A stretch of 64,000 bases of DNA from an uncultured Actinomycetota bacterium (GTDB lineage: Bacteria > Actinomycetota > Actinomycetes > Propionibacteriales > Nocardioidaceae): positions 2,516 to 66,515 of the forward strand of contig CAVQCB010000017.1 of NCBI GenBank assembly GCA_963710895.1. Reading direction: 5' to 3'. How positions within the stretch are numbered: the stretch's first letter is position 1; the number at the start of each line of letters is the position of its first letter. Shown in pieces: positions 1 through 64,000 of the stretch. The notes beneath the pieces were generated by a model. That model saw nothing but the letters and a program-made list of their open reading frames with translations, had not been told where the DNA came from and made no database searches. The translations under genes were made by a program, and so were the position numbers.

Positions 1-197
1 ACCTCGTGTTCACCTTCACCGTCAGCGGGATCTCCTGGCAGGGCCACCTCGGTGGCCTGGTCGGCGGGGTGGTGCTCGGCGCCGCGATGGTCTACGCCCC
101 CAGGTCGGTGCGCCCCCAGGTCCAGTGGGGCACCACCACCCTGGTCCTGGTGGCCTCCCTCGCGGCCATCGCCGCCCGCATCCTCACCCTCTCCTGA
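1..197 (+). CDS. Rhomboid family intramembrane serine protease, C-terminal part (5' truncated by window)
   Basis: ISWQGHLGGLVGG fits the rhomboid HxxGxxxG catalytic-His helix; hydrophobic; usual position before crgA. Confidence 0.8.
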   Translation, partial: LVFTFTVSGISWQGHLGGLVGGVVLGAAMVYAPRSVRPQVQWGTTTLVLVASLAAIAARILTLS

Positions 198-204
198 CCC
201 CCAG

Positions 205-236
205 TTGTCCACACCTGGGGACAACCCTGTGGAGAA
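205..236. promoter_or_regulatory. Pair of inverted DnaA-box-like 9-mers
   Basis: TTGTCCACA at 205-213 (+) and TTCTCCACA at 228-236 (-), versus the actinomycete consensus TT(G/A)TCCACA. Confidence 0.5.
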
Positions 237-262
237 CTACACCTGTGTAACTCGGCGGAGGA

Positions 263-331
263 CAGTTTCACTGGGTCCCCAGTGAAACTGCCACTTCCCG
301 TGCGTTGCGATGCACGGGAAGTGGCAGTTTC
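263..331. repeat. Overlapping palindromes (REP-like / bidirectional terminator)
   Basis: 13-bp IR 263-275/278-290 and 20-bp perfect IR 284-303/312-331, between convergent genes. Confidence 0.75.
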
Positions 332-432
332 GGACGGGAAGGATGGCCGTCGGCTGGACCGCGCGAGGGTGCCGGGCACGCAGGGCGGCCGGCCGGGTGC
401 GGACGCGGTACGACGCGGTCAGGCGCGCGCGG

Positions 433-900
433 TCACTCCCACTTGGTGGCGAAGGTGAAGCCGGTGGCCATGAAGCCGATCCCGACGACCAGGTTGTACT
501 GGTCGAGGTCCTTCATCACCGGGACCGAGCCGTTCTGGCCGATGAAGTAGAAGGTCACGATCCACACCAGTCCGATCAGGAAGCAGCCGAGCATCCCGAT
601 CACCACGCCGCGGCCGCGGCCGAGCGGGGTGAGCTTGTGCGCGGAGACGGCGAGACCCACGAAGATCAGCCCGAACCCGATCAGGAAGTTCCAACGCGCC
701 AGGTCCGACATCCACGGCAGCGGGGTGTCCGGCTTCTTCGCGCCCGGCAGGGCGGTGGCGGCGTCCTGGGCGAGGTTGATGTAGACCGCGATCCAGGCGA
801 TCCCGAGCACCACCAGCAGCGCGGCGAGCACGGTGCGCTTCAGGGAGGTCTCGTACCCGCTCGACACCACGGTCTGCTTGCGGGCGGAGGGCTTGGACAC
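433..900 (-). CDS. crgA: Cell division protein CrgA
   Basis: C-terminal GVVIGMLGCFLIGLVWIVTFY...NLVVGIGFMATGFTFATKWE; GTG at 900 with GAGGAG RBS; synteny. Confidence 0.9.
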   Translation of the reverse strand: MSKPSARKQTVVSSGYETSLKRTVLAALLVVLGIAWIAVYINLAQDAATALPGAKKPDTPLPWMSDLARWNFLIGFGLIFVGLAVSAHKLTPLGRGRGVVIGMLGCFLIGLVWIVTFYFIGQNGSVPVMKDLDQYNLVVGIGFMATGFTFATKWE

Positions 901-980
901 GGTCGATCTCCTCTGTGCGGTGGACGCCGGCTCGTCGGCTAGCGTAGTCAAGGCACGTCCCCACGAGAGCAGGCGCCCCG

Positions 981-1748
981 TTGAGTACTCCCAGTCGTCG
1001 CGAGCACCACACCTGGCGAGTGGTGGCACTCGTCGTGTTCGTGCTGGCCGGCGGCCTGTTCGTGACCAGCAGCATCGACGCCGACGGCCTCGACCTGCGC
1101 GCCTCCAGCGTGACCGACCTCGACACCGTCGTGGGCCAGCAGCGCCAGCGCACCGACGCGCTGCAGGAGCGGGTCGCCGAGCTGAACAAGGAGGTCGACG
1201 CCCTCGGCAAGGGGGTCAACGACGCCCAGGTCGCCGAGCTGCAGCGCCAGGTCGACGCGCTGCGCGGACCGGCCGGGTTCGAGGAGGTGCACGGCCCGGC
1301 GCTGACGGTGGCGCTCAGCGACGCGCCCAAGGAGGACATCGACCGTGCCGTGAAAGAGGGTGATGTGCCCGCCGACCAGCTCGTGGTCCACCAGCAGGAC
1401 ATCCAGGCGGTGGTCAACGCCCTGTGGAGCGGCGGCGCGGAGGCGATGACGGTGCAGAACCAGCGGGTGATCAGCACCACCGGCATCAAGTGCGTCGGCA
1501 ACACCGTCGTGCTCCACGGCGTGCCCTACGCCCCGCCCTACAAGATCACCGCCATCGGCGATCTCACCGCGCTCCAGAACGCCCTGGACACCAGCGACTA
1601 CATCGCGGGCTACAAGACCTACGTCACGGCGCACAATCTCGGCTACAAGGTGACGCTGAGCGAGGACGTCACGATGCCGGCGTACGGCGGCGCCAGCAAC
1701 CTGCGCTACGCCACCGCCCAGCCGAGCACCGACGTCGACCGGGACTGA
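981..1748 (+). CDS. DUF881 family protein
   Basis: N-terminal TM, coiled coil, GPALTVALSDAP, VHQQDIQAVVNALWSGGAEAMTVQNQR motifs; divergent from crgA. Confidence 0.9.
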   Translation: MSTPSRREHHTWRVVALVVFVLAGGLFVTSSIDADGLDLRASSVTDLDTVVGQQRQRTDALQERVAELNKEVDALGKGVNDAQVAELQRQVDALRGPAGFEEVHGPALTVALSDAPKEDIDRAVKEGDVPADQLVVHQQDIQAVVNALWSGGAEAMTVQNQRVISTTGIKCVGNTVVLHGVPYAPPYKITAIGDLTALQNALDTSDYIAGYKTYVTAHNLGYKVTLSEDVTMPAYGGASNLRYATAQPSTDVDRD

Positions 1749-1799
1749 CCGAGCCGGGCACAGCCGGGTGTGCTCGCACCCGGCCGCCGAGAGCCGGGG

Positions 1800-3536
1800 C
1801 TACGGGCTCGGGCTCGGGCTGGTGGTGGCCGTCGGAGTCGACGTGGGTGTGGGTGTGGGCGAAGGTGTGGTCGGCTTCTCGTAGGTGGAGACCACGATCG
1901 TCACCGTGCTGCCCGAGTCGAGGGTCTGGCCGGGGTCGGGGCTCTGCTGCAGCACCGTGCCCTTCTTGGCCTCCGTGGAGGAGTCGGTGACCCGGCTGAC
2001 CTTGAAGCCCGCCTTCTCGATGGCCTTGGTGGCGGCGTCCTCGGTCTTCCCGACGACGTCGGGGACCTGCTCGGGGCCGTCGGACCAGAACAGGGTGACC
2101 TTGGAACCGTCGCTGACCTCGGTGCCCGCCGGTGGCTGCATCTCCACGACCTGGTCCTTGGGGTCGTCGACGTTGCGTTGGGTGAGCACCACCCGCAGCC
2201 CTTCGCCGCGCAGCTGGTCGGCTGCCGCGTTCTTGTCCTGGCCGACCACGTCGGGCAGGGAGACCTGGGGCTTGCCGGTGGAGACCACGAAGTCGACCTG
2301 GTCCTTGGGGGCCACCAGGTCGCCGGCCTGGGGCTGCTGGGAGATCACCCGACCCTTGGCAACGTCCTGACTGGCTGCGGTGGACACCTCGCCGACCGAG
2401 AGACCGCTGTCGGTGATCGCGCGCTCGGCCTGGGCCCGGGTCAGGCCCGTGACGGTGGGCACCGACTGCTGGTCGGGCGCGGAGCTGAACAGCTTGGGCC
2501 CGAAGATCAGCGCCGCGGCCACGAGCGCCACCAGGAGGAGCACCAGCAAGATGAACGGCCCGCGCTGCTTGCGTTCGGGCTCCTCGTCCTCCTCCAGCTG
2601 GTGGACCACGCGGGTCGACTGGGTCGGGGTGTCGGGTGGGATGAACGCCGTGGCCGGGGCCGCGGCGACCGCGGGGGCCTGCACCGGGCGACCGGCGAGG
2701 TAGCGGTCGATGTCCGCCTTCATCGCGGCCGCGCTCGGGTAACGGTCCCCGAGGTCCTTGGCCAGCGACTTCATCACGATCGCGTCGAGCTCGGGGGTCA
2801 GCTCCTCGTCCAGGCTCGACGGGGGCTGGGCCTGCTCACGCACGTGCTGGTAGGCCACCGACACGGGGCTGTCGCCGACGAACGGCGGGCGTCCGGTCAG
2901 CAGCTCGTAGAGCAGGCACCCCGTGGAGTAGACGTCGGAGCGGGAGTCGACGTTCTCCCCGCGGGCCTGCTCCGGGGAGAGGTACTGCGCCGTGCCCACC
3001 ACCGCCGCGGTCTGGGTCATGGTGCTCGAGGCGTCGGAGACCGCGCGGGCGATCCCGAAGTCCATCACCTTCACGTCGCCGGAGGGGGTCAGCATCACGT
3101 TGCCGGGCTTGATGTCGCGGTGGATGATCCCGGCCCGGTGGCTGTAGTCGAGCGCGGCCAGCACCCCGGAGGTGATCTCGAGGGCACGCTCGGGCAGGAT
3201 CTTGCGACCTTCGCGCAGGATGTCGCGCAGGGTGCGGCCGGCGACGTACTCCATCACGATGTAGGGCTGGGCGACGTTGCTGCCGTCGGTCGACATCTCC
3301 TCGCCGGTGTCGTAGACCGACACGATCGCCGGATGGTTCAGCGATGCCGCCGACTGGGCCTCGCGTCGGAACCGCGCCTGGAAGGTGGCGTCGCTGGCGA
3401 GGTCGGTGCGCAGACGCTTGATCGCCACCGTCCGACCCAGGCGCACGTCGGTGCCCTTGCGGACCTCGGCCATGCCACCGCGTCCGAGGAGCTCGGCGAC
3501 CTCGTAGCGGTCGCCGATCCGGTGCGGTTCACTCAT
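1800..3536 (-). CDS. pknB: Ser/Thr protein kinase PknB with 3 PASTA domains
   Basis: LGRGGMAEV, HRDIKPGN, DFGIARA, GTAQYLSPEQ; TM; three PASTA repeats; ATG at 3536. Confidence 0.95.
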   Translation of the reverse strand: MSEPHRIGDRYEVAELLGRGGMAEVRKGTDVRLGRTVAIKRLRTDLASDATFQARFRREAQSAASLNHPAIVSVYDTGEEMSTDGSNVAQPYIVMEYVAGRTLRDILREGRKILPERALEITSGVLAALDYSHRAGIIHRDIKPGNVMLTPSGDVKVMDFGIARAVSDASSTMTQTAAVVGTAQYLSPEQARGENVDSRSDVYSTGCLLYELLTGRPPFVGDSPVSVAYQHVREQAQPPSSLDEELTPELDAIVMKSLAKDLGDRYPSAAAMKADIDRYLAGRPVQAPAVAAAPATAFIPPDTPTQSTRVVHQLEEDEEPERKQRGPFILLVLLLVALVAAALIFGPKLFSSAPDQQSVPTVTGLTRAQAERAITDSGLSVGEVSTAASQDVAKGRVISQQPQAGDLVAPKDQVDFVVSTGKPQVSLPDVVGQDKNAAADQLRGEGLRVVLTQRNVDDPKDQVVEMQPPAGTEVSDGSKVTLFWSDGPEQVPDVVGKTEDAATKAIEKAGFKVSRVTDSSTEAKKGTVLQQSPDPGQTLDSGSTVTIVVSTYEKPTTPSPTPTPTSTPTATTSPSPSP

Positions 3537-3543
3537 CGAGGAC

Positions 3544-5181
3544 TCAGTCTCCCTTCTTCGTGCCGGCACCGGGGGTCTTGCCCGGACCAGGCTGCTTCGT
3601 CGTGCCGGCGCCGCGACCGGTGCCCGGGATCTTGGTGGAGCCCGCGTTCTTGGTGGAGCCCGCGTTCTTGGTGGCGCCGGTCGCGGGGGACTGGCCCGAG
3701 GCCCCGGGGGTGGTGGACTGGTTGCCCGAACTGGGGGTGCTGGACGGAGGCCCGTTGCCCGGGCTGTCGCTCTGGGAGGGCGTCTGCGGGGCCTGGGTCG
3801 GTGTCGGCGTGTCCGGCCCCGAGCCCCCGCCCTGGTCGGGGGCCGCACCCCACACCTGCAGGGTCACGGTGGTGCCCGGGTCCAGCTCCCCGGTCGGGCT
3901 GAGGTCGGCGACGGTGCCGGCCTCGTGGTCCCCGGAGTTGTCCACCTGGTCGGTGGTGGTCTTCAGCCCCTTGTCCTCCAGCGCAGCACGGGCGTCCTCG
4001 ACCGGCTTGCCGATGTAGTCCGCGGCGCGCACGGTCACCGTCTCGGCGCTGGGCGTGGCGGTGCCGGCGTCGTTGCCGGGGTCGGTGCCCGAGCCGCTCC
4101 CGGTCCACGGGTGGGTGACCAGCAGGAGGACCAGGACGAGAAGCACCAGGGCGCCTGCCGCGTAGAGCGGCCAGCGGCCGGACCGCTCCCGTGTCGTGGT
4201 GACCCGGGTCCCCGGTGTGTCGGCGATGTCCGGCGGAGCGTCCAGGGAGCCGGTGCCGGTGGGGGTGGCCGCGTTCGCCGGGGTGACCGCGGTGGCCGCT
4301 GCTGCCACCGGCGCGGCCATGGGAGCACCGATGACCTGGGTGTCGGCGGGGGGAGGCGCGGCCGCGGCGCCGGCGGACGGCGCCTCCCGCAGCGCGGCGG
4401 CCAGCTCCGCTCCGTCGGCGTAGCGCTCCTGGGCGTCCTTGGCCATGGCGCGCCGCACGACCGCGGCCAGGCCCGGGGGCACGTGGTCGGGCAGCGGGGG
4501 GATCTCCTGCTGGAGGTGCGCCAGCGCCGTGGTGATCGGGGTGTCGGCGTCGAAGGGCCGGTGGCCGGCCAGGCACTCGAAGAGCAGCACCCCGACGGCG
4601 TAGACGTCGCTGGCGGCGGTGGCGGTGTTGCCGCGTGCCTGCTCGGGGGAGAGGTAGTGGGGGGTGCCGAGGATCTGGCCGGTCTGGGTGTAGCCCGCCG
4701 CGCCGGTGGCACGCGCGATCCCGAAGTCGGTGATCTTCACCCGGCCGTCGGGGGTGACCAGCAGGTTGGCCGGCTTCACGTCGCGGTGCACGACGCCGGC
4801 CCGGTGCGCGACGGCCAGCGCCTCGGCGGCCTGCAGTGCCAGCAGTCGCGCCTGCTCGGGGTCGACGGGGCGGCCGTCGGCCAGCAGCTCCGAGAGCGGC
4901 TTGCCCTCGACGAGCTCCATCACGAGGTACGGCGTCTCGCCCTCCTCCAGGACGCCGTAGTCGAAGATGGCGGCGATGCCGGGATGGTGCAGTCCGGCGG
5001 CGTTGCGGGCCTCGTCGGCGAACCTGGCCCGGTAGGTCGGGTCGTGGGCGTACTCGTTCTTGAGCACCTTGACCGCCACCTCACGCCCCAGGACGGTGTC
5101 GCGCGCACGCCAGACCTGCCCCATGCCGCCGGTGGCGATCAGGTCGAGACGCTCGTAGCGCTCGCCGGAGTCGGGACGCAT
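3544..5181 (-). CDS. pknA: Ser/Thr protein kinase PknA-like (kinase, TM, one PASTA-like domain, low-complexity tail)
   Basis: IATGGMGQVW, HRDVKPAN, DFGIARA, GTPHYLSPEQ; start ATG 5181 or GTG 5190 overlapping the pbpA stop. Confidence 0.9.
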   Translation of the reverse strand: MRPDSGERYERLDLIATGGMGQVWRARDTVLGREVAVKVLKNEYAHDPTYRARFADEARNAAGLHHPGIAAIFDYGVLEEGETPYLVMELVEGKPLSELLADGRPVDPEQARLLALQAAEALAVAHRAGVVHRDVKPANLLVTPDGRVKITDFGIARATGAAGYTQTGQILGTPHYLSPEQARGNTATAASDVYAVGVLLFECLAGHRPFDADTPITTALAHLQQEIPPLPDHVPPGLAAVVRRAMAKDAQERYADGAELAAALREAPSAGAAAAPPPADTQVIGAPMAAPVAAAATAVTPANAATPTGTGSLDAPPDIADTPGTRVTTTRERSGRWPLYAAGALVLLVLVLLLVTHPWTGSGSGTDPGNDAGTATPSAETVTVRAADYIGKPVEDARAALEDKGLKTTTDQVDNSGDHEAGTVADLSPTGELDPGTTVTLQVWGAAPDQGGGSGPDTPTPTQAPQTPSQSDSPGNGPPSSTPSSGNQSTTPGASGQSPATGATKNAGSTKNAGSTKIPGTGRGAGTTKQPGPGKTPGAGTKKGD

Positions 5182-5186
5182 GTCGC

Positions 5187-6677
5187 TCACTTGCCGATCA
5201 CCGCCTCCATCACGGCCTTGGCGATCGGCGCGGCCAGGCCGCTGCCGGAGATCTGGTCGCGCGCCACCCCCGCGTCCTGGACCAGCACCGCCACGGCGAC
5301 CGCGGGGGTGTCGGCCGGTGCGAACGAGACGAACCAGGCGTACGGCGGCCGGTCGGGTGCGCTCTGGGCGGTGCCGGTCTTGCCGGCGACCTTGACCCCG
5401 GGGATCTGTGCGGTCGTGGCGGTGCCGCCGTCGACGACGGCGACCATCATCTGGCGCAGGTCGCGCGCGGACGCGGAGCTCATCGCCGGCTGGTCCGGCA
5501 TCGGCTCGGGAGCGGTGCTGTCGATGGTCTCGAGCTTGGGGGACTTGATCTCGTCGACGAGGTAGGGCTTCATCACCACCCCGTCGTTGGCGATGCCCGC
5601 CCCGACCATGGCCATCTGCAGCGGCGTGGCAGCGACGTCGAACTGGCCGATCGCGGAGAGCGCGGTCTGCGGCTTGTCGGGGTTCTCGGGGAAGCGGCTC
5701 ACCGCCTGCCGGGTGAGCGCGTCGTCGAGGTCGGTGAAGACGCGCTTGCCGAAGCCGAACTTCTCGGCGGTGGCGCGGATGGCGTCGTCGCCGATCTTCA
5801 GCCCCACCGCGCCGAAGGAGACGTTGCAGGAGACCTGGAGGGCCTTGGTCAAGGTGATCTGGTCGCCGCCGCAGGAGCCGCGGTTCTCGTTGACGAGGTC
5901 CTTGGTGGTCAGCGGCAGGTCGAGGCTGGCGCCTCCGGGCACCTTCGTGTCCGGGTTGTACTGACCGGAGTCCAGCGCCGCGGCGGCGGTCACCAGCTTG
6001 AAGGTCGACCCCGGCGGCAGCACCTCCTCGATGGCCCGGTTGTTCAACGGGCCCAGCTTGGCCTTCTCCAGCTGCCTCTTGGCCTTGCCGGCCGCGGTGA
6101 AGTCGTGGCTGGCCAGGCGGTTGGGGTTGTAGCTCGGGCTGGAGACCATCGCCAGGATCTTCCCGGTGCGGGGCTCGATGGCGACCACGGCTCCCTGGAC
6201 GTTGTCGCCCAGCGCCTTGAGGCCGTCGTACGCCGCCTTCTGCGCGTCGGGGTCCACGGTGAGGGTGACGCTGCCTCCCTTGGGGGACTCGTTGCCGACC
6301 AGGTCGATCACCCGGTTCACGAACAGCTTGGAGTCGCTGCCGGAGAGGATGGAGTTCTGCGATGCCTCGACACCACCGAGACCCCAGTCGCGGGAGAAGT
6401 AGCCGGTGAGGTGGGCGTACTCCTCGCCCTGGGGGTACTCGCGCTGGAACTTGTAGGCGTCGTCGGAGGCGTTGCTCTCGGCCACCGCCTTGCCGTGGAC
6501 CAGGATGGCGCCCCGCTCGCGGGAGAACTCGGCGTCGCGGACCCGCTTGTTGTCCGGGTGCTGGGAGAGCGAGGTGAGGTCGTCGGCCTTCCAGTACTGC
6601 ACGTAGCTGGCGTTGACCAGCAAGGCCAGGAACAGCAGCATGCAGGCGATCGAGAGGTTGCGGATGGGCCGGTTCAT
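5187..6677 (-). CDS. pbpA: Class B penicillin-binding protein PbpA
   Basis: PGSTFK (SxxK), SCN (SxN) and KTGT motifs; N-terminal TM; coupled to rodA. Confidence 0.95.
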   Translation of the reverse strand: MNRPIRNLSIACMLLFLALLVNASYVQYWKADDLTSLSQHPDNKRVRDAEFSRERGAILVHGKAVAESNASDDAYKFQREYPQGEEYAHLTGYFSRDWGLGGVEASQNSILSGSDSKLFVNRVIDLVGNESPKGGSVTLTVDPDAQKAAYDGLKALGDNVQGAVVAIEPRTGKILAMVSSPSYNPNRLASHDFTAAGKAKRQLEKAKLGPLNNRAIEEVLPPGSTFKLVTAAAALDSGQYNPDTKVPGGASLDLPLTTKDLVNENRGSCGGDQITLTKALQVSCNVSFGAVGLKIGDDAIRATAEKFGFGKRVFTDLDDALTRQAVSRFPENPDKPQTALSAIGQFDVAATPLQMAMVGAGIANDGVVMKPYLVDEIKSPKLETIDSTAPEPMPDQPAMSSASARDLRQMMVAVVDGGTATTAQIPGVKVAGKTGTAQSAPDRPPYAWFVSFAPADTPAVAVAVLVQDAGVARDQISGSGLAAPIAKAVMEAVIGK

Positions 6678-8089
6678 CGGATGCGCACCACCTGCGTGGC
6701 GTCGGCGTCGTAGCCCTCGCCAGGCTCCACCAGCTCCGGCGGAGGCCGGCGGGCATGGTCGGAGATGCGCAGCAGCAGGGCGATGATCGCCCAGTTGGCC
6801 ACCAGGCTGGAGCCGCCGTAGGACAGGAACGGGGTGGTCAGCCCGGTCAGCGGGATCAGCTTGGTGACGCCGCCGACGACCACGAAGACCTGGAGGGCGA
6901 AGACGACCGCGAGACCCGCGGCCATCAGCTTGCCGAGGTTGTCTCGGCAGATCAGGGCGGTGCGCAGACCGCGCTCCACGAGGATGCCGTAGAGCAGGAT
7001 GATCGCCATCACCCCGGTGAGCCCGAGCTCCTCACCCAGCGAGGGCAAGATGAAGTCGGAGTAGGAGTAGGGCGTGATCTGCGGGTTGCCCTGACCCAGC
7101 CCGCGGCCGACGAGGCCGCCCCAGGCCATGCCGTAGAGCCCCTGCACGATCTGGTAGGCGTTCGCGTCCGGGTTGAACGGGTCCAGCCAGGCCTGCACGC
7201 GCAGCTGCACGTGGCCCAGCGTCAGGTAGCCGAAGTAGGCACCGACGCCGAACAGGCTCCCGCCGACCAGCAGCCACCCCGGCCGCTCGGTGGCGACGTA
7301 GAGCATCACCAGGAACAGGCCGAAGAAGAGCAGCGATGACCCGAGGTCGTTCTGGAAGACCAGGATGCCCAGGGAGACCAGCCACATCGCCAGGATCGGA
7401 CCGAGGTCACGACCGCGGGGAAGGTCGACGAACAAGAAGCGGCGTCCGGCCAGCGCGAGCGCGTCGCGGTGCTGGACGAGGTAGCCGGCGAAGGCGACCA
7501 CGAGCAGCAGCTTGGCGATCTCGCCGGGCTGGAAGCTCATCGGACCGACGTGGATCCAGATCCGCGCGCCGTTGATGTTGCGGCCGATCCCGGGCAGCAG
7601 CGGCAGCAGCAGCAGCACGATCGCGGCGAGCCCCGCGGTGTAGGTGAACGCCTGCAGCCGGCGGTGGTCACGCAGGAGCACGATGACCGCGACGAAGAGC
7701 GCCACCCCGATCGTCATCCAGACCAGCTGGGTGCCGGCGAAGGTGCGGGCCTCGGCGTTGCGCGCCTGGTTGGCCAGGTCGATGCGGTGGATCATCGCCA
7801 GGCCGAGACCGTTGAGGGCGGAGACGATCGGCAGCAGGATCGGGTCGGCGTACGCCGCGAAGACCCGGATGACGACGTGGCAGCCGATCACCAGGACCGC
7901 CAGCCAGGCGCCGTAGGTGAACAGGTCGACCGGCGCCTCGCCGTCGACGCCGAAGCCGACGGCGGCGTAGGCGCCGATCCCGACCACCAGGCTGAGCAGC
8001 AGCAGGACCAGCTCGGCGCCGCGGCGGCGCCGGTGGACGAAGCCCATCAGGCCCTGGGCGGCCTGGGGGTTCATGCGCGCGCTGGTCAT
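6674..8089 (-). CDS. rodA: SEDS family protein RodA/FtsW
   Basis: FQPGEIAK, QNDLGS, SDFI...GEELG, GLTTPFLSYGGSSL; multi-TM; ATGA overlap with pstP stop. Confidence 0.95.
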   Translation of the reverse strand: MTSARMNPQAAQGLMGFVHRRRRGAELVLLLLSLVVGIGAYAAVGFGVDGEAPVDLFTYGAWLAVLVIGCHVVIRVFAAYADPILLPIVSALNGLGLAMIHRIDLANQARNAEARTFAGTQLVWMTIGVALFVAVIVLLRDHRRLQAFTYTAGLAAIVLLLLPLLPGIGRNINGARIWIHVGPMSFQPGEIAKLLLVVAFAGYLVQHRDALALAGRRFLFVDLPRGRDLGPILAMWLVSLGILVFQNDLGSSLLFFGLFLVMLYVATERPGWLLVGGSLFGVGAYFGYLTLGHVQLRVQAWLDPFNPDANAYQIVQGLYGMAWGGLVGRGLGQGNPQITPYSYSDFILPSLGEELGLTGVMAIILLYGILVERGLRTALICRDNLGKLMAAGLAVVFALQVFVVVGGVTKLIPLTGLTTPFLSYGGSSLVANWAIIALLLRISDHARRPPPELVEPGEGYDADATQVVRIR

Positions 8090-9516
8090 GGGACCTCGGC
8101 GCACACGTCGGGGGTGGGGGAGGGCGACGGCGACGCGTTCGGTGTGGCCGCGGCACTCGCACCGGCACGAGGGGTGCGCTTCGGGGTGGGGCTGGTCGTG
8201 GCCCCCGGGCTGCTGCCGGGCGTCGCGCCGGGGCTGGGGGTGACCGGCTCCGGGCACAGCGCCAGCCGCTCCAGACGGGTGACGATGCCGCGCGCGTCCT
8301 CGAGGCTGTCGGCGCTGATGCCGTCGCGCACCTGCCGTGCGTTGTAGTCCGGCAGGTCGGCCAGCTTCAGCTCGCTGGTCTCCTCGACGCGGTGGGTGGT
8401 GATGCCGGGCAGGTCGGCCTCGATGCCGCGGAACACCGCGACGGAGTCGCCGTCGCTGGCGACGTAGTACTGAACCTGCGACCACTTGTAGCCGGCGATC
8501 CCGATGACCGCGGCCAGCAGCACGACCACGGCGACCACGGCCAGGCGGCGTAGCCAGGCGAACCGTCGCGGCGGGCGGGGGGCGTAGCGCATCTCCTCGG
8601 GGTCGACCTCGTCCTCACCGGCGGAGTCCTCGACGGGGTCCAGCTCCCCGGTGTCGGTGGTGCGGGCCGCCCGGCCGGCGCCGATCCCCTTGCGACGGGG
8701 GGCCTGCGCGGCGGCGCCGACCACCACCGGGGCGAGCGCACCCGCGCCGGTGTCCGCCGAGCCGTCCCCCGGCCCGTCCCCCGGCCCGTCCCCCGGGCCG
8801 GCCACCGCGTCGTCGACCACGTCGGCGAGCACCACCGTGACGTTGTCGGTGCTGCCCGCCTCCAGGGAGGCCCGGACCAGCGCCGTGGCCGTCTCCTCGA
8901 GCGAGCCGGCGGCGAGGAGGCCGGCGAGGTCGTCGTCGGACAGGGACCCCGAGCAGCCGTCGGAGCAGAGCAGGATGCGGTCGCCGGGGGCCGCCTCGAG
9001 GGTGAACACGTCGGGCTCGGGCTCGTGCACGCCGTCCACGGCGCGGAGGATCAGGTTGCGGTGCGGGTGCACCCGGGCCTCGTCCTCGGTGATGCGGCCC
9101 TCGTCGATCAGGCTCTGCACGAACGTGTGGTCGGTGGTGAGCTGGGAGAGGGTGCCGTCGCGGAGCAGGTAGCCCCGGCTGTCGCCCACGTGGCCGACGC
9201 CGAGGGACTCCCCGTCGAAGACCACGGCCGTCACCGTCGTGCTGGTGCCCTCGATCTCGGGGCTCTCGTTGACCAGCCCGGCGATGCGGTCGTGGCTGCG
9301 GTGGATCGCGCCGGCCAGCGCGCCGAGCATGTCCTCACCGGGGTCCCGGTCGAGACGACGGAGCACCTCCACGGTGGCGCTGCTCGCGATGTCGCCTCGG
9401 GCCGAGCCGCCCACCCCGTCGGCGACGGCGAGCAGATGCGGTCCGGCGTACCCGGAGTCCTGGTTGTCACGGCGGACCCGCCCCACGTCCGACAGCGCCG
9501 CGTAGCGAAGCCTCAC
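8086..9516 (-). CDS. pstP: PP2C-family Ser/Thr phosphatase PstP
   Basis: SDVGRVRRDNQDS, AVADGVGG, HVGDSRGY, LLCSDG, GSTDNVTV; TM; GTGA overlap with fhaB stop. Confidence 0.95.
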   Translation of the reverse strand: MRLRYAALSDVGRVRRDNQDSGYAGPHLLAVADGVGGSARGDIASSATVEVLRRLDRDPGEDMLGALAGAIHRSHDRIAGLVNESPEIEGTSTTVTAVVFDGESLGVGHVGDSRGYLLRDGTLSQLTTDHTFVQSLIDEGRITEDEARVHPHRNLILRAVDGVHEPEPDVFTLEAAPGDRILLCSDGCSGSLSDDDLAGLLAAGSLEETATALVRASLEAGSTDNVTVVLADVVDDAVAGPGDGPGDGPGDGSADTGAGALAPVVVGAAAQAPRRKGIGAGRAARTTDTGELDPVEDSAGEDEVDPEEMRYAPRPPRRFAWLRRLAVVAVVVLLAAVIGIAGYKWSQVQYYVASDGDSVAVFRGIEADLPGITTHRVEETSELKLADLPDYNARQVRDGISADSLEDARGIVTRLERLALCPEPVTPSPGATPGSSPGATTSPTPKRTPRAGASAAATPNASPSPSPTPDVCAEVP

Positions 9517-10001
9517 TTGCGCAGCTCCAGGATCGTCTTGCCGATGCGGATCTGGGTGCCGAGCTGGAGCGCGGTGGCCTGGGAGATGCGGCTGCTGCCG
9601 ACGTAGGTGCCGTTGGTCGAGCCGAGGTCCTCGACGTACCACTGGTCACCCGAGCTGCCGATGCGGGCGTGCTTGGTGGAGACGTAGTCGTCGTCGAGCC
9701 GGATGGCGGCGTCGTTGCCGCGCCCGATCAGCAGGGGCGCCTCGTCCAGCGACACCGCCTCGCCCTGGTTGCCGCCCTCCACGATGACCACCTGGGTGGG
9801 CACCCCGCGCCTGGGACGGGACGCCTTCTGCTGCTTGCCTCGGGGACGCCGCTCCTGGCGCGACTGGCCGTGGCCTGAGTCCTGCCGGGCCACCCTGGCC
9901 CCGAACATGTCGGAGCGGATCACCGAGATGCAGGAGAGCACGAAGATCCACAGGATCGCCAGGTAGGCGAACCGGATCAGGACCAGGGTCAGCTCGGACA
10001 A
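9513..10001 (-). CDS. fhaB: FHA domain protein FhaB/FipA
   Basis: N-terminal TM; IGRG...VSTKHAR...DLGSTNGT FHA motif; TTG start. Confidence 0.93.
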   Translation of the reverse strand: MSELTLVLIRFAYLAILWIFVLSCISVIRSDMFGARVARQDSGHGQSRQERRPRGKQQKASRPRRGVPTQVVIVEGGNQGEAVSLDEAPLLIGRGNDAAIRLDDDYVSTKHARIGSSGDQWYVEDLGSTNGTYVGSSRISQATALQLGTQIRIGKTILELRK

Positions 10002-10004
10002 GCC

Positions 10005-10742
10005 TCAGTCACCCTCGTGTGCGGCGCCTGACCTCAGGCGCAGGGACATGGTCGTGTTGCCGATCCTGATCGTCGCACCATCGGCCAGCGTGGCCTTCTC
10101 GACTCGCTTGCCGTTGACCGAGACACCGTTGGTGGAGCCGAGGTCGTGGACGGTGATCCGTGGTGGGCCGCCGGCATCCTGGGCCTCCTCGACGCGGATC
10201 TCGATGTGCTTGCGCGAGACACCGGGGTCGTCGATGCGCAGGTCGGCGTCGTTGCCCCGGCCGATCACGATGCCCGGAGGTGCGAGGGGAAGTGGCTCCC
10301 CGTTGAGCTCGAGCGTCGCGGTGGCGCGGCGTACGGCGGTGTCGGTGGGGTCGCCGCCGGCCAGGCTGGAGCTGGCCTGCGAGCGGCTGCGCACGCGGAA
10401 CCGACCGGTGGTGAGCTCCTCGGTGGTCTCCAGGGTGATGCTGACCGGTCCGGTGAAGACGTAGGACTGCTCGGCGGCGTGCTCGCGCAGCATCTCGGTC
10501 AGCTCGCGGGTCAGCTGCGGACCCAGCCCTCCGAGCCGCTCGTGGTCGGTCTCGGAGAGCTCGACGTGGAAGTTGTTGGGCACCAGCCGGCGGTCGCGAC
10601 TGAGGATCTGCGCGGAGTTGTCGATCTCCCGGTTCAGCGCCGAGGCGATCTCGACCGGCTGCACGGCGCTGCGGAAGGTCCGGGCGAAGACACCGGAGAT
10701 GAGCTGCTCGAGCCGGCTCTCGAAACGCTGGAGTGCGCTCAT
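10005..10742 (-). CDS. fhaA: FhaA (DUF3662 + FHA)
   Basis: FESRLEQLISGVFARTFRSAVQPVEIA N-terminus; IGRG...VSRKH...DLGSTNG FHA domain. Confidence 0.93.
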   Translation of the reverse strand: MSALQRFESRLEQLISGVFARTFRSAVQPVEIASALNREIDNSAQILSRDRRLVPNNFHVELSETDHERLGGLGPQLTRELTEMLREHAAEQSYVFTGPVSITLETTEELTTGRFRVRSRSQASSSLAGGDPTDTAVRRATATLELNGEPLPLAPPGIVIGRGNDADLRIDDPGVSRKHIEIRVEEAQDAGGPPRITVHDLGSTNGVSVNGKRVEKATLADGATIRIGNTTMSLRLRSGAAHEGD

Positions 10743-10955
10743 GGTGCCTCCCCTCGGGGTCCGTCGGGTGGGTGGTGGTCCGGGCGGTCGTCGGTCGGTG
10801 CTGTGGCGTTCGTGGTGCGCGATGGTGCTCGCCCGCGCGGGCCTCCGGGCATCGGGCCCGAGCGGGCGTCCTGCGATGGTAGCGGGCGCCGGCGTCGCCC
10901 CGACGGCCGGTTTGGGTGGGTGAGACCGCGTGGGATAGCCTTACGTCCGCTTCAG

Positions 10956-11042
10956 GCGCGAGTGGCGGAATAGGCAGACGCGCACGGTTCAGGTCCGTGT
11001 GCCCGAGAGGGCGTGGGGGTTCAACTCCCCCCTCGCGCACCA
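10956..11042 (+). tRNA. tRNA-Leu (anticodon CAG)
   Basis: Acceptor GCGCGAG/CTCGCGC, anticodon arm CACGG-TTCAGGT-CCGTG, long variable arm, GGTTCAA T-loop, encoded A-CCA. Confidence 0.97.
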
Positions 11043-11043
11043 C

Positions 11044-11071
11044 AGCCCCAGGTCTTCTGACCTGGGGCTTT
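11044..11071 (+). terminator. Intrinsic terminator after tRNA-Leu
   Basis: AGCCCCAGGTC-TTCT-GACCTGGGGCT hairpin followed by TT. Confidence 0.85.
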
Positions 11072-11174
11072 GTCCATGAGTGGGCCACTTCCGTGCCTAC
11101 GAGGTAGCACGGGGCTGCCGCAACGGGCTCTATGATGGGGATGTTCGGTCGAGCAGTTGTGCGAGGTGAGCCGG

Positions 11175-11690
11175 ATGCTCAGACCAGTCGTCGTTGTCGC
11201 GATGCTCGTGCTCTTCGCAGGTGCCTGCTCGTCTGGAGACGGAGACACCGCTGCTGAAGGCGAAGGAGCAGCCGGCGCCGCCTCGACGAGCGCCGGGGCG
11301 CCGTCCTCCTCGGACTGCGGAGACGCCGAGGGCGAGAAAGGCGTCCTGCGGGTCTTCTGTGACGGGACGGCCACGCTGACCTTCGAGATCGGCGACAGCA
11401 GCGGGGAGATCGGCGGGGGCACGTGCGAAACCTCCGGCGGGTACTTCGTGCTCAATGCCGGCGCAGTTGTCTCGCCCGACTTCAGCGGCGCCAAGCCGGA
11501 CTACGCCGGGTTCATCCTCCCCACCACACCAGGCACTATCGACTCAACCGACGCCACCGTGACGATCACGCACGGTGGTGTGACCACGATCGTCTCGGAC
11601 GTCACCGGCGAGCGGGACGAGTCCACCGGGTCCTTCACGGGCACGGCGCTGGATGGCGGGGACCCGGTTTCGGGATCCTGGACGTGCTGA
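11175..11690 (+). CDS. Putative lipoprotein of unknown function
   Basis: Signal peptide with lipobox FAGAC, GAGGTG RBS, acidic linker, beta-rich body with Cys residues. Confidence 0.75.
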   Translation: MLRPVVVVAMLVLFAGACSSGDGDTAAEGEGAAGAASTSAGAPSSSDCGDAEGEKGVLRVFCDGTATLTFEIGDSSGEIGGGTCETSGGYFVLNAGAVVSPDFSGAKPDYAGFILPTTPGTIDSTDATVTITHGGVTTIVSDVTGERDESTGSFTGTALDGGDPVSGSWTC

Positions 11691-11991
11691 GGAGATCGTG
11701 TGGATGGCGGTGCTAGCCGGTCGCCTCCTCTGCGGTGATCGGCGGTGACACACCGCCGATGCCAGCGTCGAGTGTCGCGAGGTCGGACGACTTCCCCACT
11801 CGCTCGACATCCGGCCGATCGTCGCTCATCTACGCCTCACCCGGCGGACTCCGCCGGAATCAACTCAAGATCGCGCTGGTGCTACCTCGTGTAGTACTCC
11901 CCATCTGGAAACGGTGCTCAACGGGACAGAACAGAAGCGGGAAGACCGCCTCGGGCCTGCGAAACGACGAATCGGAGCGTCAGGTCCCTCT

Positions 11992-12043
11992 GGTTCAACT
12001 CCCCTTGCGCACCACAGCCCCAAGTGCGCTGACCTGGGGCTTT
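11992..12043 (+). repeat. Degenerate copy of the tRNA-Leu 3' end plus terminator (att-like direct repeat of 11018-11071)
   Basis: GGTTCAACTCCCC-tt-GCGCACCACAGCCCCA-N8-GACCTGGGGCTTT matches the tRNA T-arm, acceptor 3' strand, CCA and terminator arms. Confidence 0.85.
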
Positions 12044-12210
12044 GGCGGCGGTCCGGCGCCGCTACCAGCTCTTTCGACCGCCCTCGCGCCGGATCGCCGA
12101 GAAGTGCGGCTCACACTGGAGGGAACCACTGGGTGTCAGTGTTGCCTCCAACGGCCCCGCATGTCTCAACCGGGAAGCCAGGGACCAGCGGTGGCGAGGG
12201 AGGTGGGGAG

Positions 12211-13407
12211 GTGACGACGGCGGGGCCTTCATGGCGGTTGATCGCGCTGCTCGCTGCGCTCACCGCGTTCGGACCCATGTCACTGGACCTCTACCTCCCG
12301 GCGTTCCCGCAGATCGCCGCAGACTTCGACACCACCACCGGCGAGGTGCAGCTGACCTTCTCCGCTGCCCTGCTGGGTCTCGGTGTCGGACAGGTGCTGT
12401 GGGGCCCGCTGTCGGACCGGTACGGCCGCCGGCGACCGCTCATGGTCGGGGTGGTGGTGTTCAGCCTCGCGTCGATCGCCATCGCGCTGACCCCCTCACT
12501 GCCCGTGATGATCGGCTTGCGCGCGGTGCAGGCGCTGGGGGGATCATCGGGCATCGTGATCGCGCGAGCGGTGCTGCGCGACCTGCTCAGCGGACGCGAG
12601 CTCGCCAAGGCGCTGGGCGCCGTGCTGCTCACCTTCATGCTGGCGCCGGTGCTCGCGCCGCTGCTCGGGTGGCTGATGTTGACCTGGGGCGGGTGGCACG
12701 CGATGTTCCTGCTGCTGGCGGGCTTCGGGGTGTTGTGTCTGGCCGGGGTCGTGGCGATGGACGAGACGCTGCAGGTGGAGCGACGGTCCCGCCACGGGAT
12801 CGCGGGTGCGCTGCGGACGTTCGGCACCATCGTGAGGTCGACGGAGTTCGGGCGACCTGCGGCGGTCTCGGCGCTGGGCAGCATCGCGCTCTTCGCCTAC
12901 ATCTCGTTCTCTCCGCGGGTGGTCATGGACGGCTATGGGCTGCCGGAGTGGGGGTTCGCTCTGGTCTTCGCCGGCCTCGCGGTCGGCATCGCCGCAGGCG
13001 GGCAGCTCAACCGGCTGCTCCTGGCGCACCGGTCACCGGCGTGGGTGCTCCAACGTGCTCTGCTGGTGCAGCTGTTGGGTGCCCTGGGCGTCCTGCTCGC
13101 TGCCGTTGCGGCGGCGCCGTTCCCGGTCTTCCTTCCGATGGTGGCCGTGGCGGTGTCCACGATCATCCCGGTCAACAGCAACGCGGTGGCCATTGCGCTC
13201 GACCCGTTCCCTCACGCCGCGGCATCGGCCGCGGCGTTGCTGGGAGGACTTCAGCAGATCCTGGCGGGCCTGGTCGCTGCGGGCTTGTCCGCCAGCGGAC
13301 TCGACCCCGGAGTGGCGATGGGAGTCGGGATGCTCGCCTCCTCCAGCACCGGCTTCCTGCTGACGCGCAGCATGGTGGCACGAGCTGAGCCGGCAGCAGT
13401 CGGCTGA
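12211..13407 (+). CDS. Bcr/CflA family MFS efflux transporter
   Basis: AFGPMSLDLYLPAFP, GPLSDRYGRRRP motif A; about 12 TM; GTG with GGAGG RBS. Confidence 0.9.
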   Translation: MTTAGPSWRLIALLAALTAFGPMSLDLYLPAFPQIAADFDTTTGEVQLTFSAALLGLGVGQVLWGPLSDRYGRRRPLMVGVVVFSLASIAIALTPSLPVMIGLRAVQALGGSSGIVIARAVLRDLLSGRELAKALGAVLLTFMLAPVLAPLLGWLMLTWGGWHAMFLLLAGFGVLCLAGVVAMDETLQVERRSRHGIAGALRTFGTIVRSTEFGRPAAVSALGSIALFAYISFSPRVVMDGYGLPEWGFALVFAGLAVGIAAGGQLNRLLLAHRSPAWVLQRALLVQLLGALGVLLAAVAAAPFPVFLPMVAVAVSTIIPVNSNAVAIALDPFPHAAASAAALLGGLQQILAGLVAAGLSASGLDPGVAMGVGMLASSSTGFLLTRSMVARAEPAAVG

Positions 13408-13409
13408 GT

Positions 13410-13554
13410 CGGGCGTGCGGCGGCGCAGGGTCACCGACCCCAGGCCGCACCACCCCAGCCCGGCTGGGCTCAGCGTGCCGTAGAGCACGTCGGCGAGCCG
13501 GGTGGCGCCCAGTGTGGGGGCGAATCCTGGTTTCTGGACGACGATGTCGGCCAT
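13410..13554 (-). pseudogene. Possible truncated gene remnant (MADIVVQKPGFAPTLGATRLADVLYGTL...)
   Basis: ATG with GAGG RBS 37 nt after the 4-TM gene stop, coding-like codons, then runs antisense into the MFS gene. Confidence 0.3.
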
Positions 13555-13590
13555 GGCTCGGTCTACCTCGATGGCGAGGGACAGCCGTCC

Positions 13591-14325
13591 CTAGGGCGTC
13601 CTTCCAGCGGCCAGGTGAGTCACCGCCTGCATGAGCTTGCGTGCATACCGCAAGCCGGCTGCCTTCGTCCGCTCCGCTGACGGCACGAGCCACCACCCGA
13701 TGGCGATGAGGACGAGGAGAGCCACCGAGATGCCCACGTCGAGGGTGGCCAACCGCTGTTGGATCGCCCCAGCAGCCACCGTGCCGACCAAGCAGCCGAG
13801 ACAGATCAAGCGGCCGACCCAGCGACACGCGTAGAGGTTGCGCTCGAAGCCGTAGGCGGCGTTCTCAGCGACAACAGCCGGATCATGGTCCTCTCGATCC
13901 CCGTAGCCCAGGTACACGATGGAGCTCACGGCGGTCGCAATCTGCTCCTCGGCCAGCACGGGCTGCGCCACCTCGTCCTCCTCCGGAAGAAGCCGCACCC
14001 CGGTCACGCTGGTGATCGCAGCACGCCAGGCAGTTCGCTGGGAATCCGACTCGGTCCCACCGTGACCTCGCAGCACCTGTGCCGTCGGCGGACCACCCCA
14101 CCGCTTCCACAGCGCCGGTTCGACCGACCGGCCCAGGTTCCCGACGACGGCCACCAGCGCGAACGGCCCGCCGAAGGTGACCAGGAGCGAGGAGAGACCG
14201 GCGATGACGGGATCGGACTTCAGCCCGAAAGCGAGCACCACCACCCCGACGGGCAGCAGCGCCAGCATGCCGGGGGCAAGCCGGGCACGGAGCTCGTACT
14301 TGGAGAGGGCTGAGAGTTCAGGCAT
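13591..14325 (-). CDS. Conserved-looking 4-TM hypothetical protein (RARLAP / WGGPPT / ENxxYGFxRN motifs)
   Basis: Two TM hairpins around a soluble domain; AAGGAG upstream; more A/T wobble than the flanks. Confidence 0.75.
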   Translation of the reverse strand: MPELSALSKYELRARLAPGMLALLPVGVVVLAFGLKSDPVIAGLSSLLVTFGGPFALVAVVGNLGRSVEPALWKRWGGPPTAQVLRGHGGTESDSQRTAWRAAITSVTGVRLLPEEDEVAQPVLAEEQIATAVSSIVYLGYGDREDHDPAVVAENAAYGFERNLYACRWVGRLICLGCLVGTVAAGAIQQRLATLDVGISVALLVLIAIGWWLVPSAERTKAAGLRYARKLMQAVTHLAAGRTP

Positions 14326-14408
14326 CGCGAAAATGTGCTCCTTGTTCTCCCGTTCCGTCAAGCAGTCAGCGGCAGGCCATTGAGCGGGGGCGGGCGGGCC
14401 GACCCCCG

Positions 14409-15008
14409 TCAGCCGTTGAGGTCCGGGGACAGCTCGAGGTAGGCACCCAGCAGGCGGCGCAGGCGGGCCAGCGCGACGTCCTGGGCCTTGCGGGAGGCCG
14501 GGTCGCCGAGGGGCTGGGAGGCGTTGATGATCAGTGAGTCGACCAGGGCGGCCATCTCGTCGGGCTCTGGCTCACCGAAGTCGGTGAGCGCTTGGCGCAG
14601 GGGGACCTGGAGCTCGGCGTGGAACTGCTCCATCGGTCCGCGAAGGACGTCCGGGCCCACGACCCGGGTCAGCGCACGCGCGACCGCCTGCTCGGAGCTG
14701 GCGAAGAGCGCGACGTTGGCCTCGACGTACGCCCAGACCCGGGTGGCGGGGGTCGCCGCCGCCTCGACCTGGGCGAGCACCTGACCTGACCAGTCCGGGA
14801 ACACGTCGGCCACGACGGCAGCCAACAGCTCCTCCACGGAGGTGAAGTACTGGTAGACGCTGGTGCGGGCCAGTCCGGCGCGGTTCCCGACGGCCGCCAT
14901 GGCGGGGACCTGCCCGGTCTCGGCAAGCAGCCCGCGGGCGGCGTCGAGGAGGGCGCGTCGTTGACGGACGTGGTGCTCGGCCACGGTCGGCGCGTCGATG
15001 CGGGGCAC
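14409..15008 (-). CDS. TetR/AcrR family regulator
   Basis: HTH MAAVGNRAGLARTSVYQYF; GTG with AGGAGG RBS. Confidence 0.9.
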   Translation of the reverse strand: MPRIDAPTVAEHHVRQRRALLDAARGLLAETGQVPAMAAVGNRAGLARTSVYQYFTSVEELLAAVVADVFPDWSGQVLAQVEAAATPATRVWAYVEANVALFASSEQAVARALTRVVGPDVLRGPMEQFHAELQVPLRQALTDFGEPEPDEMAALVDSLIINASQPLGDPASRKAQDVALARLRRLLGAYLELSPDLNG

Positions 15009-15051
15009 CCCGTCCCTCCTTCCCCGATGGTGGTCCGCCGGGCGCTCGGGT

Positions 15052-15735
15052 TCAGCCTTGCTGTGCCTCTGCCACGGCCAGACGCCCGTCGACCATCTCG
15101 AGCACCCGGTCGCAATGATGCAGGACACCGTGGTCGTGGGTGACCATGACCGTCGCGACACCGTGGTCGTGGGCCTCGCGGGCAATGAGTGCGACCACCT
15201 CCTGGCTGCGCCGGCGATCCAGGGCTGCGGTGGGTTCGTCGACCAGCAGCACCTGCGGCCGAGTGACCAGCGCGCGGGCGATGCCGACTCGCTGCCGCTC
15301 CCCGCCGGAGAGCTGGTGGGGACGACGGTCGGCCCGCTGCTCCATGCCTACCTCGGCCAGGAGGGCACGTGGATCGCGGGGAGAGGCCACCCTGGCGAAG
15401 GTGAGTGGCAGGCGCAGCTGGTCGAGGCAGGTGAGCGCCGGGATCAGGTTCCCGCTCTGGAAGACGAAGCCGATCTGCTTCCTGCGGACCGCCGTGAGCT
15501 CGCGGTCGCTGGCCGTGGTGAGGTCGACGTCTCCGAGCCGCACGGAGCCGGACGTGGGCCTTGTCAGCGCCCCCGCGACCGCCAGCAGGCTGGACTTGCC
15601 GGCTCCGGAGGGGCCGACGACGGCGACCAGCTCGCCGGGGGCGACCTCCAGGTCGACCTGGTCGAGCGCGGTCACGGTCTCCTCGCCATCCCCATGCATC
15701 AAGGTGACCTCGGACAGGGACAGGACGGCAGTCAT
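15052..15735 (-). CDS. ABC transporter ATP-binding protein (HrtA/LolD-like)
   Basis: GPSGAGKS, LSGGERQR, LLVDEPT, H-loop. Confidence 0.93.
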   Translation of the reverse strand: MTAVLSLSEVTLMHGDGEETVTALDQVDLEVAPGELVAVVGPSGAGKSSLLAVAGALTRPTSGSVRLGDVDLTTASDRELTAVRRKQIGFVFQSGNLIPALTCLDQLRLPLTFARVASPRDPRALLAEVGMEQRADRRPHQLSGGERQRVGIARALVTRPQVLLVDEPTAALDRRRSQEVVALIAREAHDHGVATVMVTHDHGVLHHCDRVLEMVDGRLAVAEAQQG

Positions 15736-16862
15736 CGGCTACCTCCGAGGGCAGTGAGCGGGTCGACGCGGGTGATGCGCAGGACGGCGACCCCAGCACC
15801 GGTCACGCCGAGGGCGATCAGCAGTGCTGCCGCACTCGCGATCGGTCCGACCTCCAGAGCGAACGGCATCGGGGTGGAGGAGATGGCTGCTCCTGCCGCG
15901 AGACCGACGGCGATGCCGGCGCCCGCAGACAGCACCAGCAGCACCACCGACTGCAGAAGACTGTCCCGCAGCAGGTACGCCGTGCTCGCACCCATCGCAC
16001 GCAGGACCGCGATCTCCTCCTTGCGCTGGATGGTCAGCACCGTGAAGAACGCGCCGACCACCAGTGCGGAGATGGCGTAGAGGAAGGCCCGGATCAGCAT
16101 CAGCGTCGACGTCTCCGCGGTGTAGCCAGGCGAGGCTCCGAAGGACTGCTCGAGCGTCATCGACGTGGTGCCGGCGGCCCTGTCGCCCGCTGCCAGGTCG
16201 AGGTCGGCGCCGTTCGTGGCGCGGACCCCGACGGCGGTGATCTCCTGGTAGACGCGGTCGGGGACGACGTCACCGGCCCGCACCCCGGCATGGATCTCCT
16301 GCCAGGTGCGCAGCGGGAGGTAGCCCACGTCAACGTGGCCGAAGGTGTTCTGCTGCTTCAGCACCCCGACGACCTTCAGGCGAGTCCCGGCCGGTTCGAG
16401 GACGAGCGTGTCCCCGATCTTGACCCCCTTCTCGATGGCGGTCGGGCTGACGACCACCTGACCGGGACCGGCGACCCGAGACCCCTCGGCCACAGCGGGG
16501 TCCAGGAACGAGCCGACCTCGACACCGAAGAGCGCGAGGTCCACCTCGACGCCCTCCGTGGTGTGGGTGTTGACCAGGGTGGTGCCGAACGGCGCCGCCC
16601 GGGCGACGCCGGGCTGCTCGCTCCAGGTCGCGACCGCGGCGGAGTCGACGACGCTGCGTGTGAACGCGGCGTCCTTGCTGACGCCGTGCTGGAAGGCCAG
16701 GGCCGTGACGGGGAGGCGCTGGAGGCCGGAGACGCCGTCGTTGACCAGTCCGACCGACAGGCCGCTGAGCAGCACCATCAGGGTCGCGATGAGAGCGACG
16801 ACCACACCCATCAGGGCGAAGCGACCGCGCGCGAAGGAGAGTTCTCGCAGCGCCAGGAACAT
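15732..16862 (-). CDS. FtsX/MacB-type ABC permease (HrtB-like)
   Basis: MFLALRELSFARGRF N-terminus, one TM, large extracellular domain, three C-terminal TMs with IAVLRAMGAS. Confidence 0.88.
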   Translation of the reverse strand: MFLALRELSFARGRFALMGVVVALIATLMVLLSGLSVGLVNDGVSGLQRLPVTALAFQHGVSKDAAFTRSVVDSAAVATWSEQPGVARAAPFGTTLVNTHTTEGVEVDLALFGVEVGSFLDPAVAEGSRVAGPGQVVVSPTAIEKGVKIGDTLVLEPAGTRLKVVGVLKQQNTFGHVDVGYLPLRTWQEIHAGVRAGDVVPDRVYQEITAVGVRATNGADLDLAAGDRAAGTTSMTLEQSFGASPGYTAETSTLMLIRAFLYAISALVVGAFFTVLTIQRKEEIAVLRAMGASTAYLLRDSLLQSVVLLVLSAGAGIAVGLAAGAAISSTPMPFALEVGPIASAAALLIALGVTGAGVAVLRITRVDPLTALGGSR

Positions 16863-16887
16863 CGCTCTACCGCGCCCGACAGGGAGA

Positions 16888-16923
16888 CGACACCATGTCG
16901 GGAACATTATCGACATGGTGTCG
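16888..16923. promoter_or_regulatory. Double palindromic operator overlapping the ABC operon promoter
   Basis: CGACACCATGTCG-N10-CGACATGGTGTCG perfect 13-bp IR; each arm is itself CGACA-N3-TGTCG; spacer reads GATAAT on the minus strand. Confidence 0.7.
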
Positions 16924-17022
16924 GCAAAGCAAGCTCACTCGTCCCGACGGCGGCGGGGCATACCCTGCTCGCGGACTCCTCCCCGGACGCGGGGGCGAGC
17001 CGGCGACCAGGACGGAGACGCG

Positions 17023-17727
17023 ATGGCCCTGCGCATCGAGGAGCTCGACGCCACCGACACCCCGATCGGGGTGATCAGCCTGCGCCGCCGCCATGACCCC
17101 GTCGTGCACCAGGACGTCTACGAGGTGAAGATCGACGACGAGTTCTTGATGTCGAGCCTGTTCACCGTGGTCGAGCAGGAGCTGGCGCACCTGGGCCTGG
17201 CGCGTGTCGGCGACGCCGGTGGGGACCTGCACGTGCTCGTCGGCGGGCTCGGCCTGGGCTACACCCTGCGCGCGGCCCTGCAGGACGAGCGGGTCCGGCA
17301 GGTGCAGGTGGTCGAGGCGGTCGAGGCCGTCATCGACTGGCACCGCCGCGACCTGCTGCCCGACACCGCGGGATTGGCCGCAGACCCGCGCTGCGAGCTC
17401 GTCCACGGAGACTTCTTCGCGCTGGTGGCGTCCGCGCAGACCCCGCGAGCGTCGTACGACGCCGTGCTGCTCGACGTCGACCACTCGCCACAGAACCTCC
17501 TGCACCCCAGCCACGGTGCGTTCTACACCGCCGCAGGGCTGGCGCGGCTGGCTGCCGTCCTCGCTCCGGGAGGCGTCTTCGGGCTGTGGTCCGACGACCC
17601 GCCGGACCCGGACTTCGAGGCTGTGCTCGAGGAGGTCTTCGAGGAGAGCGCGACGCACGTGGTCTCGTTCGCCAACCCGCTGACCGGCGGTGAGTCGGCG
17701 AGCACGGTCTACGTCGCGAAGCTCTGA
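17023..17727 (+). CDS. Spermidine-synthase-like SAM-dependent methyltransferase
   Basis: VLVGGLGLGYT SAM motif, VVEA, YDAVLLDVDHSP. Confidence 0.85.
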   Translation: MALRIEELDATDTPIGVISLRRRHDPVVHQDVYEVKIDDEFLMSSLFTVVEQELAHLGLARVGDAGGDLHVLVGGLGLGYTLRAALQDERVRQVQVVEAVEAVIDWHRRDLLPDTAGLAADPRCELVHGDFFALVASAQTPRASYDAVLLDVDHSPQNLLHPSHGAFYTAAGLARLAAVLAPGGVFGLWSDDPPDPDFEAVLEEVFEESATHVVSFANPLTGGESASTVYVAKL

Positions 17728-17824
17728 GCCCGGCTGCCACGCCGCGGCCGTGAGCCCGCTGACGGGCGGCTGATTGAGGCGGATGCCTCACGACTCTGCG
17801 TCGTGCCCCGCGGAGCCTGGGGGC

Positions 17825-18559
17825 ATGAGACCGAGCACACCACAGCAGGCCGTGGCGAACTGGTCGGCGCAGGCCGACCTCGTCGACGGCGACGACGAAC
17901 GATTCACCGGGTACGGCGTGATGGGGGTCCCGTTCGAGACCGGCCACTACCTCGCCTTCCGGGACATGGTGGCGAGCTCGGTCGGGCCCGCCTACCGCGC
18001 TGTCTGGCACCGGACGCCCCAGGGGCGGTGGACCATCTACACCACGGCACTGCCCGAGCTGAGCTGCCCGCGGTACTTCGGCGCCGTGGGTCGCGCGGTC
18101 CAGGTTGCCGGCATCGAGGTGGTGTGGCGCGAGGGCCACCAGCTCGACGTCACGGTCGACGAGGAGCTCTCGTGGCACATCGAGCTCGGGTCCACGCGGG
18201 CGACCCACCTGATGACCTCGATGGGTGGGGCGATGCCCCCGGGTGCCTGGAACAGCGCCGTGGTCCTCGCCTCGATGGCGCCGATGGCGCGCGCCATGCT
18301 GCGCTCGGGTCGGGTCCGGCTGCGTGGCAGGACCCCCAACGGTCCGCGGTTCCGGGCCGCGCCGCTGCAGATCTGGCGGGTGCTCGGCGGTGGCGCCTCG
18401 GTGCGAGGGGAGCTGGCCGGTGAGCTGGCGCCGCTGGCAGAACAGGCGCGGCTGGGCGACTTCTGGCTGCCGCAGCGCGGCGTCTTCTTCGTCGGCCATG
18501 CCCGGTTCTCCGCGGCCACCGTCGAGGCGCCGGCCAGAGTGGGGGAGGCCTCGTCATGA
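17825..18559 (+). CDS. Conserved hypothetical protein coupled to mddA
   Basis: ERFTGYGVMGVPFETGHYLAFR; ATGA overlap with mddA; typical codon usage. Confidence 0.75.
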   Translation: MRPSTPQQAVANWSAQADLVDGDDERFTGYGVMGVPFETGHYLAFRDMVASSVGPAYRAVWHRTPQGRWTIYTTALPELSCPRYFGAVGRAVQVAGIEVVWREGHQLDVTVDEELSWHIELGSTRATHLMTSMGGAMPPGAWNSAVVLASMAPMARAMLRSGRVRLRGRTPNGPRFRAAPLQIWRVLGGGASVRGELAGELAPLAEQARLGDFWLPQRGVFFVGHARFSAATVEAPARVGEASS

Positions 18560-19350
18560 CCGTCATCATCGATCGGGTGCGGCCGAGGGTCGCCGCTCGG
18601 GCCGTAGCTCTCGGCTATGGCTGCCTGGCCTACGCGGCCTTCCTGGTGGTGTTCCTCTACGCCGTGGCATTCGTCGAGGACGCACGGCTGGTCGTCGCAG
18701 GCACCACACTGGTGCCGCGGACCGTCGACCACGGCGGCACACTGGGCTCGACGGTCGTGGCCCTCGTGGTGGACGCGTCGCTGCTGACGATCTTCGCCGT
18801 TCAGCACAGCGTGATGGCCCGGACGGGATTCAAGCGCTGGTGGACCAGGCTGGTCCCACCACCGGTCGAGCGCAGCACCTACGTCGCCTTGGCGACGACG
18901 TGCCTGGCCCTGGTGATGGCGTGCTGGCGTCCGCTGCCCGGCACGGTCTGGGAGGTGTCGGGTGCGGCACGCGCAGCGCTGGTCACGGTGTCGTTGGCCG
19001 GCTGGCTGACCGTGCTGTCCTCGACCTTCCTGATCAACCACTTCGACCTGTTCGGTCTTCGCCAGGTCGTGGCGCACGCGCGTGGTCGGCGGCTGCCGGC
19101 GTACCGCTTCGTCACTCCGCTCTGGTACGCCGTGGTACGCCACCCGATCTACCTGGGCTTCCTGCTCGCGTTCTGGGCGGCACCGACGATGTCCGCGGGA
19201 CGGCTGCTCTTCGCGGTGGCGAGCACCGGCTACATCCTGCTCGGGATCCAGCTGGAGGAGCAGGACCTGGTGCGTGCCTTCGGGGAGCAGTACCGCGACT
19301 ACCGAAGGCGCGTGCCCATGCTGGTGCCCGGGGCGCGGCGTCATGGCTGA
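18556..19350 (+). CDS. mddA: Methanethiol S-methyltransferase MddA (ICMT/NnrU-like membrane methyltransferase)
   Basis: FAVQHSVMARTGFKRWW, VERSTYV, INHFDLFGLRQV, VRHPIYLGF, EEQDL...YRDYRRRVPM. Confidence 0.85.
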   Translation: MTVIIDRVRPRVAARAVALGYGCLAYAAFLVVFLYAVAFVEDARLVVAGTTLVPRTVDHGGTLGSTVVALVVDASLLTIFAVQHSVMARTGFKRWWTRLVPPPVERSTYVALATTCLALVMACWRPLPGTVWEVSGAARAALVTVSLAGWLTVLSSTFLINHFDLFGLRQVVAHARGRRLPAYRFVTPLWYAVVRHPIYLGFLLAFWAAPTMSAGRLLFAVASTGYILLGIQLEEQDLVRAFGEQYRDYRRRVPMLVPGARRHG

Positions 19351-20707
19351 GCAGACCCGCGACACCCTGGAGCACGCGGTGGTGATCGGCGGCAGCATGG
19401 CGGGCCTCGTGACGGCGGCCGTCCTCTCCGCGCACGCCGAACGGGTCACGATCATCGAGGGTGATGCTGCGCAGGCCGACGAGCCCCGCCACCGGAGCGT
19501 GGCGCAGGCCAGCCACACCCACGTCCTCCAGCCGCGCGGCCTGCGGGTGCTCGAGTCGGTCTATCCGGGGCTCGCCGCGTCGTTGCGTGACGCCGGGGCG
19601 GTGGTACTCGACGACCTGTCCCAGATGTCGTTCTGCGCCCTCGGTCGACGCTTCGCCCACCAGCCGCAGCCGCGTGCCATGACGCTGCTGGTCACTCGCC
19701 GACTGCTCGAGCGCGAGGTGCGGGCACGCACCCTGGCGCTCCCGCGGGTGGACCTGCGCGCACATGCCCGGGTGGTGGGGCTTGCCCCCGGGCGACCCGG
19801 GCGACCTGGCACCCGGGTCACCGGAGCGGTCGTCGCCGACGCGGAGCGCGCCGCGACGAGCACGGTGGACGCCGACCTGCTCGTCGACGCCAGTGGACGA
19901 GCCAGCAACCTGGACCGCTGGCTGCTCGACCTCGGGCACCCCGTGGCGCCGCCGCGGGAGGAGCCCGTCGGCGTGCGCTACGTCAGCCAGCCGTTGCTGC
20001 TGCCCGACGATGCGGTGCCGGAGCACCTCGTCGTGGTGGGTCCGCAACCGGGTCGGCGCCTGGGCTTCTACCTGCCTCGCTACGAGGGTGGCCTGCGCGT
20101 CTGCACCGTGATGGGCTACGGGCCCCTCGGCCCGTCGCCGGACCCCGACGGGATCCGGACCGTCACCGAGCAGCTGGCCCCTCCGCACGTGGTCGACGCG
20201 CTGCGGGGTGCCGAGAGCGTCGGCGCGGTCACGACGTACCGCTTCCCTGCGAGCCGCCGACGCACCAGGCTCGACCGGCTCCCCGACGGGCTGCTCGTCC
20301 TCGGGGACTCGCTGTGCTCCTTCAACCCGATCTACGGGCAGGGCATGACGGTCGCCGCTTGCCAGGCCGCCGCCCTGGGTGCCTCCCTGGCGTCGGGCAC
20401 CCGAGGATGGGCCCGCCGTTACAACCGTGCGGCCGAGCGGATCGCGGACCAGGCGTGGGAGGTCTCCGTCCCCGCTGACCACGCGATCTGCGGCCGTCCC
20501 CAATCGCGGCGCGAGCGCGTGGAGCAGCGCTACCTCGGCCGGTTGCTCGACCGGGCCCAGCACGATCCGGCGACCGCGGTCGCGGTGCTCGAGGTGCTGA
20601 CGATGAGCCGGCCCAAGACCTCGCTGATGCGCCCCGCGATGGTCCGCAAGGCGTGCGCACCCACCACGGCGGCGCGTCCCGGGAGGCGGGCGGCGCAGGT
20701 CGGCTGA
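19343..20707 (+). CDS. FAD-dependent oxidoreductase/monooxygenase
   Basis: AVVIGGSMAG, DASGR, LGDSLCSFNPIYGQGMTVA. Confidence 0.88.
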   Translation: MAEQTRDTLEHAVVIGGSMAGLVTAAVLSAHAERVTIIEGDAAQADEPRHRSVAQASHTHVLQPRGLRVLESVYPGLAASLRDAGAVVLDDLSQMSFCALGRRFAHQPQPRAMTLLVTRRLLEREVRARTLALPRVDLRAHARVVGLAPGRPGRPGTRVTGAVVADAERAATSTVDADLLVDASGRASNLDRWLLDLGHPVAPPREEPVGVRYVSQPLLLPDDAVPEHLVVVGPQPGRRLGFYLPRYEGGLRVCTVMGYGPLGPSPDPDGIRTVTEQLAPPHVVDALRGAESVGAVTTYRFPASRRRTRLDRLPDGLLVLGDSLCSFNPIYGQGMTVAACQAAALGASLASGTRGWARRYNRAAERIADQAWEVSVPADHAICGRPQSRRERVEQRYLGRLLDRAQHDPATAVAVLEVLTMSRPKTSLMRPAMVRKACAPTTAARPGRRAAQVG

Positions 20708-20741
20708 GCCCGAGGCGTCGGACCTGGGAGAGAATCGAGTC

Positions 20742-22301
20742 ATGGTCACCCCTCAGCTGCCCCGCAGGGTCGAGGTGCTGGCCAGCCTGTCGGTGGCCAT
20801 CGACCTCGGGCTGGGACAGCCCGCCGAGCACATGCTGCGTTCCGCGGTCATCGCCTGCCGGCTCGCGGAGCGGCTGGGGCTGAGTCGCCAGCAGGTGAGC
20901 ACGACCTACTACTCGACCCTGGTGATGTGGATCGGCTGTCACGCCGACTCCCAGGAGTACTCCCGTTGGTTCGGCGACGACATCGCGGTGCGACGCGAGG
21001 CGTACCTGGTCGACTGGGCCGGGTTGCCGTACCTGCGCTTCCTGCTGGGGAACATCGCCAAGGGTGAACCGGTCGGGCGGCGCGCCAGGGTGCTCACGAC
21101 GCTGTTGCGAGACGCCCGCGGGCAGCTCGCCACCATGATCCACTCCCACTGCACCTCCGCTGCCGCACTCGCGCGGCACCTCGGGTTCGGCGAGGACGTC
21201 GAGCGCTCGCTCGCGTTCACCTTCGAGCGCTACGACGGTCAGGGGCTTCCCCGGGGTGTCTCGGGGGAGGCCATCCCGGTCGAGATGCGCATCGCCTCGC
21301 TGGCTGACATCGCCGAGGTCCACCACCGCCTGTACGGCGTGGACGGCGCGGTGGCGATGGCCCGCAGCCGCCGCGGTGGACAGTTCGCGCCGGAGGTCGT
21401 CGACGCGTTCACCGCCGACCCGGACTCGTTGATCCCGGCGCCCGACGAGGACCTGTGGAGCTGCGCGCTCGCCCTCGCGCCGGACGCCGAGATCCGCCTC
21501 GACGCGGCCGGGCTGGACGCCCTCGTCTGCGCCATCGGCGACTTCGTCGACCTCAAGTGTCCCTTCACACTCGGTCACTCCCGCAACGTCGCGTCTCTCG
21601 CACACGCGGCCGCGCAGGTCCTGGACCTCGCTGCCGCCGAGACCAGCACGGTGCGGCTGGCCGGCCACCTGCACGACGTCGGCCGGATCGGGGTCTCCAA
21701 CCTGGCATGGTCCAAGCCGCAGAAGCTCTCCGAAGCCGAGTGGGAACGCGTGCGGATGCACCCGTACTTCACCGAGCGGGTGCTGTCGCGGATCCCCGCC
21801 CTGCACGGGGTCGCGGTGGTTGCTCGCAGCCACCACGAGCACCTCGACGGCTCCGGCTACCCGCTCGGCCTTCGCGCCCAGGCGTTGGGTCGCCCGGAGA
21901 GGCTGCTGGCCGCTGCGGTCGCCTACCGGTCGGGCCTGGAACCGCGGCCCTACCGGGAGGCGCTCACCCCCGAGGGGGCCGCAGCGCGGCTGACGGCACG
22001 GGTCGCGGCCGGGGCGCTGGACGGTGGTTGCGTCGAGGCCGTGCTCGTTGCGGCGGGCCAGGGTCCACGGCGGGTGCGCCGCGACGACGCGCTGACCGCC
22101 CGCGAGACCGAGGTCCTCGGGCTCGTCGCGCGGGGCATGAGCAACCGCGCGATCGCCGATCGACTCGTGCTCAGCGAGAAGACGGTGCGCAACCACGTCG
22201 AGCGCACCTACACCAAGATCGGCGTCACGAACCGGGTCGGGGCGAGCCTGTTCGCGCTCCAGCGCGGCCTGGTCGCGCCCGCCGACGACCTGGAAGCGTG
22301 A
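20742..22301 (+). CDS. Tandem HD/HD-GYP domains fused to LuxR-type HTH
   Basis: LHDVGRIG, HHEHLDGSGYP; degenerate first HD domain; C-terminal LTARETEVL...LSEKTVRNH. Confidence 0.88.
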   Translation: MVTPQLPRRVEVLASLSVAIDLGLGQPAEHMLRSAVIACRLAERLGLSRQQVSTTYYSTLVMWIGCHADSQEYSRWFGDDIAVRREAYLVDWAGLPYLRFLLGNIAKGEPVGRRARVLTTLLRDARGQLATMIHSHCTSAAALARHLGFGEDVERSLAFTFERYDGQGLPRGVSGEAIPVEMRIASLADIAEVHHRLYGVDGAVAMARSRRGGQFAPEVVDAFTADPDSLIPAPDEDLWSCALALAPDAEIRLDAAGLDALVCAIGDFVDLKCPFTLGHSRNVASLAHAAAQVLDLAAAETSTVRLAGHLHDVGRIGVSNLAWSKPQKLSEAEWERVRMHPYFTERVLSRIPALHGVAVVARSHHEHLDGSGYPLGLRAQALGRPERLLAAAVAYRSGLEPRPYREALTPEGAAARLTARVAAGALDGGCVEAVLVAAGQGPRRVRRDDALTARETEVLGLVARGMSNRAIADRLVLSEKTVRNHVERTYTKIGVTNRVGASLFALQRGLVAPADDLEA

Positions 22302-22407
22302 GCCTGCGACCTCGACCCGCCCGGGGGTCCCTGGCCCGTGCGTCGCCGGCACACCGTCACCGGGCGCCGACTCGTCAGCGCCGCCACCTTCGTGGTGGTG
22401 CCGAGCC

Positions 22408-23070
22408 TCAGCTCCGCCCCGGCTCCACCAGGCCGGACTGGTACGCCGCCACGACGGCTTGTGCACGGTCCCGGGCGCCGAGCTTGGCGAGCACCCGGTG
22501 CACGTGGGTCTTCACCGTCGACGGCTCGACCACCAGGTGCGCGGCGATCTCGCCGTTGGAGAGCCCACCGGCGATCAGCGCCAGCACCTCCTGCTCACGG
22601 GCGGTCAGGTGGGACACCGGCCACTCCGAGTCGGGGCTCGCCGCCGGGCGCTCCCGGACGAAGCGCTCGATCAGCCGCCGGGTGAGGCTCGGCGCGAGGA
22701 GTGCCTCGCCGGTGAGCACGGTGCGCACCGCGTCGGCCAGCCTGTCGCCGCGGATGTCCTTGAGCAGGAAGCCGCTCGCCCCGGCCCTCATCGCCTCGTA
22801 GACCCACTCGTCGCGGTCGAAGGTGGTGAGCACCACCACCTTCGGCGGCCGCGGGAGCGCCACCAGGCGGCGGGTGGCGGCGAGGCCGTCGAGTCGGGGC
22901 ATCCGGATGTCGACGAGGGCCACGTCCGGGTGCTCGTGCTCGGCCAGGGCCAGAGCCTCCATGCCGTCCGAGGCCTCGGCGACCACCCGCAGGTCGTCCT
23001 CACGCTCGAGGATCACTCGCAGGCCGTCTCGCACCAGGGCCTGGTCGTCGGCCAGCAGCACCCGGATCAC
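22408..23070 (-). CDS. NarL/LuxR family response regulator
   Basis: VLLADD, LVDIRMP, GFLLK, LTAREQEVL HTH. Confidence 0.93.
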   Translation of the reverse strand: MIRVLLADDQALVRDGLRVILEREDDLRVVAEASDGMEALALAEHEHPDVALVDIRMPRLDGLAATRRLVALPRPPKVVVLTTFDRDEWVYEAMRAGASGFLLKDIRGDRLADAVRTVLTGEALLAPSLTRRLIERFVRERPAASPDSEWPVSHLTAREQEVLALIAGGLSNGEIAAHLVVEPSTVKTHVHRVLAKLGARDRAQAVVAAYQSGLVEPGRS

Positions 23071-24239
23071 GGTGACGTCCCTGGGGTGCGCGCGCCGTCT
23101 CCCCGGTGCGTCGGCAGTGCACCACGGGCCGGGCGGCCGTTGCGCGGGATCCTCGCCCGGACCACGAAGCCGCCGCCCTCCTCCGGGGCGACGTGCAGCG
23201 ACCCGCCGTACAGCGCGATCCGCTCGGCCATCCCCGGCAGGCCGTTGCCACCGCCGAGGTCGCGTGACGGAGTCGCGGCGGCGCCGTCGTCGACGACCTC
23301 CACCTCGACCCGGTCCGGGGTCACGGCCACGCCGACCCGGACCTGCGAGCCCGGGGCGTGCTTGGCGGCATTGGTCAGCGCCTCCTGCAGCACCCGGTGC
23401 ACGGTGAGCGCCAGCCCCGGGGGGAGGTCGTCGATCCGGTCCACCGCGGGCTCGAGGCGCAGGCCGGCCCCCCGGGCGCGGTCGAGCACCTCCTCCAGCG
23501 AGGGCCGCGCCAGGGCGCTGGCCTCCTCGAGGTCCCGGGACTGGAGCAGGCCCAGCATCCGGCGCATCTCGTCCAGAGCGCCGCGCGCGGAGTCCTCGAC
23601 CGCGGCCAGGTGGCGGTCGACGTCCTCGGGGTCGTGCCGGTCGGCCAGGACCGTACGCGCGGCGGAGGTCTGCAGGACGACGACCGAGAGCCCGTGGCTG
23701 ACCACGTCGTGGAGCTCCCGGGCCAGCTGGTCACGCTGCTTGCGCAGCGCCAGCTCGCCGGCCAGCTCCGCGGCCTCGGCGCGGAGCCGGGCCACGGTGA
23801 CCTGTCGGGTGCGGTGCCCGACCATCCAGCCGGCGCCCCACATCACCGAGCAGAAGACGGAGGTCAGTGCTGCGTCCGCGGCCCACGAGCCAGGGTCTGA
23901 GGTGTAGGCCGAGACCACGACGAGCACCTCGCCGGTCGCCCAGCCGGCGACCCCGACCGGCGTGGACGCGGTCGCGCCGACCAGACCGAAGGTGACCATC
24001 AGGCCGATGAACACCACGCTCGCCTCGTGCGGCACCAGCACCAGGGCGCCGGTCAGCCCGACGAAGGGCAGCACCGTGGCCTGCACGGGCCAACGGTCGC
24101 GCAGCAGGAGGACCAGGGTCCCCAGGGCCGCGACGACCCCGGCCAGCACACCTCGCCACCCCTGCGGCACCAACCCCACCAGCTCGGCGGCCGCGAGGAG
24201 GAGCACGACCACGTCGGTGACGGAGGGCGTACGACGCAT
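23067..24239 (-). CDS. HisKA_3 sensor histidine kinase
   Basis: Multi-TM, ARELHDVVSH, QEALTNAAKHA, GNGLPGMAER. Confidence 0.92.
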   Translation of the reverse strand: MRRTPSVTDVVVLLLAAAELVGLVPQGWRGVLAGVVAALGTLVLLLRDRWPVQATVLPFVGLTGALVLVPHEASVVFIGLMVTFGLVGATASTPVGVAGWATGEVLVVVSAYTSDPGSWAADAALTSVFCSVMWGAGWMVGHRTRQVTVARLRAEAAELAGELALRKQRDQLARELHDVVSHGLSVVVLQTSAARTVLADRHDPEDVDRHLAAVEDSARGALDEMRRMLGLLQSRDLEEASALARPSLEEVLDRARGAGLRLEPAVDRIDDLPPGLALTVHRVLQEALTNAAKHAPGSQVRVGVAVTPDRVEVEVVDDGAAATPSRDLGGGNGLPGMAERIALYGGSLHVAPEEGGGFVVRARIPRNGRPARGALPTHRGDGARTPGTSP

Positions 24240-24409
24240 GTCGGAACGTTAGATCGTGGCGGCGGCTCCCGTCGTCCACCCAGCGGGTGACACGGCCGCG
24301 CACGTCCACCTGCGGCTCCACCCGAGAGCCGACGCCTCGCACCGTGCGGGCGGCCTAGCGTCGCGGAGCAGTCGCTGGGGTCGTCCCGGCACCGGACCCT
24401 GGAGGCACC

Positions 24410-24922
24410 ATGAAGCTCTCACCCGACCCACGACGGTGGGGCCGCGCGGCCCTGCCGGCCACACTGCTCCTCGCGCTCGCCGCCACCCCGGCGGTGGCCG
24501 CCCGCCATGACGGCCACGTGACCACGGCCGGCCGGCACGGGACGACGCTCCGGTTCGTCGCCACCGACGAGCGGGGCAACATGACCGTCGAGGACCTGGG
24601 GCCCCCCTCCTCCGGCGGCCCGGGACAAGGCGACCTGGTCGCCTTCACCCAGGCCCTGCACCGGGGCGGGCACCTGGTCGGCACCGCCCACGTGACCGCG
24701 ATCGGTGTCGACGCCCGCCGGCACCTCTCCGAGGCCACCGGCACGCTTCGCATCCCCCACGGCACGCTCCAGGTGGCCGGGCTGGTCGCCCAGACGCCGC
24801 GGTTCGACCTCGCGGTCACCGGAGGCACCGGTCGCTACGTCGGCGCTCGCGGGACGATGCGCTTCGACGCCGCCAGCGGCACGCAGCGGATCATCGTGCA
24901 CCTGACCCGGGTGGGCCGCTGA
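24410..24922 (+). CDS. Secreted dirigent / allene-oxide-cyclase-like beta-barrel protein
   Basis: Signal peptide ending AVA-A; GDLVAF, FDLAVTGGTGRYVGARG. Confidence 0.7.
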   Translation: MKLSPDPRRWGRAALPATLLLALAATPAVAARHDGHVTTAGRHGTTLRFVATDERGNMTVEDLGPPSSGGPGQGDLVAFTQALHRGGHLVGTAHVTAIGVDARRHLSEATGTLRIPHGTLQVAGLVAQTPRFDLAVTGGTGRYVGARGTMRFDAASGTQRIIVHLTRVGR

Positions 24923-24923
24923 G

Positions 24924-25337
24924 ATGGCCGTCGTGCACGAGCCGACGGTCGCTGCGGGACTCCCTGCCGGCGCGCGCACCTACCTCGGGTACGCCGTGAC
25001 GGTCGTCCTGGCGGGTCAGGTGGGGCTGGTGATGACGGGTGTCTATCTCGACCAGCACCGGGTGGACGGCGGGACCCTCCTCGACCGGCACTCCTACATG
25101 GACAACGCGGGATCCGGTCTCGGGTGGCTGACCGGGTCGGTCCTGGCCCCGCTGCTCGCCCTCGCGCTGCTGGCGGTCGCCGCCGGCGCGCGCGCCAGGG
25201 CCGGTGGGGTGCTCGCGCTGACCCTGGTGGTCCTCGGCTGCACCGTCTACGGCCGCGACGTCCCGGTCCTCGGCCTGGTCCAGGGCGGGGCCAGCTGCCT
25301 GGCGCTGCTGCTCGCGGTCCGCGTGGCCCGCGAGTAG
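24924..25337 (+). CDS. Small membrane protein
   Basis: About 4 TM; starts 1 nt after the preceding stop. Confidence 0.65.
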   Translation: MAVVHEPTVAAGLPAGARTYLGYAVTVVLAGQVGLVMTGVYLDQHRVDGGTLLDRHSYMDNAGSGLGWLTGSVLAPLLALALLAVAAGARARAGGVLALTLVVLGCTVYGRDVPVLGLVQGGASCLALLLAVRVARE

Positions 25338-25422
25338 CCGCCTCCCCCGGGCACCGGACCACGGCTCCCGGGGTCGGGCGGTGCGCTCGGGGCCACCGCG
25401 CCGTCCCACTACGATCGCCAGG

Positions 25423-26241
25423 GTGCACACGCTGACCAGCCTGGAGGCCTACACCGACGAGGACGGCAACGAGGTCGTCTGCAGCGGCACCTACGAGAAG
25501 AACGTCAAGGTCGTCTTCCGCGGTCGGAACAACCGCGTCTCGGTGGCCGACGGCGCCAGGATCGACAAGCTCCAGGTGGTCTTCGACTGCGACAACGGCA
25601 CCCTGGAGATCGGGCACAACCGCAAGGTCAAGGGCGGGCTCTGGAGCATCCGGGTCGGGCAGGACGCCACCGTCTCGATCGGCAACAACGTCTCCTGCAC
25701 CGGGGTGTGCATCGTCTCCGCCGTGGAGGGGGTGACCGTGCGGATCGGCCACGACGTGATGATCGCCAGCCAGAACCAGATCCGCGCCGACGACGGACAC
25801 CCCATCTTCGACATCCACACCGAGAGGCGCGTGAACCCCGCCGAGTCGATCACGATCGGCAACCACGTCTGGCTGGCGCTCGGGTCCAGCGTGCTCGCGG
25901 GCGGGCACATCGGCGAGGGCAGCGTCATCGGCTACGGCTCCGTGGTCACCGGGAGGATCCCCAACAACTGCGTCGCGGTGGGCACGCCGGCCCGTGTCGT
26001 ACGCCGCGACATTGCCTGGGAGCGTCCGCACCTGTCCTACCGGGAGCCGTTCTACAAGCCGGACGCCTCGACGGTGCAGAAGTCGCGCTACTGGAACCCG
26101 ACGGTCGAGGACCCGCCCCAGGAGCGGGACGGCCGCCGCAACACGCAGGACTCGCCGCTGCGCCGGCTGGCCCGCCGGGTCGTGAACCGGGCACGCCAGC
26201 GCGCGCCCCTCTCGGCGCGAGGGCGACTGCGGGGCCGCTGA
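25423..26241 (+). CDS. Hexapeptide-repeat (LbH) O-acyltransferase
   Basis: ITIGNHVWLALGSSVLAGGHIGEGSVIG...VGTPARVV; leaderless GTG 7 nt after TACGAT. Confidence 0.88.
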   Translation: MHTLTSLEAYTDEDGNEVVCSGTYEKNVKVVFRGRNNRVSVADGARIDKLQVVFDCDNGTLEIGHNRKVKGGLWSIRVGQDATVSIGNNVSCTGVCIVSAVEGVTVRIGHDVMIASQNQIRADDGHPIFDIHTERRVNPAESITIGNHVWLALGSSVLAGGHIGEGSVIGYGSVVTGRIPNNCVAVGTPARVVRRDIAWERPHLSYREPFYKPDASTVQKSRYWNPTVEDPPQERDGRRNTQDSPLRRLARRVVNRARQRAPLSARGRLRGR

Positions 26242-26285
26242 GCGGGCGCGGTGCCCGGTTCTGGGGGTGCGGGTTTGTAGCATCG

Positions 26286-27620
26286 AGCGATGCGTCGGGA
26301 GATCCAGGGGCTGCGTGCGGTGGCTGTGCTTCTGGTGGTGTTGTTCCATCTGTGGCCGAATCGGGTGCCGGGTGGGTATGTCGGGGTTGATGTCTTCTTT
26401 GTGATCTCGGGGTTCTTGATCACTTCCTTGGTGGTGCGGGAGGTGGATCGGACGGGGTCGGTGAGCCTGGCGCGGTTCTGGGCTCGGCGGGTGCGGCGGT
26501 TGTTGCCGGCGGCGTACCTGGTGTTGGTGGTCTCCGGGGTGGCGGTGCTGGTGTGGGTGCCGCGGTTGGTGTGGCAGCAGTTCTTCGGGGAGATCTTGGC
26601 TGCGGGTCTGTATGTGGAGAACTGGACGTTGGCGGTCAACTCGGTGGACTACCTGGCTGCGGAGAACGCGGCTTCGCCGGCGCAGCACTACTGGACGCTC
26701 TCGGCCGAGGAGCAGTTCTACGTGGTGTGGCCGTTGCTGGTGCTGGTGGGGGTGTGGCTGGCGCGGCGCCGGGCGGTCTCGCGGGGGGTTCGCGCTGCTG
26801 GCGGGGCTGCTGGTGGGGCTGCTGGTGGGGGGTCTCGTGGTGCGGTGCTGGGGGTGCTGGTGGTCGCGGTGGTGGCCTCGTTGGGGTACTCGTTGTGGAT
26901 CACCGCGACGAATCCGGCGTGGGCCTACTTCGTGACGCCGGCGCGGGCGTGGGAGTTCGGGTCGGGGGCGTTGTTGGCGTTCGCTCCGGGGGTCGCGGGC
27001 TGGTTGGGGCTCGGGGTGCGGGCGGTGCTGGGCTGGGTGGGCCTGGGGGTGTTGGTGGGGTGTGCGCTGGTCTTCGATGCGGGCACGCCGATGCCGGGGA
27101 CGGCTGCGGTGGTGGTGGTCGTGGCCTCGGCGGTGTTGATCTGGGTGGAGGCGCCGGGGGTGTGGTGGTCCTCCTCGCGGTTGTTGGTGCTGGGCCCGGC
27201 CCGGTATCTGGGGGACATCTCCTACTCGGTGTATCTGTGGCACTGGCCGTTGATCATCGTGTTGCCCTATGTGACCGATCATGGGTTGACCACGGTGGAC
27301 AAGGTCTCGATCCTGATGGCCACGGTGGGGCTCTCGGCGTTGACCAAGCGGTTCGTGGAGGATCCGGTGCGGGCTGCGCGGCGCTTCGGGTTGGCGCGGC
27401 CGCGGGTGACGTTCGCCTGGGCCGTGGTGGGGGCGGTGGTGTTGACGGTGGTGTGTGTGGTGCCGCGCCAGGAGGTGGCCGACCAGGTCGCGCAGACCGA
27501 GCGGGTGGCGGCACGGTTGGCGGCGCAGCGGCCGCCGTGCTTCGGTGCCGCGGCGCGCGACCCCGAGGCCAGCGGCTGTCCCAACCCCGACCTCGCGAAC
27601 ACCCTGGTCCCCAGCCCCGA
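26286..27620 (+). repeat. 1335-bp direct repeat, copy A (partner 28398-29732)
   Basis: Identical where read by eye; shadow ORFs on both strands recur identically at offset 2112. Confidence 0.9.
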
Positions 27621-28386
27621 GGCGGTCAAGGAGGACTGGCCGCAGTACGAGCGCTGCGTGGAGCCGCTCCTCGCGGACCCGTTGCGGCCCTGCCACTTCG
27701 GTGACCCGAAGGCCGACGTGCCGCACGTCGCGGTGATCGGGGACTCCCACGCCCGGGTGATGATGACCATGGTCGAGGAGATGGTGAAGGCCGGACAGCT
27801 CACCGCCGACATGTTCGTCATCGGCGGCTGCCCGTGGTCCACGCAGCCGATGAGCACCAAGTCCCCCGTCGGGCTGCGGTGCACCGAGTTCCGCAAGAAG
27901 CTCTTCCCGCTGCTCGACCGCACGGCCACGCGCTACGACGCGATGCTGACCACCAACCGCCTCACGATCATGAAGGGCTCCCACCGGGCGCGGGTCCGAG
28001 GGCTGTCGCAGGCCTGGAGCCGGGTGACCAAGCAGGGGGTGCCGGTGATGGTCCTGCGCGACAACCCGCAGCACAAGAACCCCGACCTGAACCCGCAGCT
28101 GTGCCTGGCGCAGGTCTCGATCCAGGAGGCCAACCAGAAGTGCGCGCTGGACCGCCACGAACGGCTCGAGCAGTGGTTCGACGCGCTGTCCATCGCGGCC
28201 CGGCGGACCCCGGGCGCCGAGGTGATCGACCTGACCCCGTTCTACTGCGACGAGAAGACGTGCCCGGTGGTGATCGGCGGCGTGAACGTCTACCTCGACA
28301 ACAACCACCTCTCGGTCACCTACGCACGCACGCTGGCGCCGTACCTCTACAAGGCGATGGTCGCCCACGGGATCCTGCACCCCTGA
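26290..28386 (+). CDS. AT3-SGNH fused O-acyltransferase, copy 1 (OafA/OatA-like)
   Basis: REIQGLRAVAV, GYVGVDVFFVISGFLI, HYWTLSAEEQFY, SYSVYLWHWP; SGNH GDSH and DNNH; leaderless after TAGCAT. Confidence 0.95.
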   Translation: MRREIQGLRAVAVLLVVLFHLWPNRVPGGYVGVDVFFVISGFLITSLVVREVDRTGSVSLARFWARRVRRLLPAAYLVLVVSGVAVLVWVPRLVWQQFFGEILAAGLYVENWTLAVNSVDYLAAENAASPAQHYWTLSAEEQFYVVWPLLVLVGVWLARRRAVSRGVRAAGGAAGGAAGGGSRGAVLGVLVVAVVASLGYSLWITATNPAWAYFVTPARAWEFGSGALLAFAPGVAGWLGLGVRAVLGWVGLGVLVGCALVFDAGTPMPGTAAVVVVVASAVLIWVEAPGVWWSSSRLLVLGPARYLGDISYSVYLWHWPLIIVLPYVTDHGLTTVDKVSILMATVGLSALTKRFVEDPVRAARRFGLARPRVTFAWAVVGAVVLTVVCVVPRQEVADQVAQTERVAARLAAQRPPCFGAAARDPEASGCPNPDLANTLVPSPEAVKEDWPQYERCVEPLLADPLRPCHFGDPKADVPHVAVIGDSHARVMMTMVEEMVKAGQLTADMFVIGGCPWSTQPMSTKSPVGLRCTEFRKKLFPLLDRTATRYDAMLTTNRLTIMKGSHRARVRGLSQAWSRVTKQGVPVMVLRDNPQHKNPDLNPQLCLAQVSIQEANQKCALDRHERLEQWFDALSIAARRTPGAEVIDLTPFYCDEKTCPVVIGGVNVYLDNNHLSVTYARTLAPYLYKAMVAHGILHP

Positions 28387-28397
28387 GTGGTGCGCTC

Positions 28398-29732
28398 AGC
28401 GATGCGTCGGGAGATCCAGGGGCTGCGTGCGGTGGCTGTGCTTCTGGTGGTGTTGTTCCATCTGTGGCCGAATCGGGTGCCGGGTGGGTATGTCGGGGTT
28501 GATGTCTTCTTTGTGATCTCGGGGTTCTTGATCACTTCCTTGGTGGTGCGGGAGGTGGATCGGACGGGGTCGGTGAGCCTGGCGCGGTTCTGGGCTCGGC
28601 GGGTGCGGCGGTTGTTGCCGGCGGCGTACCTGGTGTTGGTGGTCTCCGGGGTGGCGGTGCTGGTGTGGGTGCCGCGGTTGGTGTGGCAGCAGTTCTTCGG
28701 GGAGATCTTGGCTGCGGGTCTGTATGTGGAGAACTGGACGTTGGCGGTCAACTCGGTGGACTACCTGGCTGCGGAGAACGCGGCTTCGCCGGCGCAGCAC
28801 TACTGGACGCTCTCGGCCGAGGAGCAGTTCTACGTGGTGTGGCCGTTGCTGGTGCTGGTGGGGGTGTGGCTGGCGCGGCGCCGGGCGGTCTCGCGGGGGG
28901 TTCGCGCTGCTGGCGGGGCTGCTGGTGGGGCTGCTGGTGGGGGGTCTCGTGGTGCGGTGCTGGGGGTGCTGGTGGTCGCGGTGGTGGCCTCGTTGGGGTA
29001 CTCGTTGTGGATCACCGCGACGAATCCGGCGTGGGCCTACTTCGTGACGCCGGCGCGGGCGTGGGAGTTCGGGTCGGGGGCGTTGTTGGCGTTCGCTCCG
29101 GGGGTCGCGGGCTGGTTGGGGCTCGGGGTGCGGGCGGTGCTGGGCTGGGTGGGCCTGGGGGTGTTGGTGGGGTGTGCGCTGGTCTTCGATGCGGGCACGC
29201 CGATGCCGGGGACGGCTGCGGTGGTGGTGGTCGTGGCCTCGGCGGTGTTGATCTGGGTGGAGGCGCCGGGGGTGTGGTGGTCCTCCTCGCGGTTGTTGGT
29301 GCTGGGCCCGGCCCGGTATCTGGGGGACATCTCCTACTCGGTGTATCTGTGGCACTGGCCGTTGATCATCGTGTTGCCCTATGTGACCGATCATGGGTTG
29401 ACCACGGTGGACAAGGTCTCGATCCTGATGGCCACGGTGGGGCTCTCGGCGTTGACCAAGCGGTTCGTGGAGGATCCGGTGCGGGCTGCGCGGCGCTTCG
29501 GGTTGGCGCGGCCGCGGGTGACGTTCGCCTGGGCCGTGGTGGGGGCGGTGGTGTTGACGGTGGTGTGTGTGGTGCCGCGCCAGGAGGTGGCCGACCAGGT
29601 CGCGCAGACCGAGCGGGTGGCGGCACGGTTGGCGGCGCAGCGGCCGCCGTGCTTCGGTGCCGCGGCGCGCGACCCCGAGGCCAGCGGCTGTCCCAACCCC
29701 GACCTCGCGAACACCCTGGTCCCCAGCCCCGA
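28398..29732 (+). repeat. 1335-bp direct repeat, copy B
   Basis: As copy A; identity ends at ...CCCAGCCCCGA. Confidence 0.9.
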
Positions 29733-30504
29733 CGCCGCGGCCACCGGCTACCCGCACTACCCGGAGTGCAGGGAGGAGCTGCAGGGCCATCCGCTGCGAC
29801 CGTGCCGGTTCGGCACGCCCCGGCCCGGCGTCCCGCACGTCGCCGTCGTCGGGGACTCCCACGCCCGGCTGCTGATGACCATGGTCGAGGAGCTGGTGAA
29901 GGCCGGACAGGTCACCGCCGACCTGCTGGTGCACGAGGGGTGCGCCTGGAGCAGCGAGCCACCGCCGGTGCACAACGGGGTGGGCATCGACTGCGGGAAG
30001 TACCGCCGAGAGCTGGTGCCGCTCCTGCAGCGGACGGCGACCGACTACGACGCCGTCCTCACCAGCGCGAGGATCACCGCGATCCAGATGCGCGGCCGCC
30101 CGGGACCGCACGTCGACGGGCTCGTCGACGCCTGGAGCCGGGTGACCCGCCAAGGGGTGCCGGTGGGCGTGCTCCGAGACAACCCGCAGGGGGAGGACCC
30201 CGAGGTCAACCCCAACCTCTGCCTGGCGAAGGTCTCGGTCCAGGAGGCCAACCAGAAGTGCGCCCTGAACCGGCACGACCACCTCGACGCCTGGTTCGAC
30301 GTGCTCTCCGCGGCGGCGCGGCGCACCCCGGGCGCCGAGGTGATCGACCTGACCCCGTTCTACTGCGACGAGAAGACGTGCCCGGTGGTGATCGGCGGCG
30401 TGGACGTCTACCTCGACCACAACCACCTGACCGCGACCTACGCGCGCACGCTGGCGCCGTACCTCTACCAGGCGCTGCGCCGCACGGGCGTGCTCACCGG
30501 GTGA
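28402..30504 (+). CDS. AT3-SGNH fused O-acyltransferase, copy 2
   Basis: Same AT3 domain; divergent SGNH with GDSH and DHNH; ATG 15 nt after the copy 1 stop. Confidence 0.95.
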   Translation: MRREIQGLRAVAVLLVVLFHLWPNRVPGGYVGVDVFFVISGFLITSLVVREVDRTGSVSLARFWARRVRRLLPAAYLVLVVSGVAVLVWVPRLVWQQFFGEILAAGLYVENWTLAVNSVDYLAAENAASPAQHYWTLSAEEQFYVVWPLLVLVGVWLARRRAVSRGVRAAGGAAGGAAGGGSRGAVLGVLVVAVVASLGYSLWITATNPAWAYFVTPARAWEFGSGALLAFAPGVAGWLGLGVRAVLGWVGLGVLVGCALVFDAGTPMPGTAAVVVVVASAVLIWVEAPGVWWSSSRLLVLGPARYLGDISYSVYLWHWPLIIVLPYVTDHGLTTVDKVSILMATVGLSALTKRFVEDPVRAARRFGLARPRVTFAWAVVGAVVLTVVCVVPRQEVADQVAQTERVAARLAAQRPPCFGAAARDPEASGCPNPDLANTLVPSPDAAATGYPHYPECREELQGHPLRPCRFGTPRPGVPHVAVVGDSHARLLMTMVEELVKAGQVTADLLVHEGCAWSSEPPPVHNGVGIDCGKYRRELVPLLQRTATDYDAVLTSARITAIQMRGRPGPHVDGLVDAWSRVTRQGVPVGVLRDNPQGEDPEVNPNLCLAKVSVQEANQKCALNRHDHLDAWFDVLSAAARRTPGAEVIDLTPFYCDEKTCPVVIGGVDVYLDHNHLTATYARTLAPYLYQALRRTGVLTG

Positions 30505-31417
30505 GGTCGGGGCGCACGCCGGTCTCGGCCTCCGAGAGGTCCCACAGCCTGGCGGCGAGCTCCTCGTCGCGGGCGTGCCGGCTCAGCTTCGCCGGGCCCA
30601 GGCGGCCCCGGCTCTCCATCAGCCACTGCGGGCCCACGTAGGAGCCGGGCTCGCCGTAGGTCGCCGCCCACAGGGTCGGGTTGGCGCCGGCGGCCGAGGA
30701 CTGGAAGACCACGGGCAGCAGGTAGGGCGCTACCGCGCGCACGACCGGGTTGGCGCCCATGCCGTCGGAGGAGCCCACCAGGTTGGTCGCCGACACACCG
30801 GGGTGCGCGGCCGTCGAGACCAGCCGGGACCCGGCGGCCTCGGCGCGGCGAGACAGCTCGAAGGCGAAGAGCAGGTTGGCCAGCTTGCTGTTGCCGTAGG
30901 CCTTCTGCGGCTCGTACGACGACTCCGGGTTGGCCTCGAGCACGGACTCGTCGCCGCGGTGGTGCGCGATCGAGGCCACCGTCACGACGCGGGGCGAGGG
31001 GGCCTTCAACAGCGCCGGCAGCAGCAGCCCGGTCAGTGCGAAGTGCCCGAGGTGGTTGGTGCCGAACTGCAGCTCGTGGCCCTCGGCGGTCTCGCGATAG
31101 CGCGGCGGGGTCATCACCCCGGCGTTGTTGACCAGCAGGTCGAGCGCACCATCGAAGCGGTCGGCGAAGGCGTGCACGGAGGTCTGCGAGGCCAGGTCGA
31201 GCTCCTCGACCGTGCTGACCCCCTTGATCTTCTTGGCGACCTCACGGCCGGCCTCGGTGTTGCGGCAGGCGAGCACCACCTCGGCGCCGTGGTCGGCCAG
31301 CGCCGCGGCGGTGTGGTAGCCGATGCCGGAGTTGGCGCCGGTGACCACGGCCCGGGTGCCGGAGAGGTCGGGCAGGTCACGCGGCTTGAAGCCGGGCAGG
31401 GAGGGGTCCTGGGTCAT
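30494..31417 (-). CDS. Short-chain dehydrogenase (retinol-DH/WWOX-like SDR)
   Basis: VTGANSGIG, NNAGVM, FGTNHLGHFALT, YGNSK. Confidence 0.92.
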   Translation of the reverse strand: MTQDPSLPGFKPRDLPDLSGTRAVVTGANSGIGYHTAAALADHGAEVVLACRNTEAGREVAKKIKGVSTVEELDLASQTSVHAFADRFDGALDLLVNNAGVMTPPRYRETAEGHELQFGTNHLGHFALTGLLLPALLKAPSPRVVTVASIAHHRGDESVLEANPESSYEPQKAYGNSKLANLLFAFELSRRAEAAGSRLVSTAAHPGVSATNLVGSSDGMGANPVVRAVAPYLLPVVFQSSAAGANPTLWAATYGEPGSYVGPQWLMESRGRLGPAKLSRHARDEELAARLWDLSEAETGVRPDLTR

Positions 31418-31438
31418 CTGTGCTCCTGTGTGTCGTGT

Positions 31439-31480
31439 GGTCCGGGTCGTGCGGCCCGGGTCTTGCGGTCCGGGTCTCGC
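31439..31480. repeat. 3 x 14-bp imperfect tandem repeat
   Basis: GGTCCGGGTCGTGC / GGCCCGGGTCTTGC / GGTCCGGGTCTCGC. Confidence 0.75.
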
Positions 31481-31482
31481 GG

Positions 31483-32661
31483 TCAGCGGGCCGCGGGGTC
31501 GGTGTGCAGCCGGCCGTCTTCGTCCTTGACCAACGAGCGGCCGATCACCATCCGCTGGATCTGGTTGGTGCCCTCGAAGATCTGGGTCACCTTGGCCTCG
31601 CGCATGAGGCGCTCGACCGGGAAGTCGCGGGTGTAGCCGTAGCCACCGAGGACCTGCACCGCGTCGGTGGTCACCTTCATCGCGGCGTCGGTGGCGGTCA
31701 GCTTGGCGATGGAGGCCTCCCGCGAGAAGGGCAGCCCGCGGTCCTTCAGGCGCGCCGCGTGCAGGTAGGTGGCGCGGGCGCTCTGCACGGCGGCCTCCAT
31801 GTCGGCGAGCAGGAACGCCAGGCCCTGGAAGTCGATGATCGCCCGCCCGAACTGCCGGCGCTCCCGGGCGTAGGCGACGGCGTGGTCGACCGCGGCCTGG
31901 CCGAGGCCGACGGCCACCGCGGCGATGCCGAGCCGGCCGGAGTCCAGCCCCGCCAGCGCGATCCTCAGCCCGTCGCCCTCGTTGCCGAGCAGCCGGTCCG
32001 CGGGGATGCGCACGTCCTCGAACCGCATCGTCGCCGTCGCGGAGCCGGTCAGGCCCATCTTCCGCTCGGGCGGGTCGGCAGCGAGCCCCTCGGTGTCGGC
32101 GGGCACCAGGAAGCAGGAGATGCCGTTCTTCTCCTCCGAGGTGCGCGCCATCAGCTTGTAGAAGTCGGCGTGCCCTCCGTGGGTGGTCCAGGCCTTGGCC
32201 CCGTTGACGACGTACTCGTCGCCGTCGCGGCGGGCCGTGGTCCGCATCGCCGAGGGGTCGGAGCCCGCGTGTGCCTCGGAGAGGCAGTAGGCGCCCAGCA
32301 GCTCGCCGGCCAGCATGTCCGGCAGCCATGCCCGGCGCTGCTCCTGCGAGCCCGCGGTGGCCAGCCCGAAGCAGGACAGCGCGTGCACGGAGACACCGAC
32401 ACCCACGCTGGCCCACACCGAGGCGATCTCCTCGACCACCTGGAGGTAGACCTCGTAGGGCTGCCCGCCGCCGCCGTACTCCTCGGGGTAGGGCAGGCCC
32501 AGCAGTCCGGCCCGGCCCAACGTGCGGAACACCTCGCGCGGGAACGTCTCGCTGGCCTCCGCCTCGGCCACCTGCGGCAGCAGCTCGCGGGCGGCGATCT
32601 CGCGGGTCAGCTCGAGCAGGGCGGTGGCCTCCTCGGTGGGGAGGACGCGGGTGGCCGGCAT
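31483..32661 (-). CDS. Acyl-CoA dehydrogenase
   Basis: YCLSEAHAGSD, GAKAWTT, QVLGGYGY, QIFEGTNQIQR. Confidence 0.93.
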   Translation of the reverse strand: MPATRVLPTEEATALLELTREIAARELLPQVAEAEASETFPREVFRTLGRAGLLGLPYPEEYGGGGQPYEVYLQVVEEIASVWASVGVGVSVHALSCFGLATAGSQEQRRAWLPDMLAGELLGAYCLSEAHAGSDPSAMRTTARRDGDEYVVNGAKAWTTHGGHADFYKLMARTSEEKNGISCFLVPADTEGLAADPPERKMGLTGSATATMRFEDVRIPADRLLGNEGDGLRIALAGLDSGRLGIAAVAVGLGQAAVDHAVAYARERRQFGRAIIDFQGLAFLLADMEAAVQSARATYLHAARLKDRGLPFSREASIAKLTATDAAMKVTTDAVQVLGGYGYTRDFPVERLMREAKVTQIFEGTNQIQRMVIGRSLVKDEDGRLHTDPAAR

Positions 32662-32695
32662 GGTCTCGACGGTATACGGCGGCAGAATGGCTGCC

Positions 32696-33730
32696 ATGAG
32701 CGACTACGTGCCAGCCGAGGACCGCTACGAGACGATGGACTACCGCTACTGCGGTGACAGTGGACTGCAGCTGCCCGCGCTGTCCCTGGGCCTGTGGCAG
32801 AACTTCGGCACCGACCGGTCCGAGGAGACCCAGCGCGCCATCCTGCGCCGGGCGTTCGACCGGGGCGTCACGCACTTCGACCTGGCCAACAACTACGGGC
32901 CCCCCTACGGCCGGGCCGAGGAGAACTTCGGCCGGTTCCTGCGCACCGACTTCCAGGGCCTGCGCGACGAGCTGGTGATCTCCACCAAGGCCGGCTACGA
33001 CATGTGGCCGGGCCCCTACGGGCAGGGTGGCGGTTCGCGGAAGTACGTCCTGTCCTCCCTCGACCAGTCGCTGGGGCGGCTCGGCCTGGACTACGTGGAC
33101 ATCTTCTACAGCCACCGCTTCGACCCGCACACGCCGGTCGAGGAGACGATGCAGGCGCTCGACACGGCGGTGCGCTCCGGTCGAGCGCTGTACGCCGGGA
33201 TCTCCTCCTACTCCCCCGAGCGCACCCAGGAGGCCGCCACGATCGCGCGCGAGCTCGGCACGCCGTTGCTGATCCACCAGCCGTCGTACTCGATGTTGAA
33301 CCGGTGGATCGAGCGCGGACTGCTCGACGAGCTCGAGGAGCAGGGCATGGGCTGCATCGTGTTCACCGCCCTCGCCCAGGGGTTGCTCACCGACCGCTAC
33401 CTCGACGGCGTCCCCGCGGACTCCCGCGCCGCCCGCAGCGACAGCACGATCGAGGGCGACCACCTCGACGAGGCCACCCTCGCGCACGTGCGGCGGCTCA
33501 ACGAGATCGCCGCCGACCGCGGCCAGCGGCTCGCCCAGCTCGCGCTGCAGTGGGCCCTGCGCGACCGCCGGGTCACCTCGGCGGTGATCGGCGCCTCCTC
33601 GGTGGAGCAGCTCGACACCAACCTCGACGCCCTCGACGGCCCACCCCTGAGCGAGGACGAGCTCGCCGCCATCGACCAGGACGCCGTCGACGCCGGGGTG
33701 AACCTGTGGGCGGCGTCGTCGCAGGGGTAG
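32696..33730 (+). CDS. Aldo/keto reductase (L-glyceraldehyde-3-phosphate reductase, YghZ/MgrA-like)
   Basis: LSLGLWQNFG, FDLANNYGPPYG, STKAGY, IFYSHR, HQPSYSM. Confidence 0.92.
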   Translation: MSDYVPAEDRYETMDYRYCGDSGLQLPALSLGLWQNFGTDRSEETQRAILRRAFDRGVTHFDLANNYGPPYGRAEENFGRFLRTDFQGLRDELVISTKAGYDMWPGPYGQGGGSRKYVLSSLDQSLGRLGLDYVDIFYSHRFDPHTPVEETMQALDTAVRSGRALYAGISSYSPERTQEAATIARELGTPLLIHQPSYSMLNRWIERGLLDELEEQGMGCIVFTALAQGLLTDRYLDGVPADSRAARSDSTIEGDHLDEATLAHVRRLNEIAADRGQRLAQLALQWALRDRRVTSAVIGASSVEQLDTNLDALDGPPLSEDELAAIDQDAVDAGVNLWAASSQG

Positions 33731-33739
33731 GGGTCGCTG

Positions 33740-33891
33740 GTTTCACCGGTTAACCGGTGATCCATGTGCTTGGTGAGGCAGATAGCACCCCGTAGGTGCA
33801 GGGGTCCCTCGTCCAGTACGGCGTGACGGGGGGTTGCGCCTCCGCGCGGGCTCTGGGGCGCATGTTTCACCGGTCAACCGGTGAAACATGC
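33740..33891. repeat. Two related palindromes (REP-like)
   Basis: TCACCGGTTAACCGGTGA (33743-33760) and GCATGTTTCACCGGT-CA-ACCGGTGAAACATGC (33860-33891), between convergent genes. Confidence 0.8.
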
Positions 33892-33934
33892 ACCTGGCGA
33901 CGGAAACCGCACGCACGGACCCGGGGTGGGGAGG

Positions 33935-34687
33935 TCAGGCGTCTTGCTTGTCGACGGCGAGGGCGGCGGCGCCGACGATGCCGGCGGTGTTGCGCAAGGT
34001 CGCGGAGATGATCTCGGTGTCGATGTCGATCAGCGGGATGAACTCGCCGCCGTGCTTGCTCACGCCGCCGCCGACGACGATGAGGTCGGGCGAGAAGAGC
34101 CTCTCCAGGGTCCGGTAGTAGGTGGTCAGCCGCTCGGCCCACTGTGCCCAGGAGAGGCCCTCGTCCTTGCGGGCGGAGTTGGCGGCGCGGGTCTCCGCGT
34201 CGTGGCCGTCGATCTCGAGGTGGCCCAGCTCGGAGTTGGGCACCAGGACGCCGTCGTGGAGGATCGCCGAGCCGATGCCGGTGCCGAGGGTGGTGACGAT
34301 GACCAGGCCGGGGCGGCCGCGCGCCACGCCGTACCTCGCCTCGGCCAGGCCGGCCGCGTCGGCGTCGTTGATCAGGTGCACCTCGCGGTCGAGCCGGTCA
34401 CTGAGCAGGGCCTCGGCGTCGGTGCCGATCCAGCCCTTGTCGATGTTGGCGGCGGAGGCGACCACGCCGTTCTTGCGCACGACGCCGGGGACGGTCACAC
34501 CGACCGCGGAGTGGCTGTCCTCGAATCGCTCCAGGAGCTTCGCCATCACCTCGGCCACCGCCTTCGGCGTCGACTTCTCGGGGGTGTCGAGGCGCTCGCG
34601 CTCGGCGGAGAACTCACCCGTGGTCAGGTCGACGGGAGCGGCCTTGATGCCGCTGCCCCCGAAGTCGATGCCGATCGGGTCTGCCAT
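33935..34687 (-). CDS. ppgK: Polyphosphate glucokinase (ROK family)
   Basis: [39 protein letters not shown]. Confidence 0.92.
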
Positions 34688-34714
34688 GGGCGCCAACCTA
34701 GCGTCGCGGGCCGC

Positions 34715-34769
34715 GGCTGGGCAGTGGCTGGGCCGTGGCTGGGCAGTGGTTGGGCAGTGGTCGGGCAGC
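34715..34769. repeat. 5 x 11-bp tandem repeat in a divergent promoter region
   Basis: Unit GG(C/T)(T/C)GGGC(A/C)G(T/C). Confidence 0.8.
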
Positions 34770-34798
34770 GCCGGCGGCGCGGCCACTAGCATCCGGGG

Positions 34799-35575
34799 GT
34801 GCGACGTGTGGCTGTGGTGCTGGTGGCGCTGTTCCTGGTGAACCTGCCCCTGGCCCACCAGACCTGGACCGAGCGCGAGCTGGCGCGCTCCGGCCGCGAG
34901 GTGGAGGCCACCGTGCTGGACGCCCGGCGACCGGCGGAGGACTACCTCGTGGACTACCGGCTGCCGCGCTCGGTGGACCCGGCCCACACCCGGTTCTCGG
35001 CGCGGGTCGATCGCACCACCTACGAGCAGGCCCGCGAGACCGGTGTCCTGGCCGTCCGGGTGGTGCCGGGCAAGCCCAACACCAACCGACCGCTGGGCAG
35101 CGTGCAGGGGCACCTGCTGACCGTGACCGCCGTGCTGGGTGACGCCGCGCTGCTCCTGGTCGGCGTCTTGTGGTGGCGCCGGTGGCGCCGGCGCGCCGGC
35201 CACCAGGTCGTGGACGTGGAGGGGGACGAGGTGACCCTCGAGTCCTCCCGCGGACGCCTGCGGGTGGCCGTGCCCACCGGGTGGGCCCGGGGCGTGCACC
35301 CCGGTGACCGGGTGCGCGGGTCGCTGCACCTGGTCACCACGGAGGAGGTGCTGCCGGTCGCCGCGCCCGAGGGCTACGGCTGGGAGCAGGTGCGCGGCGC
35401 GGAGTACGTCGTGCGGGGCCGCGTCCTCGACGCGCGGGCCGGGGTGGTGGTCCTCGAGGTCGGGGACGCCTCACCGCTGCGCGTCGAGACCGGTGGCAGC
35501 CGGATCCGGGCGGACATCCGCGACCCGACCCGGGTCCACGGGACGCTCTGCTTCACGCCGTACGGCCGGGGGTGA
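34799..35575 (+). CDS. Hypothetical membrane protein
   Basis: Two TM segments, beta-rich domains; leaderless GTG 6 nt after TAGCAT. Confidence 0.7.
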
Positions 35576-35613
35576 GCGGACCCCGGAGCCGCCCCTTTAC
35601 ATTCAGCGACCCC

Positions 35614-35671
35614 TTGTCAAATTCCGAGGGATGCCCTAGCGTGCTTTACATCTGGTCTTCAGATGTAAAGC
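35614..35671 (+). promoter_or_regulatory. alkB promoter and operator
   Basis: TTGTCA-N17-TAGCGT followed immediately by IR GCTTTACATCTG-N5-CAGATGTAAAGC. Confidence 0.75.
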
Positions 35672-35684
35672 AAAGGAGCGATCC

Positions 35685-37127
35685 ATGGCCAACGCGACCG
35701 TCCCGCAGGGCTCCAGCAAGACCTGGACCGACAAGAAGCGCTACCTGTGGCTGATCGGCCTGGTGGTGCCGTCGCTCGCCTTCATCGCCTTCACCATGTT
35801 CCGCCTCACCGGCTGGGACGTGTGGCTGTGGATCGGGCCGATCGTCATCCTGGTCGTGGTGCCGGCGATCGACCTGATCGCCGGGCTGGACCGGTCCAAC
35901 CCGCCCGACGACGCGATCGAGCGGCTCGAGCAGGACCGCTACTACCGATGGATCACCTACTTGTTCCTGCCGATCCAGTACGTCGGCTTCCTGGGCGCCT
36001 TCGTCTGGATCGCGCGTCCGGAGTGGCTCGGTCTGGCCGAGCTCACCACGATCGACAAGGTCGGCCTGGCCGTCTCGATCGGGGCCATCGGCGGCATCGG
36101 CATCAACACCGCCCACGAGCTGGGGCACAAGAAGGAGAGCAACGAGCGGTGGCTGTCCAAGATCGCCCTCGCGCAGAGCTTCTACGGCCACTTCTACATC
36201 GAGCACAACCGCGGCCACCACGTCCGCGTCGCCACCCCCGAGGACCCGGCCAGCAGCCGGCTGGGTGAGAACTTCTACCAGTTCTGGCCGCGCACCGTCG
36301 CGGGCTCCCTGCGCAGCGCCTGGCGGCTGGAGAAGCGGCGCTACGCCCGCAAGGGCAAGCACCCGTTCCGGATCGGCAACGACGTGCTGAACGCGTGGCT
36401 GATGTCCGCCGTGCTCTGGGGCGGCCTGATGGTCGTGCTCGGCGCGGGGATCCTGCCCTACCTCGTCGTGCAGGCGATCGTCGGCTTCTCGCTGCTCGAG
36501 GTCGTCAACTACATGGAGCACTACGGGATGCTGCGGCAGAAGGTCGGCACCGGTGAGCGCCAGCGCTACGAGCGGGTCGACCCCAGCCACAGCTGGAACT
36601 CCAACAACATCGCGACCAACGTGCTGCTCTACCACCTGCAGCGGCACAGCGACCACCACGCGAACCCCACCCGCCGCTACCAGTCGCTGCGCGACTACGA
36701 GGAGTCCCCCGTGCTCCCGACCGGGTACGCCGGGATGATCGTGCTGGCCATCGTGCCGGCGATCTGGCGCCGGGTGATGGACCCCCGCGTGCTGGCGCAC
36801 TTCGACGGCGACGTGACCCGCGCCAACATCTCGCCTCGCAAGCGGGACCGGATCATCGCGGCGTACGGCGCCACCGCCACCGCCCCGCCCGCGCACCGGG
36901 GACGGGAGTCCGGGTCGACCACGGCGCCGGCCGGTGAGCCGGCCGAGGTGATGGCCGCCCGCTGCCCCGGCTGCGGCTACACCTACGAGGTCGAGCGGGG
37001 CGACGAGCACGAGGGCTTCGCCGCCGGCACCGCGTGGGCCGACGTGCCCGACTCGTGGTGCTGCCCCGACTGCGGGGTGCGCGAGAAGGTCGACTTCGTG
37101 CCGGTGCAGAGCGAGCTGGCCTCATGA
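35685..37127 (+). CDS. alkB: Alkane 1-monooxygenase fused to C-terminal rubredoxin
   Basis: His boxes HELGHK, EHNRGHH, NYMEHYG, LQRHSDHHA; C-terminal CPGC...CPDCGVR. Confidence 0.95.
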   Translation: MANATVPQGSSKTWTDKKRYLWLIGLVVPSLAFIAFTMFRLTGWDVWLWIGPIVILVVVPAIDLIAGLDRSNPPDDAIERLEQDRYYRWITYLFLPIQYVGFLGAFVWIARPEWLGLAELTTIDKVGLAVSIGAIGGIGINTAHELGHKKESNERWLSKIALAQSFYGHFYIEHNRGHHVRVATPEDPASSRLGENFYQFWPRTVAGSLRSAWRLEKRRYARKGKHPFRIGNDVLNAWLMSAVLWGGLMVVLGAGILPYLVVQAIVGFSLLEVVNYMEHYGMLRQKVGTGERQRYERVDPSHSWNSNNIATNVLLYHLQRHSDHHANPTRRYQSLRDYEESPVLPTGYAGMIVLAIVPAIWRRVMDPRVLAHFDGDVTRANISPRKRDRIIAAYGATATAPPAHRGRESGSTTAPAGEPAEVMAARCPGCGYTYEVERGDEHEGFAAGTAWADVPDSWCCPDCGVREKVDFVPVQSELAS

Positions 37128-37315
37128 GGATCGAGGTGGACCGCGACCGGTGCGAGGGCCTCGGGATGTGCGAGGCGATGGCGCACGAGTACTTCGAGGT
37201 CGACGACGACGACACGATGACGGTGCTCGAGGAGTCCCCGCCGGAGTCGGACCGGTCGACGGTGCACGCCGCCGTCGAGGCGTGCCCGGTGCTCGCGCTG
37301 AGCCTGGTGGACTGA
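37124..37315 (+). CDS. Small [3Fe-4S]-type ferredoxin
   Basis: MRIEVDRDRCEGLGMC...EACPVLALSL; ATGA overlap with alkB. Confidence 0.88.
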   Translation: MRIEVDRDRCEGLGMCEAMAHEYFEVDDDDTMTVLEESPPESDRSTVHAAVEACPVLALSLVD

Positions 37316-37361
37316 CGCCGCGATGTCGGTGCCCACGGGGGTGGTCAATAGGCTGGCGGAC

Positions 37362-38000
37362 ATGAGTCCCGCCGCAGCCCGGGCCGCCGGGGGGCCCGCC
37401 GGAGCGCCCGCCGGGGCCGGCACCCCGACGAGGAGCCCCGCGGCCACCCACCGCGACCGCCTGCTGGTGGCCGCGGCCCGGTTCACCGCCGAGCACGGCT
37501 GGGGTGCGCTCACGATGGGCAAGCTCGCCGACCTGGTCGGTGTCAGCCGGCAGACGGTCTACAACGAGATCGGCGGGAAGCCGCAGCTGGCCGAGGCCAT
37601 GGTGATGCGCGAGCTCGACCTGTTCCTCGACCACGTCGACTCGGCGTTCACCGACAACCCCGGCGACCTGGTGGGGGCGATCGAGGCGGCGGCCTTCCGC
37701 GTCCTCGAGCTGGCCCGCACCGACCCGCTGCTGCACGCCATCTTGAGCAGCTCGCAGGGGGCCGACAGCGAGCTGCTCCCGTTGCTGACCACGAACTCCG
37801 AGGGGCTCCTCGAGGCGGCGGGCCAGATGATCCGCACCCACGTGAGGCACTACGACGTCCCTCTGGAGGCGCACCGGCTCGAGGTGCTGATCGACATGGT
37901 GGTGCGCCTGGTGCTCAGCCACGTCATGCAGCCGGCGGGCACGCCGGCCGAGACCGCGGCCACCGTGGCCTGGATGGCGCGGCGGGTGCTCGGCGGCTGA
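37362..38000 (+). CDS. TetR family regulator (AlkX/AlkU-like)
   Basis: LTMGKLADLVGVSRQTVYNEIG; leaderless ATG 7 nt after TAGGCT. Confidence 0.88.
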   Translation: MSPAAARAAGGPAGAPAGAGTPTRSPAATHRDRLLVAAARFTAEHGWGALTMGKLADLVGVSRQTVYNEIGGKPQLAEAMVMRELDLFLDHVDSAFTDNPGDLVGAIEAAAFRVLELARTDPLLHAILSSSQGADSELLPLLTTNSEGLLEAAGQMIRTHVRHYDVPLEAHRLEVLIDMVVRLVLSHVMQPAGTPAETAATVAWMARRVLGG

Positions 38001-38060
38001 ACGCCGAGCCCGAGCGCGACCTCGCGACGCCGTGGGCGCGAGTCTCCAGCAGGAAAACCC

Positions 38061-38088
38061 GATGAGTCTGTCGGCCCCGGCTGGTCTA
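38061..38088 (+). promoter_or_regulatory. Candidate ECF-type promoter upstream of the DrrAB-like operon
   Basis: GATGAGT...GGTCTA; resembles a motif I recall upstream of actinobacterial efflux genes (not verifiable here). Confidence 0.3.
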
Positions 38089-38174
38089 CTCGGGTCCACG
38101 GGTTCGACAGCGCGCGTCCGATCTCGACGTCGCGTCGCTGGTGGACCTCGAAGATCGCCAGAGAGAGGGAGCCG

Positions 38175-39241
<1,067 letters not shown>

Positions 39242-39245
<4 letters not shown>

Positions 39246-40003
39246 GCTTCGTGCGAGAGTCGATGATCGTCTTCCGGCGCCAGGTGCGGATGAACCTGCG
39301 CAACCCCGCCTGGGTGTTCATCGGGGTGATGCAGCCGGTGCTCTACCTGGTGCTGTTCGGCCCGCTGCTCAAGCCGATCGTGGACACCTTCCCCGGCGGT
39401 GCGGACAACGCCTACACCTTCCTGGTGCCCGGGCTGCTGGTGCAGCTGGGCATGTTCGGTGCCTTCTTCGCCGGCTTCGGCCTGATCGGGGAGTGGCGCG
39501 AGGGCGTGATCGAGGCCGAGCGGGTCACTCCGGCCAACCGCACCGCCCTGCTCGTCGGCCGCCTGACCCGCGACGTGGCCCAGCTGTTCGTGCAGGCGGT
39601 GATCCTGGTCTCGCTCGGCTGGGTGATGGGGATGCGGGCCTCGGCCTCGGGCGTGGTGATCGGGGTCGCCCTGACCCTTCTCGTCGGTGGGGCCTGCGCC
39701 GCCGCCTCCAACGCCCTGGCCCTGACGACCAAGAGCGAGGACGTGATGGCGCCGGTGATCAACATGGTGATGATGCCGGTGCTGCTCCTCTCCGGGATCC
39801 TGCTGCCGATGACGCTGGGTCCCGGCTGGCTCCAGCGGGTGAGCGACTTCATGCCGTTCCGCTGGATCGTCGACGGCGTGCGCGACACCTTCGGTGGCGA
39901 GCTGGACACCAGCGGGTTGCTGTGGGGCACCACGTGGGCGGTGGTGCTCTTCGGGCTCGCCCTGTGGTGGGGCACGGCAGTCTTCCGCAAGGAGAACGCC
40001 TGA
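39242..40003 (+). CDS. ABC-2 type permease (DrrB-like)
   Basis: About 6 TM; LLLSGILLP; GTGA overlap. Confidence 0.9.
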
Positions 40004-40022
40004 GCAGTGCGCCCCGGGGTGC

Positions 40023-41051
40023 TCAGGGCAGCCGCAGGGTCAGCACCGGGGTCCGGTCGCTGCCCGGGGCGCTGACGGCCCGGGACACGCACGTGCACAG
40101 CTGGCCGCCGGCCTCCTGCTGGCGGCGGCTGAAGAACACGTCGCGGTGGTCGACCGCGCCCTCCACGTCCTCGACCTCGACCCGGCACAGTCCGCACTCG
40201 CCCTTGCGGCAGTCATACATCAGCTGCGCCCCGGTCTCGGCCAGGGTCTCGGCCAGCGCCTCCAGCATCGTGTGCCGGGAGTCGACCAGGGTCTCGATGC
40301 CCAGCTGCGGGATCCGCACCACGAAGTCCTGCGGGTCGAACCAGCCGCTGTTGCCGAAGGTCTCGTAGCGCAGGTTGGCCGGGGAGAGCTCGGTGGCCTC
40401 CCAGGCGCGGCGTACGCCGTCCATCAGCCGGATCGGGCCGCACATGTAGAGCTCGGTCGCCCCGCCCGCGGGGTCGGCGGCGATCGAGCCCACCAGGGCC
40501 TCGACGTCCAGGGGCGTGCCCTCGTCGTCGACGTGCACGCACACCCGGTCCCCGTGCAGGTCCTCGAGCTGGTCGAGGTAGGCCATCAGCTCGCGGCTGC
40601 GGCCCACGTAGACCAGCCGGTAGTCGGCCTGCACCGAGCGCAGCACCCGCGCGGCCTCCACGATCGCGGTGATCCCGATCCCGCCGGCGAGGAGCACGTA
40701 GCGGGGGGCGCCGATGCGCAGCGGGAAGTTCTGCAGCGGCTGCGTGGTCTCCAGGGCGTCGCCCACGGCGAGCCCGTGCAGGTACGCCGACCCGCCGCGC
40801 GAGTCGCGCACCCGGAGGACGGTGATGCTCAGCCGGCTTCCGTCCGCGTTGGACTCCACCACGCTGTAGGAGCGGGTGTCGGTGCGCCGGTCGCCGGGTG
40901 GGCCGATCGGCACCCGGACGTCGAGGTGCGTGCCCGGTGCGGCCCGCCGGCTGGGCGGTCGCTCGATGGTGACCCGCCGCGCGGTGCGGGTGAGCGGCAC
41001 CGACTCCACCACCCGGCCAGCTCGCCAGTCGGGCTGCCCGTGCGTGCTCAC
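40023..41051 (-). CDS. vanB: PDR/VanB-family reductase
   Basis: RSYS, GGIGIT, YMCGP, CRKGECGLC...C [2Fe-2S]. Confidence 0.9.
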   Translation of the reverse strand: MSTHGQPDWRAGRVVESVPLTRTARRVTIERPPSRRAAPGTHLDVRVPIGPPGDRRTDTRSYSVVESNADGSRLSITVLRVRDSRGGSAYLHGLAVGDALETTQPLQNFPLRIGAPRYVLLAGGIGITAIVEAARVLRSVQADYRLVYVGRSRELMAYLDQLEDLHGDRVCVHVDDEGTPLDVEALVGSIAADPAGGATELYMCGPIRLMDGVRRAWEATELSPANLRYETFGNSGWFDPQDFVVRIPQLGIETLVDSRHTMLEALAETLAETGAQLMYDCRKGECGLCRVEVEDVEGAVDHRDVFFSRRQQEAGGQLCTCVSRAVSAPGSDRTPVLTLRLP

Positions 41052-42199
41052 GACCTGCTCAACGCCTCACCGGAGGACCGCTCGGGGCCGAGCGCGCCCG
41101 CGGCGCCGGCGCCGCCGCGCCCCTCGGCCTCCAGCATCTCCTCGAGGATGCGGCGCACCCACATCCCGCCGGCGTCGATGCTCAGGCTGTAGAACTCGTG
41201 CTCGGGGTTCGCGTCGATCGCGGCCTGCTGCGCGGTGAGCATCTCCTCGTCCTCGGCGAAGACACCGCGCACGCCCTCGCGCAGCTGGGTGGTGATCAGC
41301 TGGCTGTCGAGCCGGTAGTTGCGCATGAACGCCCAGAAGTAGTGGCAGCTGCGCTCGGTCTCCGGGGTGATCGTGTTCATCACGTAGCCGTTCACGCCCT
41401 GAGAGCGGTCCCCCTCCGGTGCCCCGGTCCCGGCGGGGGCCACGCCCACGTCGATGCAGATCGTGGCGGGTGCGTAGTAGTGGATGATCTGCCAGCGGTC
41501 GACCCGGCCCTCGAAGTCGGGGAACCTGTCGCGCATGTTCTTCGCCCAGAACGGTGGCGGCTCCACGTCGTAGATCCAGCGCTCGACGGTGACGCTGCCG
41601 TCCTCCTCGCGCCGGGTGTGGAAGTCCGACCCGCTCAGCTCGGCCTGGCCGAGGCTGGCCCCGTGCACGAACTCCTCGTGGGTGAGGTCCATCAGGTTGT
41701 CCAGCACCAGCTGGTAGTTGCACGGCGCCTCGATGGTCAGGCCGTCGCCGGCCCACTCCTCGGAGTCCATCTGGTGCATGTCCGGGATCAGGTCCGGGTC
41801 GGCGAGCGTCATGTCGCCGGGCCAGACCCACAGGTAGCGGTGGCGCTCGACCACGGGGTAGGAGGACACCATCGCGCTGGGGTTCACCGTCTCCTGGGCC
41901 GGCATGTGGGTGCACCGGCCGGCGGAGTTGTACTCCAGCCCGTGGTAGGGGCACTGCACCCCCTCGTCGCCGACCAGCTTGCCCATCGAGAGCGGGGCGA
42001 GCCGGTGCCAGCAGGCGTCGGCCAGGGCGACCGGACGGCCGTCCGCGGTGCGGTAGAGCGCCATCGGCAGGTCGGCCACGGTCCGGGCGAGGAGACCCTG
42101 GCGGTTCACCTCGTGGTCCCAGGCCACGGCGTACCAGGCGTTGCGGGGGTGCGGGAAGATCTTCGCGGTCACGCTGCCGCTGGGCTTGAGGGTCATCAC
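41048..42199 (-). CDS. vanA: Rieske vanillate O-demethylase oxygenase subunit
   Basis: CWH...CPYH Rieske motif, DNLMDLTHEEFVH; closely resembles actinobacterial VanA as recalled. Confidence 0.88.
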   Translation of the reverse strand: MMTLKPSGSVTAKIFPHPRNAWYAVAWDHEVNRQGLLARTVADLPMALYRTADGRPVALADACWHRLAPLSMGKLVGDEGVQCPYHGLEYNSAGRCTHMPAQETVNPSAMVSSYPVVERHRYLWVWPGDMTLADPDLIPDMHQMDSEEWAGDGLTIEAPCNYQLVLDNLMDLTHEEFVHGASLGQAELSGSDFHTRREEDGSVTVERWIYDVEPPPFWAKNMRDRFPDFEGRVDRWQIIHYYAPATICIDVGVAPAGTGAPEGDRSQGVNGYVMNTITPETERSCHYFWAFMRNYRLDSQLITTQLREGVRGVFAEDEEMLTAQQAAIDANPEHEFYSLSIDAGGMWVRRILEEMLEAEGRGGAGAAGALGPERSSGEALSRS

Positions 42200-42261
42200 T
42201 CACTCCGGTGGTTGGCGGTGCCTCGGACCCTGCCCGGCCGGGAGTGACCTGGAACACCCGA

Positions 42262-42278
42262 CTTCCGTTGTGCGGAAG
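42262..42278. promoter_or_regulatory. Candidate IclR operator
   Basis: CTTCCG-TTGTG-CGGAAG between vanA and the divergent IclR gene. Confidence 0.55.
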
Positions 42279-42302
42279 GGGACTGCATGGTTGGCTCGCG
42301 AG

Positions 42303-43175
42303 GTGAGTCCCGACCCGCGGCGCGACGCCAGCGCCACCGTGAGCAGCCGGCTGCTGCACCTGCTCGACCTGTTCACCGCCGAGCAGCCCCGCCTCTCGCT
42401 CTCGCAGATGAGTCGGCTCGCCGGGATGCCGTTGAGCACCACCCACCGCCTCGTCGGGGAGCTGGCGGACTGGGGTGCGCTCGAACGCGGCGGTGACGGG
42501 CGCTACCGGGTCGGGCTGAAGCTCTGGGAGCTGGGCTCGCTCGCGCCGCGCGGGCTCCCGCTGCGCGAGGTGGCGCTGCCGGTGATGGAGGACCTCTACG
42601 AGGCGACCCACGAGAACGTGCAGCTCTCCGTGCTCGAGGGCGGCGAGGTGGTCTACGTCGAGCGCCTGGCCGGGCGGGACGCCGTACGCACGCTGGTGCG
42701 GGTGGGTGGCCGGTTCGCCATGCACGCCACCGCCGGCGGCCTGGTGCTCCTGGCGCACGCCCAGCGCGAGCTGCAGGAGGAGGTGCTGGGCTCGCCGCTG
42801 GAGGCGTTCACCGAGCTGACCGTCACCGATCCGGCCCGCCTGCGCCGGATGCTGGCCGAGGTCCGCCGGCGCGGCTACTCCCTCAGCGACCGCCAGGTGA
42901 CCCTGGACGCCCTCTCGGTCGGTGCCCCCGTGCTGGGGCCCGGCGACGAGGTGGTGGCGGCACTGTCGGTGGTCGTGGCCCACGACGGGTCCCGGCCACG
43001 CGAGCTGGTGGCGTTGGTGCGCGCGGCCGCGCGCGGGATCTCGCGCCTGCTCGGATCGCCGCGGTCGCGCAGCAGCACCACGGTGCTCCGGCTCCCCGAG
43101 AGCGAGGCGACCCGGGACCCCTCGGCGCCGACCGAGCTGGACGACGCCGAGACCCCGGGTGGGCAGGGCGGTTAG
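42303..43175 (+). CDS. IclR family regulator
   Basis: SLSQMSRLAGMPLSTTHRL HTH; HATAGG; GAF-like effector domain. Confidence 0.9.
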   Translation: MSPDPRRDASATVSSRLLHLLDLFTAEQPRLSLSQMSRLAGMPLSTTHRLVGELADWGALERGGDGRYRVGLKLWELGSLAPRGLPLREVALPVMEDLYEATHENVQLSVLEGGEVVYVERLAGRDAVRTLVRVGGRFAMHATAGGLVLLAHAQRELQEEVLGSPLEAFTELTVTDPARLRRMLAEVRRRGYSLSDRQVTLDALSVGAPVLGPGDEVVAALSVVVAHDGSRPRELVALVRAAARGISRLLGSPRSRSSTTVLRLPESEATRDPSAPTELDDAETPGGQGG

Positions 43176-43218
43176 GCTCGTCGAGGGGCCGGGCGATGCC
43201 GGCGGGAGTGGGAAACCG

Positions 43219-44505
43219 ATGAGTGCCAGGACGAGTGCGTTGCGAGCAGCCGCGTGTGCGGTGCTGCTGCTCGTCTCGGCCTGCGGCACCCTCCAGCGGC
43301 ACTCCGACGGGGCCGCCACGGGGGCCAGCAAGGTGGAGGCCGGAGGCAAGGCCGGCGACACCTCCGGTGACACCTCCGGCTCGAAGTCCGGCTCGAAGTC
43401 CGGTGACGGTGCGGGCGCGGGCAGCAAGGCCAAGCAGGTCAGTGACGACGTCGCCATCGACCCGCCGGCGAAGCTCACCAAGCCGCTGCTGTCCTCCGAC
43501 GTGCTCATCTACAGCCAGAACACCCTCGCGAAGAGCACCATCTCCAAGATCGCGAAGATCAAGGGCGTGCAGACCGTGGAGCCGATCTCGATGGGCTCGT
43601 TCTTCGTCGAGCAGCAGGAGGTCACCTACGCCGCGGTGGACCCGGCCACCTTCCGTCGCTTCACCCCGCCGGGGACCGCCCAGACCAAGGCGGTCTGGGA
43701 CCGCGTCGCGGGTGGCGAGATGGCGGTCGATCCGGGCATCGCCCGCAAGCTGGAGCAGAAGGACGGCTACATGCGGCTCGGCAACGAGACCGACGCCGAC
43801 CTGATCCACATCGGCGCCTACGCACAGATCCTGAACCCGACGCTGGCCCGACGCATCGACGCGGTCGTGAACTACAAGTGGGTCAAGAAGCTCGGCATGC
43901 GCCGGGACAACGCGATGCTGGTCGCCATGGGCTCGCGCTCGCCGCAGAGCATCCGCAAGCAGCTGCAGAAGTACGCCGGGAAGAAGGCCAGCGTCCAGAT
44001 CCTCGGGCCCGACCTCGACATCGGCGCCACCCAGACCGCCTTCCTCACCGGCGGCAGCGTCGCGGCAGCGGTGGGCTCGTTCAGCTACAGCACCAACCCG
44101 AGCGGCACGATCAACCCGCAGAAGAGCTGGGTCACGACCAACATCCGTCGCGAGCGGGTGCCGATCCTGGGCGAGGTGACCTGCCACAAGGTGATGCTGG
44201 CCCAGCTGAAGGCGGCGCTGAACGAGATCGTCACCAGCCACCTGGCCGACAAGATCCACCAGGACCAGTACGGCGGCTGCTACTACCCGCGCTTCATCGC
44301 CTACGACCCGTCCAAGGGGCTGAGCTTCCACTCCTACGGCACCGCGATCGACCTCAACGTCCCCGGCAACCTGCGCGGCACGCGTGGGGAGATGGACCGC
44401 CGGGTGGTGGCGATCTTCAAGAAGTGGGGCTTCGCCTGGGGTGGTGACTGGCACTACACCGACCCGATGCACTTCGAGCTCGCCAAGCTCGTCGAGGCCC
44501 GCTGA
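43219..44505 (+). CDS. Lipoprotein with C-terminal M15-family peptidase domain
   Basis: Lipobox VSAC; SFHSYGTAIDLN, FAWGGDW, DPMHFE. Confidence 0.85.
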   Translation: MSARTSALRAAACAVLLLVSACGTLQRHSDGAATGASKVEAGGKAGDTSGDTSGSKSGSKSGDGAGAGSKAKQVSDDVAIDPPAKLTKPLLSSDVLIYSQNTLAKSTISKIAKIKGVQTVEPISMGSFFVEQQEVTYAAVDPATFRRFTPPGTAQTKAVWDRVAGGEMAVDPGIARKLEQKDGYMRLGNETDADLIHIGAYAQILNPTLARRIDAVVNYKWVKKLGMRRDNAMLVAMGSRSPQSIRKQLQKYAGKKASVQILGPDLDIGATQTAFLTGGSVAAAVGSFSYSTNPSGTINPQKSWVTTNIRRERVPILGEVTCHKVMLAQLKAALNEIVTSHLADKIHQDQYGGCYYPRFIAYDPSKGLSFHSYGTAIDLNVPGNLRGTRGEMDRRVVAIFKKWGFAWGGDWHYTDPMHFELAKLVEAR

Positions 44506-44596
44506 GGTCCGCTCCGCGCGGGGGCCCCCCGCGTCACCGGACCCCTGTCCCGCGACCGTGACATCACCACTGTCACGGTCTGGCATGGTACTCAGC

Positions 44597-45574
44597 ATGC
44601 GCGCACTCCAGGTCTCCCGTCTCGAAGGTCCCTCCGCCGTCAGCGTCGAGGAGGTGCCGGAGCCGGGCGCCGAGGGCCCGTTCGGCCCCCAGCTGCTCGT
44701 CGAGGTCCACGCCGTCGGCATCTCCTTCCCGGACCTGCTGATGAGCAAGGGCGAGTACCAGCTCAAGCCGGACCTGCCGTTCACCCTCGGCGTCGACTTC
44801 GCCGGCGAGGTGCGGTCCGCGCCGGACGGCTCCGGGTTCGCCGCGGGCGACCGCGTGGCCGCCGTCCTCGGCCACGGAGGTGCCGCCGACGTCGTCGGGC
44901 TCGGTCCCGACAGCGTCTTCCCGCTGCCGGACGCGCTGAGCTTCGAGCAGGGCGCGGCGCTGCCGATGAACTACCTCACCGCCCAGTTCGCCCTCGCCGA
45001 GCGCGGTCACCTGCGCGAGGGCGAGACTGTGCTGGTGCACGGCGCGGCCGGCGGCGTCGGGACCGCCACGCTCCAGGTCGCGAAGGGGTACGGCGCCAGG
45101 ACCATCGCCGTGGTCTCCACCGAGGAGAAGGCCGCGATGGCGCGCCGGGCCGGTGCCGACGAGGTCGTCGGCGTCGACGGGTTCCGCGAGGCGGTCCAGG
45201 ACCTGACCGGTGGCGTCGGTGTCGACGTCGTGATGGACGTCGTCGGTGGTGACCTGATGACCGACTCGCTGCGCTCGCTGGCTCCCCAGGGTCGGCTGCT
45301 GGTGGTGGGCTTCGCCGCAGGAGCCATTCCCGCGGTCAAGGTCAACCGGTTGCTGCTGAACAACGTCGACGTGCGCGGCGTCGGGTGGGGTGCCTACGCG
45401 ATGGCCCGCCCGGGCTACATGCGCCGGCAGTGGGAGGAGCTGGTGCCGATGATGGAGTCGGGGGTGATCGACCCTCCGATCGGTGCCACCTACCCGCTCG
45501 CGGAGTTCGGCCGCGCGCTGCAGGACATGGAGGAGCGACGCACCCTCGGCAAGTCCGTGGTCACCCTGCGCTGA
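44597..45574 (+). CDS. NADPH:quinone oxidoreductase (MDR/zeta-crystallin family)
   Basis: VLVHGAAGGVG, VGFAAG, GKSVVT. Confidence 0.9.
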   Translation: MRALQVSRLEGPSAVSVEEVPEPGAEGPFGPQLLVEVHAVGISFPDLLMSKGEYQLKPDLPFTLGVDFAGEVRSAPDGSGFAAGDRVAAVLGHGGAADVVGLGPDSVFPLPDALSFEQGAALPMNYLTAQFALAERGHLREGETVLVHGAAGGVGTATLQVAKGYGARTIAVVSTEEKAAMARRAGADEVVGVDGFREAVQDLTGGVGVDVVMDVVGGDLMTDSLRSLAPQGRLLVVGFAAGAIPAVKVNRLLLNNVDVRGVGWGAYAMARPGYMRRQWEELVPMMESGVIDPPIGATYPLAEFGRALQDMEERRTLGKSVVTLR

Positions 45575-45578
45575 ACCG

Positions 45579-45603
45579 GTTTGCCGCCGGCACCGTTGGG
45601 CAC
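45579..45603 (+). promoter_or_regulatory. SigF/SigB-like stress promoter
   Basis: GTTT-N15-GGGCAC 10 nt upstream of the HAD start. Confidence 0.6.
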
Positions 45604-45613
45604 GGGTGCAGCG

Positions 45614-46342
45614 ATGACTGACTCCCGCACCGACCCCGACAACGGCCCCGACAGCGGCCCCGACAGCGGCCCCGAGCCCGGACCCGAGCCCGGGCCGGCC
45701 GCTGTGCTGTTCGACATCGACGGCACCCTGGTCGACTCGACCTACCACCACGCCATCGCCTGGCAGCGGGCCTTCGACCGCCACGACGTGCCGATCCCGC
45801 TGTGGCGGATCCACCGGCGCATCGGGATGGGAGGCGACAAGCTGGTGCCCGACGTCGCCGGCGACGACGTCGAGCAGCGCCTCGGTGACGCGCTGCGCGA
45901 CGCCTGGCGCGAGGAGTATCTCGAGCTCAAGACCGAGGTCGACCCCCTGCCGGGTGCTGCGGACGTGATCCGCCGGCTCGCCGCCGACGGCTATCGCGTG
46001 GCGCTCGCCTCCTCCGGAGATCCGCAGTTCGCCGAGGAGGCGCTCGACGACCTCGACATCCGGGATGCGGTCGCCGTGCTGAAGACCTCGAGCGACGTGG
46101 ACGGCTCCAAGCCCGAGCCGGACCTCGTCCAGGTGACGCTGGACGCCCTCGGCACCACCCGCGGGGTCCTGGTCGGGGACACGCCCTACGACGCCGAGTC
46201 CGCCGGACGCGCCGGCCTGCCCTGCATCGGTCTCCGCTCGGGCGGGTACAGCGAGGCCGAGCTCGTGGAGGCGGGGGCCGTCCTCGTCGTCGACACCCCC
46301 GAGGACCTGCTCGACCTGGACTGGGAGAGCTACCTCTCCTGA
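45614..46342 (+). CDS. HAD-superfamily hydrolase
   Basis: FDIDGTLVDS, KPEPD, VGDTPYD; N-terminal 12-bp repeats (PDSG/PEPG). Confidence 0.9.
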   Translation: MTDSRTDPDNGPDSGPDSGPEPGPEPGPAAVLFDIDGTLVDSTYHHAIAWQRAFDRHDVPIPLWRIHRRIGMGGDKLVPDVAGDDVEQRLGDALRDAWREEYLELKTEVDPLPGAADVIRRLAADGYRVALASSGDPQFAEEALDDLDIRDAVAVLKTSSDVDGSKPEPDLVQVTLDALGTTRGVLVGDTPYDAESAGRAGLPCIGLRSGGYSEAELVEAGAVLVVDTPEDLLDLDWESYLS

Positions 46343-46352
46343 GAGGAGACAC

Positions 46353-47339
46353 ATGACCGACTTCGGCTACACCCTGATGACCGAGCAGACCGGGCCCCGT
46401 GAGCTCGTCGACCACGCCGTCCGCGCCGAGGGCGCAGGCTTCGACTTCGAGGTGATGAGCGACCACTACTTCCCGTGGCTCTCGGCGCAGGGTCATGCGC
46501 CGTACGCCTGGTCGGTGCTCGGCGCCGTCGCCCATGCGACCGAGCGGGTGGGGCTGATGACCTACGTGACCTGCCCGACGATCCGCTACCACCCGGCGGT
46601 CGTGGCCCAGAAGGCCGCCACGCTGCAGCTGCTCGCCGAGGGGCGCTTCACCCTCGGCCTGGGCAGCGGGGAGAACCTCAACGAGCACGTCGTCGGCGCC
46701 AGGTGGCCGGCCCTCAGCGACCGGCACGGCATGCTCTGCGAGGCGATCGAGATCATCCGCAAGCTGCACGCCGGCGGACTGGTCGACCACCGGGGCGAGT
46801 ACTTCCAGGTGGACTCCGCGCGCATCTGGGACCTTCCCGAGGAGGGCGTCGAGATCGCGGCGGCCGTGGGCGGCGGCCGGGCCGTCGGCGAGATCGCCCC
46901 GCTGGCCGACCACCTGGTCTCGACCGAGCCGGACGGGGACCTCGTCTCTGCCTGGAACGATGCCGACGGTGCCCCCCGGATCGGTGACAAGGCCCGCGCC
47001 GTGGGGCAGATCCCGATCTGCTGGGACCCCGACCGGGACGCGGCGGTGGCGCGCGCCCACGAGCAGTTCCGCTGGTTCGCCGGCGGCTGGACGGTCAACG
47101 CCGACCTGCCGACGACGGCCGGTTTCGCCGGCGCGACGCAGTACGTCCGCCCCGAGGACGTGGCCGCGTCGATCCCGTGCGGCCCCGACCTCGACGCGAT
47201 CGTGGAGAGCGTCCGGCCCTTCTGGGAGGCGGGGTTCACCGACGTCGCGCTGGTGCAGATCGGCGGCGAGACCCAGGAGCAGTTCCTCGCCGAGGCGGCC
47301 ACGCCGCTGCTGGAGAGGCTGCGCGAGGCCGCACCCTAG
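46353..47339 (+). CDS. F420-dependent LLM-class oxidoreductase (TIGR03557-like)
   Basis: FGYTLMTEQ, SDHYFPW, TYVTCP, GSGENLNEH. Confidence 0.9.
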   Translation: MTDFGYTLMTEQTGPRELVDHAVRAEGAGFDFEVMSDHYFPWLSAQGHAPYAWSVLGAVAHATERVGLMTYVTCPTIRYHPAVVAQKAATLQLLAEGRFTLGLGSGENLNEHVVGARWPALSDRHGMLCEAIEIIRKLHAGGLVDHRGEYFQVDSARIWDLPEEGVEIAAAVGGGRAVGEIAPLADHLVSTEPDGDLVSAWNDADGAPRIGDKARAVGQIPICWDPDRDAAVARAHEQFRWFAGGWTVNADLPTTAGFAGATQYVRPEDVAASIPCGPDLDAIVESVRPFWEAGFTDVALVQIGGETQEQFLAEAATPLLERLREAAP

Positions 47340-47395
47340 GCTGCATCCTGGACCGGGGTCGGACCACCGGTCCGGGTCGAGGGCGCGGCCACCCC

Positions 47396-47420
47396 GTTTG
47401 AGTCCGGCCGCACTGGCTAC
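47396..47420 (+). promoter_or_regulatory. SigF/SigB-like stress promoter
   Basis: GTTT-N15-GGCTAC. Confidence 0.5.
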
Positions 47421-47485
47421 AGCAACGGTGTGGACATCGAGACAGAACTGACCTGTGCCTGCCCGCTGCTGTCCGGGGGACCGCG

Positions 47486-47887
47486 ATGAGGGCGGTGGAC
47501 GGCGTGCGCCTGGGCGCCGGGGTCGCGCTGCTGGTCTCGCCCGCCCCCGTGGCCCGGTGGGTGCACGGCGAGCCCAGCACCGCCGTACGCCGGGGCGTGC
47601 GCGTGCTGGGCGCGCGCTACGTGGTCGAGACCGCGGTGAACCTCGGCCCGGCCGGGCACCTGCCCTGGACCAGTGACCTGATCGACGTGGTGCACGCGGC
47701 CAGCATGCTCGGGCTCGCGGGGGTCTCGCGCCGCTACCGCCGGACCGCGCTGACCAGCGCCGCGGTGGCAGTGGCGTTCGCGGTCGCCGACCGCGCCACG
47801 CAGGTCGAGCACCGTTCTGGACACCGTTCTGGACACCGTTCTGGGCAACCGGCCGGGTCCGGCGCGAACGCAGGAGGCACCCGATGA
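47486..47887 (+). CDS. Hypothetical membrane protein
   Basis: VLGARYVVE, DVVHAASML; coupled to the next gene by ATGA. Confidence 0.65.
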   Translation: MRAVDGVRLGAGVALLVSPAPVARWVHGEPSTAVRRGVRVLGARYVVETAVNLGPAGHLPWTSDLIDVVHAASMLGLAGVSRRYRRTALTSAAVAVAFAVADRATQVEHRSGHRSGHRSGQPAGSGANAGGTR

Positions 47888-48609
47888 GCGACGACGACGA
47901 GGCCCGGATCGAGGGCCCCCGGCACCTGATCCGTCCCCGATGGACCTGGGGAGGCCTGCTCGGCATGCTCCTCGGGCTCGGGATCCTCGCCGGCGGGGTG
48001 ATCGCCCTCTCGGTGACGTGGTCGGTGGTGGGCACGGTGGTGCTGGTGCTGGCTGCCGGCGCCGCCTGGCACGGCGGGCTCCTCTACGACACCAGCGGGC
48101 ACATCTCCGCCGGGGTGGTGGCACGCCGCCTCGAGCAGGGCGAGACCTTCGAGGCCCCGGACCCCACAGACCGGGGGCGGGGCGGCGAGATCGTCGAGCA
48201 CGGCCTGGAGGCCGAGGGGCGACGGCACGACTCGATCGAGAAGGGTGCGCGGGCCTCCCGGTCGCTGCTGCGGCTGGGCGGCCTCCTGGTCGTGGGCTCG
48301 GGGGCGTGGTTCCTCCTCTCCCAGTGGGCGATCTACCCGGCCACGGCCACCGGTCGAGCCGGGGGCCTGCGCGCCCTGGCGGCCGGGGTGGTCCTCGGTC
48401 TGGCGGGCCTGCGGCTGCTCACGACGGGGCGGTCCGTGGTCTGGAGCGGCCTGGCCGCCCTCGCGGGTGCGGTGATGGTGGTGGTCGCGCTGAGCGCCGA
48501 CCACGACGCCGGCCGCTCCACGCTCAGCGAGCTCGTCGTCGGGCTGGTCGCCCTGGCCGGCGCCCTGATGTCGTTCGACCCGGGTCGCGGCTCCCGCTCG
48601 CCGACCTGA
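47884..48609 (+). CDS. Hypothetical multi-TM protein
   Basis: Two N-terminal and four C-terminal TMs. Confidence 0.7.
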   Translation: MSDDDEARIEGPRHLIRPRWTWGGLLGMLLGLGILAGGVIALSVTWSVVGTVVLVLAAGAAWHGGLLYDTSGHISAGVVARRLEQGETFEAPDPTDRGRGGEIVEHGLEAEGRRHDSIEKGARASRSLLRLGGLLVVGSGAWFLLSQWAIYPATATGRAGGLRALAAGVVLGLAGLRLLTTGRSVVWSGLAALAGAVMVVVALSADHDAGRSTLSELVVGLVALAGALMSFDPGRGSRSPT

Positions 48610-48704
48610 GCACGCCCGACCGGCCCAGCCCGACGGGGTCCTCTCGACCAGCACGGTGCCGGGACCGCCTTGCCACGGCACCGCCGGCGCGTCAGGGTGC
48701 TGGG

Positions 48705-49274
48705 GTGGCGCAGGTGAACCCAGACCGAGACCCAGACCGGGACCCAGACCGAGACCCAGACCGAGACCGGGACCGAGACCGAGACCGGGACCGGGACCGG
48801 GACGAAGGTGGCCGTCCCCGGCAGGCCCGTCCGCGTGACGAGCTCGGCCGTCCGCTGCCCTACGGGGCCGTCGGCGTCGAGCCGGTCTCGGAGGAGCCGT
48901 TGCCTCCCGTGGAGACCGTGCAGACCGCGCTGGGGCTGCTCCGCCAGGGGCGGCCGTTCTCCGCGCACGAGGTCTTCGAGGCGCGCTGGAAGGCCGCGCC
49001 GGAGCAGGAGCGCGACCTGTGGCAGGGCCTGGCGCAGGTCTGCGTCGCACTCACCCACGCCGCGCGCGGCAACGCGGTGGGGGCGGACCGGCTGCTCGAG
49101 CGCGGTCTCGGCCGGGTCGGCCGCTACGCCGGGGGCCAGGGGCCCAGCTACGGGCTCGACCTGACCGACTTCGTGACACGGGCCCGGGCCGGTGTCGACG
49201 CCGGGGTGTGGCCCGAGGAGGGACCCGAGGAGGCAGGCCGCCGGCCAGACCGCCCCATCGGCCGGGAGGCATGA
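48705..49274 (+). CDS. DUF309 domain protein with expanded N-terminal Asp-Arg repeat
   Basis: ARPRDELGRPLP, FSAHEVFEARWK, WQGLAQ...ALTH; leaderless GTG. Confidence 0.82.
   Translation: MAQVNPDRDPDRDPDRDPDRDRDRDRDRDRDRDEGGRPRQARPRDELGRPLPYGAVGVEPVSEEPLPPVETVQTALGLLRQGRPFSAHEVFEARWKAAPEQERDLWQGLAQVCVALTHAARGNAVGADRLLERGLGRVGRYAGGQGPSYGLDLTDFVTRARAGVDAGVWPEEGPEEAGRRPDRPIGREA
48719..48803 (+). repeat. 6/12-bp microsatellite encoding PDRDPDRD...DRDRD
   Basis: CCCAGACCGAGA and GACCGG/GACCGA units. Confidence 0.85.
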
Positions 49275-49281
49275 TGTCCCT

Positions 49282-50202
49282 GTGGACCCCGCTGACGCAG
49301 GCCGACCTTCCGGCTCCGACGCCGGCCCGGGCACCAGCGACGTGGTCCCGGTGTTCTTCCTCTCCGACAGCACCGGCATCAGCGCCGAGACGATGGGCAA
49401 CGCGCTGCTGATCCAGTTCCCCGAGCTGCACTTCGAGCGCACGGTGATCCCGTTCATCTCCTCGGTGGAGGAGGCCCGGCGGGTGGTGCGAGAGCTCGAC
49501 GCCACCCTGGCGGCGAGCGCCCGGACCCCGTTGGTCTTCACCACGGCCGCCAGCGACGCGGTGCGCCTCGAGCTGCGCACGACGAAGTGCCCCGTCATCG
49601 ACTTCTTCGACCTGCACATGCAGCGGGTCGAGGCGATCCTCGACACCCGTGGGGTCCGGCTGGCGGCCCGGCTGCACGGGGTCGGCGACGTGCAGCGCTA
49701 CAACAGCCGGATGCAGGCGATCGAGTACACCATCGAGCACGACGACGGGCAGAGCGTGCGCGGCCTGGACAAGGCCGACGTGGTCCTGGTCGCACCGTCG
49801 CGGTGCGGGAAGACGCCGACGGCGATGTACCTCGCGCTCCAGCACGGTCTCTTCGTCGCGAACTACCCGATCGTCGAGGAGGACCTGGACACCAACGAGC
49901 TGCCGCGCCCGGTGCGGGACCTGCGCGAGCGGTGCTTCGGCCTGATGACCACGCCGGCGCGGCTCTCCGCGGTGCGCCAGGAGCGGCGTCCCGGGTCGCA
50001 GTACGCCTCGGTCGAGCAGTGCACCTTCGAGCTGCGCCGGACCGAGGCGATGTTCGCGATGCACCAGGTGCCCGTCGTCGACTCCTCGACCAAGTCGGTC
50101 GAGGAGATCGCCACCATGATCCTGCAGAACCTCAACGTCCCCAGCCGGTCATCCAGCCGACCGTCCAGCCACTCGTCCAGCCGAACCGGGAGCACCTCAT
50201 GA
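49282..50202 (+). CDS. ppsR: PEP synthase regulatory kinase/pyrophosphorylase (DUF299)
   Basis: [37 protein letters not shown]; start uncertain. Confidence 0.88.
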
Positions 50203-52580
50203 GCCAGCCCGACCCCGACCCGACGAACGTGCGGGCGTTCGCCGACATCGGACTCGCCGACCTCGAGGAGGTCGGCGGCAAGAACGCCTCCCTCGGCGAG
50301 ATGGTGCGCAACCTGTCCTCGGCGGGGGTGCGCGTGCCGGACGGCTTCGCCACGACGGCCGCCGCCTTCCGCCGCTTCATCGGCGACACGGGTCTGGCCG
50401 AGGAGATCTCCGCGAAGCTGCGTGGCCTGGACACCGACGACACCCGTCGACTGGCCGAGGTCGGCCGGGAGATCCGCGCGTCGGTGGTGCAGCAGGAGTT
50501 CCCCGAGGACCTCGAGGCCGACGTCCGAGCCGCCTTCGAGCGGCTCGTGGACGGCCGGGAGGGCGTCTCCTTCGCGGTGCGGTCCAGCGCCACCGCCGAG
50601 GACCTGCCCGACGCCTCCTTCGCCGGCCAGCAGGAGACGTTCTTGAACATCACCGGCATCGACGGCGTGCTGCAGGCGGTCCGGGAGGTGTTCGCCTCCC
50701 TCTACAACGACCGCGCGATCGCCTACCGGGTGCACCACGACTTCGACCACGACGCGGTGGCGCTCTCCGCCGGGGTGCAGCAGATGGTCCGCTCCGACAT
50801 CGGCGCCTCGGGCGTGATGTTCACGATGGACACCGAGTCCGGCTTCACCGACGCGGTGTTCATCACCTCCTCCTACGGTCTGGGCGAGGCGGTCGTGCAG
50901 GGCGCGGTGAACCCCGACGAGTTCTACGTCTACAAGCCGGCCCTGCGCGCCGGTCGGCCGGCCATCCTCAAGCGGGGGGTCGGCACCAAGGCCACCAAGA
51001 TGGTCTACACCGAGGACCCCACCGTCGGCCGGACCACGGAGTTCGTCGAGACCCGCGCGGAGGAGCGACGGCTGCTCAGCCTCACCGACGCCGAGGTCGA
51101 GGAGCTGGCACGGCACGCGCTCAGCATCGAGGAGCACTACGGCCGACCGATGGACATCGAGTGGGGCAGGGACGGCCTCGACGGTGAGCTCTACGTGCTC
51201 CAGGCCCGCCCGGAGACGGTGAACTCCCGCGCGGGGGTGCGCCAGCGCTTCCGGATGGACGAGAAGGGTGAGGTGGTCCTCGAGGGGCGCGCGATCGGGC
51301 AGAAGATCGGTGCCGGCGCGGTCCGGGTGATGAGATCCCCGGAGCAGATGCACGAGTTCGTCGAGGGCGAGGTGCTGGTCGCGGACATGACCGACCCCGA
51401 CTGGGAGCCGATCATGAAGCGGGCCTCGGCGATCGTCACCGACCGCGGCGGACGGACCTGCCACGCCGCGATCATCGCCCGCGAGCTCGGCATCCCCGCG
51501 GTCGTGGGCAGCGGCGACGGCACCCGGCGACTCGGAGACGGCAGGGAGGTCACCGTCTCCTGCGCCGAGGGGGACACCGGCCTGGTCTACGAGGGCCTGC
51601 TCCCCTTCACCGTCGAGGAGACCGAGCTCTCCGCGATGCCGGAGATCCCCACGAAGATCATGATGAACGTCGGCACGCCCGAGCAGGCCTTCGCCTTCGC
51701 GCAGCTGCCGAACGCGGGCGTGGGCCTGGCCCGCCTGGAGTTCATCATCAACCGCCAGATCGGGATCCATCCCAAGGCCCTGCTCGGCCTCGACGACCTC
51801 GAGGAGTCGCTGGCCACGCAGGTGCGCGAGGCGATCGTCGCCTACCCCGGCCCACGGGAGTTCTTCGTCCAGCGGGTCGCCGAAGGAGTCTCCACCATCG
51901 CCGCGGCCTTCGCGCCGCACCCGGTGATCGTGCGGATGAGCGACTTCAAGTCCAACGAGTACGCCAACATGCTGGCCGGCGAGGTCTTCGAGCCCCACGA
52001 GGAGAACCCGATGATCGGCTACCGCGGGGCCTCGCGCTACCTCTCCGAGGACTTCGTCGACTGCTTCGCGATGGAGGCCGAGGCGCTGCGCCACGTGCGT
52101 GACGAGATGGGCCTGACCAACCTCAAGGTGATGATCCCGTTCGTGCGCACCGTGGCCGAGGCGCGTGGCGTGATCGACCTGCTCGCCGAGCACGGCCTGC
52201 GCCGCGGCGAGAACGGCCTGGAGGTCATCATGATGTGCGAGGTGCCCTCCAACGCCGTCATCGCCGAGCAGTTCCTCGACCACTTCGACGGGTTCTCGAT
52301 CGGCTCGAACGACATGACCCAGCTGACGCTGGGGCTGGACCGGGACTCCGCGCTGGTCGCCGACTCCTTCGACGAGCGTGACCCGGCCGTGCAGTTCATG
52401 CTGGAGCGGGCCATCCGCGCCTGCCGGGACGCCGGGAAGTACGTCGGCATCTGCGGCCAGGGCCCCAGCGACCACCCCGACATGGCCGAGTGGCTGGTCG
52501 GCCTCGGCATCGAGTCGATGTCGCTGAACCCGGACACGGTGGTGGACACCTGGCTGCGGCTCGGCAAGGTCTCGACCTGA
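50199..52580 (+). CDS. ppsA: Phosphoenolpyruvate synthase
   Basis: [27 protein letters not shown] phospho-His, SIGSNDMTQ. Confidence 0.96.
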
Positions 52581-54355
52581 GCGGGCCGGGGCGGGGGCGC
52601 CGACGAGACCCGCAGTGGTGGAAGTCCGCGGTCGTCTACCAGGTCTACCCCAAGAGCTTCGCCGACAGCGACGGCGACGGTGTGGGCGACCTCGGGGGCG
52701 TCATCCAGCGGCTCGACCACCTCGAGCGACTCGGGGTGGACGCCCTGTGGCTCAGTCCCGTCTACCGCTCGCCGATGGTGGACAACGGCTACGACATCAG
52801 CGACTACCAGGACGTGGAGCCGCTGTTCGGTTCCCTGGAGCAGCTCGACCAGCTGATCGCCGAGGCGCACCGCCGCGGGATCGCGGTGGTGATGGACCTG
52901 GTGGTCAACCACACCAGCGACCGGCACCCGTGGTTTCGGGAGGCTCGGTCCTCGAGGGACAGCGACCTGCGCGACTTCTACTGGTGGCGGCCGCCGCGCG
53001 AGGGCCACGTCGGCGGCGAGCCGGGTGCGGAGCCGACCAACTGGGGCTCGGTCTTCTCCGGATCGGCCTGGACCTGGGACGAGCCCACCGGCGAGTACTA
53101 CCTGCACCTGTTCGCCCCCGAGCAGCCCGAGCTGAACTGGGAGAACCCGCGGCTGCGCCAGGCCGTCCACGCCATGATGCGCTGGTGGCTCGACCGTGGC
53201 GTCGACGGCTTCCGCATGGACGTGATCAACCTGATCTCCAAGCGGACGGTCCCCGGCTCGCCCGGCCTGCTGGACTCCCCGGTCGGCGCGGCCGACCCCA
53301 CGACACCGCGGACCGTGGACACCGCGAGGTACGGCGACCCGGCACCGCACGTGCTCAACGGGCCGCGGATCCACGAGTTCCTCCAGGAGATGCACCGCGA
53401 GGTCTTCGCCGCCCGCCCCCCGGGCCTGCTCAACGTCGGCGAGATGCCCGGCGCCACCGTCGAGGAGGCCCGCCGCTACACCGACCCGGAGCGGGGCGAG
53501 CTCGACATGGTCTTCCAGTTCGAGCACGTGGACCTCGACTCGGGCCCGGGCGGGAAGTGGGACGTCGTACCCCTGCCGCTGACGCGGTTGAAGCACAGCC
53601 TGCGCAGGTGGCAGGACGGTCTCGCCGCGACCGGCTGGAACAGCCTCTACTGGAGCAACCACGACCAGCCGCGGCCGGTCAGCCGGTTCGGCAACGACGA
53701 GCCTCGACACCGGGTCCGGTCGGCCACGGCGCTCGGGACGGTGCTGCACCTGCACCGCGGGACGCCCTTCGTCTTCCAGGGCGAGGAGCTGGGCATGACC
53801 AACGCGCCGTTCACGGGTCCCGAGGACTTCCGCGACATCGAGTCGGTCAACCACTACCGGGAGGCGACCGCCCGCGGGGAGGATCCAGAGGCCGTGCTGG
53901 CGGCACTGCGCCACAAGAGCCGGGACAACGCCCGGACGCCGATGCAGTGGGACGCAGGCCCCCACGCGGGGTTCACCACCGGCGAGCCGTGGTTGCCGGT
54001 GAACCCGAACCACGTCGAGATCAACGCCGCCGCCCAGGTCGAGGACCCCGACTCGGTCTTCCACCACTACCGCCGACTGATCGCGCTGCGACACGACGAG
54101 CCGTGCGTCGCCCACGGGGACTTCACGATGCTCGTCCCCGGGCACGAGCAGCTCTACGCCTTCACCCGCACGCTGGACGACGTGTGCCTGACCGTGGTGG
54201 CGAACCTCTCCGACCGAGACGGGCTGGTGCCGGCTGCCGAGGGCGTCGAGGTGCCCGACGGCGCCGAGGTGGTGCTCACCAACGAGGGGGCGGCTGTCCG
54301 CGCCGGCGACCCGCTGGGTGCGTGGGCGGCTCGGGTGCTGCGCCGACGGGCCTGA
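52577..54355 (+). CDS. GH13 alpha-glucosidase / oligo-1,6-glucosidase (start codon unclear)
   Basis: [41 protein letters not shown]. Confidence 0.9.
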
Positions 54356-54373
54356 GACCACCGGCCCCTGCCC

Positions 54374-56947
54374 TCACGCCTGGGGCACGTGCGGTCCGAT
54401 CGGTGGGTCCGGTGCCGCCGGCGCCCAGGGCAGGTCCTCGCGGTGCAGCATCGGCTCCGGGACTCCGGCGGTGATCTTGGTGCCGTCGGCGCGGGTCCCG
54501 CCGAGGTGGGGGCTCTCGCCCAGCAGCCCGTCGATGCGGGGGCCCTGGTCGTCGAGCGCGACGCTGAGCGGCTCGTCGCGGGTGACGGTGTGCCTGGCAC
54601 CGCACACCCGCACGCGCACACCCGGCTCCCCGTCCTCCACGATGGTGAAGCGGATCTCCTCCTGGGACAGCTCGACCAGGAGCCGCGAACCGCGCCAGGC
54701 GACCTTGAACCGGAGCGAGGGCCAGCCCTTGGGCAGCCGCGGCTCGAAGGCCAGTCGGCCGTTGCGGTCGCTCATGCCGGCGAACCCGAACACCAGGGCG
54801 CTCCAGACCCCGCCAGCCGAGGCGATGTGCAGCCCGTCGACGGTGTTGCCGTGCAGGTCGGTGAGGTCGACGTAGAGCGCCTGACGGAAGTAGTCCAAGG
54901 CCGCGTCGTGATAGCCGGCCTCGGCGGCGATGATCGACTGCACCACCGCTGAGAGGGTGGAGTCGCCGGTGGTGATCGGGTCGTAGTACTCGAAGTTGGC
55001 GCGCTTCTCCTCGGCGGTGAACCGGTCCCCGTGCAAGAACATCGCGAGCACCACGTCGGCCTGCTTGAGCACCTGGAAGCGGTAGATCACCAGCGGGTGG
55101 TAGTGCAGCATCAGTGGCCGCAGGTGCCGCGGGGTCCGGGAGAGGTCCCACACCTCGCGGTCGAGGAAGAAGTCGTCCTGGGGGTGGATCCCCAGACCCT
55201 CGTCGAACGGGATGCTCATCCCCTCGGCGCAGCGGCGCCACTCCGCGACCTCGTCGTCGGTGACGCCGAGGCGTTGGACGAGCTTGTCGTGGTCGCTCGG
55301 GTGCTCCTCACGGAGCCGGTCGACCACCAGCGCCGCCTTCTCCAGGTTGTAGCGGGCCATCACGTTGGTGAACAGGTTGTTGTTCACCACGGTGGTGTAC
55401 TCGTCGGGCCCGGTGACGCCGTGGATGTGGAAGGTCGGGTCGGAGCCGTTGCTGCGCCAGAAGCCGAGCTCGGCCCACATCCGTGCCGTCTCCACGAGCA
55501 GGTCCACGCCGTCGCGGACGAGGAAGCCGACGTCGTTGGTCGCGCCGACGTACTGCATCAGCGCGTAGGCGATGTCGGCGTTGATGTGCATCTGCGCGCT
55601 GCCGGCGGCGTAGTAGGCGGAGGCCTCCTCGCCGTTGATGGTGCGCCACGGGAACAGCGCCCCGCTCTGCGCCATCTCGAGGGCGCGGCTGCGCGCGGCC
55701 GGCAGCATCCGGTTGCGGAAGTGCAGCAGGTTGCGGGCGACGTGCGGCTGGGTGAAGGTCAAGAACGGGACCACGTAGATCTCGGAGTCCCAGAAGTAGT
55801 GTCCCTCGTAGCCGGTGCCGGTGACCCCCTTGGCGGGCACCCCCTGCTGGTCGGCGCGGGCACTGGCCTGGGCCAGGGTGAGGATGTTGAAGCGGATCGC
55901 CTGCTGGGTGGCGTCGTCGTCGTCGACCTCGACGTCGGCGGCGTCCCAGAAGTCGGCGTACCACTGCTGCTGCTCGGCGAGGTAGTGCGCCGTCGTGTGG
56001 CGGGCCGCGCGGTCCAGGGTCCGGTCGCAGCGGTCGGACAGCTCGCGCACGGGTACGCCGCGCGAGGTGTGGTAGGTGGCCACCTTCTCCAGCCGCACGG
56101 TGTTGCCCTCGTGGGCCTCCACCCGGAACGCCGTCTTGCCGAGGTCGTCGTGGCCGCTGAGGGTCGTCTCCCACGTGTCGACGGTCTCGAGGTGGTGGTC
56201 GGCCGCGACGGCGATCGTCATCCGTGACCTGGCGCACTGGTAGGCCAGCAGCATCCGGTCCTCGCGAACGTAGTGGGCACGGGGCAGCAGCACCCGCTCG
56301 TCGAAGGCGGTCGCCTTGCGGGGGTCGGCGCCCTCGCCCATCGAGGCGTTGGGCACGTGGTACTCGTCCTCCCCGTCCTGCCGGTTCAGCAGCTGGGAGG
56401 AGATCACGATGGGGGCATCCCCGGAGAGCATGGTCACCTCGAGGGTGAGGACCGCGAGGTGGCGCTGGGTCATCGAGACCATCCGGGTCGACTCGACCAG
56501 GACCCGCTTGCCGGCCGGGGTGCGCCACACCAGGCGGCGGCGCAGCACCCCGTCGCGGAAGTCGAGGGCGCGCTCGTACTCCTCGAGCTCGGCGGTGCCG
56601 AGGATCAGCGGCTCGTCGTCGACGTAGAGCTTCATCAGCTTGGCGTCGGGGACGTTGACGATCGTCTGGCCGGTGCGGGCGAAGGCGTGGCCGGCCTCGG
56701 CGTGCCGGATCGGCCAGGTCTCGTGGAAGCCGTTGACGAAGGTGCCGTGGGCGTAGGCGTCGCGACCCTCCTCGGGGTTGCCACGCATGCCGAGGTAGCC
56801 GTTGCCGACGCTGAACAGCGTCTCGGTGGTGCCGAGGTCGTCGGCGCGGTACTTGGTCTCCACCAGCCGCCACGGGTCGACCGGGAACCGGCCGCGGTCC
56901 ATCGGGTGCCGGAGCCGCTCGTGCCGGTTCATCCGGCTCCTGTTCAT
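54374..56947 (-). CDS. GH65 disaccharide phosphorylase/hydrolase
   Basis: FSVGNGYLGMRG, GYEGHYFWDSE, GPDEY, KQADV, DSTLS. Confidence 0.92.
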   Translation of the reverse strand: MNRSRMNRHERLRHPMDRGRFPVDPWRLVETKYRADDLGTTETLFSVGNGYLGMRGNPEEGRDAYAHGTFVNGFHETWPIRHAEAGHAFARTGQTIVNVPDAKLMKLYVDDEPLILGTAELEEYERALDFRDGVLRRRLVWRTPAGKRVLVESTRMVSMTQRHLAVLTLEVTMLSGDAPIVISSQLLNRQDGEDEYHVPNASMGEGADPRKATAFDERVLLPRAHYVREDRMLLAYQCARSRMTIAVAADHHLETVDTWETTLSGHDDLGKTAFRVEAHEGNTVRLEKVATYHTSRGVPVRELSDRCDRTLDRAARHTTAHYLAEQQQWYADFWDAADVEVDDDDATQQAIRFNILTLAQASARADQQGVPAKGVTGTGYEGHYFWDSEIYVVPFLTFTQPHVARNLLHFRNRMLPAARSRALEMAQSGALFPWRTINGEEASAYYAAGSAQMHINADIAYALMQYVGATNDVGFLVRDGVDLLVETARMWAELGFWRSNGSDPTFHIHGVTGPDEYTTVVNNNLFTNVMARYNLEKAALVVDRLREEHPSDHDKLVQRLGVTDDEVAEWRRCAEGMSIPFDEGLGIHPQDDFFLDREVWDLSRTPRHLRPLMLHYHPLVIYRFQVLKQADVVLAMFLHGDRFTAEEKRANFEYYDPITTGDSTLSAVVQSIIAAEAGYHDAALDYFRQALYVDLTDLHGNTVDGLHIASAGGVWSALVFGFAGMSDRNGRLAFEPRLPKGWPSLRFKVAWRGSRLLVELSQEEIRFTIVEDGEPGVRVRVCGARHTVTRDEPLSVALDDQGPRIDGLLGESPHLGGTRADGTKITAGVPEPMLHREDLPWAPAAPDPPIGPHVPQA

Positions 56948-57693
56948 GTGGCTCCTCCGGGCACCAGCTCGGCGAGGTCGCCGATCACCAGGTCGGCGCC
57001 GGCATCGAGCAGCGCGGACGCACCGGCACCGCGGTCGACGCCGATCACCAGGCCGAAGGCCCCGGTCCTCCCCGCGCGCACGCCGGAAACGGCGTCCTCG
57101 AGCACCACGGCCCGCTCGGGCTCGGCGCCGAGCAGCTCCGCGGCGTGGGTGAACGTGTCGGGCTCCGGCTTCCCGGCGAGCCCGAGCTCGGCGGCGACCC
57201 GTCCGTCGACGACGGTCCGGAACCGGGCCGAGAGGCCGGCGGCGGTCAGCACGGCCGGGGCGTTGGCCGAGGAGGAGACCACGGCCAGCGGTGTCCCGAG
57301 GGCGCGCAGGTGGTCGAGCAGGTCCACCGATCCCGGGTAGGCGGTGACACCGTCGCGTTCGAGGACGGCGTTGAACGCCTCGTTCTTGCGGTTGCCGAGA
57401 CCGCGCACGGTCGAGCTGCGCGGCGGGTCCTGCGTCGTACCCTCCGGCAGCTCGATGCTGCGCGAGGCGAGGAAGTCGCGGACCCCGTCGTAGCGTGGCT
57501 TGCCGTCCACGTGGGCGAAGTAGTCCGCGTCGGTGTAGGGCGAGCGGTCGCCGTCGACCGGCGCGCCCGGGTCGTCCAGGAAGTCGTTGAACATCTCCGC
57601 CCAGGCGCGCATGTGCACCTCGGCGGTCGGCGTGAGCACGCCGTCGAGGTCGAACAGCACAGCTGCGTAGGCGCTCCAGTCGACTCGTGGCAC
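56944..57693 (-). CDS. Beta-phosphoglucomutase-family HAD hydrolase
   Basis: FDLDGVLT, DGKPRYDGV, GKPEPD, EDAVSG; ATGA-coupled to GH65. Confidence 0.9.
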   Translation of the reverse strand: MPRVDWSAYAAVLFDLDGVLTPTAEVHMRAWAEMFNDFLDDPGAPVDGDRSPYTDADYFAHVDGKPRYDGVRDFLASRSIELPEGTTQDPPRSSTVRGLGNRKNEAFNAVLERDGVTAYPGSVDLLDHLRALGTPLAVVSSSANAPAVLTAAGLSARFRTVVDGRVAAELGLAGKPEPDTFTHAAELLGAEPERAVVLEDAVSGVRAGRTGAFGLVIGVDRGAGASALLDAGADLVIGDLAELVPGGAT

Positions 57694-57787
57694 CCTTCGA
57701 GACTAGGGCTCGGCGGCCCTCCCCACTGCGATTCTGGCCAGACCGTGCCTGAGCGGGACAAAGCCGACGGTTCTTGGGTCGGCCCGG

Positions 57788-57812
57788 GATTCGGTGCGCG
57801 CGGGCCGGGTAC
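57788..57812 (+). promoter_or_regulatory. SigF/SigB-like promoter candidate
   Basis: GATT-N15-GGGTAC upstream of the PSD-family gene. Confidence 0.45.
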
Positions 57813-57900
57813 AGGACCGGTCCACCCGGCCGGTGCCCCCGCACCGCAGCGACCCGCCCGCCCGTCCTGCGCCGCACCCCGGCGCCACCAGGAGGTAGCC

Positions 57901-59091
57901 ATGACCGATCCCGACGCCCTGATCCGCGACCTCGAGACCCTCCTCGACGGCGAGGACGGCGAGCTGCGGACGGTCCTGGAGAAGTCGCTGCGCCAGGCAG
58001 CGGAGCGCGCGGAGGCCGAGCTCGAGGGCGACCTGTACGACGCCCTCGACTGGCCCACCGACCTGGCGGGGTACGCCGACTACCTCGCGCGCTTCGTGCG
58101 CTGGATCCCGCGTCAGTCCGACCACCCCGCGTGGCAGAGCACGACCGCCGAGGACCGCCAGGCCAAGGAGGTCAGCGACCGGCTGGCGCACTTCTTCTGG
58201 CTGATCGACCAGCAGGTCGACGACGACGGCGGCGCGATCGCGGAGCGCTCGACGGCGTTTCGCGACTGGCTGACCCGGTTCGCCCGCGACTGGGGCAGCT
58301 TCCTCGACACCCCCGAGTCGTTCAGCGAGGAGATCCTGCAGTCCTTCCTGGAGGACGCCCCGGAGTACACCATCGGGGAGTCGATGATCGAGGGCCGGCC
58401 GAACATGCCCAGCGGCTGGCTCACCTTCAACCAGTTCTTCGCCCGCGAGCTCAACCCCGGGCTCCGGCCGATCAGCGAGCCGGCGAGCAACCTCGTCGTC
58501 ACCTCGCCGGCCGACTGCACCTTCCGGCACCGCTTCGACATCGACGCCGACTCCAACATCCCGGACACCCCGATCAAGGGGACCCACCACTACGGCAACA
58601 TCCGGCAGCTGATGGAGGGCAGCGAGCACGCCGACGCGTTCGCCAACGGCACCTTCGTGCACTACATGCTGCCGCCGTCGGCGTACCACCGCTACCACGT
58701 GCCGGTGGGGGGTGAGGTGAAGGAGTCGTTCACGATCAGCGGACGGGTCTACATGCAGGTGGATCTCGAGGACCACCAGCTCGCGTCGCGCGACAGCGCG
58801 CAGACGGGCTATGAGTTCTCCCAGACCAGGGGAGTGCTGACCCTCGACACCTCGGCGAGCGACGGTGGCGACCTCGGCCTGGTTGCGGTGATCCCGGTGG
58901 GCATGTCCCACGTCGCGTCGGTGAACATGAGTGCCGCCGAGGGCACCCACCTCGCCAAGGGCGAGGAGTTCGGCTACTTCCTCTTCGGTGGCTCCGACAT
59001 CATCATCTTGTTCCAGGAGGGCGTCGATCTCGACGTGGACACCGACACCGCGTTCCGGCACGTGGGCTCGGTGGTGGCGCGCACCCGGTGA
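57901..59091 (+). CDS. Phosphatidylserine-decarboxylase-family pyruvoyl enzyme with long N-terminal domain
   Basis: FNQFFAREL, SPADC, YHRYHVP, KGEEFGYFLFGGSD cleavage motif; AGGAGG RBS. Confidence 0.85.
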   Translation: MTDPDALIRDLETLLDGEDGELRTVLEKSLRQAAERAEAELEGDLYDALDWPTDLAGYADYLARFVRWIPRQSDHPAWQSTTAEDRQAKEVSDRLAHFFWLIDQQVDDDGGAIAERSTAFRDWLTRFARDWGSFLDTPESFSEEILQSFLEDAPEYTIGESMIEGRPNMPSGWLTFNQFFARELNPGLRPISEPASNLVVTSPADCTFRHRFDIDADSNIPDTPIKGTHHYGNIRQLMEGSEHADAFANGTFVHYMLPPSAYHRYHVPVGGEVKESFTISGRVYMQVDLEDHQLASRDSAQTGYEFSQTRGVLTLDTSASDGGDLGLVAVIPVGMSHVASVNMSAAEGTHLAKGEEFGYFLFGGSDIIILFQEGVDLDVDTDTAFRHVGSVVARTR

Positions 59092-59122
59092 GCCGACCGG
59101 TGTGGTCCGTGGTCGGCGAGCG

Positions 59123-59614
59123 TCAGGGGGCCTCGGACGCGGCGGGTCCGTCGGAGTCCTCGGAGTCGTCGGCGGTCTCCCTGGCGTGGCGCGCGGTTCG
59201 TTCGGCGACGACGCTGCCGACGATCACGCGGAGCTGCTCGGGGAGGGCCTGGATGCGCCCGTCCTTGTGCAGGTAGCCGTGCGCTCCCATGGACAGGGCA
59301 CGTTCTGGCATCCCGCTGGTGTCACCGAAGGCGGAGAGCATCACCACGATCGCGTCGGGGTGTGCGGCACGGATCAACGGCAGCGCCTGCAGGCCGTCCA
59401 TCACCGGCATCGCGATGTCCAGCAGGACCAGGTCGGGCCGGGAGTCCCGCACCGCGGTGATCGCCTGCTCGCCGTCGGCGGCCTCGGCGACGACGCGGAA
59501 GTGTCCGTTGCGCTCGAGCGCGCCGCGCACCAAGAAGAGCAGGTCCTCGCTGTCGTCGACCAGGACGACGTTGCAGGTGGCGGTGCTGGAGGGCGCAGAG
59601 GCAGTCATGGGCAT
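59123..59614 (-). CDS. Single-domain response regulator (receiver only)
   Basis: VVLVDD, LLDIAMPVMDG, MLSAF, GYLHK; no output domain. Confidence 0.85.
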   Translation of the reverse strand: MPMTASAPSSTATCNVVLVDDSEDLLFLVRGALERNGHFRVVAEAADGEQAITAVRDSRPDLVLLDIAMPVMDGLQALPLIRAAHPDAIVVMLSAFGDTSGMPERALSMGAHGYLHKDGRIQALPEQLRVIVGSVVAERTARHARETADDSEDSDGPAASEAP

Positions 59615-59721
59615 TGGCTAACTCTCGGAGGTACGTCTCCACGGTAGCCCGGTGCAGGTCGGCGTGGATCCGAATTTCGGACATGGGGCGCAGGCGGCTG
59701 CCCGGGAGCAGCCGGCGGTGG

Positions 59722-61206
59722 TCAGGCCCAGAGGGCCAGCTCGTCGGCCCGCGGCCCCGTGGTCGGCCCCGAGGTCGACCCCGTGCTGCGGTCGAAGGTC
59801 ATCACGGTGGGGTCCTCGGGCGTCCAGGGCCGCCAGCCGGGGTCCTGCTCGCGCGCGAAGGAGACCCAGGCCCGGTGCATCTCGTCCGCGAGCTGCTGGG
59901 GGGCGGTCTCCCCCGCCATCGCCGAACCGTGGTCGAGGGTGTCGAAGACGAAGCCGAGCTCCAGGGCGTGGCAGGCCCCGAGGTCACCGACGGGCGTGGG
60001 CCACGCGAACTCGTAGGCGTGCACCGTGCCTCCGGCCGCGTGCTGAGCTGCGGCGAGCCGGGTCGCGGGGACCCGGAAGGCGGCGTCGGTGAGGATGGCG
60101 GCGGCGACGTCGCCGGGCGCGGCTCCGGGGCGGTTGGCGCTGTAGGTCTCCACGGCCCGGGGCGGCCAGCCGTACTTCTTCGCGAGCTGGGGAAGCGCCT
60201 CGGTGGTGATCGCGGTGGCGAGGCCGGTGGCGACCAGGAAGAGGCGGTACTCCTCCCGCGTGGTCCCGATGAGCACCGGCATCCCGGCCGCCGACCCGTC
60301 GGCAATGCGGGTCTGCGGCAGGTCGGGGAGCAGGTCGTCGTCGACGACCGGGAACAGGCTCATGATGCCCAGCCCACCGCGCAGCACCGTGGGGCCCCAC
60401 CGCTGCGGGTCGGGATCGGCCTGGACGGCCAGCCCGACCGCCGCCTGCGCCGAGAGCACGCTGTCGGGGTCGAGGGCGGCGAACGCCTCGGCGGTCGGGG
60501 GAACGCCCAGGTGCTGTGCGATCTCCGCGCTCACCCGGCGGGCGTCCTCGCGCGAGCAGGCGGCGGTCGCGGCGCCGCTCTGGAGGATGGCCCGGTGGAA
60601 CAGGCCCCGTGCCGCCGGGGAGGCCATCAGGGTCGCGATGCTCATCGCCCCCGCCGACTCGCCGAACACGGTCACGTGCTCGGGGTCGCCGCCGAAGGCG
60701 GCGACGTTCTCACGCACCCAGGCGAGGGCGGCGACCTGGTCGCGCAGGCCGAGGTTGGTCGGAGCGCCGTCGAGCACGGCGAACCCGGGGACACCGAGCC
60801 GGTAGTTGATCCCCACCAGCACGACGCCGTCGCGGGCGAAGGCGGACCCGTCGTAGGTGGGGATGGAGTTGGCCCCCCGGACGAACGCCCCGCCGTGGAT
60901 CCACACCATCACCGGCAGGTCCTCGCCCTCGGCGGGGCCCCAGACGTTGACGTTGAGGTAGTCCTCGCCCGGCGCCACCGAGCTCGGCAGCACCGCGTCC
61001 ATCGGCTCGGGGTAGGCCGTCTGGGCGGACGTCGGCCCTGGCGCGGTCGCGTCCCGCTCGCCGCTCCACCCCACCACCGGTCCCGGGGCGCGGTATCGGT
61101 CGGCGCCGACGGCCGGGGCGGCGTACGGGATGCCGAGGAAGGCGTGCACGCCGTCCCGGCTCGACCCACGGACCGTGCCCCCGGTGACCTCCACGACAGG
61201 CTCCAT
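59722..61206 (-). CDS. Type B carboxylesterase
   Basis: FLGIPYA, WIHGGAF, FGESAGA, GACHALEL. Confidence 0.92.
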   Translation of the reverse strand: MEPVVEVTGGTVRGSSRDGVHAFLGIPYAAPAVGADRYRAPGPVVGWSGERDATAPGPTSAQTAYPEPMDAVLPSSVAPGEDYLNVNVWGPAEGEDLPVMVWIHGGAFVRGANSIPTYDGSAFARDGVVLVGINYRLGVPGFAVLDGAPTNLGLRDQVAALAWVRENVAAFGGDPEHVTVFGESAGAMSIATLMASPAARGLFHRAILQSGAATAACSREDARRVSAEIAQHLGVPPTAEAFAALDPDSVLSAQAAVGLAVQADPDPQRWGPTVLRGGLGIMSLFPVVDDDLLPDLPQTRIADGSAAGMPVLIGTTREEYRLFLVATGLATAITTEALPQLAKKYGWPPRAVETYSANRPGAAPGDVAAAILTDAAFRVPATRLAAAQHAAGGTVHAYEFAWPTPVGDLGACHALELGFVFDTLDHGSAMAGETAPQQLADEMHRAWVSFAREQDPGWRPWTPEDPTVMTFDRSTGSTSGPTTGPRADELALWA

Positions 61207-61344
61207 GCGCCCATCCAACCAGCCGGGTGGCCCGAGCCTGCATGGTGGGCGAACGGCGGTCGCAAAGCTGTTCTTGTGCTCCGCCCCGGACTGCGTACTC
61301 TGGACCCAGGAAGCCGGTTCACGCTTCCTCTCAAAGGAGCAGCC

Positions 61345-61479
61345 ATGGCCGACAAGTCGCCTCGGCAACACATGTCCAAGAAGGCGGGCAAGTCCCTGAA
61401 GCAGAAGCGTGCCGAGAAGCACCTGAAGGCAGAGGCCAAGGACAAGACCCAGGTCGTGCCGCCGGGCAAGAACCACTGA
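61345..61479 (+). CDS. 44-aa lysine-rich small protein
   Basis: AAGGAG RBS, upstream TACTCT -10 and 5' hairpin AGGAAGC/GCTTCCT; MADKSPRQHMSKKAGKSLKQKRAEK. Confidence 0.75.
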   Translation: MADKSPRQHMSKKAGKSLKQKRAEKHLKAEAKDKTQVVPPGKNH

Positions 61480-61499
61480 AGCGGCACCGAGGGGCAGAG

Positions 61500-61724
61500 C
61501 TACAGGATCGCTCCGCGGGGTGAGACCTCGATGCTTGCCACACCGCGGGCATAGAGCGCGACCAGCCGGTCGCCGTGGCGGCACCGCAGCACGCCGCCTT
61601 CGACACGGAGAGCCTCGATGATCTCGTCGACCACGGCCCGCTCGTCGACCTGGTCGGGATCCTCGTAGGTCAGGTCCGTGTGCTCGCCGCCGAGAAGCCG
61701 CACCCGCAACGCGATAGTTGCCAT
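61500..61724 (-). CDS. 74-aa hypothetical protein
   Basis: Coding-like codons, fills the intergenic gap. Confidence 0.6.
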   Translation of the reverse strand: MATIALRVRLLGGEHTDLTYEDPDQVDERAVVDEIIEALRVEGGVLRCRHGDRLVALYARGVASIEVSPRGAIL

Positions 61725-61794
61725 GCGCAGAAGTAGACCACGAGGCAGCCCGCATCCGGAGGGGCTCGGCAGGCGCAGCACCCTCCCTGTCCGG

Positions 61795-62427
61795 TCAGTC
61801 GCAGTAGTCGCACACCCCGGACGCCGGCACCTGGGTGAAGCAGCGGGGGCACAGAGGGACGGGCTTGGGCTCCGGGGCGGGCGCCGCGGCGGTGCTGGAA
61901 GCCTTGCGAGGGGCCTTCTTGCGCGGCGTCGTGCCGCGTGCGGCGGGCCTGCTCGCCCCGGCCTTGCGGACCGGCTTGAAGTGGGCGGTGCGAAGCGGAG
62001 TGCCGCCGTCGCGGGGCAGGCCGGTGGCCTCCCAGTGGCGGTAGCAGCTGAGCCGCTCCGCTGCCGCGTGCTCGTCGGGGTCGGTGGGGCGGTCGCCACG
62101 GGCGTGCTCGACGGCGTCGGCGTACCCCTCACCCACGCTGCCCTGCACGCTGACGCACAACGCGGAGAGCAGTGGCTCGCCACGGGACTGGCACTCATCG
62201 GCCACGCGTGCGAGCACGCCGCCGACCCACGTGGTCACCGGGCGGCTCGTGGTGATCCCGGTGTTCTCCTGCACGGCGGTGGCCAGCTCCTTCCAGCGCA
62301 CCACCGCGCGGTAGCGGCCGGCCGCCTGGAGCAGGACGGGACGGGCTGCCTCGGCCCAGGCGGTGGCGGCGACGGACGAGCCGACCTGTGCGGCATCACG
62401 TGGTTCGGGGGCGGGATCGAGACTCAC
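61795..62427 (-). CDS. Hypothetical protein with wHTH-like N-domain and C-terminal Zn ribbon
   Basis: PLLSALCV; CPRC...CDYC. Confidence 0.7.
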   Translation of the reverse strand: MSLDPAPEPRDAAQVGSSVAATAWAEAARPVLLQAAGRYRAVVRWKELATAVQENTGITTSRPVTTWVGGVLARVADECQSRGEPLLSALCVSVQGSVGEGYADAVEHARGDRPTDPDEHAAAERLSCYRHWEATGLPRDGGTPLRTAHFKPVRKAGASRPAARGTTPRKKAPRKASSTAAAPAPEPKPVPLCPRCFTQVPASGVCDYCD

Positions 62428-62523
62428 AGCCACATGTCTACTCGACCCTCCCTGCTGCCTCACGGGCGGCCCCGGGCCCCGTGACCACCTGTCCCAGGTG
62501 CACGACGTCCGGCCGGTGGCGGC

Positions 62524-63039
62524 TCAGTCTGCGACCGGGACGACGACCTCGTTGCGGCGCAGGAACCACGGCGTCCACGGCGGGTCGAAGCGCGCGTACC
62601 GAGGAGCGCCGACCACCGTCAGGCCCGCGGTCTCCACGGCGGCGAGCAGCTGGGTCGCGCGCCTCTGGTAGGTGCGGCGCGACCAGCGTCCCGAGAACCG
62701 CAGCGCAGCCGCGGTCTCGGCCGGCACCCTACGGGTCCGCACGGCGGAGTCGTTCGGGTCCGGAAGGTCCTCGGCGCTGACGTCGCTCGGCATCACGAAG
62801 CCCACCACGAAGCGCCGGCCCTCGGGAGCCTGCTGCTGCAGGACCGGGGCCGTCATGGCCACCGTGCGCGAGGCTCGGTTGTGCCCACCGATGTAGCGGG
62901 CGAGCTTGGGGAAGGCCAGGTTCCCGGCCAGCTCGAAGGTGCCGCCGACCTCGATCTCCGCGACGAGGTGGTCGGGATAGCGGCGCAGCTCGAACTCGGG
63001 GTACTCCGCGAGCACCTCGTAGGTCTGCTCCTCGGTCAC
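62524..63039 (-). CDS. SOUL heme-binding family protein
   Basis: ELRRYP, AFPKLARYIGGHN, VAMTAPV, ARFDPPW, RNEV. Confidence 0.9.
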   Translation of the reverse strand: MTEEQTYEVLAEYPEFELRRYPDHLVAEIEVGGTFELAGNLAFPKLARYIGGHNRASRTVAMTAPVLQQQAPEGRRFVVGFVMPSDVSAEDLPDPNDSAVRTRRVPAETAAALRFSGRWSRRTYQRRATQLLAAVETAGLTVVGAPRYARFDPPWTPWFLRRNEVVVPVAD

Positions 63040-63090
63040 CTGGACATCCCCGCCATCCCCGCCATCCCCGCCCGCCCCGTCCTCATGTGC

Positions 63091-63882
63091 TCACCCGGCC
63101 AGCGTCCCGCCGAAGACCTGCCAGGCCAGGGCCGACTTGGCGGTCAGGCTCAACACGATGTAGACCCTCTCGCCGAACAGGTAGTCCCTCCAGCGTCCCT
63201 TGGCCCGGTACTGCAGCCACTGGTTGAGGGCGAAGACGTTGAAGAAGACGAACAACGACACGAAGATCCCGTAGACGAAACCGGGAGGTGTGGCCGAGGA
63301 CGTCGAGCCGGGCGAGAGGAGGTAGACGGTGATGGCCAGCCAGGGCACGATGCCGGCGACACAGCCGAAGACGAAGGGGAGCCAGCCGCCGGCACCCGGG
63401 CGCTCGTAGTGCTCCTGCAGCCAGCCGAACAGGATCATGGCGGCGTTCACACCGAACAGGGCCACCAGGGCCGCGACGTCGAAGATGCCGACCAGCTGGG
63501 CGATCAGGACGATCATCAGCGACGAGGAGAGCGAGTACTCGACCCAGCGCGCGGGGTTGCGTCGACGGCCCAGGTCGGCGACGTAGCGCCGCCACCACGC
63601 CGTGCAGACGAGGAGGTGCGCCAGTGCGGAGAGCGCCAGGAACCCCGCGACCGCGGCCCCGGTGGGGACGTCGACGAGGGTCACCGGCTCCTGCGGCGGC
63701 GTGCCCGGCGGCCCGGCCAGGTAGCTCGCGGTCACCGGCAGGGCGAAGTCGGTGGCGAGCAGCAGCACTGCGACGGCCTGGACCGCGTGCAGCGCGGCCG
63801 CGACCGCGTTGGCCCGGCGCAGCGAGGAGGCTGGAGGCGCATCGGTCTCGTTCACCGTCGACCCCACGTCATCCGACTCCAT
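63091..63882 (-). CDS. heR: Heliorhodopsin
   Basis: 7 TM; TM1 His (LHAVQA), TM2 His (ALAHL), RWVEYSLSS counterion helix, LSLTAK Schiff-base Lys. Confidence 0.93.
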   Translation of the reverse strand: MESDDVGSTVNETDAPPASSLRRANAVAAALHAVQAVAVLLLATDFALPVTASYLAGPPGTPPQEPVTLVDVPTGAAVAGFLALSALAHLLVCTAWWRRYVADLGRRRNPARWVEYSLSSSLMIVLIAQLVGIFDVAALVALFGVNAAMILFGWLQEHYERPGAGGWLPFVFGCVAGIVPWLAITVYLLSPGSTSSATPPGFVYGIFVSLFVFFNVFALNQWLQYRAKGRWRDYLFGERVYIVLSLTAKSALAWQVFGGTLAG

Positions 63883-63883
63883 G

Positions 63884-64000
63884 TCACGCGCTGCTGACGG
63901 GGTCGTGGGCGGCCAGGCGCCCGAGCTCTCGAAGCCCTGCGGTCAGCAGGTCGGCCACCGTGCCTGGCGGTACGCCGAGCAGGTCGGCCGCCTCTCGGTG
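63884..64000 (-). CDS. C-terminal sigma-70 region 4-like HTH (probable ECF sigma factor; 5' outside window)
   Basis: My translation: HREAADLLGVPPGTVADLLTAGLRELGRLAAHDPVSSA*; stop lies 1 nt before the HeR ATG. Confidence 0.6.
   Translation of the reverse strand, partial: HREAADLLGVPPGTVADLLTAGLRELGRLAAHDPVSSA

What the first reader, a model, noticed from the sequence alone, without database searches (positions are those of the whole stretch)
26286..30402. Tandem AT3-SGNH paralogs: identical flanks enclosing a swappable SGNH core
Seen: 1335 bp apparently identical (26286-27620 vs 28398-29732), then about 590 bp of strongly diverged SGNH core with catalytic GDSH and DxxH kept, then a second identical 78-bp patch (28207-28284 vs 30325-30402). 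Inference: ongoing gene conversion keeps the membrane acyl-donor module constant while acceptor-recognition domains diversify. The identical blocks also permit recombination that deletes one copy, amplifies the unit or exchanges cores, giving a possible phase-variable cassette system for surface O-acylation.
Basis: partly seen in the sequence, partly recalled or inferred. Interest (0 to 1): 0.8.

Follow-up and report, generated by a model that had tools for sequence, protein, structure and literature searches.

The report
Tandem acyltransferase genes, partly homogenised
Two neighbouring genes for membrane-bound sugar O-acyltransferases share an exactly identical front part because one copy recently overwrote the other, which is ordinary gene conversion and not a switching system, but that shared part has lost most of its replaceable cytosines on one DNA strand and nothing I tested explains why.

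Summary
Window 26286-27620 and 28398-29732 are 1335/1335 identical. The SGNH cores are 70% identical in DNA and 65% in protein. A 78-nt identical patch follows. Both genes are intact AT3-SGNH O-acyltransferases of the OafA/OafB/OatA type, in a Nocardioidaceae genome.

Congeners with the same downstream gene order carry one copy, and none of 102 other species genomes of the genus shows a tandem pair. The two SGNH parts differ as much (dS about 0.5-0.6) as this genome differs from its congeners at flanking genes (dS 0.41-0.59).

Best reading: an old, lineage-specific tandem duplication, followed by very recent gene conversion of the membrane domain plus two short tracts.

Selection for a constant donor module is not shown. 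The SGNH differences follow the family's normal variability (omega about 0.6, as between species).

A phase-variable cassette system is not supported. There are no extra cassettes and no recombinase, and it does not recur in relatives.

Unexpected: codons 1-400 of both copies have lost coding-strand C. C>G and C>T make up 109 of 131 lineage-specific changes. These are the most skewed 1-kb windows of the genome. The cause is unknown. The scan has judged gene conversion between tandem SGNH genes in other genomes as ordinary.

The parts
26290..28386 (+). Copy 1, an AT3-SGNH O-acyltransferase gene (698 aa). H20, RRVRR 66-70, S486, D670 and H673 are present.
   Evidence: ORF and translation. Pfam PF01757 (94.5 bits) and PF19040 (103 bits). 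AF2 model with pLDDT 93.2. Best PDB fold match is OafB 6SE1.
28402..30504 (+). Copy 2, an AT3-SGNH O-acyltransferase gene (700 aa). It is in the same reading frame as copy 1, because the unit is 2112 nt = 704 codons.
   Evidence: It is 87% identical to copy 1 overall.
26286..27620 (+). Homogenised block, copy 1 (from -4 of the ATG to codon 444). It covers all 11 TM helices and the first half of the periplasmic linker.
   Evidence: 100% identical to 28398-29732. 638 polymorphic sites match in a row.
28398..29732 (+). Homogenised block, copy 2.
27621..28206 (+). Diverged core X. It comprises the second half of the linker (SGNH extension), block I, the block II loop and helices up to aa 639.
   Evidence: 70.1% nt identity to 29733-30324. 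dS 0.64, dN 0.36. Nearest relatives are other species' orthologs at up to 70% aa.
29733..30324 (+). Diverged core Y, which sits on a longer branch and has no close relative.
   Evidence: The best match outside this genome is 64%.
28207..28284 (+). Second conversion tract, copy 1 (aa 640-665). The partner is 30325-30402.
   Evidence: 78/78 identical. 41 polymorphic sites match, P < 1e-4. Orthologs are 79-84% identical here.
30325..30402 (+). Second conversion tract, copy 2.
28121..28145 (+). Probable third short tract (aa 611-619). The partner is 30239-30263.
   Evidence: 25-nt exact run. 19 polymorphic sites match, P = 0.002.
28387..28401 (+). 15-nt spacer between the genes. The duplication junction lies at 28397|28398, and the 11 nt after the stop loosely resemble the 11 nt after the stop of copy 2.
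   Evidence: Sequence.
26290..27490 (+). Coding-strand C-depleted zone of copy 1 (codons 1 to about 400, the membrane domain). The same zone lies at 28402-29602 in copy 2.
30494..31480 (-). Convergent short-chain dehydrogenase gene, which overlaps the end of copy 2 by 11 nt. It is the conserved downstream neighbour in all relatives examined.
   Evidence: Pfam. Synteny.

Best explanation
A single AT3-SGNH O-acyltransferase gene, at a locus conserved across the genus, was duplicated in tandem in this lineage. The unit is 2112 nt, running from 4 nt before the ATG to 11 nt after the stop. The duplication is old: the SGNH parts have synonymous divergence as large as that between this species and its congeners. 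Since then, RecA-type gene conversion between the two direct repeats has repeatedly copied stretches from one copy to the other. The latest event overwrote the whole membrane (AT3) domain and half of the linker, running leftwards to the end of homology. Shorter tracts lie in the C-terminal third of the SGNH domain. The central SGNH core and the second half of the linker escape conversion, either because they are now too different (about 70% nt identity) to support it or because converted variants are selected against. Both genes remain intact and are probably co-transcribed. They most likely acylate two different extracytoplasmic glycan acceptors, or two positions on one acceptor, using the same membrane acyl-donor channel. 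Shown: the mosaic, the single-copy state in relatives, and the integrity of both genes. Inferred: the conversion mechanism, co-transcription, and the difference in acceptor.
For: The identity is exact over 1335 nt, against 70% in the core. The permutation test supports three tracts. Between aa 600 and 680, c1-c2 identity (0.82-1.0) exceeds c1/c2-ortholog identity (0.65-0.84). Between aa 445 and 600 it is equal or lower. Six syntenic relatives carry one copy upstream of the same SDR-ACAD-AKR-ROK genes (one of them interrupted by frameshifts). None of 102 other species genomes of the genus shows a tandem pair. X-Y dS is 0.51-0.64, against 0.41-0.59 for flanking genes between species. The tails after the 78-nt patch differ at 17 of 102 nt, so the duplication itself is not recent. 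An X-Y sister relation is not rejected (AU p = 0.46 for the whole domain, 0.19 for the core). Both copies keep all 58 invariant family residues (103-sequence alignment), and they depart equally from consensus (13 vs 12 of 125 columns). Bacterial conversion tracts are known to run up to the bounds of homology (PMC5485169).
Against: No reads or second assembly could be consulted. Perfect identity could therefore be slightly overstated by consensus or polishing, and copy number could vary. The trees are unresolved, so X and Y are not positively shown to be sisters. X groups weakly with other species' orthologs (92/86 support), which also fits a xenologous origin of one copy. No relative retains a tandem pair that would date the duplication.
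Confidence: 0.7

Rival explanations
1. One copy is a xenolog. A second AT3-SGNH gene from another member of the genus was inserted next to the resident gene, and gene conversion then homogenised the AT3 part.
For: X-Y divergence equals between-species divergence. The X core groups with orthologs P0025/P0034 (support 92/86), while Y sits on a long separate branch. The gene is accessory in the genus, with 28 of 102 genomes holding a match.
Against: The arrangement is a clean head-to-tail unit of exactly one gene, with loosely similar sequence after both stop codons. No mobile-element genes lie nearby. The AU tests do not reject X-Y sisterhood. This rival still requires the same later gene conversion.
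Confidence: 0.13
2. The tandem duplication is recent, and the SGNH core of one copy was later replaced by homologous recombination with foreign DNA.
For: Identity begins exactly at the duplication junction. The flanks around a diverged core are identical, and the X core resembles other species' orthologs.
Against: The 102-nt tails and the post-stop spacer also differ (83% identity). They would be identical after a recent duplication unless the import ran past the gene end, where a donor offers no homology. Recombination with a donor at about 75-80% nt identity would be very inefficient. The AT3 flank is especially unlike any sampled ortholog at synonymous sites.
Confidence: 0.08
3. Assembly artefact. 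Either the true copies differ slightly and were collapsed to one consensus, or the tandem structure or its copy number is wrong.
For: No read evidence is available. The assembly shows strain-level heterogeneity, with contig ends overlapping at 99.0-99.9% identity.
Against: The junction sequence at 28387-28401 is unique and joins the X tail to the AT3 start, which an artefact would have to invent. Contig-end overlaps of 5-18 kb indicate a long-read assembly, in which a 2.1-kb unit is spanned by single reads. An artefact cannot turn 70-80% identity into 100%, and both ORFs are intact.
Confidence: 0.05
4. A programmed, phase-variable cassette system that swaps, deletes or amplifies SGNH cores to vary surface O-acylation.
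For: The direct 1335-nt repeats would permit RecA-mediated deletion or amplification in principle. A G-quadruplex-prone cluster lies in the block.
Against: The genome holds no silent or extra cassettes. There is no recombinase, invertible element or significant inverted repeat nearby. The arrangement does not recur in 102 other species genomes of the genus. A deletion would lose one core for good, so the switch would not be reversible.
Confidence: 0.03

Closest known systems
OafA/OafB (Salmonella O-antigen acetyltransferases) and OatA (peptidoglycan O-acetyltransferase): fused AT3-SGNH acyltransferases
   Same: Both Pfam domains are present. So are the TMH1 His, the GG-Y-xGV-D loop, the RxxR motif and the Ser-Asp-His triad. 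There are 11 helices with an outside SGNH domain and conserved Cys pairs. The best fold match is OafB 6SE1 (PMC7448272).
   Different: Sequence identity to solved structures is too low for phmmer to detect. The acceptor is unknown and the gene is not in a glycan locus. Here there are two tandem copies with an identical AT3 part.
Lactobacillus plantarum OatA and OatB
   Same: Two AT3-SGNH paralogs in one genome share a topology and have different acceptors, MurNAc versus GlcNAc (PMC3482227). This is a precedent for paralogs that differ in acceptor specificity.
   Different: Neither tandem arrangement nor gene conversion is stated in the passages read of that paper. A specificity difference between X and Y is only inferred here.
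Concerted evolution by gene conversion of bacterial paralogs (for example tufA/tufB in Salmonella)
   Same: Non-reciprocal homogenisation of duplicated genes, with tracts limited by the bounds of homology (PMC5485169, PMC6053082).
   Different: Here conversion is partial and follows a domain boundary, leaving a core at between-species divergence. The copies are adjacent direct repeats. The converted block carries a strand-specific loss of C, which to my knowledge has not been reported for such cases.
Polymorphic-toxin loci (Rhs/CDI) with orphan C-terminal cassettes
   Same: A constant 5' block followed by variable 3' ends, which allows tips to be exchanged by homologous recombination. This same genome has such a locus, with a 993-nt identical block.
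   Different: Both AT3-SGNH genes are full length with their own start codons. There are no truncated orphans and only two cores.
Neisseria pilE/pilS antigenic variation
   Same: Gene conversion changes part of a surface-related gene, and a G-quadruplex motif lies near the converted DNA (my own knowledge).
   Different: There are no silent donor cassettes, and the converted part is the conserved domain rather than the variable one. There is no evidence of programmed events.

Membership tests
AT3-SGNH fused O-acyltransferases (OafA/OafB/OatA type) | Acyl_transf_3 domain (PF01757) above Pfam's cut-off | tested here: met
   94.5 and 94.6 bits against a cut-off of 31.
AT3-SGNH fused O-acyltransferases (OafA/OafB/OatA type) | C-terminal SGNH domain of the AT3-fused type (PF19040) | tested here: met
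   103 and 99.8 bits against a cut-off of 27.
AT3-SGNH fused O-acyltransferases (OafA/OafB/OatA type) | Essential membrane-domain residues: TMH1 His, the GG-F/Y-xGV-D loop and the RxxR motif (PMC7448272) | tested here: met
   H20, G28 G29 Y30 G32 V33 D34, and R67/R69/R70 are invariant in 103 homologs that include both copies.
AT3-SGNH fused O-acyltransferases (OafA/OafB/OatA type) | Ser-Asp-His triad (block I GDS, block V DxxH) | tested here: met
   S486, D670 and H673 in copy 1; S486, D672 and H675 in copy 2.
AT3-SGNH fused O-acyltransferases (OafA/OafB/OatA type) | Polytopic membrane domain followed by an alpha/beta/alpha SGNH fold resembling OafB or OatA | tested here: met
   AF2 model with pLDDT 93.2 and pTM 0.88. 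Top Foldseek hit is 6SE1 with E = 9e-5 and TM 0.54, followed by PatB structures.
AT3-SGNH fused O-acyltransferases (OafA/OafB/OatA type) | O-acyl transfer to an extracytoplasmic glycan, and the identity of the acceptor | not testable with these tools
   The neighbours are regulators and redox enzymes, not glycan genes.
Concerted evolution by gene conversion | Paralogs far more alike over a tract than over the rest, and more alike than either is to orthologs | tested here: met
   100% identity in the tract, 70% in the core, and 78-85% to orthologs within the tract.
Concerted evolution by gene conversion | Tract length beyond chance at polymorphic sites | tested here: met
   Runs of 638, 41 and 19 sites, with P < 1e-4, < 1e-4 and 0.002.
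Concerted evolution by gene conversion | The duplicate structure is real in the DNA molecule | not testable with these tools
No other assembly holds the sequence. Only indirect support comes from the long-read-like assembly.
Phase-variable or cassette-switching surface systems | Additional silent or partial cassettes that can donate variable parts | tested here: not met
   The genome holds only the two copies plus one paralog at 41% identity. No other copy of the block appears in a self-BLAST.
Phase-variable or cassette-switching surface systems | A dedicated recombinase, invertible segment or slippery tract that controls expression | tested here: not met
   Neighbouring genes. Only weak inverted repeats of 71-76% complementarity. 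The 12-nt repeat is in frame.
Phase-variable or cassette-switching surface systems | Alternative arrangements within a population | not testable with these tools

The most novel reading that the evidence does not exclude
The C loss in the homogenised membrane block is a footprint of strand-polarised biased gene conversion or repair between the tandem copies. In actinobacteria, mismatch recognition by NucS/EndoMS is limited to G/T, G/G and T/T, so the two possible heteroduplexes at any difference are treated unequally (keto-keto is seen, amino-amino is not). If the same strand always enters the heteroduplex, repeated conversion would drive one strand towards G and T. This would be a new, natural, local driver of sequence evolution in bacteria, and it would change protein sequence as well (L>V, A>G, A>V).
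Probability: 0.12. Interest if true: 0.8.

Novelty: new variant of a known kind. Interest (0 to 1): 0.5.

Why it matters
As a case of partial concerted evolution, this pair shows how a two-domain surface-modifying enzyme can keep one shared membrane module while holding two different outer domains. That makes it a natural starting point for domain-swap tests of what sets acceptor specificity in AT3-SGNH enzymes. The linker half that Pearson et al. tie to specificity is among the most diverged parts here. The wider interest lies in the converted block. About three quarters of its ancestral four-fold C sites were replaced on one strand only, in equal parts by G and T, and amino-acid changes follow the same direction. 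If this is tied to recombination between the repeats, it offers a way to study strand-biased repair or conversion in bacteria that use NucS instead of MutS/MutL.

Tried and rejected
- Other assemblies: exact-pattern scans of metagenome contigs (junction and block start) and of genome contigs found nothing. The protein search found nothing closer than 72% identity, so no population or sister-strain comparison was possible.
- Per-domain trees: all three G000 parts fall in an unresolved polytomy. The AU tests neither support nor reject X-Y sisterhood. Domain trees of the family are broadly congruent, so widespread domain shuffling is not indicated.
- Positive selection: pairwise omega is 0.57-0.75, below 1 and equal to between-species values. 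Site tests are impossible with two sequences.
- C loss as an AT3 or membrane-domain property: rejected. Four other AT3 genes of the same genome and 10 orthologs are normal.
- C loss as a codon-usage effect: unlikely, because nonsynonymous changes show it too.
- C loss as a general by-product of any repeat: other repeats in the genome lack it.
- Chi-like octamers (GCTGGTGG occurs 4 times in the block): judged a by-product of G/T-rich Leu-Val codons.
- The antisense long ORFs (24835-28380 and 28396-30426) are typical high-GC artefacts.
- Promoter and terminator scans were uninformative.
- phmmer against PDB sequences found nothing. The fold search was needed.


Full report
**Observation**

Repeat finding and base-by-base extension confirm that 26286-27620 and 28398-29732 are identical over 1335 nt, at a spacing of 2112 nt. 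The next 586/592 nt are 70.1% identical with a 6-nt indel. Then 28207-28284 equals 30325-30402 (78/78). The last 102 nt are 83% identical. 0/1335 differences against 171/586 gives p = 1.6e-97.

I ran a GENECONV-style permutation on sites that are polymorphic among the two copies and five orthologs.
- The main tract is a run of 638 matching sites (P < 1e-4).
- The patch is a run of 41 sites (P < 1e-4 within the SGNH part).
- A third tract at aa 611-619 is a run of 19 sites (P = 0.002).
- A block around GDSH (aa 493-503) is not significant and reflects protein conservation.

**The genes**

Copy 1 (26290-28386, 698 aa) and copy 2 (28402-30504, 700 aa) both match Pfam Acyl_transf_3 and the AT3-fused SGNH domain well above cut-off. 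They are 87% identical overall, 100% over aa 1-444 and 65% after that.

In an alignment of 103 homologs, both copies keep every invariant residue (residue roles from PMC7448272).
- The TMH1 His (H20).
- The GGY-GVD loop.
- The RxxR arginines.
- Ten Cys residues in the linker and SGNH domain.
- S486 and the DxxH pair.

The AF2 model is confident (pLDDT 93.2). It shows the polytopic domain ending in a long helix at 371-412, a linker, and an alpha/beta/alpha domain. The best PDB match is the OafB periplasmic domain 6SE1, followed by PatB structures.

The unit is 704 codons, so the two genes are in the same frame. They are separated by TGA and five codons.

**Context and relatives**

Named hits point to Nocardioidaceae, mostly labelled Marmoricola, and the best is only 72% identical. 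Downstream lie a convergent SDR, which overlaps copy 2 by 11 nt, then ACAD, AKR and ROK genes. Upstream lie a two-component system and small proteins.

Six congeners have the same downstream order with one AT3-SGNH gene; in one of them (G014) that gene is interrupted by frameshifts. Among 102 other species genomes of the genus, 28 have a match and none shows a tandem pair. The genome itself holds only the two copies and one paralog at 41% identity. Self-BLAST finds no further copy of the block.

**Age**

| Comparison | dS |
|---|---|
| X vs Y, whole SGNH part | 0.51 |
| X vs Y, core only | 0.64 |
| Flanking ACAD, AKR and SDR, this genome vs congeners | 0.41-0.59 |
| X or Y vs orthologous SGNH domains | 0.50-0.85 |

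The two cores therefore separated about when this lineage separated from the sampled species.

Omega is about 0.6, within the 0.3-0.77 seen for this domain between species. The AT3 domain evolves more slowly, with omega 0.17-0.45.

X-Y differences concentrate at family-variable columns: 65% of the least conserved columns differ, against 5% of the most conserved. Both copies depart equally from consensus. Both therefore look functional, and there is no special signal of diversifying selection.

The trees place X, Y and the shared AT3 in one unresolved polytomy. X-Y sisterhood is not rejected, with AU p = 0.46 and 0.19. Y has the longer branch (0.50 vs 0.20 in the core).

**Reading**

The mosaic is the signature of gene conversion between old tandem paralogs.
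- The left edge of identity is the duplication junction, as expected if tracts run to the bounds of homology (PMC5485169).
- Between aa 600 and 680 the copies are more alike than either is to orthologs. Between aa 445 and 600 they are not. This points to several events.
- A recent duplication with an imported core is unlikely, because the tails and the post-stop spacer are also diverged.
- A xenologous origin of one copy cannot be excluded, but it needs the same later conversion.
- The claim that conversion serves to keep the donor module constant is not needed. The slower AT3 domain simply stays convertible.
- The second half of the linker is among the most diverged parts. In OafA/OafB this SGNH extension influences acceptor specificity (PMC7448272). 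That fits different acceptors for X and Y, as for OatA and OatB of L. plantarum (PMC3482227), but it remains inference.

**Cassette and phase variation**

I found no extra cassettes, no recombinase, no meaningful inverted repeats and no recurrence in relatives. Any long direct repeat can delete or amplify, and nothing here indicates more than that.

**Assembly**

Contig ends overlap over 5-18 kb at 99.0-99.9% identity, mostly through substitutions. This is typical of a long-read assembly with strain heterogeneity. Such reads span a 2.1-kb unit, and the junction sequence is unique, so the structure is probably right. Exact identity and copy number remain unverified.

**Unexpected feature**

In codons 1-400 of both copies, third positions are G 0.68, C 0.21, T 0.11 and A 0.00. 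Orthologs have C 0.46-0.49 and G 0.42-0.47, and the SGNH part of the same genes has C 0.50.

| Measure | Result |
|---|---|
| Lineage-specific changes vs the majority of five orthologs | 109 of 131 are C>G (59) or C>T (50); G>C 7, G>A 3 |
| Same, vs ten orthologs | 47 + 47, against G>C 4 (G>A below the six commonest classes) |
| Synonymous sites, C loss vs G loss | 56 vs 2 (p = 1e-14) |
| Nonsynonymous sites, C loss vs G loss | 17 vs 3 (p = 0.003) |
| Ancestral four-fold C sites (57) | 14 remain C |
| TTG as share of Leu codons | 49-51% here; 3% in orthologs; 0-2% in the four other AT3 genes of this genome |

The bias at nonsynonymous sites argues for a directional pressure and against codon choice. 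The eight most keto-skewed of 18,492 1-kb windows in the genome all lie in the two copies.

The zone ends at about codon 400, the end of the last membrane helix. That is 130 nt before the identity ends. The linker part of the tract and the short SGNH tracts lack the skew.

C>G is the rarest substitution class in an actinobacterial mutation-accumulation study (PMC6159521), so ordinary mutation does not explain it. NucS is present in this genome and cuts only G/T, G/G and T/T mismatches (PMC6159521). That suggests strand-polarised biased repair of heteroduplex between the copies. This idea is untested, and the mismatch between the skew boundary and the tract boundary counts against a simple link. 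Other repeats in the genome do not show the skew.

**Verdict**

It is a clean but ordinary case of partial gene conversion between tandem AT3-SGNH paralogs. The scan has judged similar conversions between tandem SGNH genes in other genomes as ordinary. The switching-system reading is unsupported. The unexplained one-strand C loss in the converted block raises the interest to moderate.

Noticed in passing
window 26290-27490 and 28402-29602: Extreme coding-strand loss of C (to G and T in equal parts) confined to the membrane domain of both copies. These are the most strand-skewed 1-kb windows of the 3.7-Mb genome. The skew is absent from 10 orthologs and from the four other AT3 genes of this genome.
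   Followed up: yes
L047:6154-9203 (G000 contig C1:234153-237202): An Rhs/YD-repeat toxin gene with an EndoU nuclease tip is followed by an orphan EndoU cassette (L047:7764-8552). Two ORFs (L047:6410-7468 and 8467-9504), which have no Pfam match, share a 993-nt exactly identical 5' block and have unrelated 3' ends. An LRR protein gene follows. This is a classical polymorphic-toxin layout in a lower-GC island.
   Followed up: partly
window 26794-26832 (and 28906-28944): An in-frame 12-nt tandem repeat (GCTGCTGG[C/T]GGG, 3 units) encodes AAGG-AAGG-AAGG in a low-confidence loop of the AT3 domain (AF2 block 171-180, pLDDT 54). This loop is shorter in orthologs.
   Followed up: no
window 26945-27065 (and 29057-29177): A dense cluster of G-quadruplex-type motifs (G3+N1-7, 4 runs) lies on the coding strand inside the homogenised block. 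Such motifs are rare elsewhere in the window. This may simply follow from the G enrichment.
   Followed up: no
window 1-11037 (contig C17:1-13552): The start of this contig duplicates the end of contig C18 at 99.89% identity (10 mismatches, 5 gap positions). Several other contig ends overlap at 99.0-99.9%, which suggests a long-read assembly of a slightly heterogeneous population.
   Followed up: partly
window 28384-28404: The two genes are in the same reading frame, separated only by TGA and five sense codons (GTG GTG CGC TCA GCG). Read-through would join them, but the topology of such a fusion looks incompatible with function.
   Followed up: no
window 29746-29748 (copy 2, codon 449): Y has Gly where 98% of 101 homologs, and X, have Asp (D449, in the linker/SGNH extension). 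This is the only X-Y difference at a column with more than 95% conservation.
   Followed up: no
L044 (G086:C5:96092-99847): The single-copy ortholog of another species has AT-richer third positions in its AT3 domain (T 0.18, A 0.08) than in its SGNH domain (T 0.02, A 0.01). Its substitutions are symmetric, unlike the C loss here. The codon alignment of this row may be unreliable.
   Followed up: no

Follow-up and report, generated by a model that had tools for sequence, protein, structure and literature searches.

A ferredoxin gene coupled to an AlkB-rubredoxin fusion in Nocardioidaceae: a candidate substitute for the second rubredoxin of alkane hydroxylase operons

The canonical operon alkB-rubA1-rubA2-rubB-alkU, as seen in Rhodococcus and Mycobacterium tuberculosis (Rv3252c-Rv3249c), combines the alkane hydroxylase AlkB with two rubredoxins (Rds), the reductase RubB, and a terminal TetR regulator. 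In other actinobacteria, viz., Dietzia (AlkW1), Nocardioides sp. CF8, and Prauserella rugosa, AlkB is fused to a single C-terminal Rd; according to the account of Nie 2011 in PMC3604635, every AlkB-fused Rd has the motif C(P/S)DCGVR, and the clusters, as outlined there and in PMC8918992, have a downstream AlkX-like TetR gene, no reductase gene, and, in alkW1-alkX, nothing between the two. A gammaproteobacterial fusion, FtAlkBG of Fontimonas thermophila (8f6t), was reconstituted with an AlkT-type reductase and shows activity when supplied only with AlkT and NADH, its Rd docking 13.6 Å from Fe1 and its linker being disordered (PMC10113152). Finally, the three-domain Fd-FdR-AlkB fusions of Leptospira, Limnobacter, and Polaromonas, with an N-terminal ferredoxin (Fd) domain, an FNR-type reductase, and no Rd, show that a ferredoxin-type chain can drive AlkB without rubredoxin and rubredoxin reductase (PMC4021335, PMC8918992), and AlkB has been driven in vitro by ferredoxin/FNR (PMC4021335). 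In a 2022 review devoted to the electron partners of AlkB, four arrangements are listed and the AlkG1-like rubredoxins are described as having a puzzling role (PMC8918992).

The window analyzed here, a stretch of 64,000 nucleotides from the genome of an uncultured actinobacterium of the family Nocardioidaceae, has three tandem plus-strand genes, alkB~rd (the tilde denoting the fusion), fdx, and tetR, in one putative operon with the following features:

35685..36830, plus strand: hydroxylase moiety AlkB (fusion residues 1 to about 382), a membrane-integral, di-iron alkane 1-monooxygenase whose His boxes are all present
36831..36956, plus strand: low-complexity linker of about 40 residues from AlkB to the rubredoxin domain
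36957..37127, plus strand: fused rubredoxin domain (CPGCG ... CPDCGVREKVDF; PF00301)
37124..37315, plus strand: 63-aa single-cluster ferredoxin with three Cys (Fer4_15/Fer4_13 match)
37323..38000, plus strand: TetR-family regulator (TetR_N and TetR_C_35), placed like AlkX/AlkU in the alkB operons of actinobacteria
35642..35672, no strand assigned: perfect 13-nt inverted repeat TGCTTTACATCTG-N5-CAGATGTAAAGCA, 12 nt 5' of the alkB start, a putative operator
35595-35602: half-site CTTTACAT

The stop codon of the 480-aa fusion ORF (35685-37127, plus strand) is a TGA at 37125-37127 that overlaps the fdx ATG at 37124 as ATGA, fdx being translationally coupled to alkB; tetR starts 7 nt past the end of fdx, and no terminator-like site was found inside alkB~rd-fdx-tetR, a layout that points to a single operon. 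An earlier sequence-only reading had correctly called the coupled next gene a P450-type ferredoxin; the start that it gave, at 37034, is merely that of the longest ORF, the coupled ATG at 37124 being the real one. The inverted repeat also occurs 5' of alkB in three loci of the same genus (L132, L141, L158) and, to judge from AlkX in Dietzia (PMC8784404), likely serves the TetR of the operon as its operator; TetR would then probably repress the operon at this repeat. Further 5' of alkB, an ORF at 34799-35575 (plus strand) was set aside, as it has no Pfam match and an overlapping minus-strand ROK-family ORF (33935-35329) is the likelier gene.

The hydroxylase is intact: FA_desaturase/AlkB (PF00487) matches residues 128-351 (E 6e-34), and the His boxes are complete (HELGHK at 144, EHNRGHH at 173, NYMEHYG at 275, and LQRHSDHH at 318). 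The fusion aligns with FtAlkBG end to end (residues 7-472, 518 bits), though the linker aligns poorly, and its similarity of about 55% to that protein, along with 60-80% identical fusions in alkane-degrading genera, suggests that it hydroxylates n-alkanes. The basic residues of AlkB on which the Rd docks in FtAlkBG (five Arg and one Lys, mapped onto the list in PMC10113152 by an inferred numbering offset of 3) are conserved, as are four acidic residues of the Rd.

In the Rd domain (PF00301, fusion residues 426-471, E 5e-15), the two Cys motifs are CPGC (427) and CPDC (460), with GVREKVDF coming after the second. Its one-residue Arg insertion is the AlkG1 signature (CPDCGVREKVDF), giving a spacer of six residues as against five in the AlkG2 types, and is common to OCT-type AlkF and the AlkG N-domain. 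The best match of known structure is 2m4y (CPDCSVREKVDF, 75.8 bits); the domain aligns without a gap to the Rd of FtAlkBG (CPDCAVRDKVDF), which has the same insertion, and with a one-residue gap to the AlkG2 types 1s24, 7a9a, and 2v3b. Among the related loci, position-1 Rds always show C..C-G/S-V-R with the six-residue spacer, whereas position-2 Rds have GAA/GAS and the five-residue spacer and form one side of a 99% branch in the Rd tree. When the OCT-type domains are added (51 columns, with low resolution within groups), the AlkG C-domain joins the position-2 Rds, which still make up one branch side in a single change, while AlkF, the AlkG N-domain, and every position-1 Rd lie on the opposite side. 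The AlkG1 criteria that van Beilen is said to have set out in 2002 are an Arg inserted after the second CXXC motif, a usual replacement of the Gly of the CXXCG motifs, and grouping with AlkF and the AlkG N-domain. The fused Rd retains both Gly (CPGCG, CPDCG), which sets the fused cluster apart: CPGCG occurs in 78 of 114 fused Rds, of which 111 have GVR and three GVC. The fused Rd is nonetheless of the AlkG1/RubA1 (position-1) kind, as the sequence-only reading had recognized.

That reading had also held that AlkG1-type Rds cannot support AlkB. In the van Beilen complementation experiments, as cited in PMC3604635 and PMC8918992, such Rds were indeed unable to replace AlkG, and the fused Rd of P. 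rugosa likewise failed to complement (PMC8918992), a result that is silent on action in cis. However, FtAlkBG is active with the same Arg insertion, and Dietzia AlkW1 depends on its own fused Rd (PMC13609444); for fused forms the premise is wrong. Hence the Fd is not needed to compensate for an inactive Rd.

The Fd has the motif CEGLGMC...CP, with three Cys and Leu as the non-Cys residue, and matches PF13459 (Fer4_15, E 2e-12) as well as Fer4_13. Its best relative of known structure is 8amp, an M. tuberculosis-type ferredoxin (E 1.6e-12), with a CYP51-Fd fusion also among the best, pointing to a P450-type single-cluster ferredoxin with a probable 3Fe-4S cluster. Where present, it is highly conserved (CEGLGMCEAMA...ACPVLAL). 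Such Fds match RubA2 in acidity (-10 versus -10.7). Here, both the Fd (net charge -13) and the Rd domain (about -6) carry negative charge, and a tight Fd-Rd complex would not be favored.

Profile searches of the genome (3.7 Mb, 99.94% complete) extend to the whole genome the sequence-only observation that the window has no second rubredoxin: the sole PF00301 match is the fused domain, with no AlkG2 and no other rubredoxin. The companion claim that the window encodes no reductase stands for the AlkT/RubB type, with the qualification that 40023-41051 (minus strand) encodes a reductase of the FNR type that carries a 2Fe-2S domain and is paired with a Rieske oxygenase. Genome-wide, profile searches recovered no match to Reductase_C (PF14759), and tblastn with two operon reductases returned only partial matches of about 30%. 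With no AlkT/RubB/FdR-type reductase in the genome, a housekeeping reductase would have to feed the Fd; as a guess, this might be a Cys-free, thioredoxin-reductase-like flavoprotein whose gene lies close to that of a paralogous Fd on contig C6 (L171 3823-4815). We also considered and rejected the idea that the Fd compensates for an absent AlkT-type reductase: most genomes of the family have at least one Reductase_C protein with or without the Fd, and the only two that lack it (G000 and G118) both have the Fd, a sample (n=2) that is uninformative.

Across 155 related alkB loci, an Fd gene follows alkB in 63, the median distance between the stop of alkB and the start of the Fd gene being -1 nt (35 overlapping, 58 at 30 nt or less). 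This alkB(~)Rd-Fd layout compares with 11 loci of the alkB-Rd-Rd layout, and no locus has both; the canonical operon is exemplified within this family by L096-L104. Within the operon, the Fd takes the place of the AlkG2-type RubA2, and each excludes the other across the 155 loci, in support of the sequence-only reading of a ferredoxin instead of an AlkG2. Its view that actinobacterial alkB operons usually carry AlkG1 plus AlkG2 is untrue of Nocardioidaceae, where the majority of genomes with alkB encode a single Rd, of the AlkG1 kind. At 19 loci, the Fd is followed by a reductase gene whose products (best solved relative 6tuk) belong to a clade separate from the RubB-like reductases: the 16 full-length versions group together (100%), separately from 10 reductases encoded after RubA2 or after a lone Rd, and this clade is never found without the Fd. 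The regulators of Fd cassettes are TetR or PucR proteins, and TetR lies 3' of most related loci. An ancestral cassette alkB~rd-fdx-fdR-tetR is probable, from which fdR would have been lost in the present genome. Compared with the canonical operon, gene order, terminal TetR, and position-1 Rd type are the same, while AlkB has RubA1 as a fused domain, a ferredoxin stands in for RubA2, and in place of RubB the relatives have the other reductase clade and the present operon has no reductase. The published actinobacterial fusions share the C-terminal single Rd, the downstream TetR, and the lack of a reductase in the cluster; in the clusters as outlined in those sources nothing lies between alkW1 and alkX, whereas here the Fd does, with a dedicated reductase in relatives.

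Both the Fd and the FdR found in sister operons belong to the same families as the class I P450 chains of actinobacteria (FdR plus 3Fe-4S Fdx; 8amp, 6tuk). An alternative is that the Fd is a P450 redox partner merely riding in the alkB operon. The 3Fe-4S type and the CYP51-Fd relative would agree with this, as would the presence of about nine P450 genes in the genome and of a CYP107/125-like P450 gene directly 5' of alkB~Rd-Fd in one Nocardioides subclade, where the Fd could serve the P450. We regard it as very improbable: no P450 was found on the contig of the window, 56 of the 63 Fd loci have none in their flanks, the co-encoded terminal oxidase there being AlkB~Rd, and the genome has four further Fer4_15 Fds, at least one directly 3' of a P450 gene. 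Moreover, at an ortholog-grade threshold of at least 54% identity, 26 of 28 Fds in the 151 family genomes adjoin an alkB Rd, two lying away from alkB; same-genus genomes without the operon Fd, including one that lacks alkB altogether, have only paralogs of about 45% identity.

Instead, we propose that the P450-type Fd, with its FdR where present, replaces RubA2-RubB as the soluble electron feed of AlkB~Rd, a reading to which we give a probability of roughly 0.6. A non-canonical chain involving the Fd, as suggested from the window alone, remains the best interpretation. In this chain, the tethered Rd would be the proximal one-electron donor, docking, as it does in FtAlkBG, at the Arg-rich surface of AlkB, and the strongly acidic soluble Fd would be a diffusible carrier from an NAD(P)H-dependent flavoprotein reductase to the enzyme, doing the job of RubA2 in two-rubredoxin operons. 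The Fd would most likely reduce the tethered Rd and, less likely, donate directly at the same AlkB face. Whereas FtAlkBG was reconstituted with an AlkT-type reductase, such a reductase is absent from the present genome, in which an Fd gene is coupled to alkB; and whereas the Leptospira, Limnobacter, and Polaromonas fusions dispense with Rd, here the Rd is kept and the predicted 3Fe-4S Fd is a separate protein. That RubB supports P450s (bioRxiv 10.1101/2020.10.27.356691) and that ferredoxin/FNR has driven AlkB in vitro (PMC4021335) indicate that such carriers are interchangeable in principle.

A stronger form of direct donation would have the Fd deliver electrons to the di-iron site at the basic docking face, leaving the tethered Rd a structural, gating, or effector role rather than that of an electron carrier. 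The Fd shares its slot and its negative charge with the position-2 Rds, the acidity of both Fd and Rd would fit, and so would the failure of AlkG1-type Rds in the complementation experiments as cited. Against it, the FtAlkBG Rd with the same insertion docks 13.6 Å from Fe1 and supports turnover with AlkT alone, the docking residues are conserved in the AlkB studied here, AlkW1 needs its fused Rd, and half of the fused AlkBs have neither Fd nor a second Rd; we consider it improbable.

The distribution of the Fd bears on how far AlkB~Rd relies on it. Neither an Fd nor a second Rd is present at 79 of the 155 loci, or in 54 of the 101 fused AlkBs of the AlkB tree, implying that many lineages have a fused enzyme that functions with no Fd; on that tree, the Fd label changes 24 times, at least nine of these being forced by well-supported branches, and gains or losses on this scale imply that the Fd is facultative. 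It is thus an optional part of the system rather than a universal need of fused AlkBs. Neither a sequence column nor charge distinguishes the Rds of Fd-bearing from those of Fd-less operons, pairwise identities of Fd and AlkB correlate weakly (Mantel r 0.12, with 77 of 999 permutations as high), and the Fd tree is poorly resolved, with the Fds accompanied by FdR largely clustering together. At none of the 63 Fd loci is the Fd in frame with either the Rd or the FdR. Ten ENA proteins that combine PF00487, PF00301, and PF13459 would be AlkB-Rd-Fd triple fusions; we treated them as assembly artefacts, P0005, P0006, and P0009 having obvious out-of-frame stretches.

This patchiness, the Fd-less loci, the lack of Rd adaptation, a decaying Fd/FdR remnant at one locus (L030), and the sufficiency of a reductase alone for FtAlkBG (PMC10113152) are what one would expect if the Fd were left over from an ancestral Fd-FdR module, or kept as its back-up, and could be dispensed with, a flavoprotein reductase reducing the fused Rd directly and the Fd adding little or nothing to AlkB turnover in this organism. 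We nevertheless find this rather unlikely, as the Fd is strongly conserved, stays translationally coupled, and is kept in 10 of 13 genomes of the genus; its retention here, though fdR is gone and no AlkT-type reductase is encoded, forms a pattern that points to selection and not decay.

The replacement of RubA2-RubB by an Fd-based module is probably an AlkB electron supply route without prior description in the literature searched. The prevalence of AlkG1 as the sole Rd in most Nocardioidaceae alkB genomes and the presence of the 'inactivating' Arg insertion in FtAlkBG both weaken the division into working AlkG2 and non-working AlkG1 types. More tentatively, and with less confidence than in the replacement itself, AlkG1-type Rds might in general be true AlkB-docked proximal donors, whether free or fused, with an interchangeable second slot occupied either by an AlkG2 Rd with RubB or by a 3Fe-4S Fd with its own FdR. 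If so, the operon would be a natural relay from NAD(P)H via reductase, Fd, and tethered Rd to the di-iron center, the AlkG1/AlkF-type rubredoxins would be assigned the function they have lacked since 2002, and the electron source of the actinobacterial AlkB-Rd fusions would be identified. In any case, the conserved alkB~rd-fdx(-fdR) cassette offers a concrete, clonable candidate chain for these fusions, and bears on the reconstitution of long-chain alkane hydroxylases in heterologous hosts and on the reading of environmental alkB genes as functional units.

The AlkB-rubredoxin fusion of the window is the first member of a three-gene block, inside which a scan for terminator-like sites found none:

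35685-37127, + strand: AlkB-rubredoxin fusion (alkB~Rd), translated ORF of 480 aa
37124-37315, coupled to alkB: ferredoxin (Fd), 63 aa, Fer4_15/Fer4_13, CEGLGMC...CP, three cysteines
37323 (start), 7 bases after Fd: TetR gene, TetR_N + TetR_C_35

The sequence-only reading of an alkB fused to an AlkG1-type rubredoxin (Rd), with a coupled ferredoxin gene next, is confirmed by the ORF, the domains, and the ATG at 37124 that overlaps the alkB stop (...GCC TCA TGA GG...). On inspection the fusion protein retains every catalytic His box, and its Rd carries CPGC at 427 and CPDC at 460, the latter followed by GVREKVDF. Its best relatives are from Nocardioides and allied genera, and the G+C of the window is even throughout at about 70-75%. 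The nearest solved relative of the Fd is the mycobacterial ferredoxin 8amp. Downstream of the TetR gene (38175-42199) lie a DrrA/DrrB-type ABC-2 exporter pair (+ strand) and, on the opposite strand, a VanA-like Rieske oxygenase with its FNR/2Fe-2S reductase; elsewhere in the window a tandem pair of paralogous acyltransferase genes (AT3 + SGNH; 26290-30504; 698 and 705 aa) occupies a stretch in which GC skew (0.19) and AT skew (-0.3) are unusually strong.

What defines AlkG1-type rubredoxins is an extra Arg that follows the second CXXC motif, and on this sequence criterion the fused Rd is one of them, an assignment that its six-residue spacer and its side of the Rd tree also bear out. Its alignments to 2m4y (CPDCSVREKVDF; 75.8 bits) and to the corresponding domain of the Fontimonas thermophila AlkB-AlkG fusion, FtAlkBG (8f6t; CPDCAVRDKVDF), are ungapped; a one-residue gap is needed against the AlkG2 types 1s24, M. 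tuberculosis RubB (7a9a/2kn9), and 2v3b. In the OCT-like plasmid prototypes (L174 2187-3159), AlkF and the N-domain of AlkG read CPDCAVRDK(I/L)DF, and the C-domain of AlkG reads CPDCGATKEDY. Across 155 alkB loci, first-position Rds invariably have the six-residue spacer (GVR in 148; SVR, GVC, or GVL in the remainder) and second-position Rds invariably have GAA/GAS with a five-residue spacer; the latter form one side of a 99% branch and, with references included, remain on one side of a branch together with the AlkG C-domain. Both Gly residues of the CXXCG motifs, usually missing from free AlkG1 types, are present in the fused domains. Fused Rds constitute the 'third cluster' of the literature (PMC3604635, PMC8918992), and those studied here fit it; in our data the cluster is a subgroup within the AlkG1 side.

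The sequence-only reading had further taken AlkG1-type rubredoxins to be unable to support AlkB, a premise that fails for fused domains. The Rd of FtAlkBG (8f6t residues about 420-466) has the same Arg insertion, like the OCT-type AlkF and AlkG N-domain, and we found no comment on this in the literature consulted. In the structure it is docked 13.6 A from Fe1, and for the oxidation of dodecane FtAlkBG was supplied only with AlkT of P. oleovorans and NADH (PMC10113152). The match of the window protein to 8f6t runs from end to end (518 bits): at the four acidic Rd contact positions the window protein is acidic too, and the six basic AlkB contacts correspond to five Arg and one Lys, given an offset of 3 between the published numbering and the chain that we inferred from the position of His141. 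Moreover, the fused Rd of Dietzia AlkW1 is reported to be necessary (PMC13609444). By analogy with these enzymes, the insertion would not make the fused Rd useless.

The genome (3.7 Mb assembly, completeness 99.94%) encodes one AlkB and one rubredoxin domain, viz., the fused one; a genome-wide search for an AlkG2 thus returned none. A Reductase_C domain is absent across the genome, and tblastn with two alkB-operon reductases gave only partial matches of ~30%. There are four further Fer4_15 ferredoxins, of which the closest paralog of the operon Fd (48% identical, CxxNxxC type) lies on contig C6, ~0.5 kb downstream of a 330-aa Cys-free thioredoxin-reductase-like flavoprotein (L171 3823-5545; TRX_reduct 142 bits vs a cut-off of 343). 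Together these two are a possible housekeeping pair of ferredoxin reductase and ferredoxin. In the family sample of 151 genomes, most alkB-bearing Nocardioidaceae likewise have a single rubredoxin domain of the Arg-insertion kind, which contradicts the generalisation of an AlkG2-type rubredoxin in every alkane degrader.

We classified 155 loci, comprising 80 nearest relatives from named genomes and every rubredoxin-bearing alkB locus in the 151 family genomes (the unpublished G015, G023, and G029 enter the family tallies only).

Arrangements among the classified loci (~, fusion; FdR, reductase following Fd)
alkB~Rd-TetR: 43 loci
alkB~Rd-Fd-TetR (window type): 37 loci
alkB-Rd-TetR: 21 loci
alkB~Rd-Fd-FdR(-TetR): 17 loci
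alkB~Rd alone: 12 loci
alkB-Rd-Rd(-reductase)(-TetR): 11 loci
alkB~Rd-Fd: 5 loci
unfused alkB-Rd-Fd forms: 4 loci
alkB-Rd-reductase-TetR: 3 loci

This synteny survey found the Fd in 63 of the 155 loci, and never beside a second Rd, which occurs in 11. The alkB stop and Fd start are separated by a median of -1 nt (overlapping in 35/63), and the Fds conserve CEGLGMCEAMA...ACPVLAL, with Leu at the variable position in 50/63. On a tree they are separated from the paralogs of the same genome by long branches, though the support for this is weak (77). Cassette-bearing genera include Nocardioides, Marmoricola, Flexivirga, Amycolatopsis, Haloechinothrix, and Pseudonocardia. Among the family genomes, 26 of 28 Fd matches at >=54% identity adjoin an alkB Rd, the remaining two being solitary in unrelated surroundings; no Fd ortholog occurs elsewhere in three same-genus genomes with an Fd-less operon or in one alkB-less genome. 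At three loci (L145, L162, L166) alkB is accompanied by a single unfused Rd of the AlkG1 type together with a RubB-like reductase and TetR, and an AlkG2-type Rd is missing. ENA metagenome proteins joining AlkB, rubredoxin, and ferredoxin (P0004-P0013) contain out-of-frame stretches, which suggests frameshifts in the assemblies and not genuine fusions.

A perfect 13-nt inverted repeat, TGCTTTACATCTG-N5-CAGATGTAAAGCA (35642-35672), ends 12 nt 5' of the alkB start, with a half-site further upstream (35595-35602). It recurs identically upstream of alkB in three same-genus loci and probably serves the TetR of the operon as its operator. In TetR-less alkB~Rd-Fd(-FdR) cassettes (L064, L071, L076, L148), the Fd is kept under an adjoining PucR-type regulator (GGDEF_2 + HTH_30).

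On the AlkB tree, Fd presence or absence requires 24 changes, at least nine forced by well-supported branches, and half of the fused enzymes are without it; hence, the Fd is optional. We detected no adaptation of the Rd to Fd presence, and Fd and AlkB divergence correlate weakly. The Fd may reduce the tethered Rd or, alternatively, AlkB directly. Fd and Rd are both acidic (window Fd -13, Fd family mean -10, RubA2, the AlkG2-type second Rd, -10.7, fused Rd -5.7). Being nearer to RubA2 than to the fused Rd, the Fd charge fits a RubA2-like role. In one Nocardioides subclade the Fd may instead serve a P450: a CYP107/CYP125-like (not CYP153-like) gene lies directly upstream of alkB~Rd-Fd-TetR in L084, L090, L093, and L095, its stop overlapping the alkB start in L095, and 1.4-2.2 kb upstream of alkB in L070 and L080. 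About nine P450 genes occur in the window's genome, all of them on other contigs. The proposed non-canonical chain to AlkB is supported in part: an AlkG1-type Rd with an Fd in place of AlkG2 stands, and the incompetence of AlkG1 does not.

In the open literature searched, the electron supply of AlkB takes four forms: AlkG/AlkT, single Rds, Rd fusions, and Fd-FdR-AlkB fusions (PMC8918992, PMC4021335). An alkB~rd operon with a 3Fe-4S ferredoxin as a protein of its own is not described in that literature, against which it is an arrangement beyond those four. At 19 loci a Pyr_redox_2 + Reductase_C protein follows the Fd, and its 16 full-length members form a clade (100% support) set off by long branches from the 10 reductases encoded after RubA2 or after a single Rd. 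Amycolatopsis sp. cmx-11-51 (L030 5389-5520) has a decaying copy of the Fd-FdR module, in which alkB~Rd is followed by a truncated ferredoxin and the short remains of a reductase. The nearest solved relative of the clade is 6tuk, a ferredoxin reductase from Thermobifida whose partner is a 3Fe-4S ferredoxin; for the RubB-like group, BphA4 and putidaredoxin reductase are the nearest. Nowhere among the loci surveyed did this distinct clade occur without the Fd; hence, the carrier and its reductase were exchanged as a pair, and no other finding argues as strongly for the Fd as a functional carrier that receives its electrons from a reductase of its own.

Follow-up and report, generated by a model that had tools for sequence, protein, structure and literature searches.

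A heliorhodopsin gene in a probable B12 light-switch cassette with sigma-like and SOUL genes in Nocardioidaceae

Heliorhodopsin function is still an open question in the field, and one end of the 64-kb window (the whole stretch of DNA analysed, 64,000 nucleotides) raises it anew: what does a heliorhodopsin (HeR) do when its gene directly follows that of a sigma-like protein? Three genes lie here on the minus strand. The 3' end of the sigma-like gene (63884..64000; 38 codons and the stop) encodes sigma region 4.2, and its TGA (63884-63886) is separated by 1 nt from the ATG (63880-63882) of the HeR gene (63091..63882, 263 aa); a further 51 nt lie between the HeR stop and the start of a SOUL/HBP-family gene (62524..63039, 171 aa), the last of the putative operon. 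An initial annotation had described this arrangement correctly, and had proposed that HeR takes the place of an anti-sigma factor and may make transcription light-responsive, with SOUL dealing with photosensitising tetrapyrroles. The window holds 38 residues of the sigma-like protein; the remainder was read from the contig beyond the window end, where the full gene (165 aa, minus strand) extends to an extrapolated position 64381 (L001 6400-6897; G000:C17:66399-66896). At least 19 further loci, found in several genera and in many metagenome-assembled genomes (MAGs) from soil, share this gene order but not the flanking genes, so the arrangement is not a product of chance. SOUL orthologues (74-82% identical) come after HeR in 14 related loci. 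The three genes are probably co-transcribed. Rfam found no riboswitch in the cassette; its only matches were a spurious lncRNA and, at the contig end, a partial tRNA.

Beyond the window end, divergent from the sigma-like gene, lies a gene for a CarH/LitR-type MerR-B12 protein of 299 aa (plus strand; 64506-65405 extrapolated, L001 7022-7921). Its MerR_1, B12-binding_2 and B12-binding domains all score above the Pfam cut-offs, and the best NCBIfam model is CarH, at 141.6 bits, under the equivalog cut-off of 400. The protein is 36% identical to CarH from Thermus thermophilus (TtCarH) and shares with it the Wx9EH motif and the His ligand (W144-x9-E154-H155 and H191 here, W131/E141/H142 and H177 in TtCarH), although TtCarH His132 is replaced by Ala. 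A PduO-type adenosyltransferase, to make AdoCbl, is encoded in the genome.

The sigma-like and carH genes are separated by a control region of 124 bp (64382-64505 extrapolated, L001 6898-7021). The spacer carries two pairs of CarH-type 11-bp repeats in opposite, head-to-head orientation: ACCTTGTGCAA and ACCCTATACAT (64458-64479 extrapolated) face the sigma-like gene, and AGTCTGTACAG and ACCATGTACAC (64492-64513 extrapolated) face carH and include its ATG. Published CarH operators contain 3-4 repeats each, of consensus nAnnTnnACAn; that of T. thermophilus consists of three such 11-bp direct repeats (PMC8156234). Run on the Thermus carH control, our script returned three perfect repeats (15/15 positions); each of the repeats here fits the consensus at 4/5 positions. 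The likeness is seen on comparing Thermus AAGCTTGACAA and AACCTATACAT with ACCTTGTGCAA and ACCCTATACAT; Thermus DR2-DR3 closely resemble the repeat units here, which overlap a -35-like TTGxxA element. The two systems differ in the arrangement of the units, in two opposed pairs rather than 3-4 tandem repeats, and in their target genes.

A single two-repeat match was rejected as evidence by itself, since it occurs genome-wide at chance frequency (8 found, 7.9 expected); the argument for a CarH operator rests instead on pairing, position and conservation. Nowhere else in the genome do two such pairs occur together. The spacer length of ~125 bp is kept across 31 loci with unrelated flanks, and the conserved parts of the spacer are the repeats, most conserved of all, and putative -35 and -10 blocks. 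A promoter/terminator scan with a simple sigma-70 consensus found nothing in the region. This is expected for an actinomycete genome of 72% G+C, so that the promoter hexamers, including a putative shared -35, TTGTGCAA, within the 124-bp region, were placed from conservation. The putative operon promoter is of the type TTGTGC-17-CAGAGT, and the predicted carH transcript is near-leaderless. The repeats are probably a CarH operator lying over a shared promoter region.

We propose, with a probability of roughly 0.7, that the locus is a four-gene LitR/LitS-type B12 light-switch cassette, in which the sigma-like protein is the constant output and HeR and SOUL are an optional pair of light-induced cargo. 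In the dark, B12-loaded CarH would occupy the two pairs of repeats, which overlap the putative back-to-back promoters and the carH start, and keep both directions off; UV-to-green light would photolyse the cofactor and release CarH, and the three genes would be expressed together. The sigma-like protein, as the constant partner, would presumably relay the switch, and HeR would be a second, retinal-based light sensor with a scavenged chromophore. The operon is thus very probably light-responsive at the level of transcription, as had been suggested, but the light input is most simply the B12 photoreceptor: CarH/LitR is encoded divergently, its putative operator repeats cover the promoter region common to both directions, and the switch can do without HeR. 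Given that the whole operon falls under the predicted CarH/LitR operator, HeR is probably light-induced cargo here rather than the anti-sigma factor of the sigma-like protein.

A comparable system is known from Streptomyces, where the divergent litR and litS genes share bidirectional promoters that LitR-AdoB12 represses in the dark, and light induces litS (PMC11519972); a litR/litS-type layout is also found on a plasmid of S. atratus, beside crt genes. The cassette here likewise has a MerR-B12 gene and a small sigma-family gene diverging from a short shared control region, a regulator with AdoCbl motifs, and no linked anti-sigma gene, and control in both would therefore be transcriptional. There are several differences. 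The Streptomyces spacer has no comparable 11-bp repeats, neither the Sigma70_r2 signature nor the GTVKSR-type recognition helix of a genuine LitS-type sigma is present in the partner here, and the crt carotenoid genes that are the known output of LitR-LitS are missing from this genome, HeR and SOUL being carried instead on the predicted sigma-like transcript.

The division into constant and optional parts follows from the related loci. The divergent pair of CarH and sigma-like genes is kept in 29 of 30. In one genome (G173), no CarH gene lies next to the sigma-like gene. HeR follows the sigma-like gene in 19 of the 30 and is absent from the other 11; by content, 14 modules carry both HeR and SOUL, 11 carry neither, and three carry HeR only. 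No HeR gene is present anywhere in six of the nine distinct genomes whose only module is HeR-less. The distribution of HeR on the sigma-like tree requires 3-4 gains or losses.

The sigma-like protein itself was classified from its full sequence. It matches Sigma70_r4_2 (E 8.9e-09, 35.3 bits; cut-off 25.7) and Sigma70_r4 (E 8.7e-08, 32 bits; cut-off 24.1), whereas Sigma70_r2 was found neither in it nor in any of >120 homologues among the matches listed. An AF2 model (pLDDT 81) contains 3+3 helices; Foldseek matched it to ECF sigmas and PhyR sigma-like structures only, and aligned the N-terminal three-helix domain with sigma-2 of CnrH, SigW and SigK. Region 2.1-2.2 is recognisably ECF-like in distant family members, and region 2.3 is ~10 aa shorter than in real ECFs. 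The recognition helix is GTVADLLTAGLREL, compared with GTVKSHARRGLHRL in the LitS-type sigma from the S. atratus plasmid; helix 4.2 reads GTVADLLTAGL, where the LitS-type sigma has GTVKSHARRGL and a sigma from S. viridifaciens GTVKTRIRDGL. The basic residues of this helix that contact the -35 element (GTV-K/R-S/T-R) are absent, and the loss is family-wide: across 145 representative clusters (E <= 1e-10), 'VAxLLxxGLxEL' replaces 'GTVKSR' and region 2.3 is shortened. Alignment to the LitS-type sigma by hhalign gave a probability of 81%; the match was confined to region 4, region 2 being out of register. The family members are all small stand-alone proteins (140-200 aa), and no Rosetta-stone fusion to HeR or to a receiver was found among 150 representatives. 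Two cysteines, C43 and C121, are invariant in the close family.

The claim that the upstream ORF encodes a sigma factor therefore survives in part. The ORF is sigma-like, with a sigma-4 domain and, as modelled, an ECF/PhyR-type fold; the region 2 signature is missing and the basic -35 residues are lost, and the protein may not function as a sigma factor. Nor is it orthologous to LitS. It would be either an unorthodox sigma like LitS or a mimic like the sigma-like domain of PhyR. These searches bring to light a sizeable family of actinobacterial proteins, derived from ECF sigmas, in which the 'recognition' helix is non-basic and for which a B12 light switch is the best-conserved context.

The second of these options has a specific form, which is compatible with the CarH switch and which we regard as a possible but minority reading: a stand-alone, PhyR-like decoy, synthesized only in the light, would titrate an anti-sigma or another sigma-binding partner. 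The best PDB profile match is indeed PhyR 9cb6 (E 2e-5), aligning 'VPPeTaADfidtALrEm' with 'VPPGTVADLLTAGLREL' of the sigma-like protein; the PhyR sigma-like domain 2lfw was also matched, and the Pfam PhyR_sigma-like model PF22233 gives sub-threshold or occasional matches in family members. The PhyR domain, an anti-anti-sigma by mimicry in Alphaproteobacteria, resembles the protein here in its two-domain ECF-like fold and its degenerate, non-basic region 4.2 helix, and the helix 4.2 pattern fits RT-PhyR. The family-wide loss of the GTVKSR motif, the shortened region 2.3 and the lack of Sigma70_r2 matches are consistent with this reading. However, the protein here is actinobacterial and stands alone, with no receiver domain and no NepR-like or other partner gene in the cassette, and its control would be by synthesis rather than by phosphorylation. 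The genome contains no close real sigma paralogue that it could mimic, Foldseek matches to real ECF sigmas are as good as those to PhyR, region 2.1-2.2 has stayed ECF-like in distant members, and divergent sigmas with unusual promoters exist.

The HeR protein matches PF18761 (E 7e-105, 350 bits) and the NCBIfam HeR model NF038020 (350.6 bits; cut-off 100), and is ~59% identical to HeR 48C12 (6SU3; E 1e-94). The key residues are all present, as the initial annotation had stated: H32, H89, E115, S245 and K249 align to H23, H80, E107, S237 and K241 of 48C12. E107 and K241 are the counterion and the Schiff-base lysine of 48C12, and correspond to E115 and K249 here. The annotation was also right that the 64-kb window contains no retinal synthesis genes, and the wider search extends this: phytoene synthase is absent from the whole genome, which is 99.9% complete, and from all six of the cassette genomes examined, so retinal must be scavenged. 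A search for the Blh beta-carotene dioxygenase (PF15461) gave no match but was uninformative, as control genomes were equally silent. The genome does encode an RPE65-family oxygenase (contig C13:260655-262076), a candidate for retinal formation.

The SOUL protein matches PF04832 (E 4.5e-42, 144 bits; cut-off 27) and PDB structures of p22HBP/HEBP1 (E 5e-9), and has no evident signal peptide. It would be a cytosolic protein of the tetrapyrrole-binding type, plausibly with a role in photoprotection or as the operon partner of HeR; the suggested handling of photosensitising tetrapyrroles is likewise plausible. HeRs are reported to regulate the products of operon neighbours, glutamine synthetase and the ABC transporter OmrDE, and a 'MerR family regulator' is among the ten frequent neighbours of HeR genes (PMC9529153, PMC11109279). 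Here too an actinobacterial HeR gene shares a predicted operon with genes for soluble proteins, next to a gene of the MerR family. Our literature search found no paper that treats heliorhodopsin and CarH together; the single paper with both heliorhodopsin and SOUL was a review on another subject, optogenetics in brain injury. Nowhere in the literature searched has the MerR neighbour been interpreted as a B12 photoreceptor that controls expression of HeR, nor have the sigma-like and SOUL partners been described.

That precedent suggests another reading, in which SOUL is the functional partner of HeR and the sigma-like gene is a mere relay: HeR would modulate ligand binding by SOUL, or SOUL would supply or buffer a hydrophobic ligand. 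HeR and SOUL are gained or lost jointly in most modules, and in the family sample of 201 genomes, 12 of the 13 that bear SOUL also carry HeR, compared with a base rate of 59/201; the genomes are related and not independent, however, so this co-occurrence is overstated. The lack of phytoene synthase in all six cassette genomes examined, which leaves retinal to be scavenged, also favours this reading. Against it, most SOUL genes in the family sample are not adjacent to HeR, and SOUL is fragmentary in several MAG loci, whether from decay or from long-read errors. We consider such a partnership rather unlikely.

On the cassette reading that we prefer, one photoreceptor (B12-CarH) appears to set when another (retinal-HeR) is made, which is a concrete and testable setting. 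HeR would be made alongside a tetrapyrrole-binding-type protein in genomes unable to make carotenoids or retinal; this points to a role in photoprotection or light stress, with SOUL and the sigma-like protein as candidate HeR partners.

A more elaborate proposal combines the decoy with HeR, and we hold it to be improbable. The sigma-like protein would be a stand-alone decoy whose amount, rather than its phosphorylation, is set by light through CarH and which docks on an unlinked anti-sigma or, where the genome has the cassette, on the cytoplasmic face of HeR; B12-sensed light, acting on synthesis, and retinal-sensed light, acting on release or capture, would form a two-photoreceptor gate on a stress regulon. 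If true, it would establish a partner switch of a new kind and give heliorhodopsins their first transcription-linked output.

The original idea, in which the sigma encoded upstream has HeR as its cognate membrane anti-sigma and is freed by illumination to drive a retinal- and light-dependent regulon, is very unlikely. Its best precedent is the carQRS operon of Myxococcus xanthus, which encodes the ECF sigma CarQ, its six-helix membrane anti-sigma CarR and CarS, with protoporphyrin IX and singlet oxygen as input (PMC8156234). There, as predicted here, a light-induced operon begins with a sigma-family gene that is translationally coupled to the gene for a multi-pass membrane protein, and a tetrapyrrole theme is common to both. 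The tight coupling of TGA and ATG across 1 nt, the 4-nt overlap of the two genes in one locus (L032), the absence of any separate anti-sigma gene from the cassette and the published regulation by HeRs of products of their own operons all favour the idea. So does the fact that five of the eight residues that set cassette HeRs apart map to the first cytoplasmic loop or next to it, although phylogenetic signal within a tight clade may explain this. CarQ, however, is a canonical ECF sigma and is always accompanied by CarR, a DUF1109 anti-sigma, whereas HeR, a retinal protein with seven helices and no relation to CarR, is often missing from the module, and the sigma-like protein lacks the hallmarks of DNA recognition. 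The only Pfam match in HeR is Heliorhodopsin (residues 21-261), with no ASD/ZAS or DUF1109 anti-sigma domain found by Pfam, and the tail of ~20 residues before the rhodopsin domain is short and poorly conserved. The spacing of the sigma-like and HeR genes is not conserved either. An obligate partnership is contradicted by the distribution of the genes: besides the 11 of 30 modules and the six genomes without HeR, of the 59 genomes in the family sample that bear HeR, 53 have no sigma-like gene and only six have the cassette. What comes next in the HeR-less modules is a gene on the opposite strand, an ABC transporter or a GNAT, and no membrane protein or anti-sigma stands in the position of HeR.

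Adjacency without regulatory meaning, with CarH controlling itself or unlinked genes and the sigma-like, HeR and SOUL genes as constitutive neighbours, would agree with the empty sigma-70 scan, but is highly improbable given that gene order, spacer and repeat blocks are kept in 31 loci with unrelated flanks and that the only strong CarH-type repeat pairs of the genome fall in this spacer. For high-GC actinomycetes, the compact unit of CarH, operator and promoter could be put to use as a part for light-inducible expression. The flanks vary from locus to locus, and one cassette adjoins a TrwC relaxase gene.

The sigma-like, heliorhodopsin (HeR), and SOUL genes at the end of the window lie on the minus strand in the close arrangement first reported for them, and their domains were confirmed by Pfam and NCBIfam. 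The sigma-like gene crosses the window end, and its TGA (63884-63886) lies 1 nt before the HeR ATG; HeR (63091-63882; Pfam Heliorhodopsin, E 7e-105; 350 bits in the NCBIfam HeR model, whose cut-off is 100) is separated by an intergenic gap of 51 nt from SOUL (62524-63039; Pfam E 4.5e-42). The key HeR residues are also in place: H32, H89, E115, S245, and K249 align with H23, H80, E107, S237, and K241 of HeR 48C12 (alignment E 1e-94), in which E107 is the counterion and K241 the Schiff-base lysine. A 222-aa ORF (61795-62463, minus strand) starts 60 nt 3' of SOUL and carries a Lys/Pro/Ala-rich linker and a C-terminal, zinc-ribbon-like CPRC...CDYC end; it gave no Pfam or NCBIfam match, lacks a counterpart in other cassettes, and could be either cotranscribed with the operon or transcribed apart from it.

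The remainder of the contig was retrieved as locus L001 (adding 57484 to an L001 position gives its window coordinate; the window spans C17:2516-66515 in a 3.7-Mb genome of 19 contigs, 99.9% complete). The full sigma-like ORF encodes 165 aa, with Sigma70_r4_2 and r4 matches at residues 106-153 and no Pfam match for region 2. Divergent from it, 124 bp away, is a gene for a 299-aa CarH/LitR-type protein with MerR_1, B12-binding_2, and B12-binding domains. Its best NCBIfam model is CarH (141 bits, under the equivalog cut-off). With CarH of Thermus thermophilus it shares 36% identity, the Wx9EH motif (W144, equivalent to W131 of the Thermus protein), and the His that ligates cobalt (H191, equivalent to H177). 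The genome also encodes a PduO-type adenosyltransferase.

The spacer between the two genes was searched with a script that scores tandem 11-bp units against the CarH repeat, nAnnTnnACAn (PMC8156234); it recovered the Thermus operator perfectly (GAGATGTACAA, AAGCTTGACAA, AACCTATACAT; 15/15). The same script found one repeat pair toward the sigma-like gene (ACCTTGTGCAA, ACCCTATACAT) and another toward carH (AGTCTGTACAG, ACCATGTACAC), with the carH ATG inside the last unit. A position matrix derived from these repeats found only the two spacer sites in the whole genome. A noncircular pattern count gave single two-unit matches about as often as chance predicts (8, against 7.9 expected), and this spacer was the only place in the genome where two repeat pairs lay within 60 bp of each other on opposite strands. 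In an alignment of 31 spacers the conserved elements were the 11-bp repeats and a TTGTGC-17 nt-CAGAGT block, with TTGCAC-16 nt-TAGTCT on the opposite strand; these are putative promoter hexamers, placed by conservation, and a scan for E. coli-type promoters found none. The layout is that of the Streptomyces litR/litS switch, in which LitR-AdoB12 keeps two bidirectional promoters repressed in the dark and light induces litS (PMC11519972). We consider it probable (about 0.7) that the operon is controlled by CarH, and we class the whole as a variation on the LitR/LitS-type switch, with a degenerate sigma-like protein, HeR, and SOUL. Within the library searched, no paper joined "heliorhodopsin" with "CarH", and heliorhodopsin and SOUL were mentioned together in just one, a review on optogenetics for brain injury that is unrelated to this subject. 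A look-up for prior knowledge by the sequence of the sigma-like protein gave nothing.

The initial annotation called the upstream ORF sigma-like, and the sigma-like fold and region 4 hold. That the protein works as an ECF sigma factor is doubtful: it lacks the basic helix, gave no region 2 match, and has a short region 2.3. The AlphaFold2 model (50-sequence alignment; pLDDT 81, pTM 0.71) has three helices at residues 23-89 and three more at 102-159. All Foldseek matches in the PDB were ECF sigma factors, mostly in anti-sigma complexes, or PhyR sigma-like domains, at a weak E of ~3e-3, while a profile search of PDB sequences placed a PhyR (9cb6) first (E 2e-5), whose helix 4.2 has a pattern strikingly similar to the one here (VPPeTaADfidtALrEm in 9cb6, VPPGTVADLLTAGLREL here). 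A genuine sigma of the LitS type, encoded on an S. atratus plasmid divergently from litR and next to crt genes that include lycopene cyclase, shows both a Sigma70_r2 match (E 3.6e-20) and the helix GTVKSHARRGL, whereas the basic helix is replaced by VAxLLxxGLxEL in sigma-like members down to 27% identity, and no region 2 match was found among the 120 listed of 254 word-index homologues. Region 2.3 of the family is ~10 residues shorter than in real ECF sigma factors; region 2.1-2.2 is still ECF-like. At E ≤ 1e-30 an exhaustive search gave 51 representative clusters, and relaxing the limit to E ≤ 1e-10 gave 145; every one consists of small stand-alone proteins. A PhyR-like sigma mimic is thus a live alternative, and opinion between it and a true sigma factor is roughly evenly split. 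Two cysteines are invariant in the close family (A1 alignment): C43, on helix 1 of the sigma-2-like domain, and C121, within the sigma-4 domain. They could form a redox-sensitive interdomain link. Distant paralogues in a 7.7-Mb actinomycete (L069 5761-6318, minus strand, and L070; E ~1e-18) have the same nonbasic helix (GEVARLLATGLREL); the genes that come next encode GAF-ANTAR regulators, and neither CarH nor HeR follows.

The proposal that HeR is the anti-sigma of this protein is very improbable. On the comparative evidence HeR is not an obligate anti-sigma: modules occur without HeR, HeR occurs without the sigma-like gene, and the rhodopsin is its sole domain, with a variable 20-residue N-terminal tail. 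HeR was found in 58 of 200 family genomes plus the source genome; a close sigma-like gene was present in 7 genomes of this sample and adjoined HeR in 6. Genome G173 of the sample has an intact close sigma-like gene (L119 4070-4543, plus strand) with no carH within 4 kb and HeR on another contig, the sole exception to CarH pairing in the sample. A species-genome scan gave 30 loci with a sigma-like member of at least 52% identity, mostly Danish soil MAGs, the named ones being Marmoricola, Nocardioides, and Nocardioidaceae. CarH was divergent upstream in 29; HeR followed in 19, with SOUL in 14 of those, and 11 had neither. The next gene in these 11 was on the opposite strand, an ABC transporter, or a GNAT gene, never an anti-sigma or membrane sensor. 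Nine distinct genomes, gauged for completeness by their size (3.4-4.4 Mb, normal), carry HeR-less modules only, and six lack HeR anywhere. HeR presence changes three to four times on the sigma-like tree, HeR-less modules being nested among HeR-bearing ones, and the spacing between the two genes varies, the extremes being a 4-nt overlap and a gap of tens of nucleotides. Five of eight residues specific to cassette HeRs fall at the first cytoplasmic loop, which is weak evidence of interaction because the clade is tight.

Under CarH control, CarH-AdoCbl bound to the 2+2 repeats would block both promoters in the dark, and light would remove it, switching on the sigma-like, HeR, and SOUL genes as one unit. 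No other site in the genome has these repeats, and therefore any wider light response would have to pass through the sigma-like protein, which in HeR-less genomes is the sole output of the switch. With scavenged retinal, HeR may add a second, longer-wavelength sensor, and might modulate an operon partner by analogy with published HeRs, which do so (PMC9529153, PMC11109279). SOUL plausibly buffers photosensitising porphyrins.

A search for crt genes, as initially suggested, found no phytoene synthase in the six cassette genomes covered, each with a completeness of 99% or more; carotenoids, the usual LitR/CarH output, would therefore be absent, and HeR would have to scavenge retinal. The source genome has one RPE65-family carotenoid/stilbene oxygenase (C13:260655-262076, plus strand; E 1e-111), a candidate retinal maker from scavenged carotenoids. 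Cassette HeRs group together on the HeR tree, and the nearest noncassette HeRs adjoin apparent TerC-type membrane proteins and small HTH proteins (translations judged by eye); in a published survey, TerC family proteins are likewise named as common neighbours of HeR, as are "MerR family regulators", to which the survey gives no further interpretation (PMC11109279). Of 201 family genomes, 13 carry SOUL, and 12 of these also have HeR (base rate, 59/201), a co-occurrence that is only suggestive because related genomes are not independent; most of these SOUL genes adjoin neither HeR nor CarH, and most are far from HeR.

The cassette behaves like a mobile unit. Flanking genes vary between loci, and one copy (L034/L035) adjoins TrwC/AAA_30 relaxase genes. 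At the contig end, ~120 bp past carH (L001 8040-8076), Rfam gives a weak partial match to a tRNA, truncated where the contig stops; ARAGORN found no tRNA in this region. Together, the relaxase-adjacent copy and partial tRNA hint that the cassette travels on mobile DNA. Many loci come from long-read MAGs, in which apparent HeR, SOUL, or CarH frameshifts may be sequencing errors. One MAG, MFD10113.bin.2.121, has three CarH/sigma-like modules (L082, L086, L088) on a single 2.9-Mb contig; two continue into HeR-SOUL, one of these with apparent frameshifts, and the third is followed by an ABC transporter.
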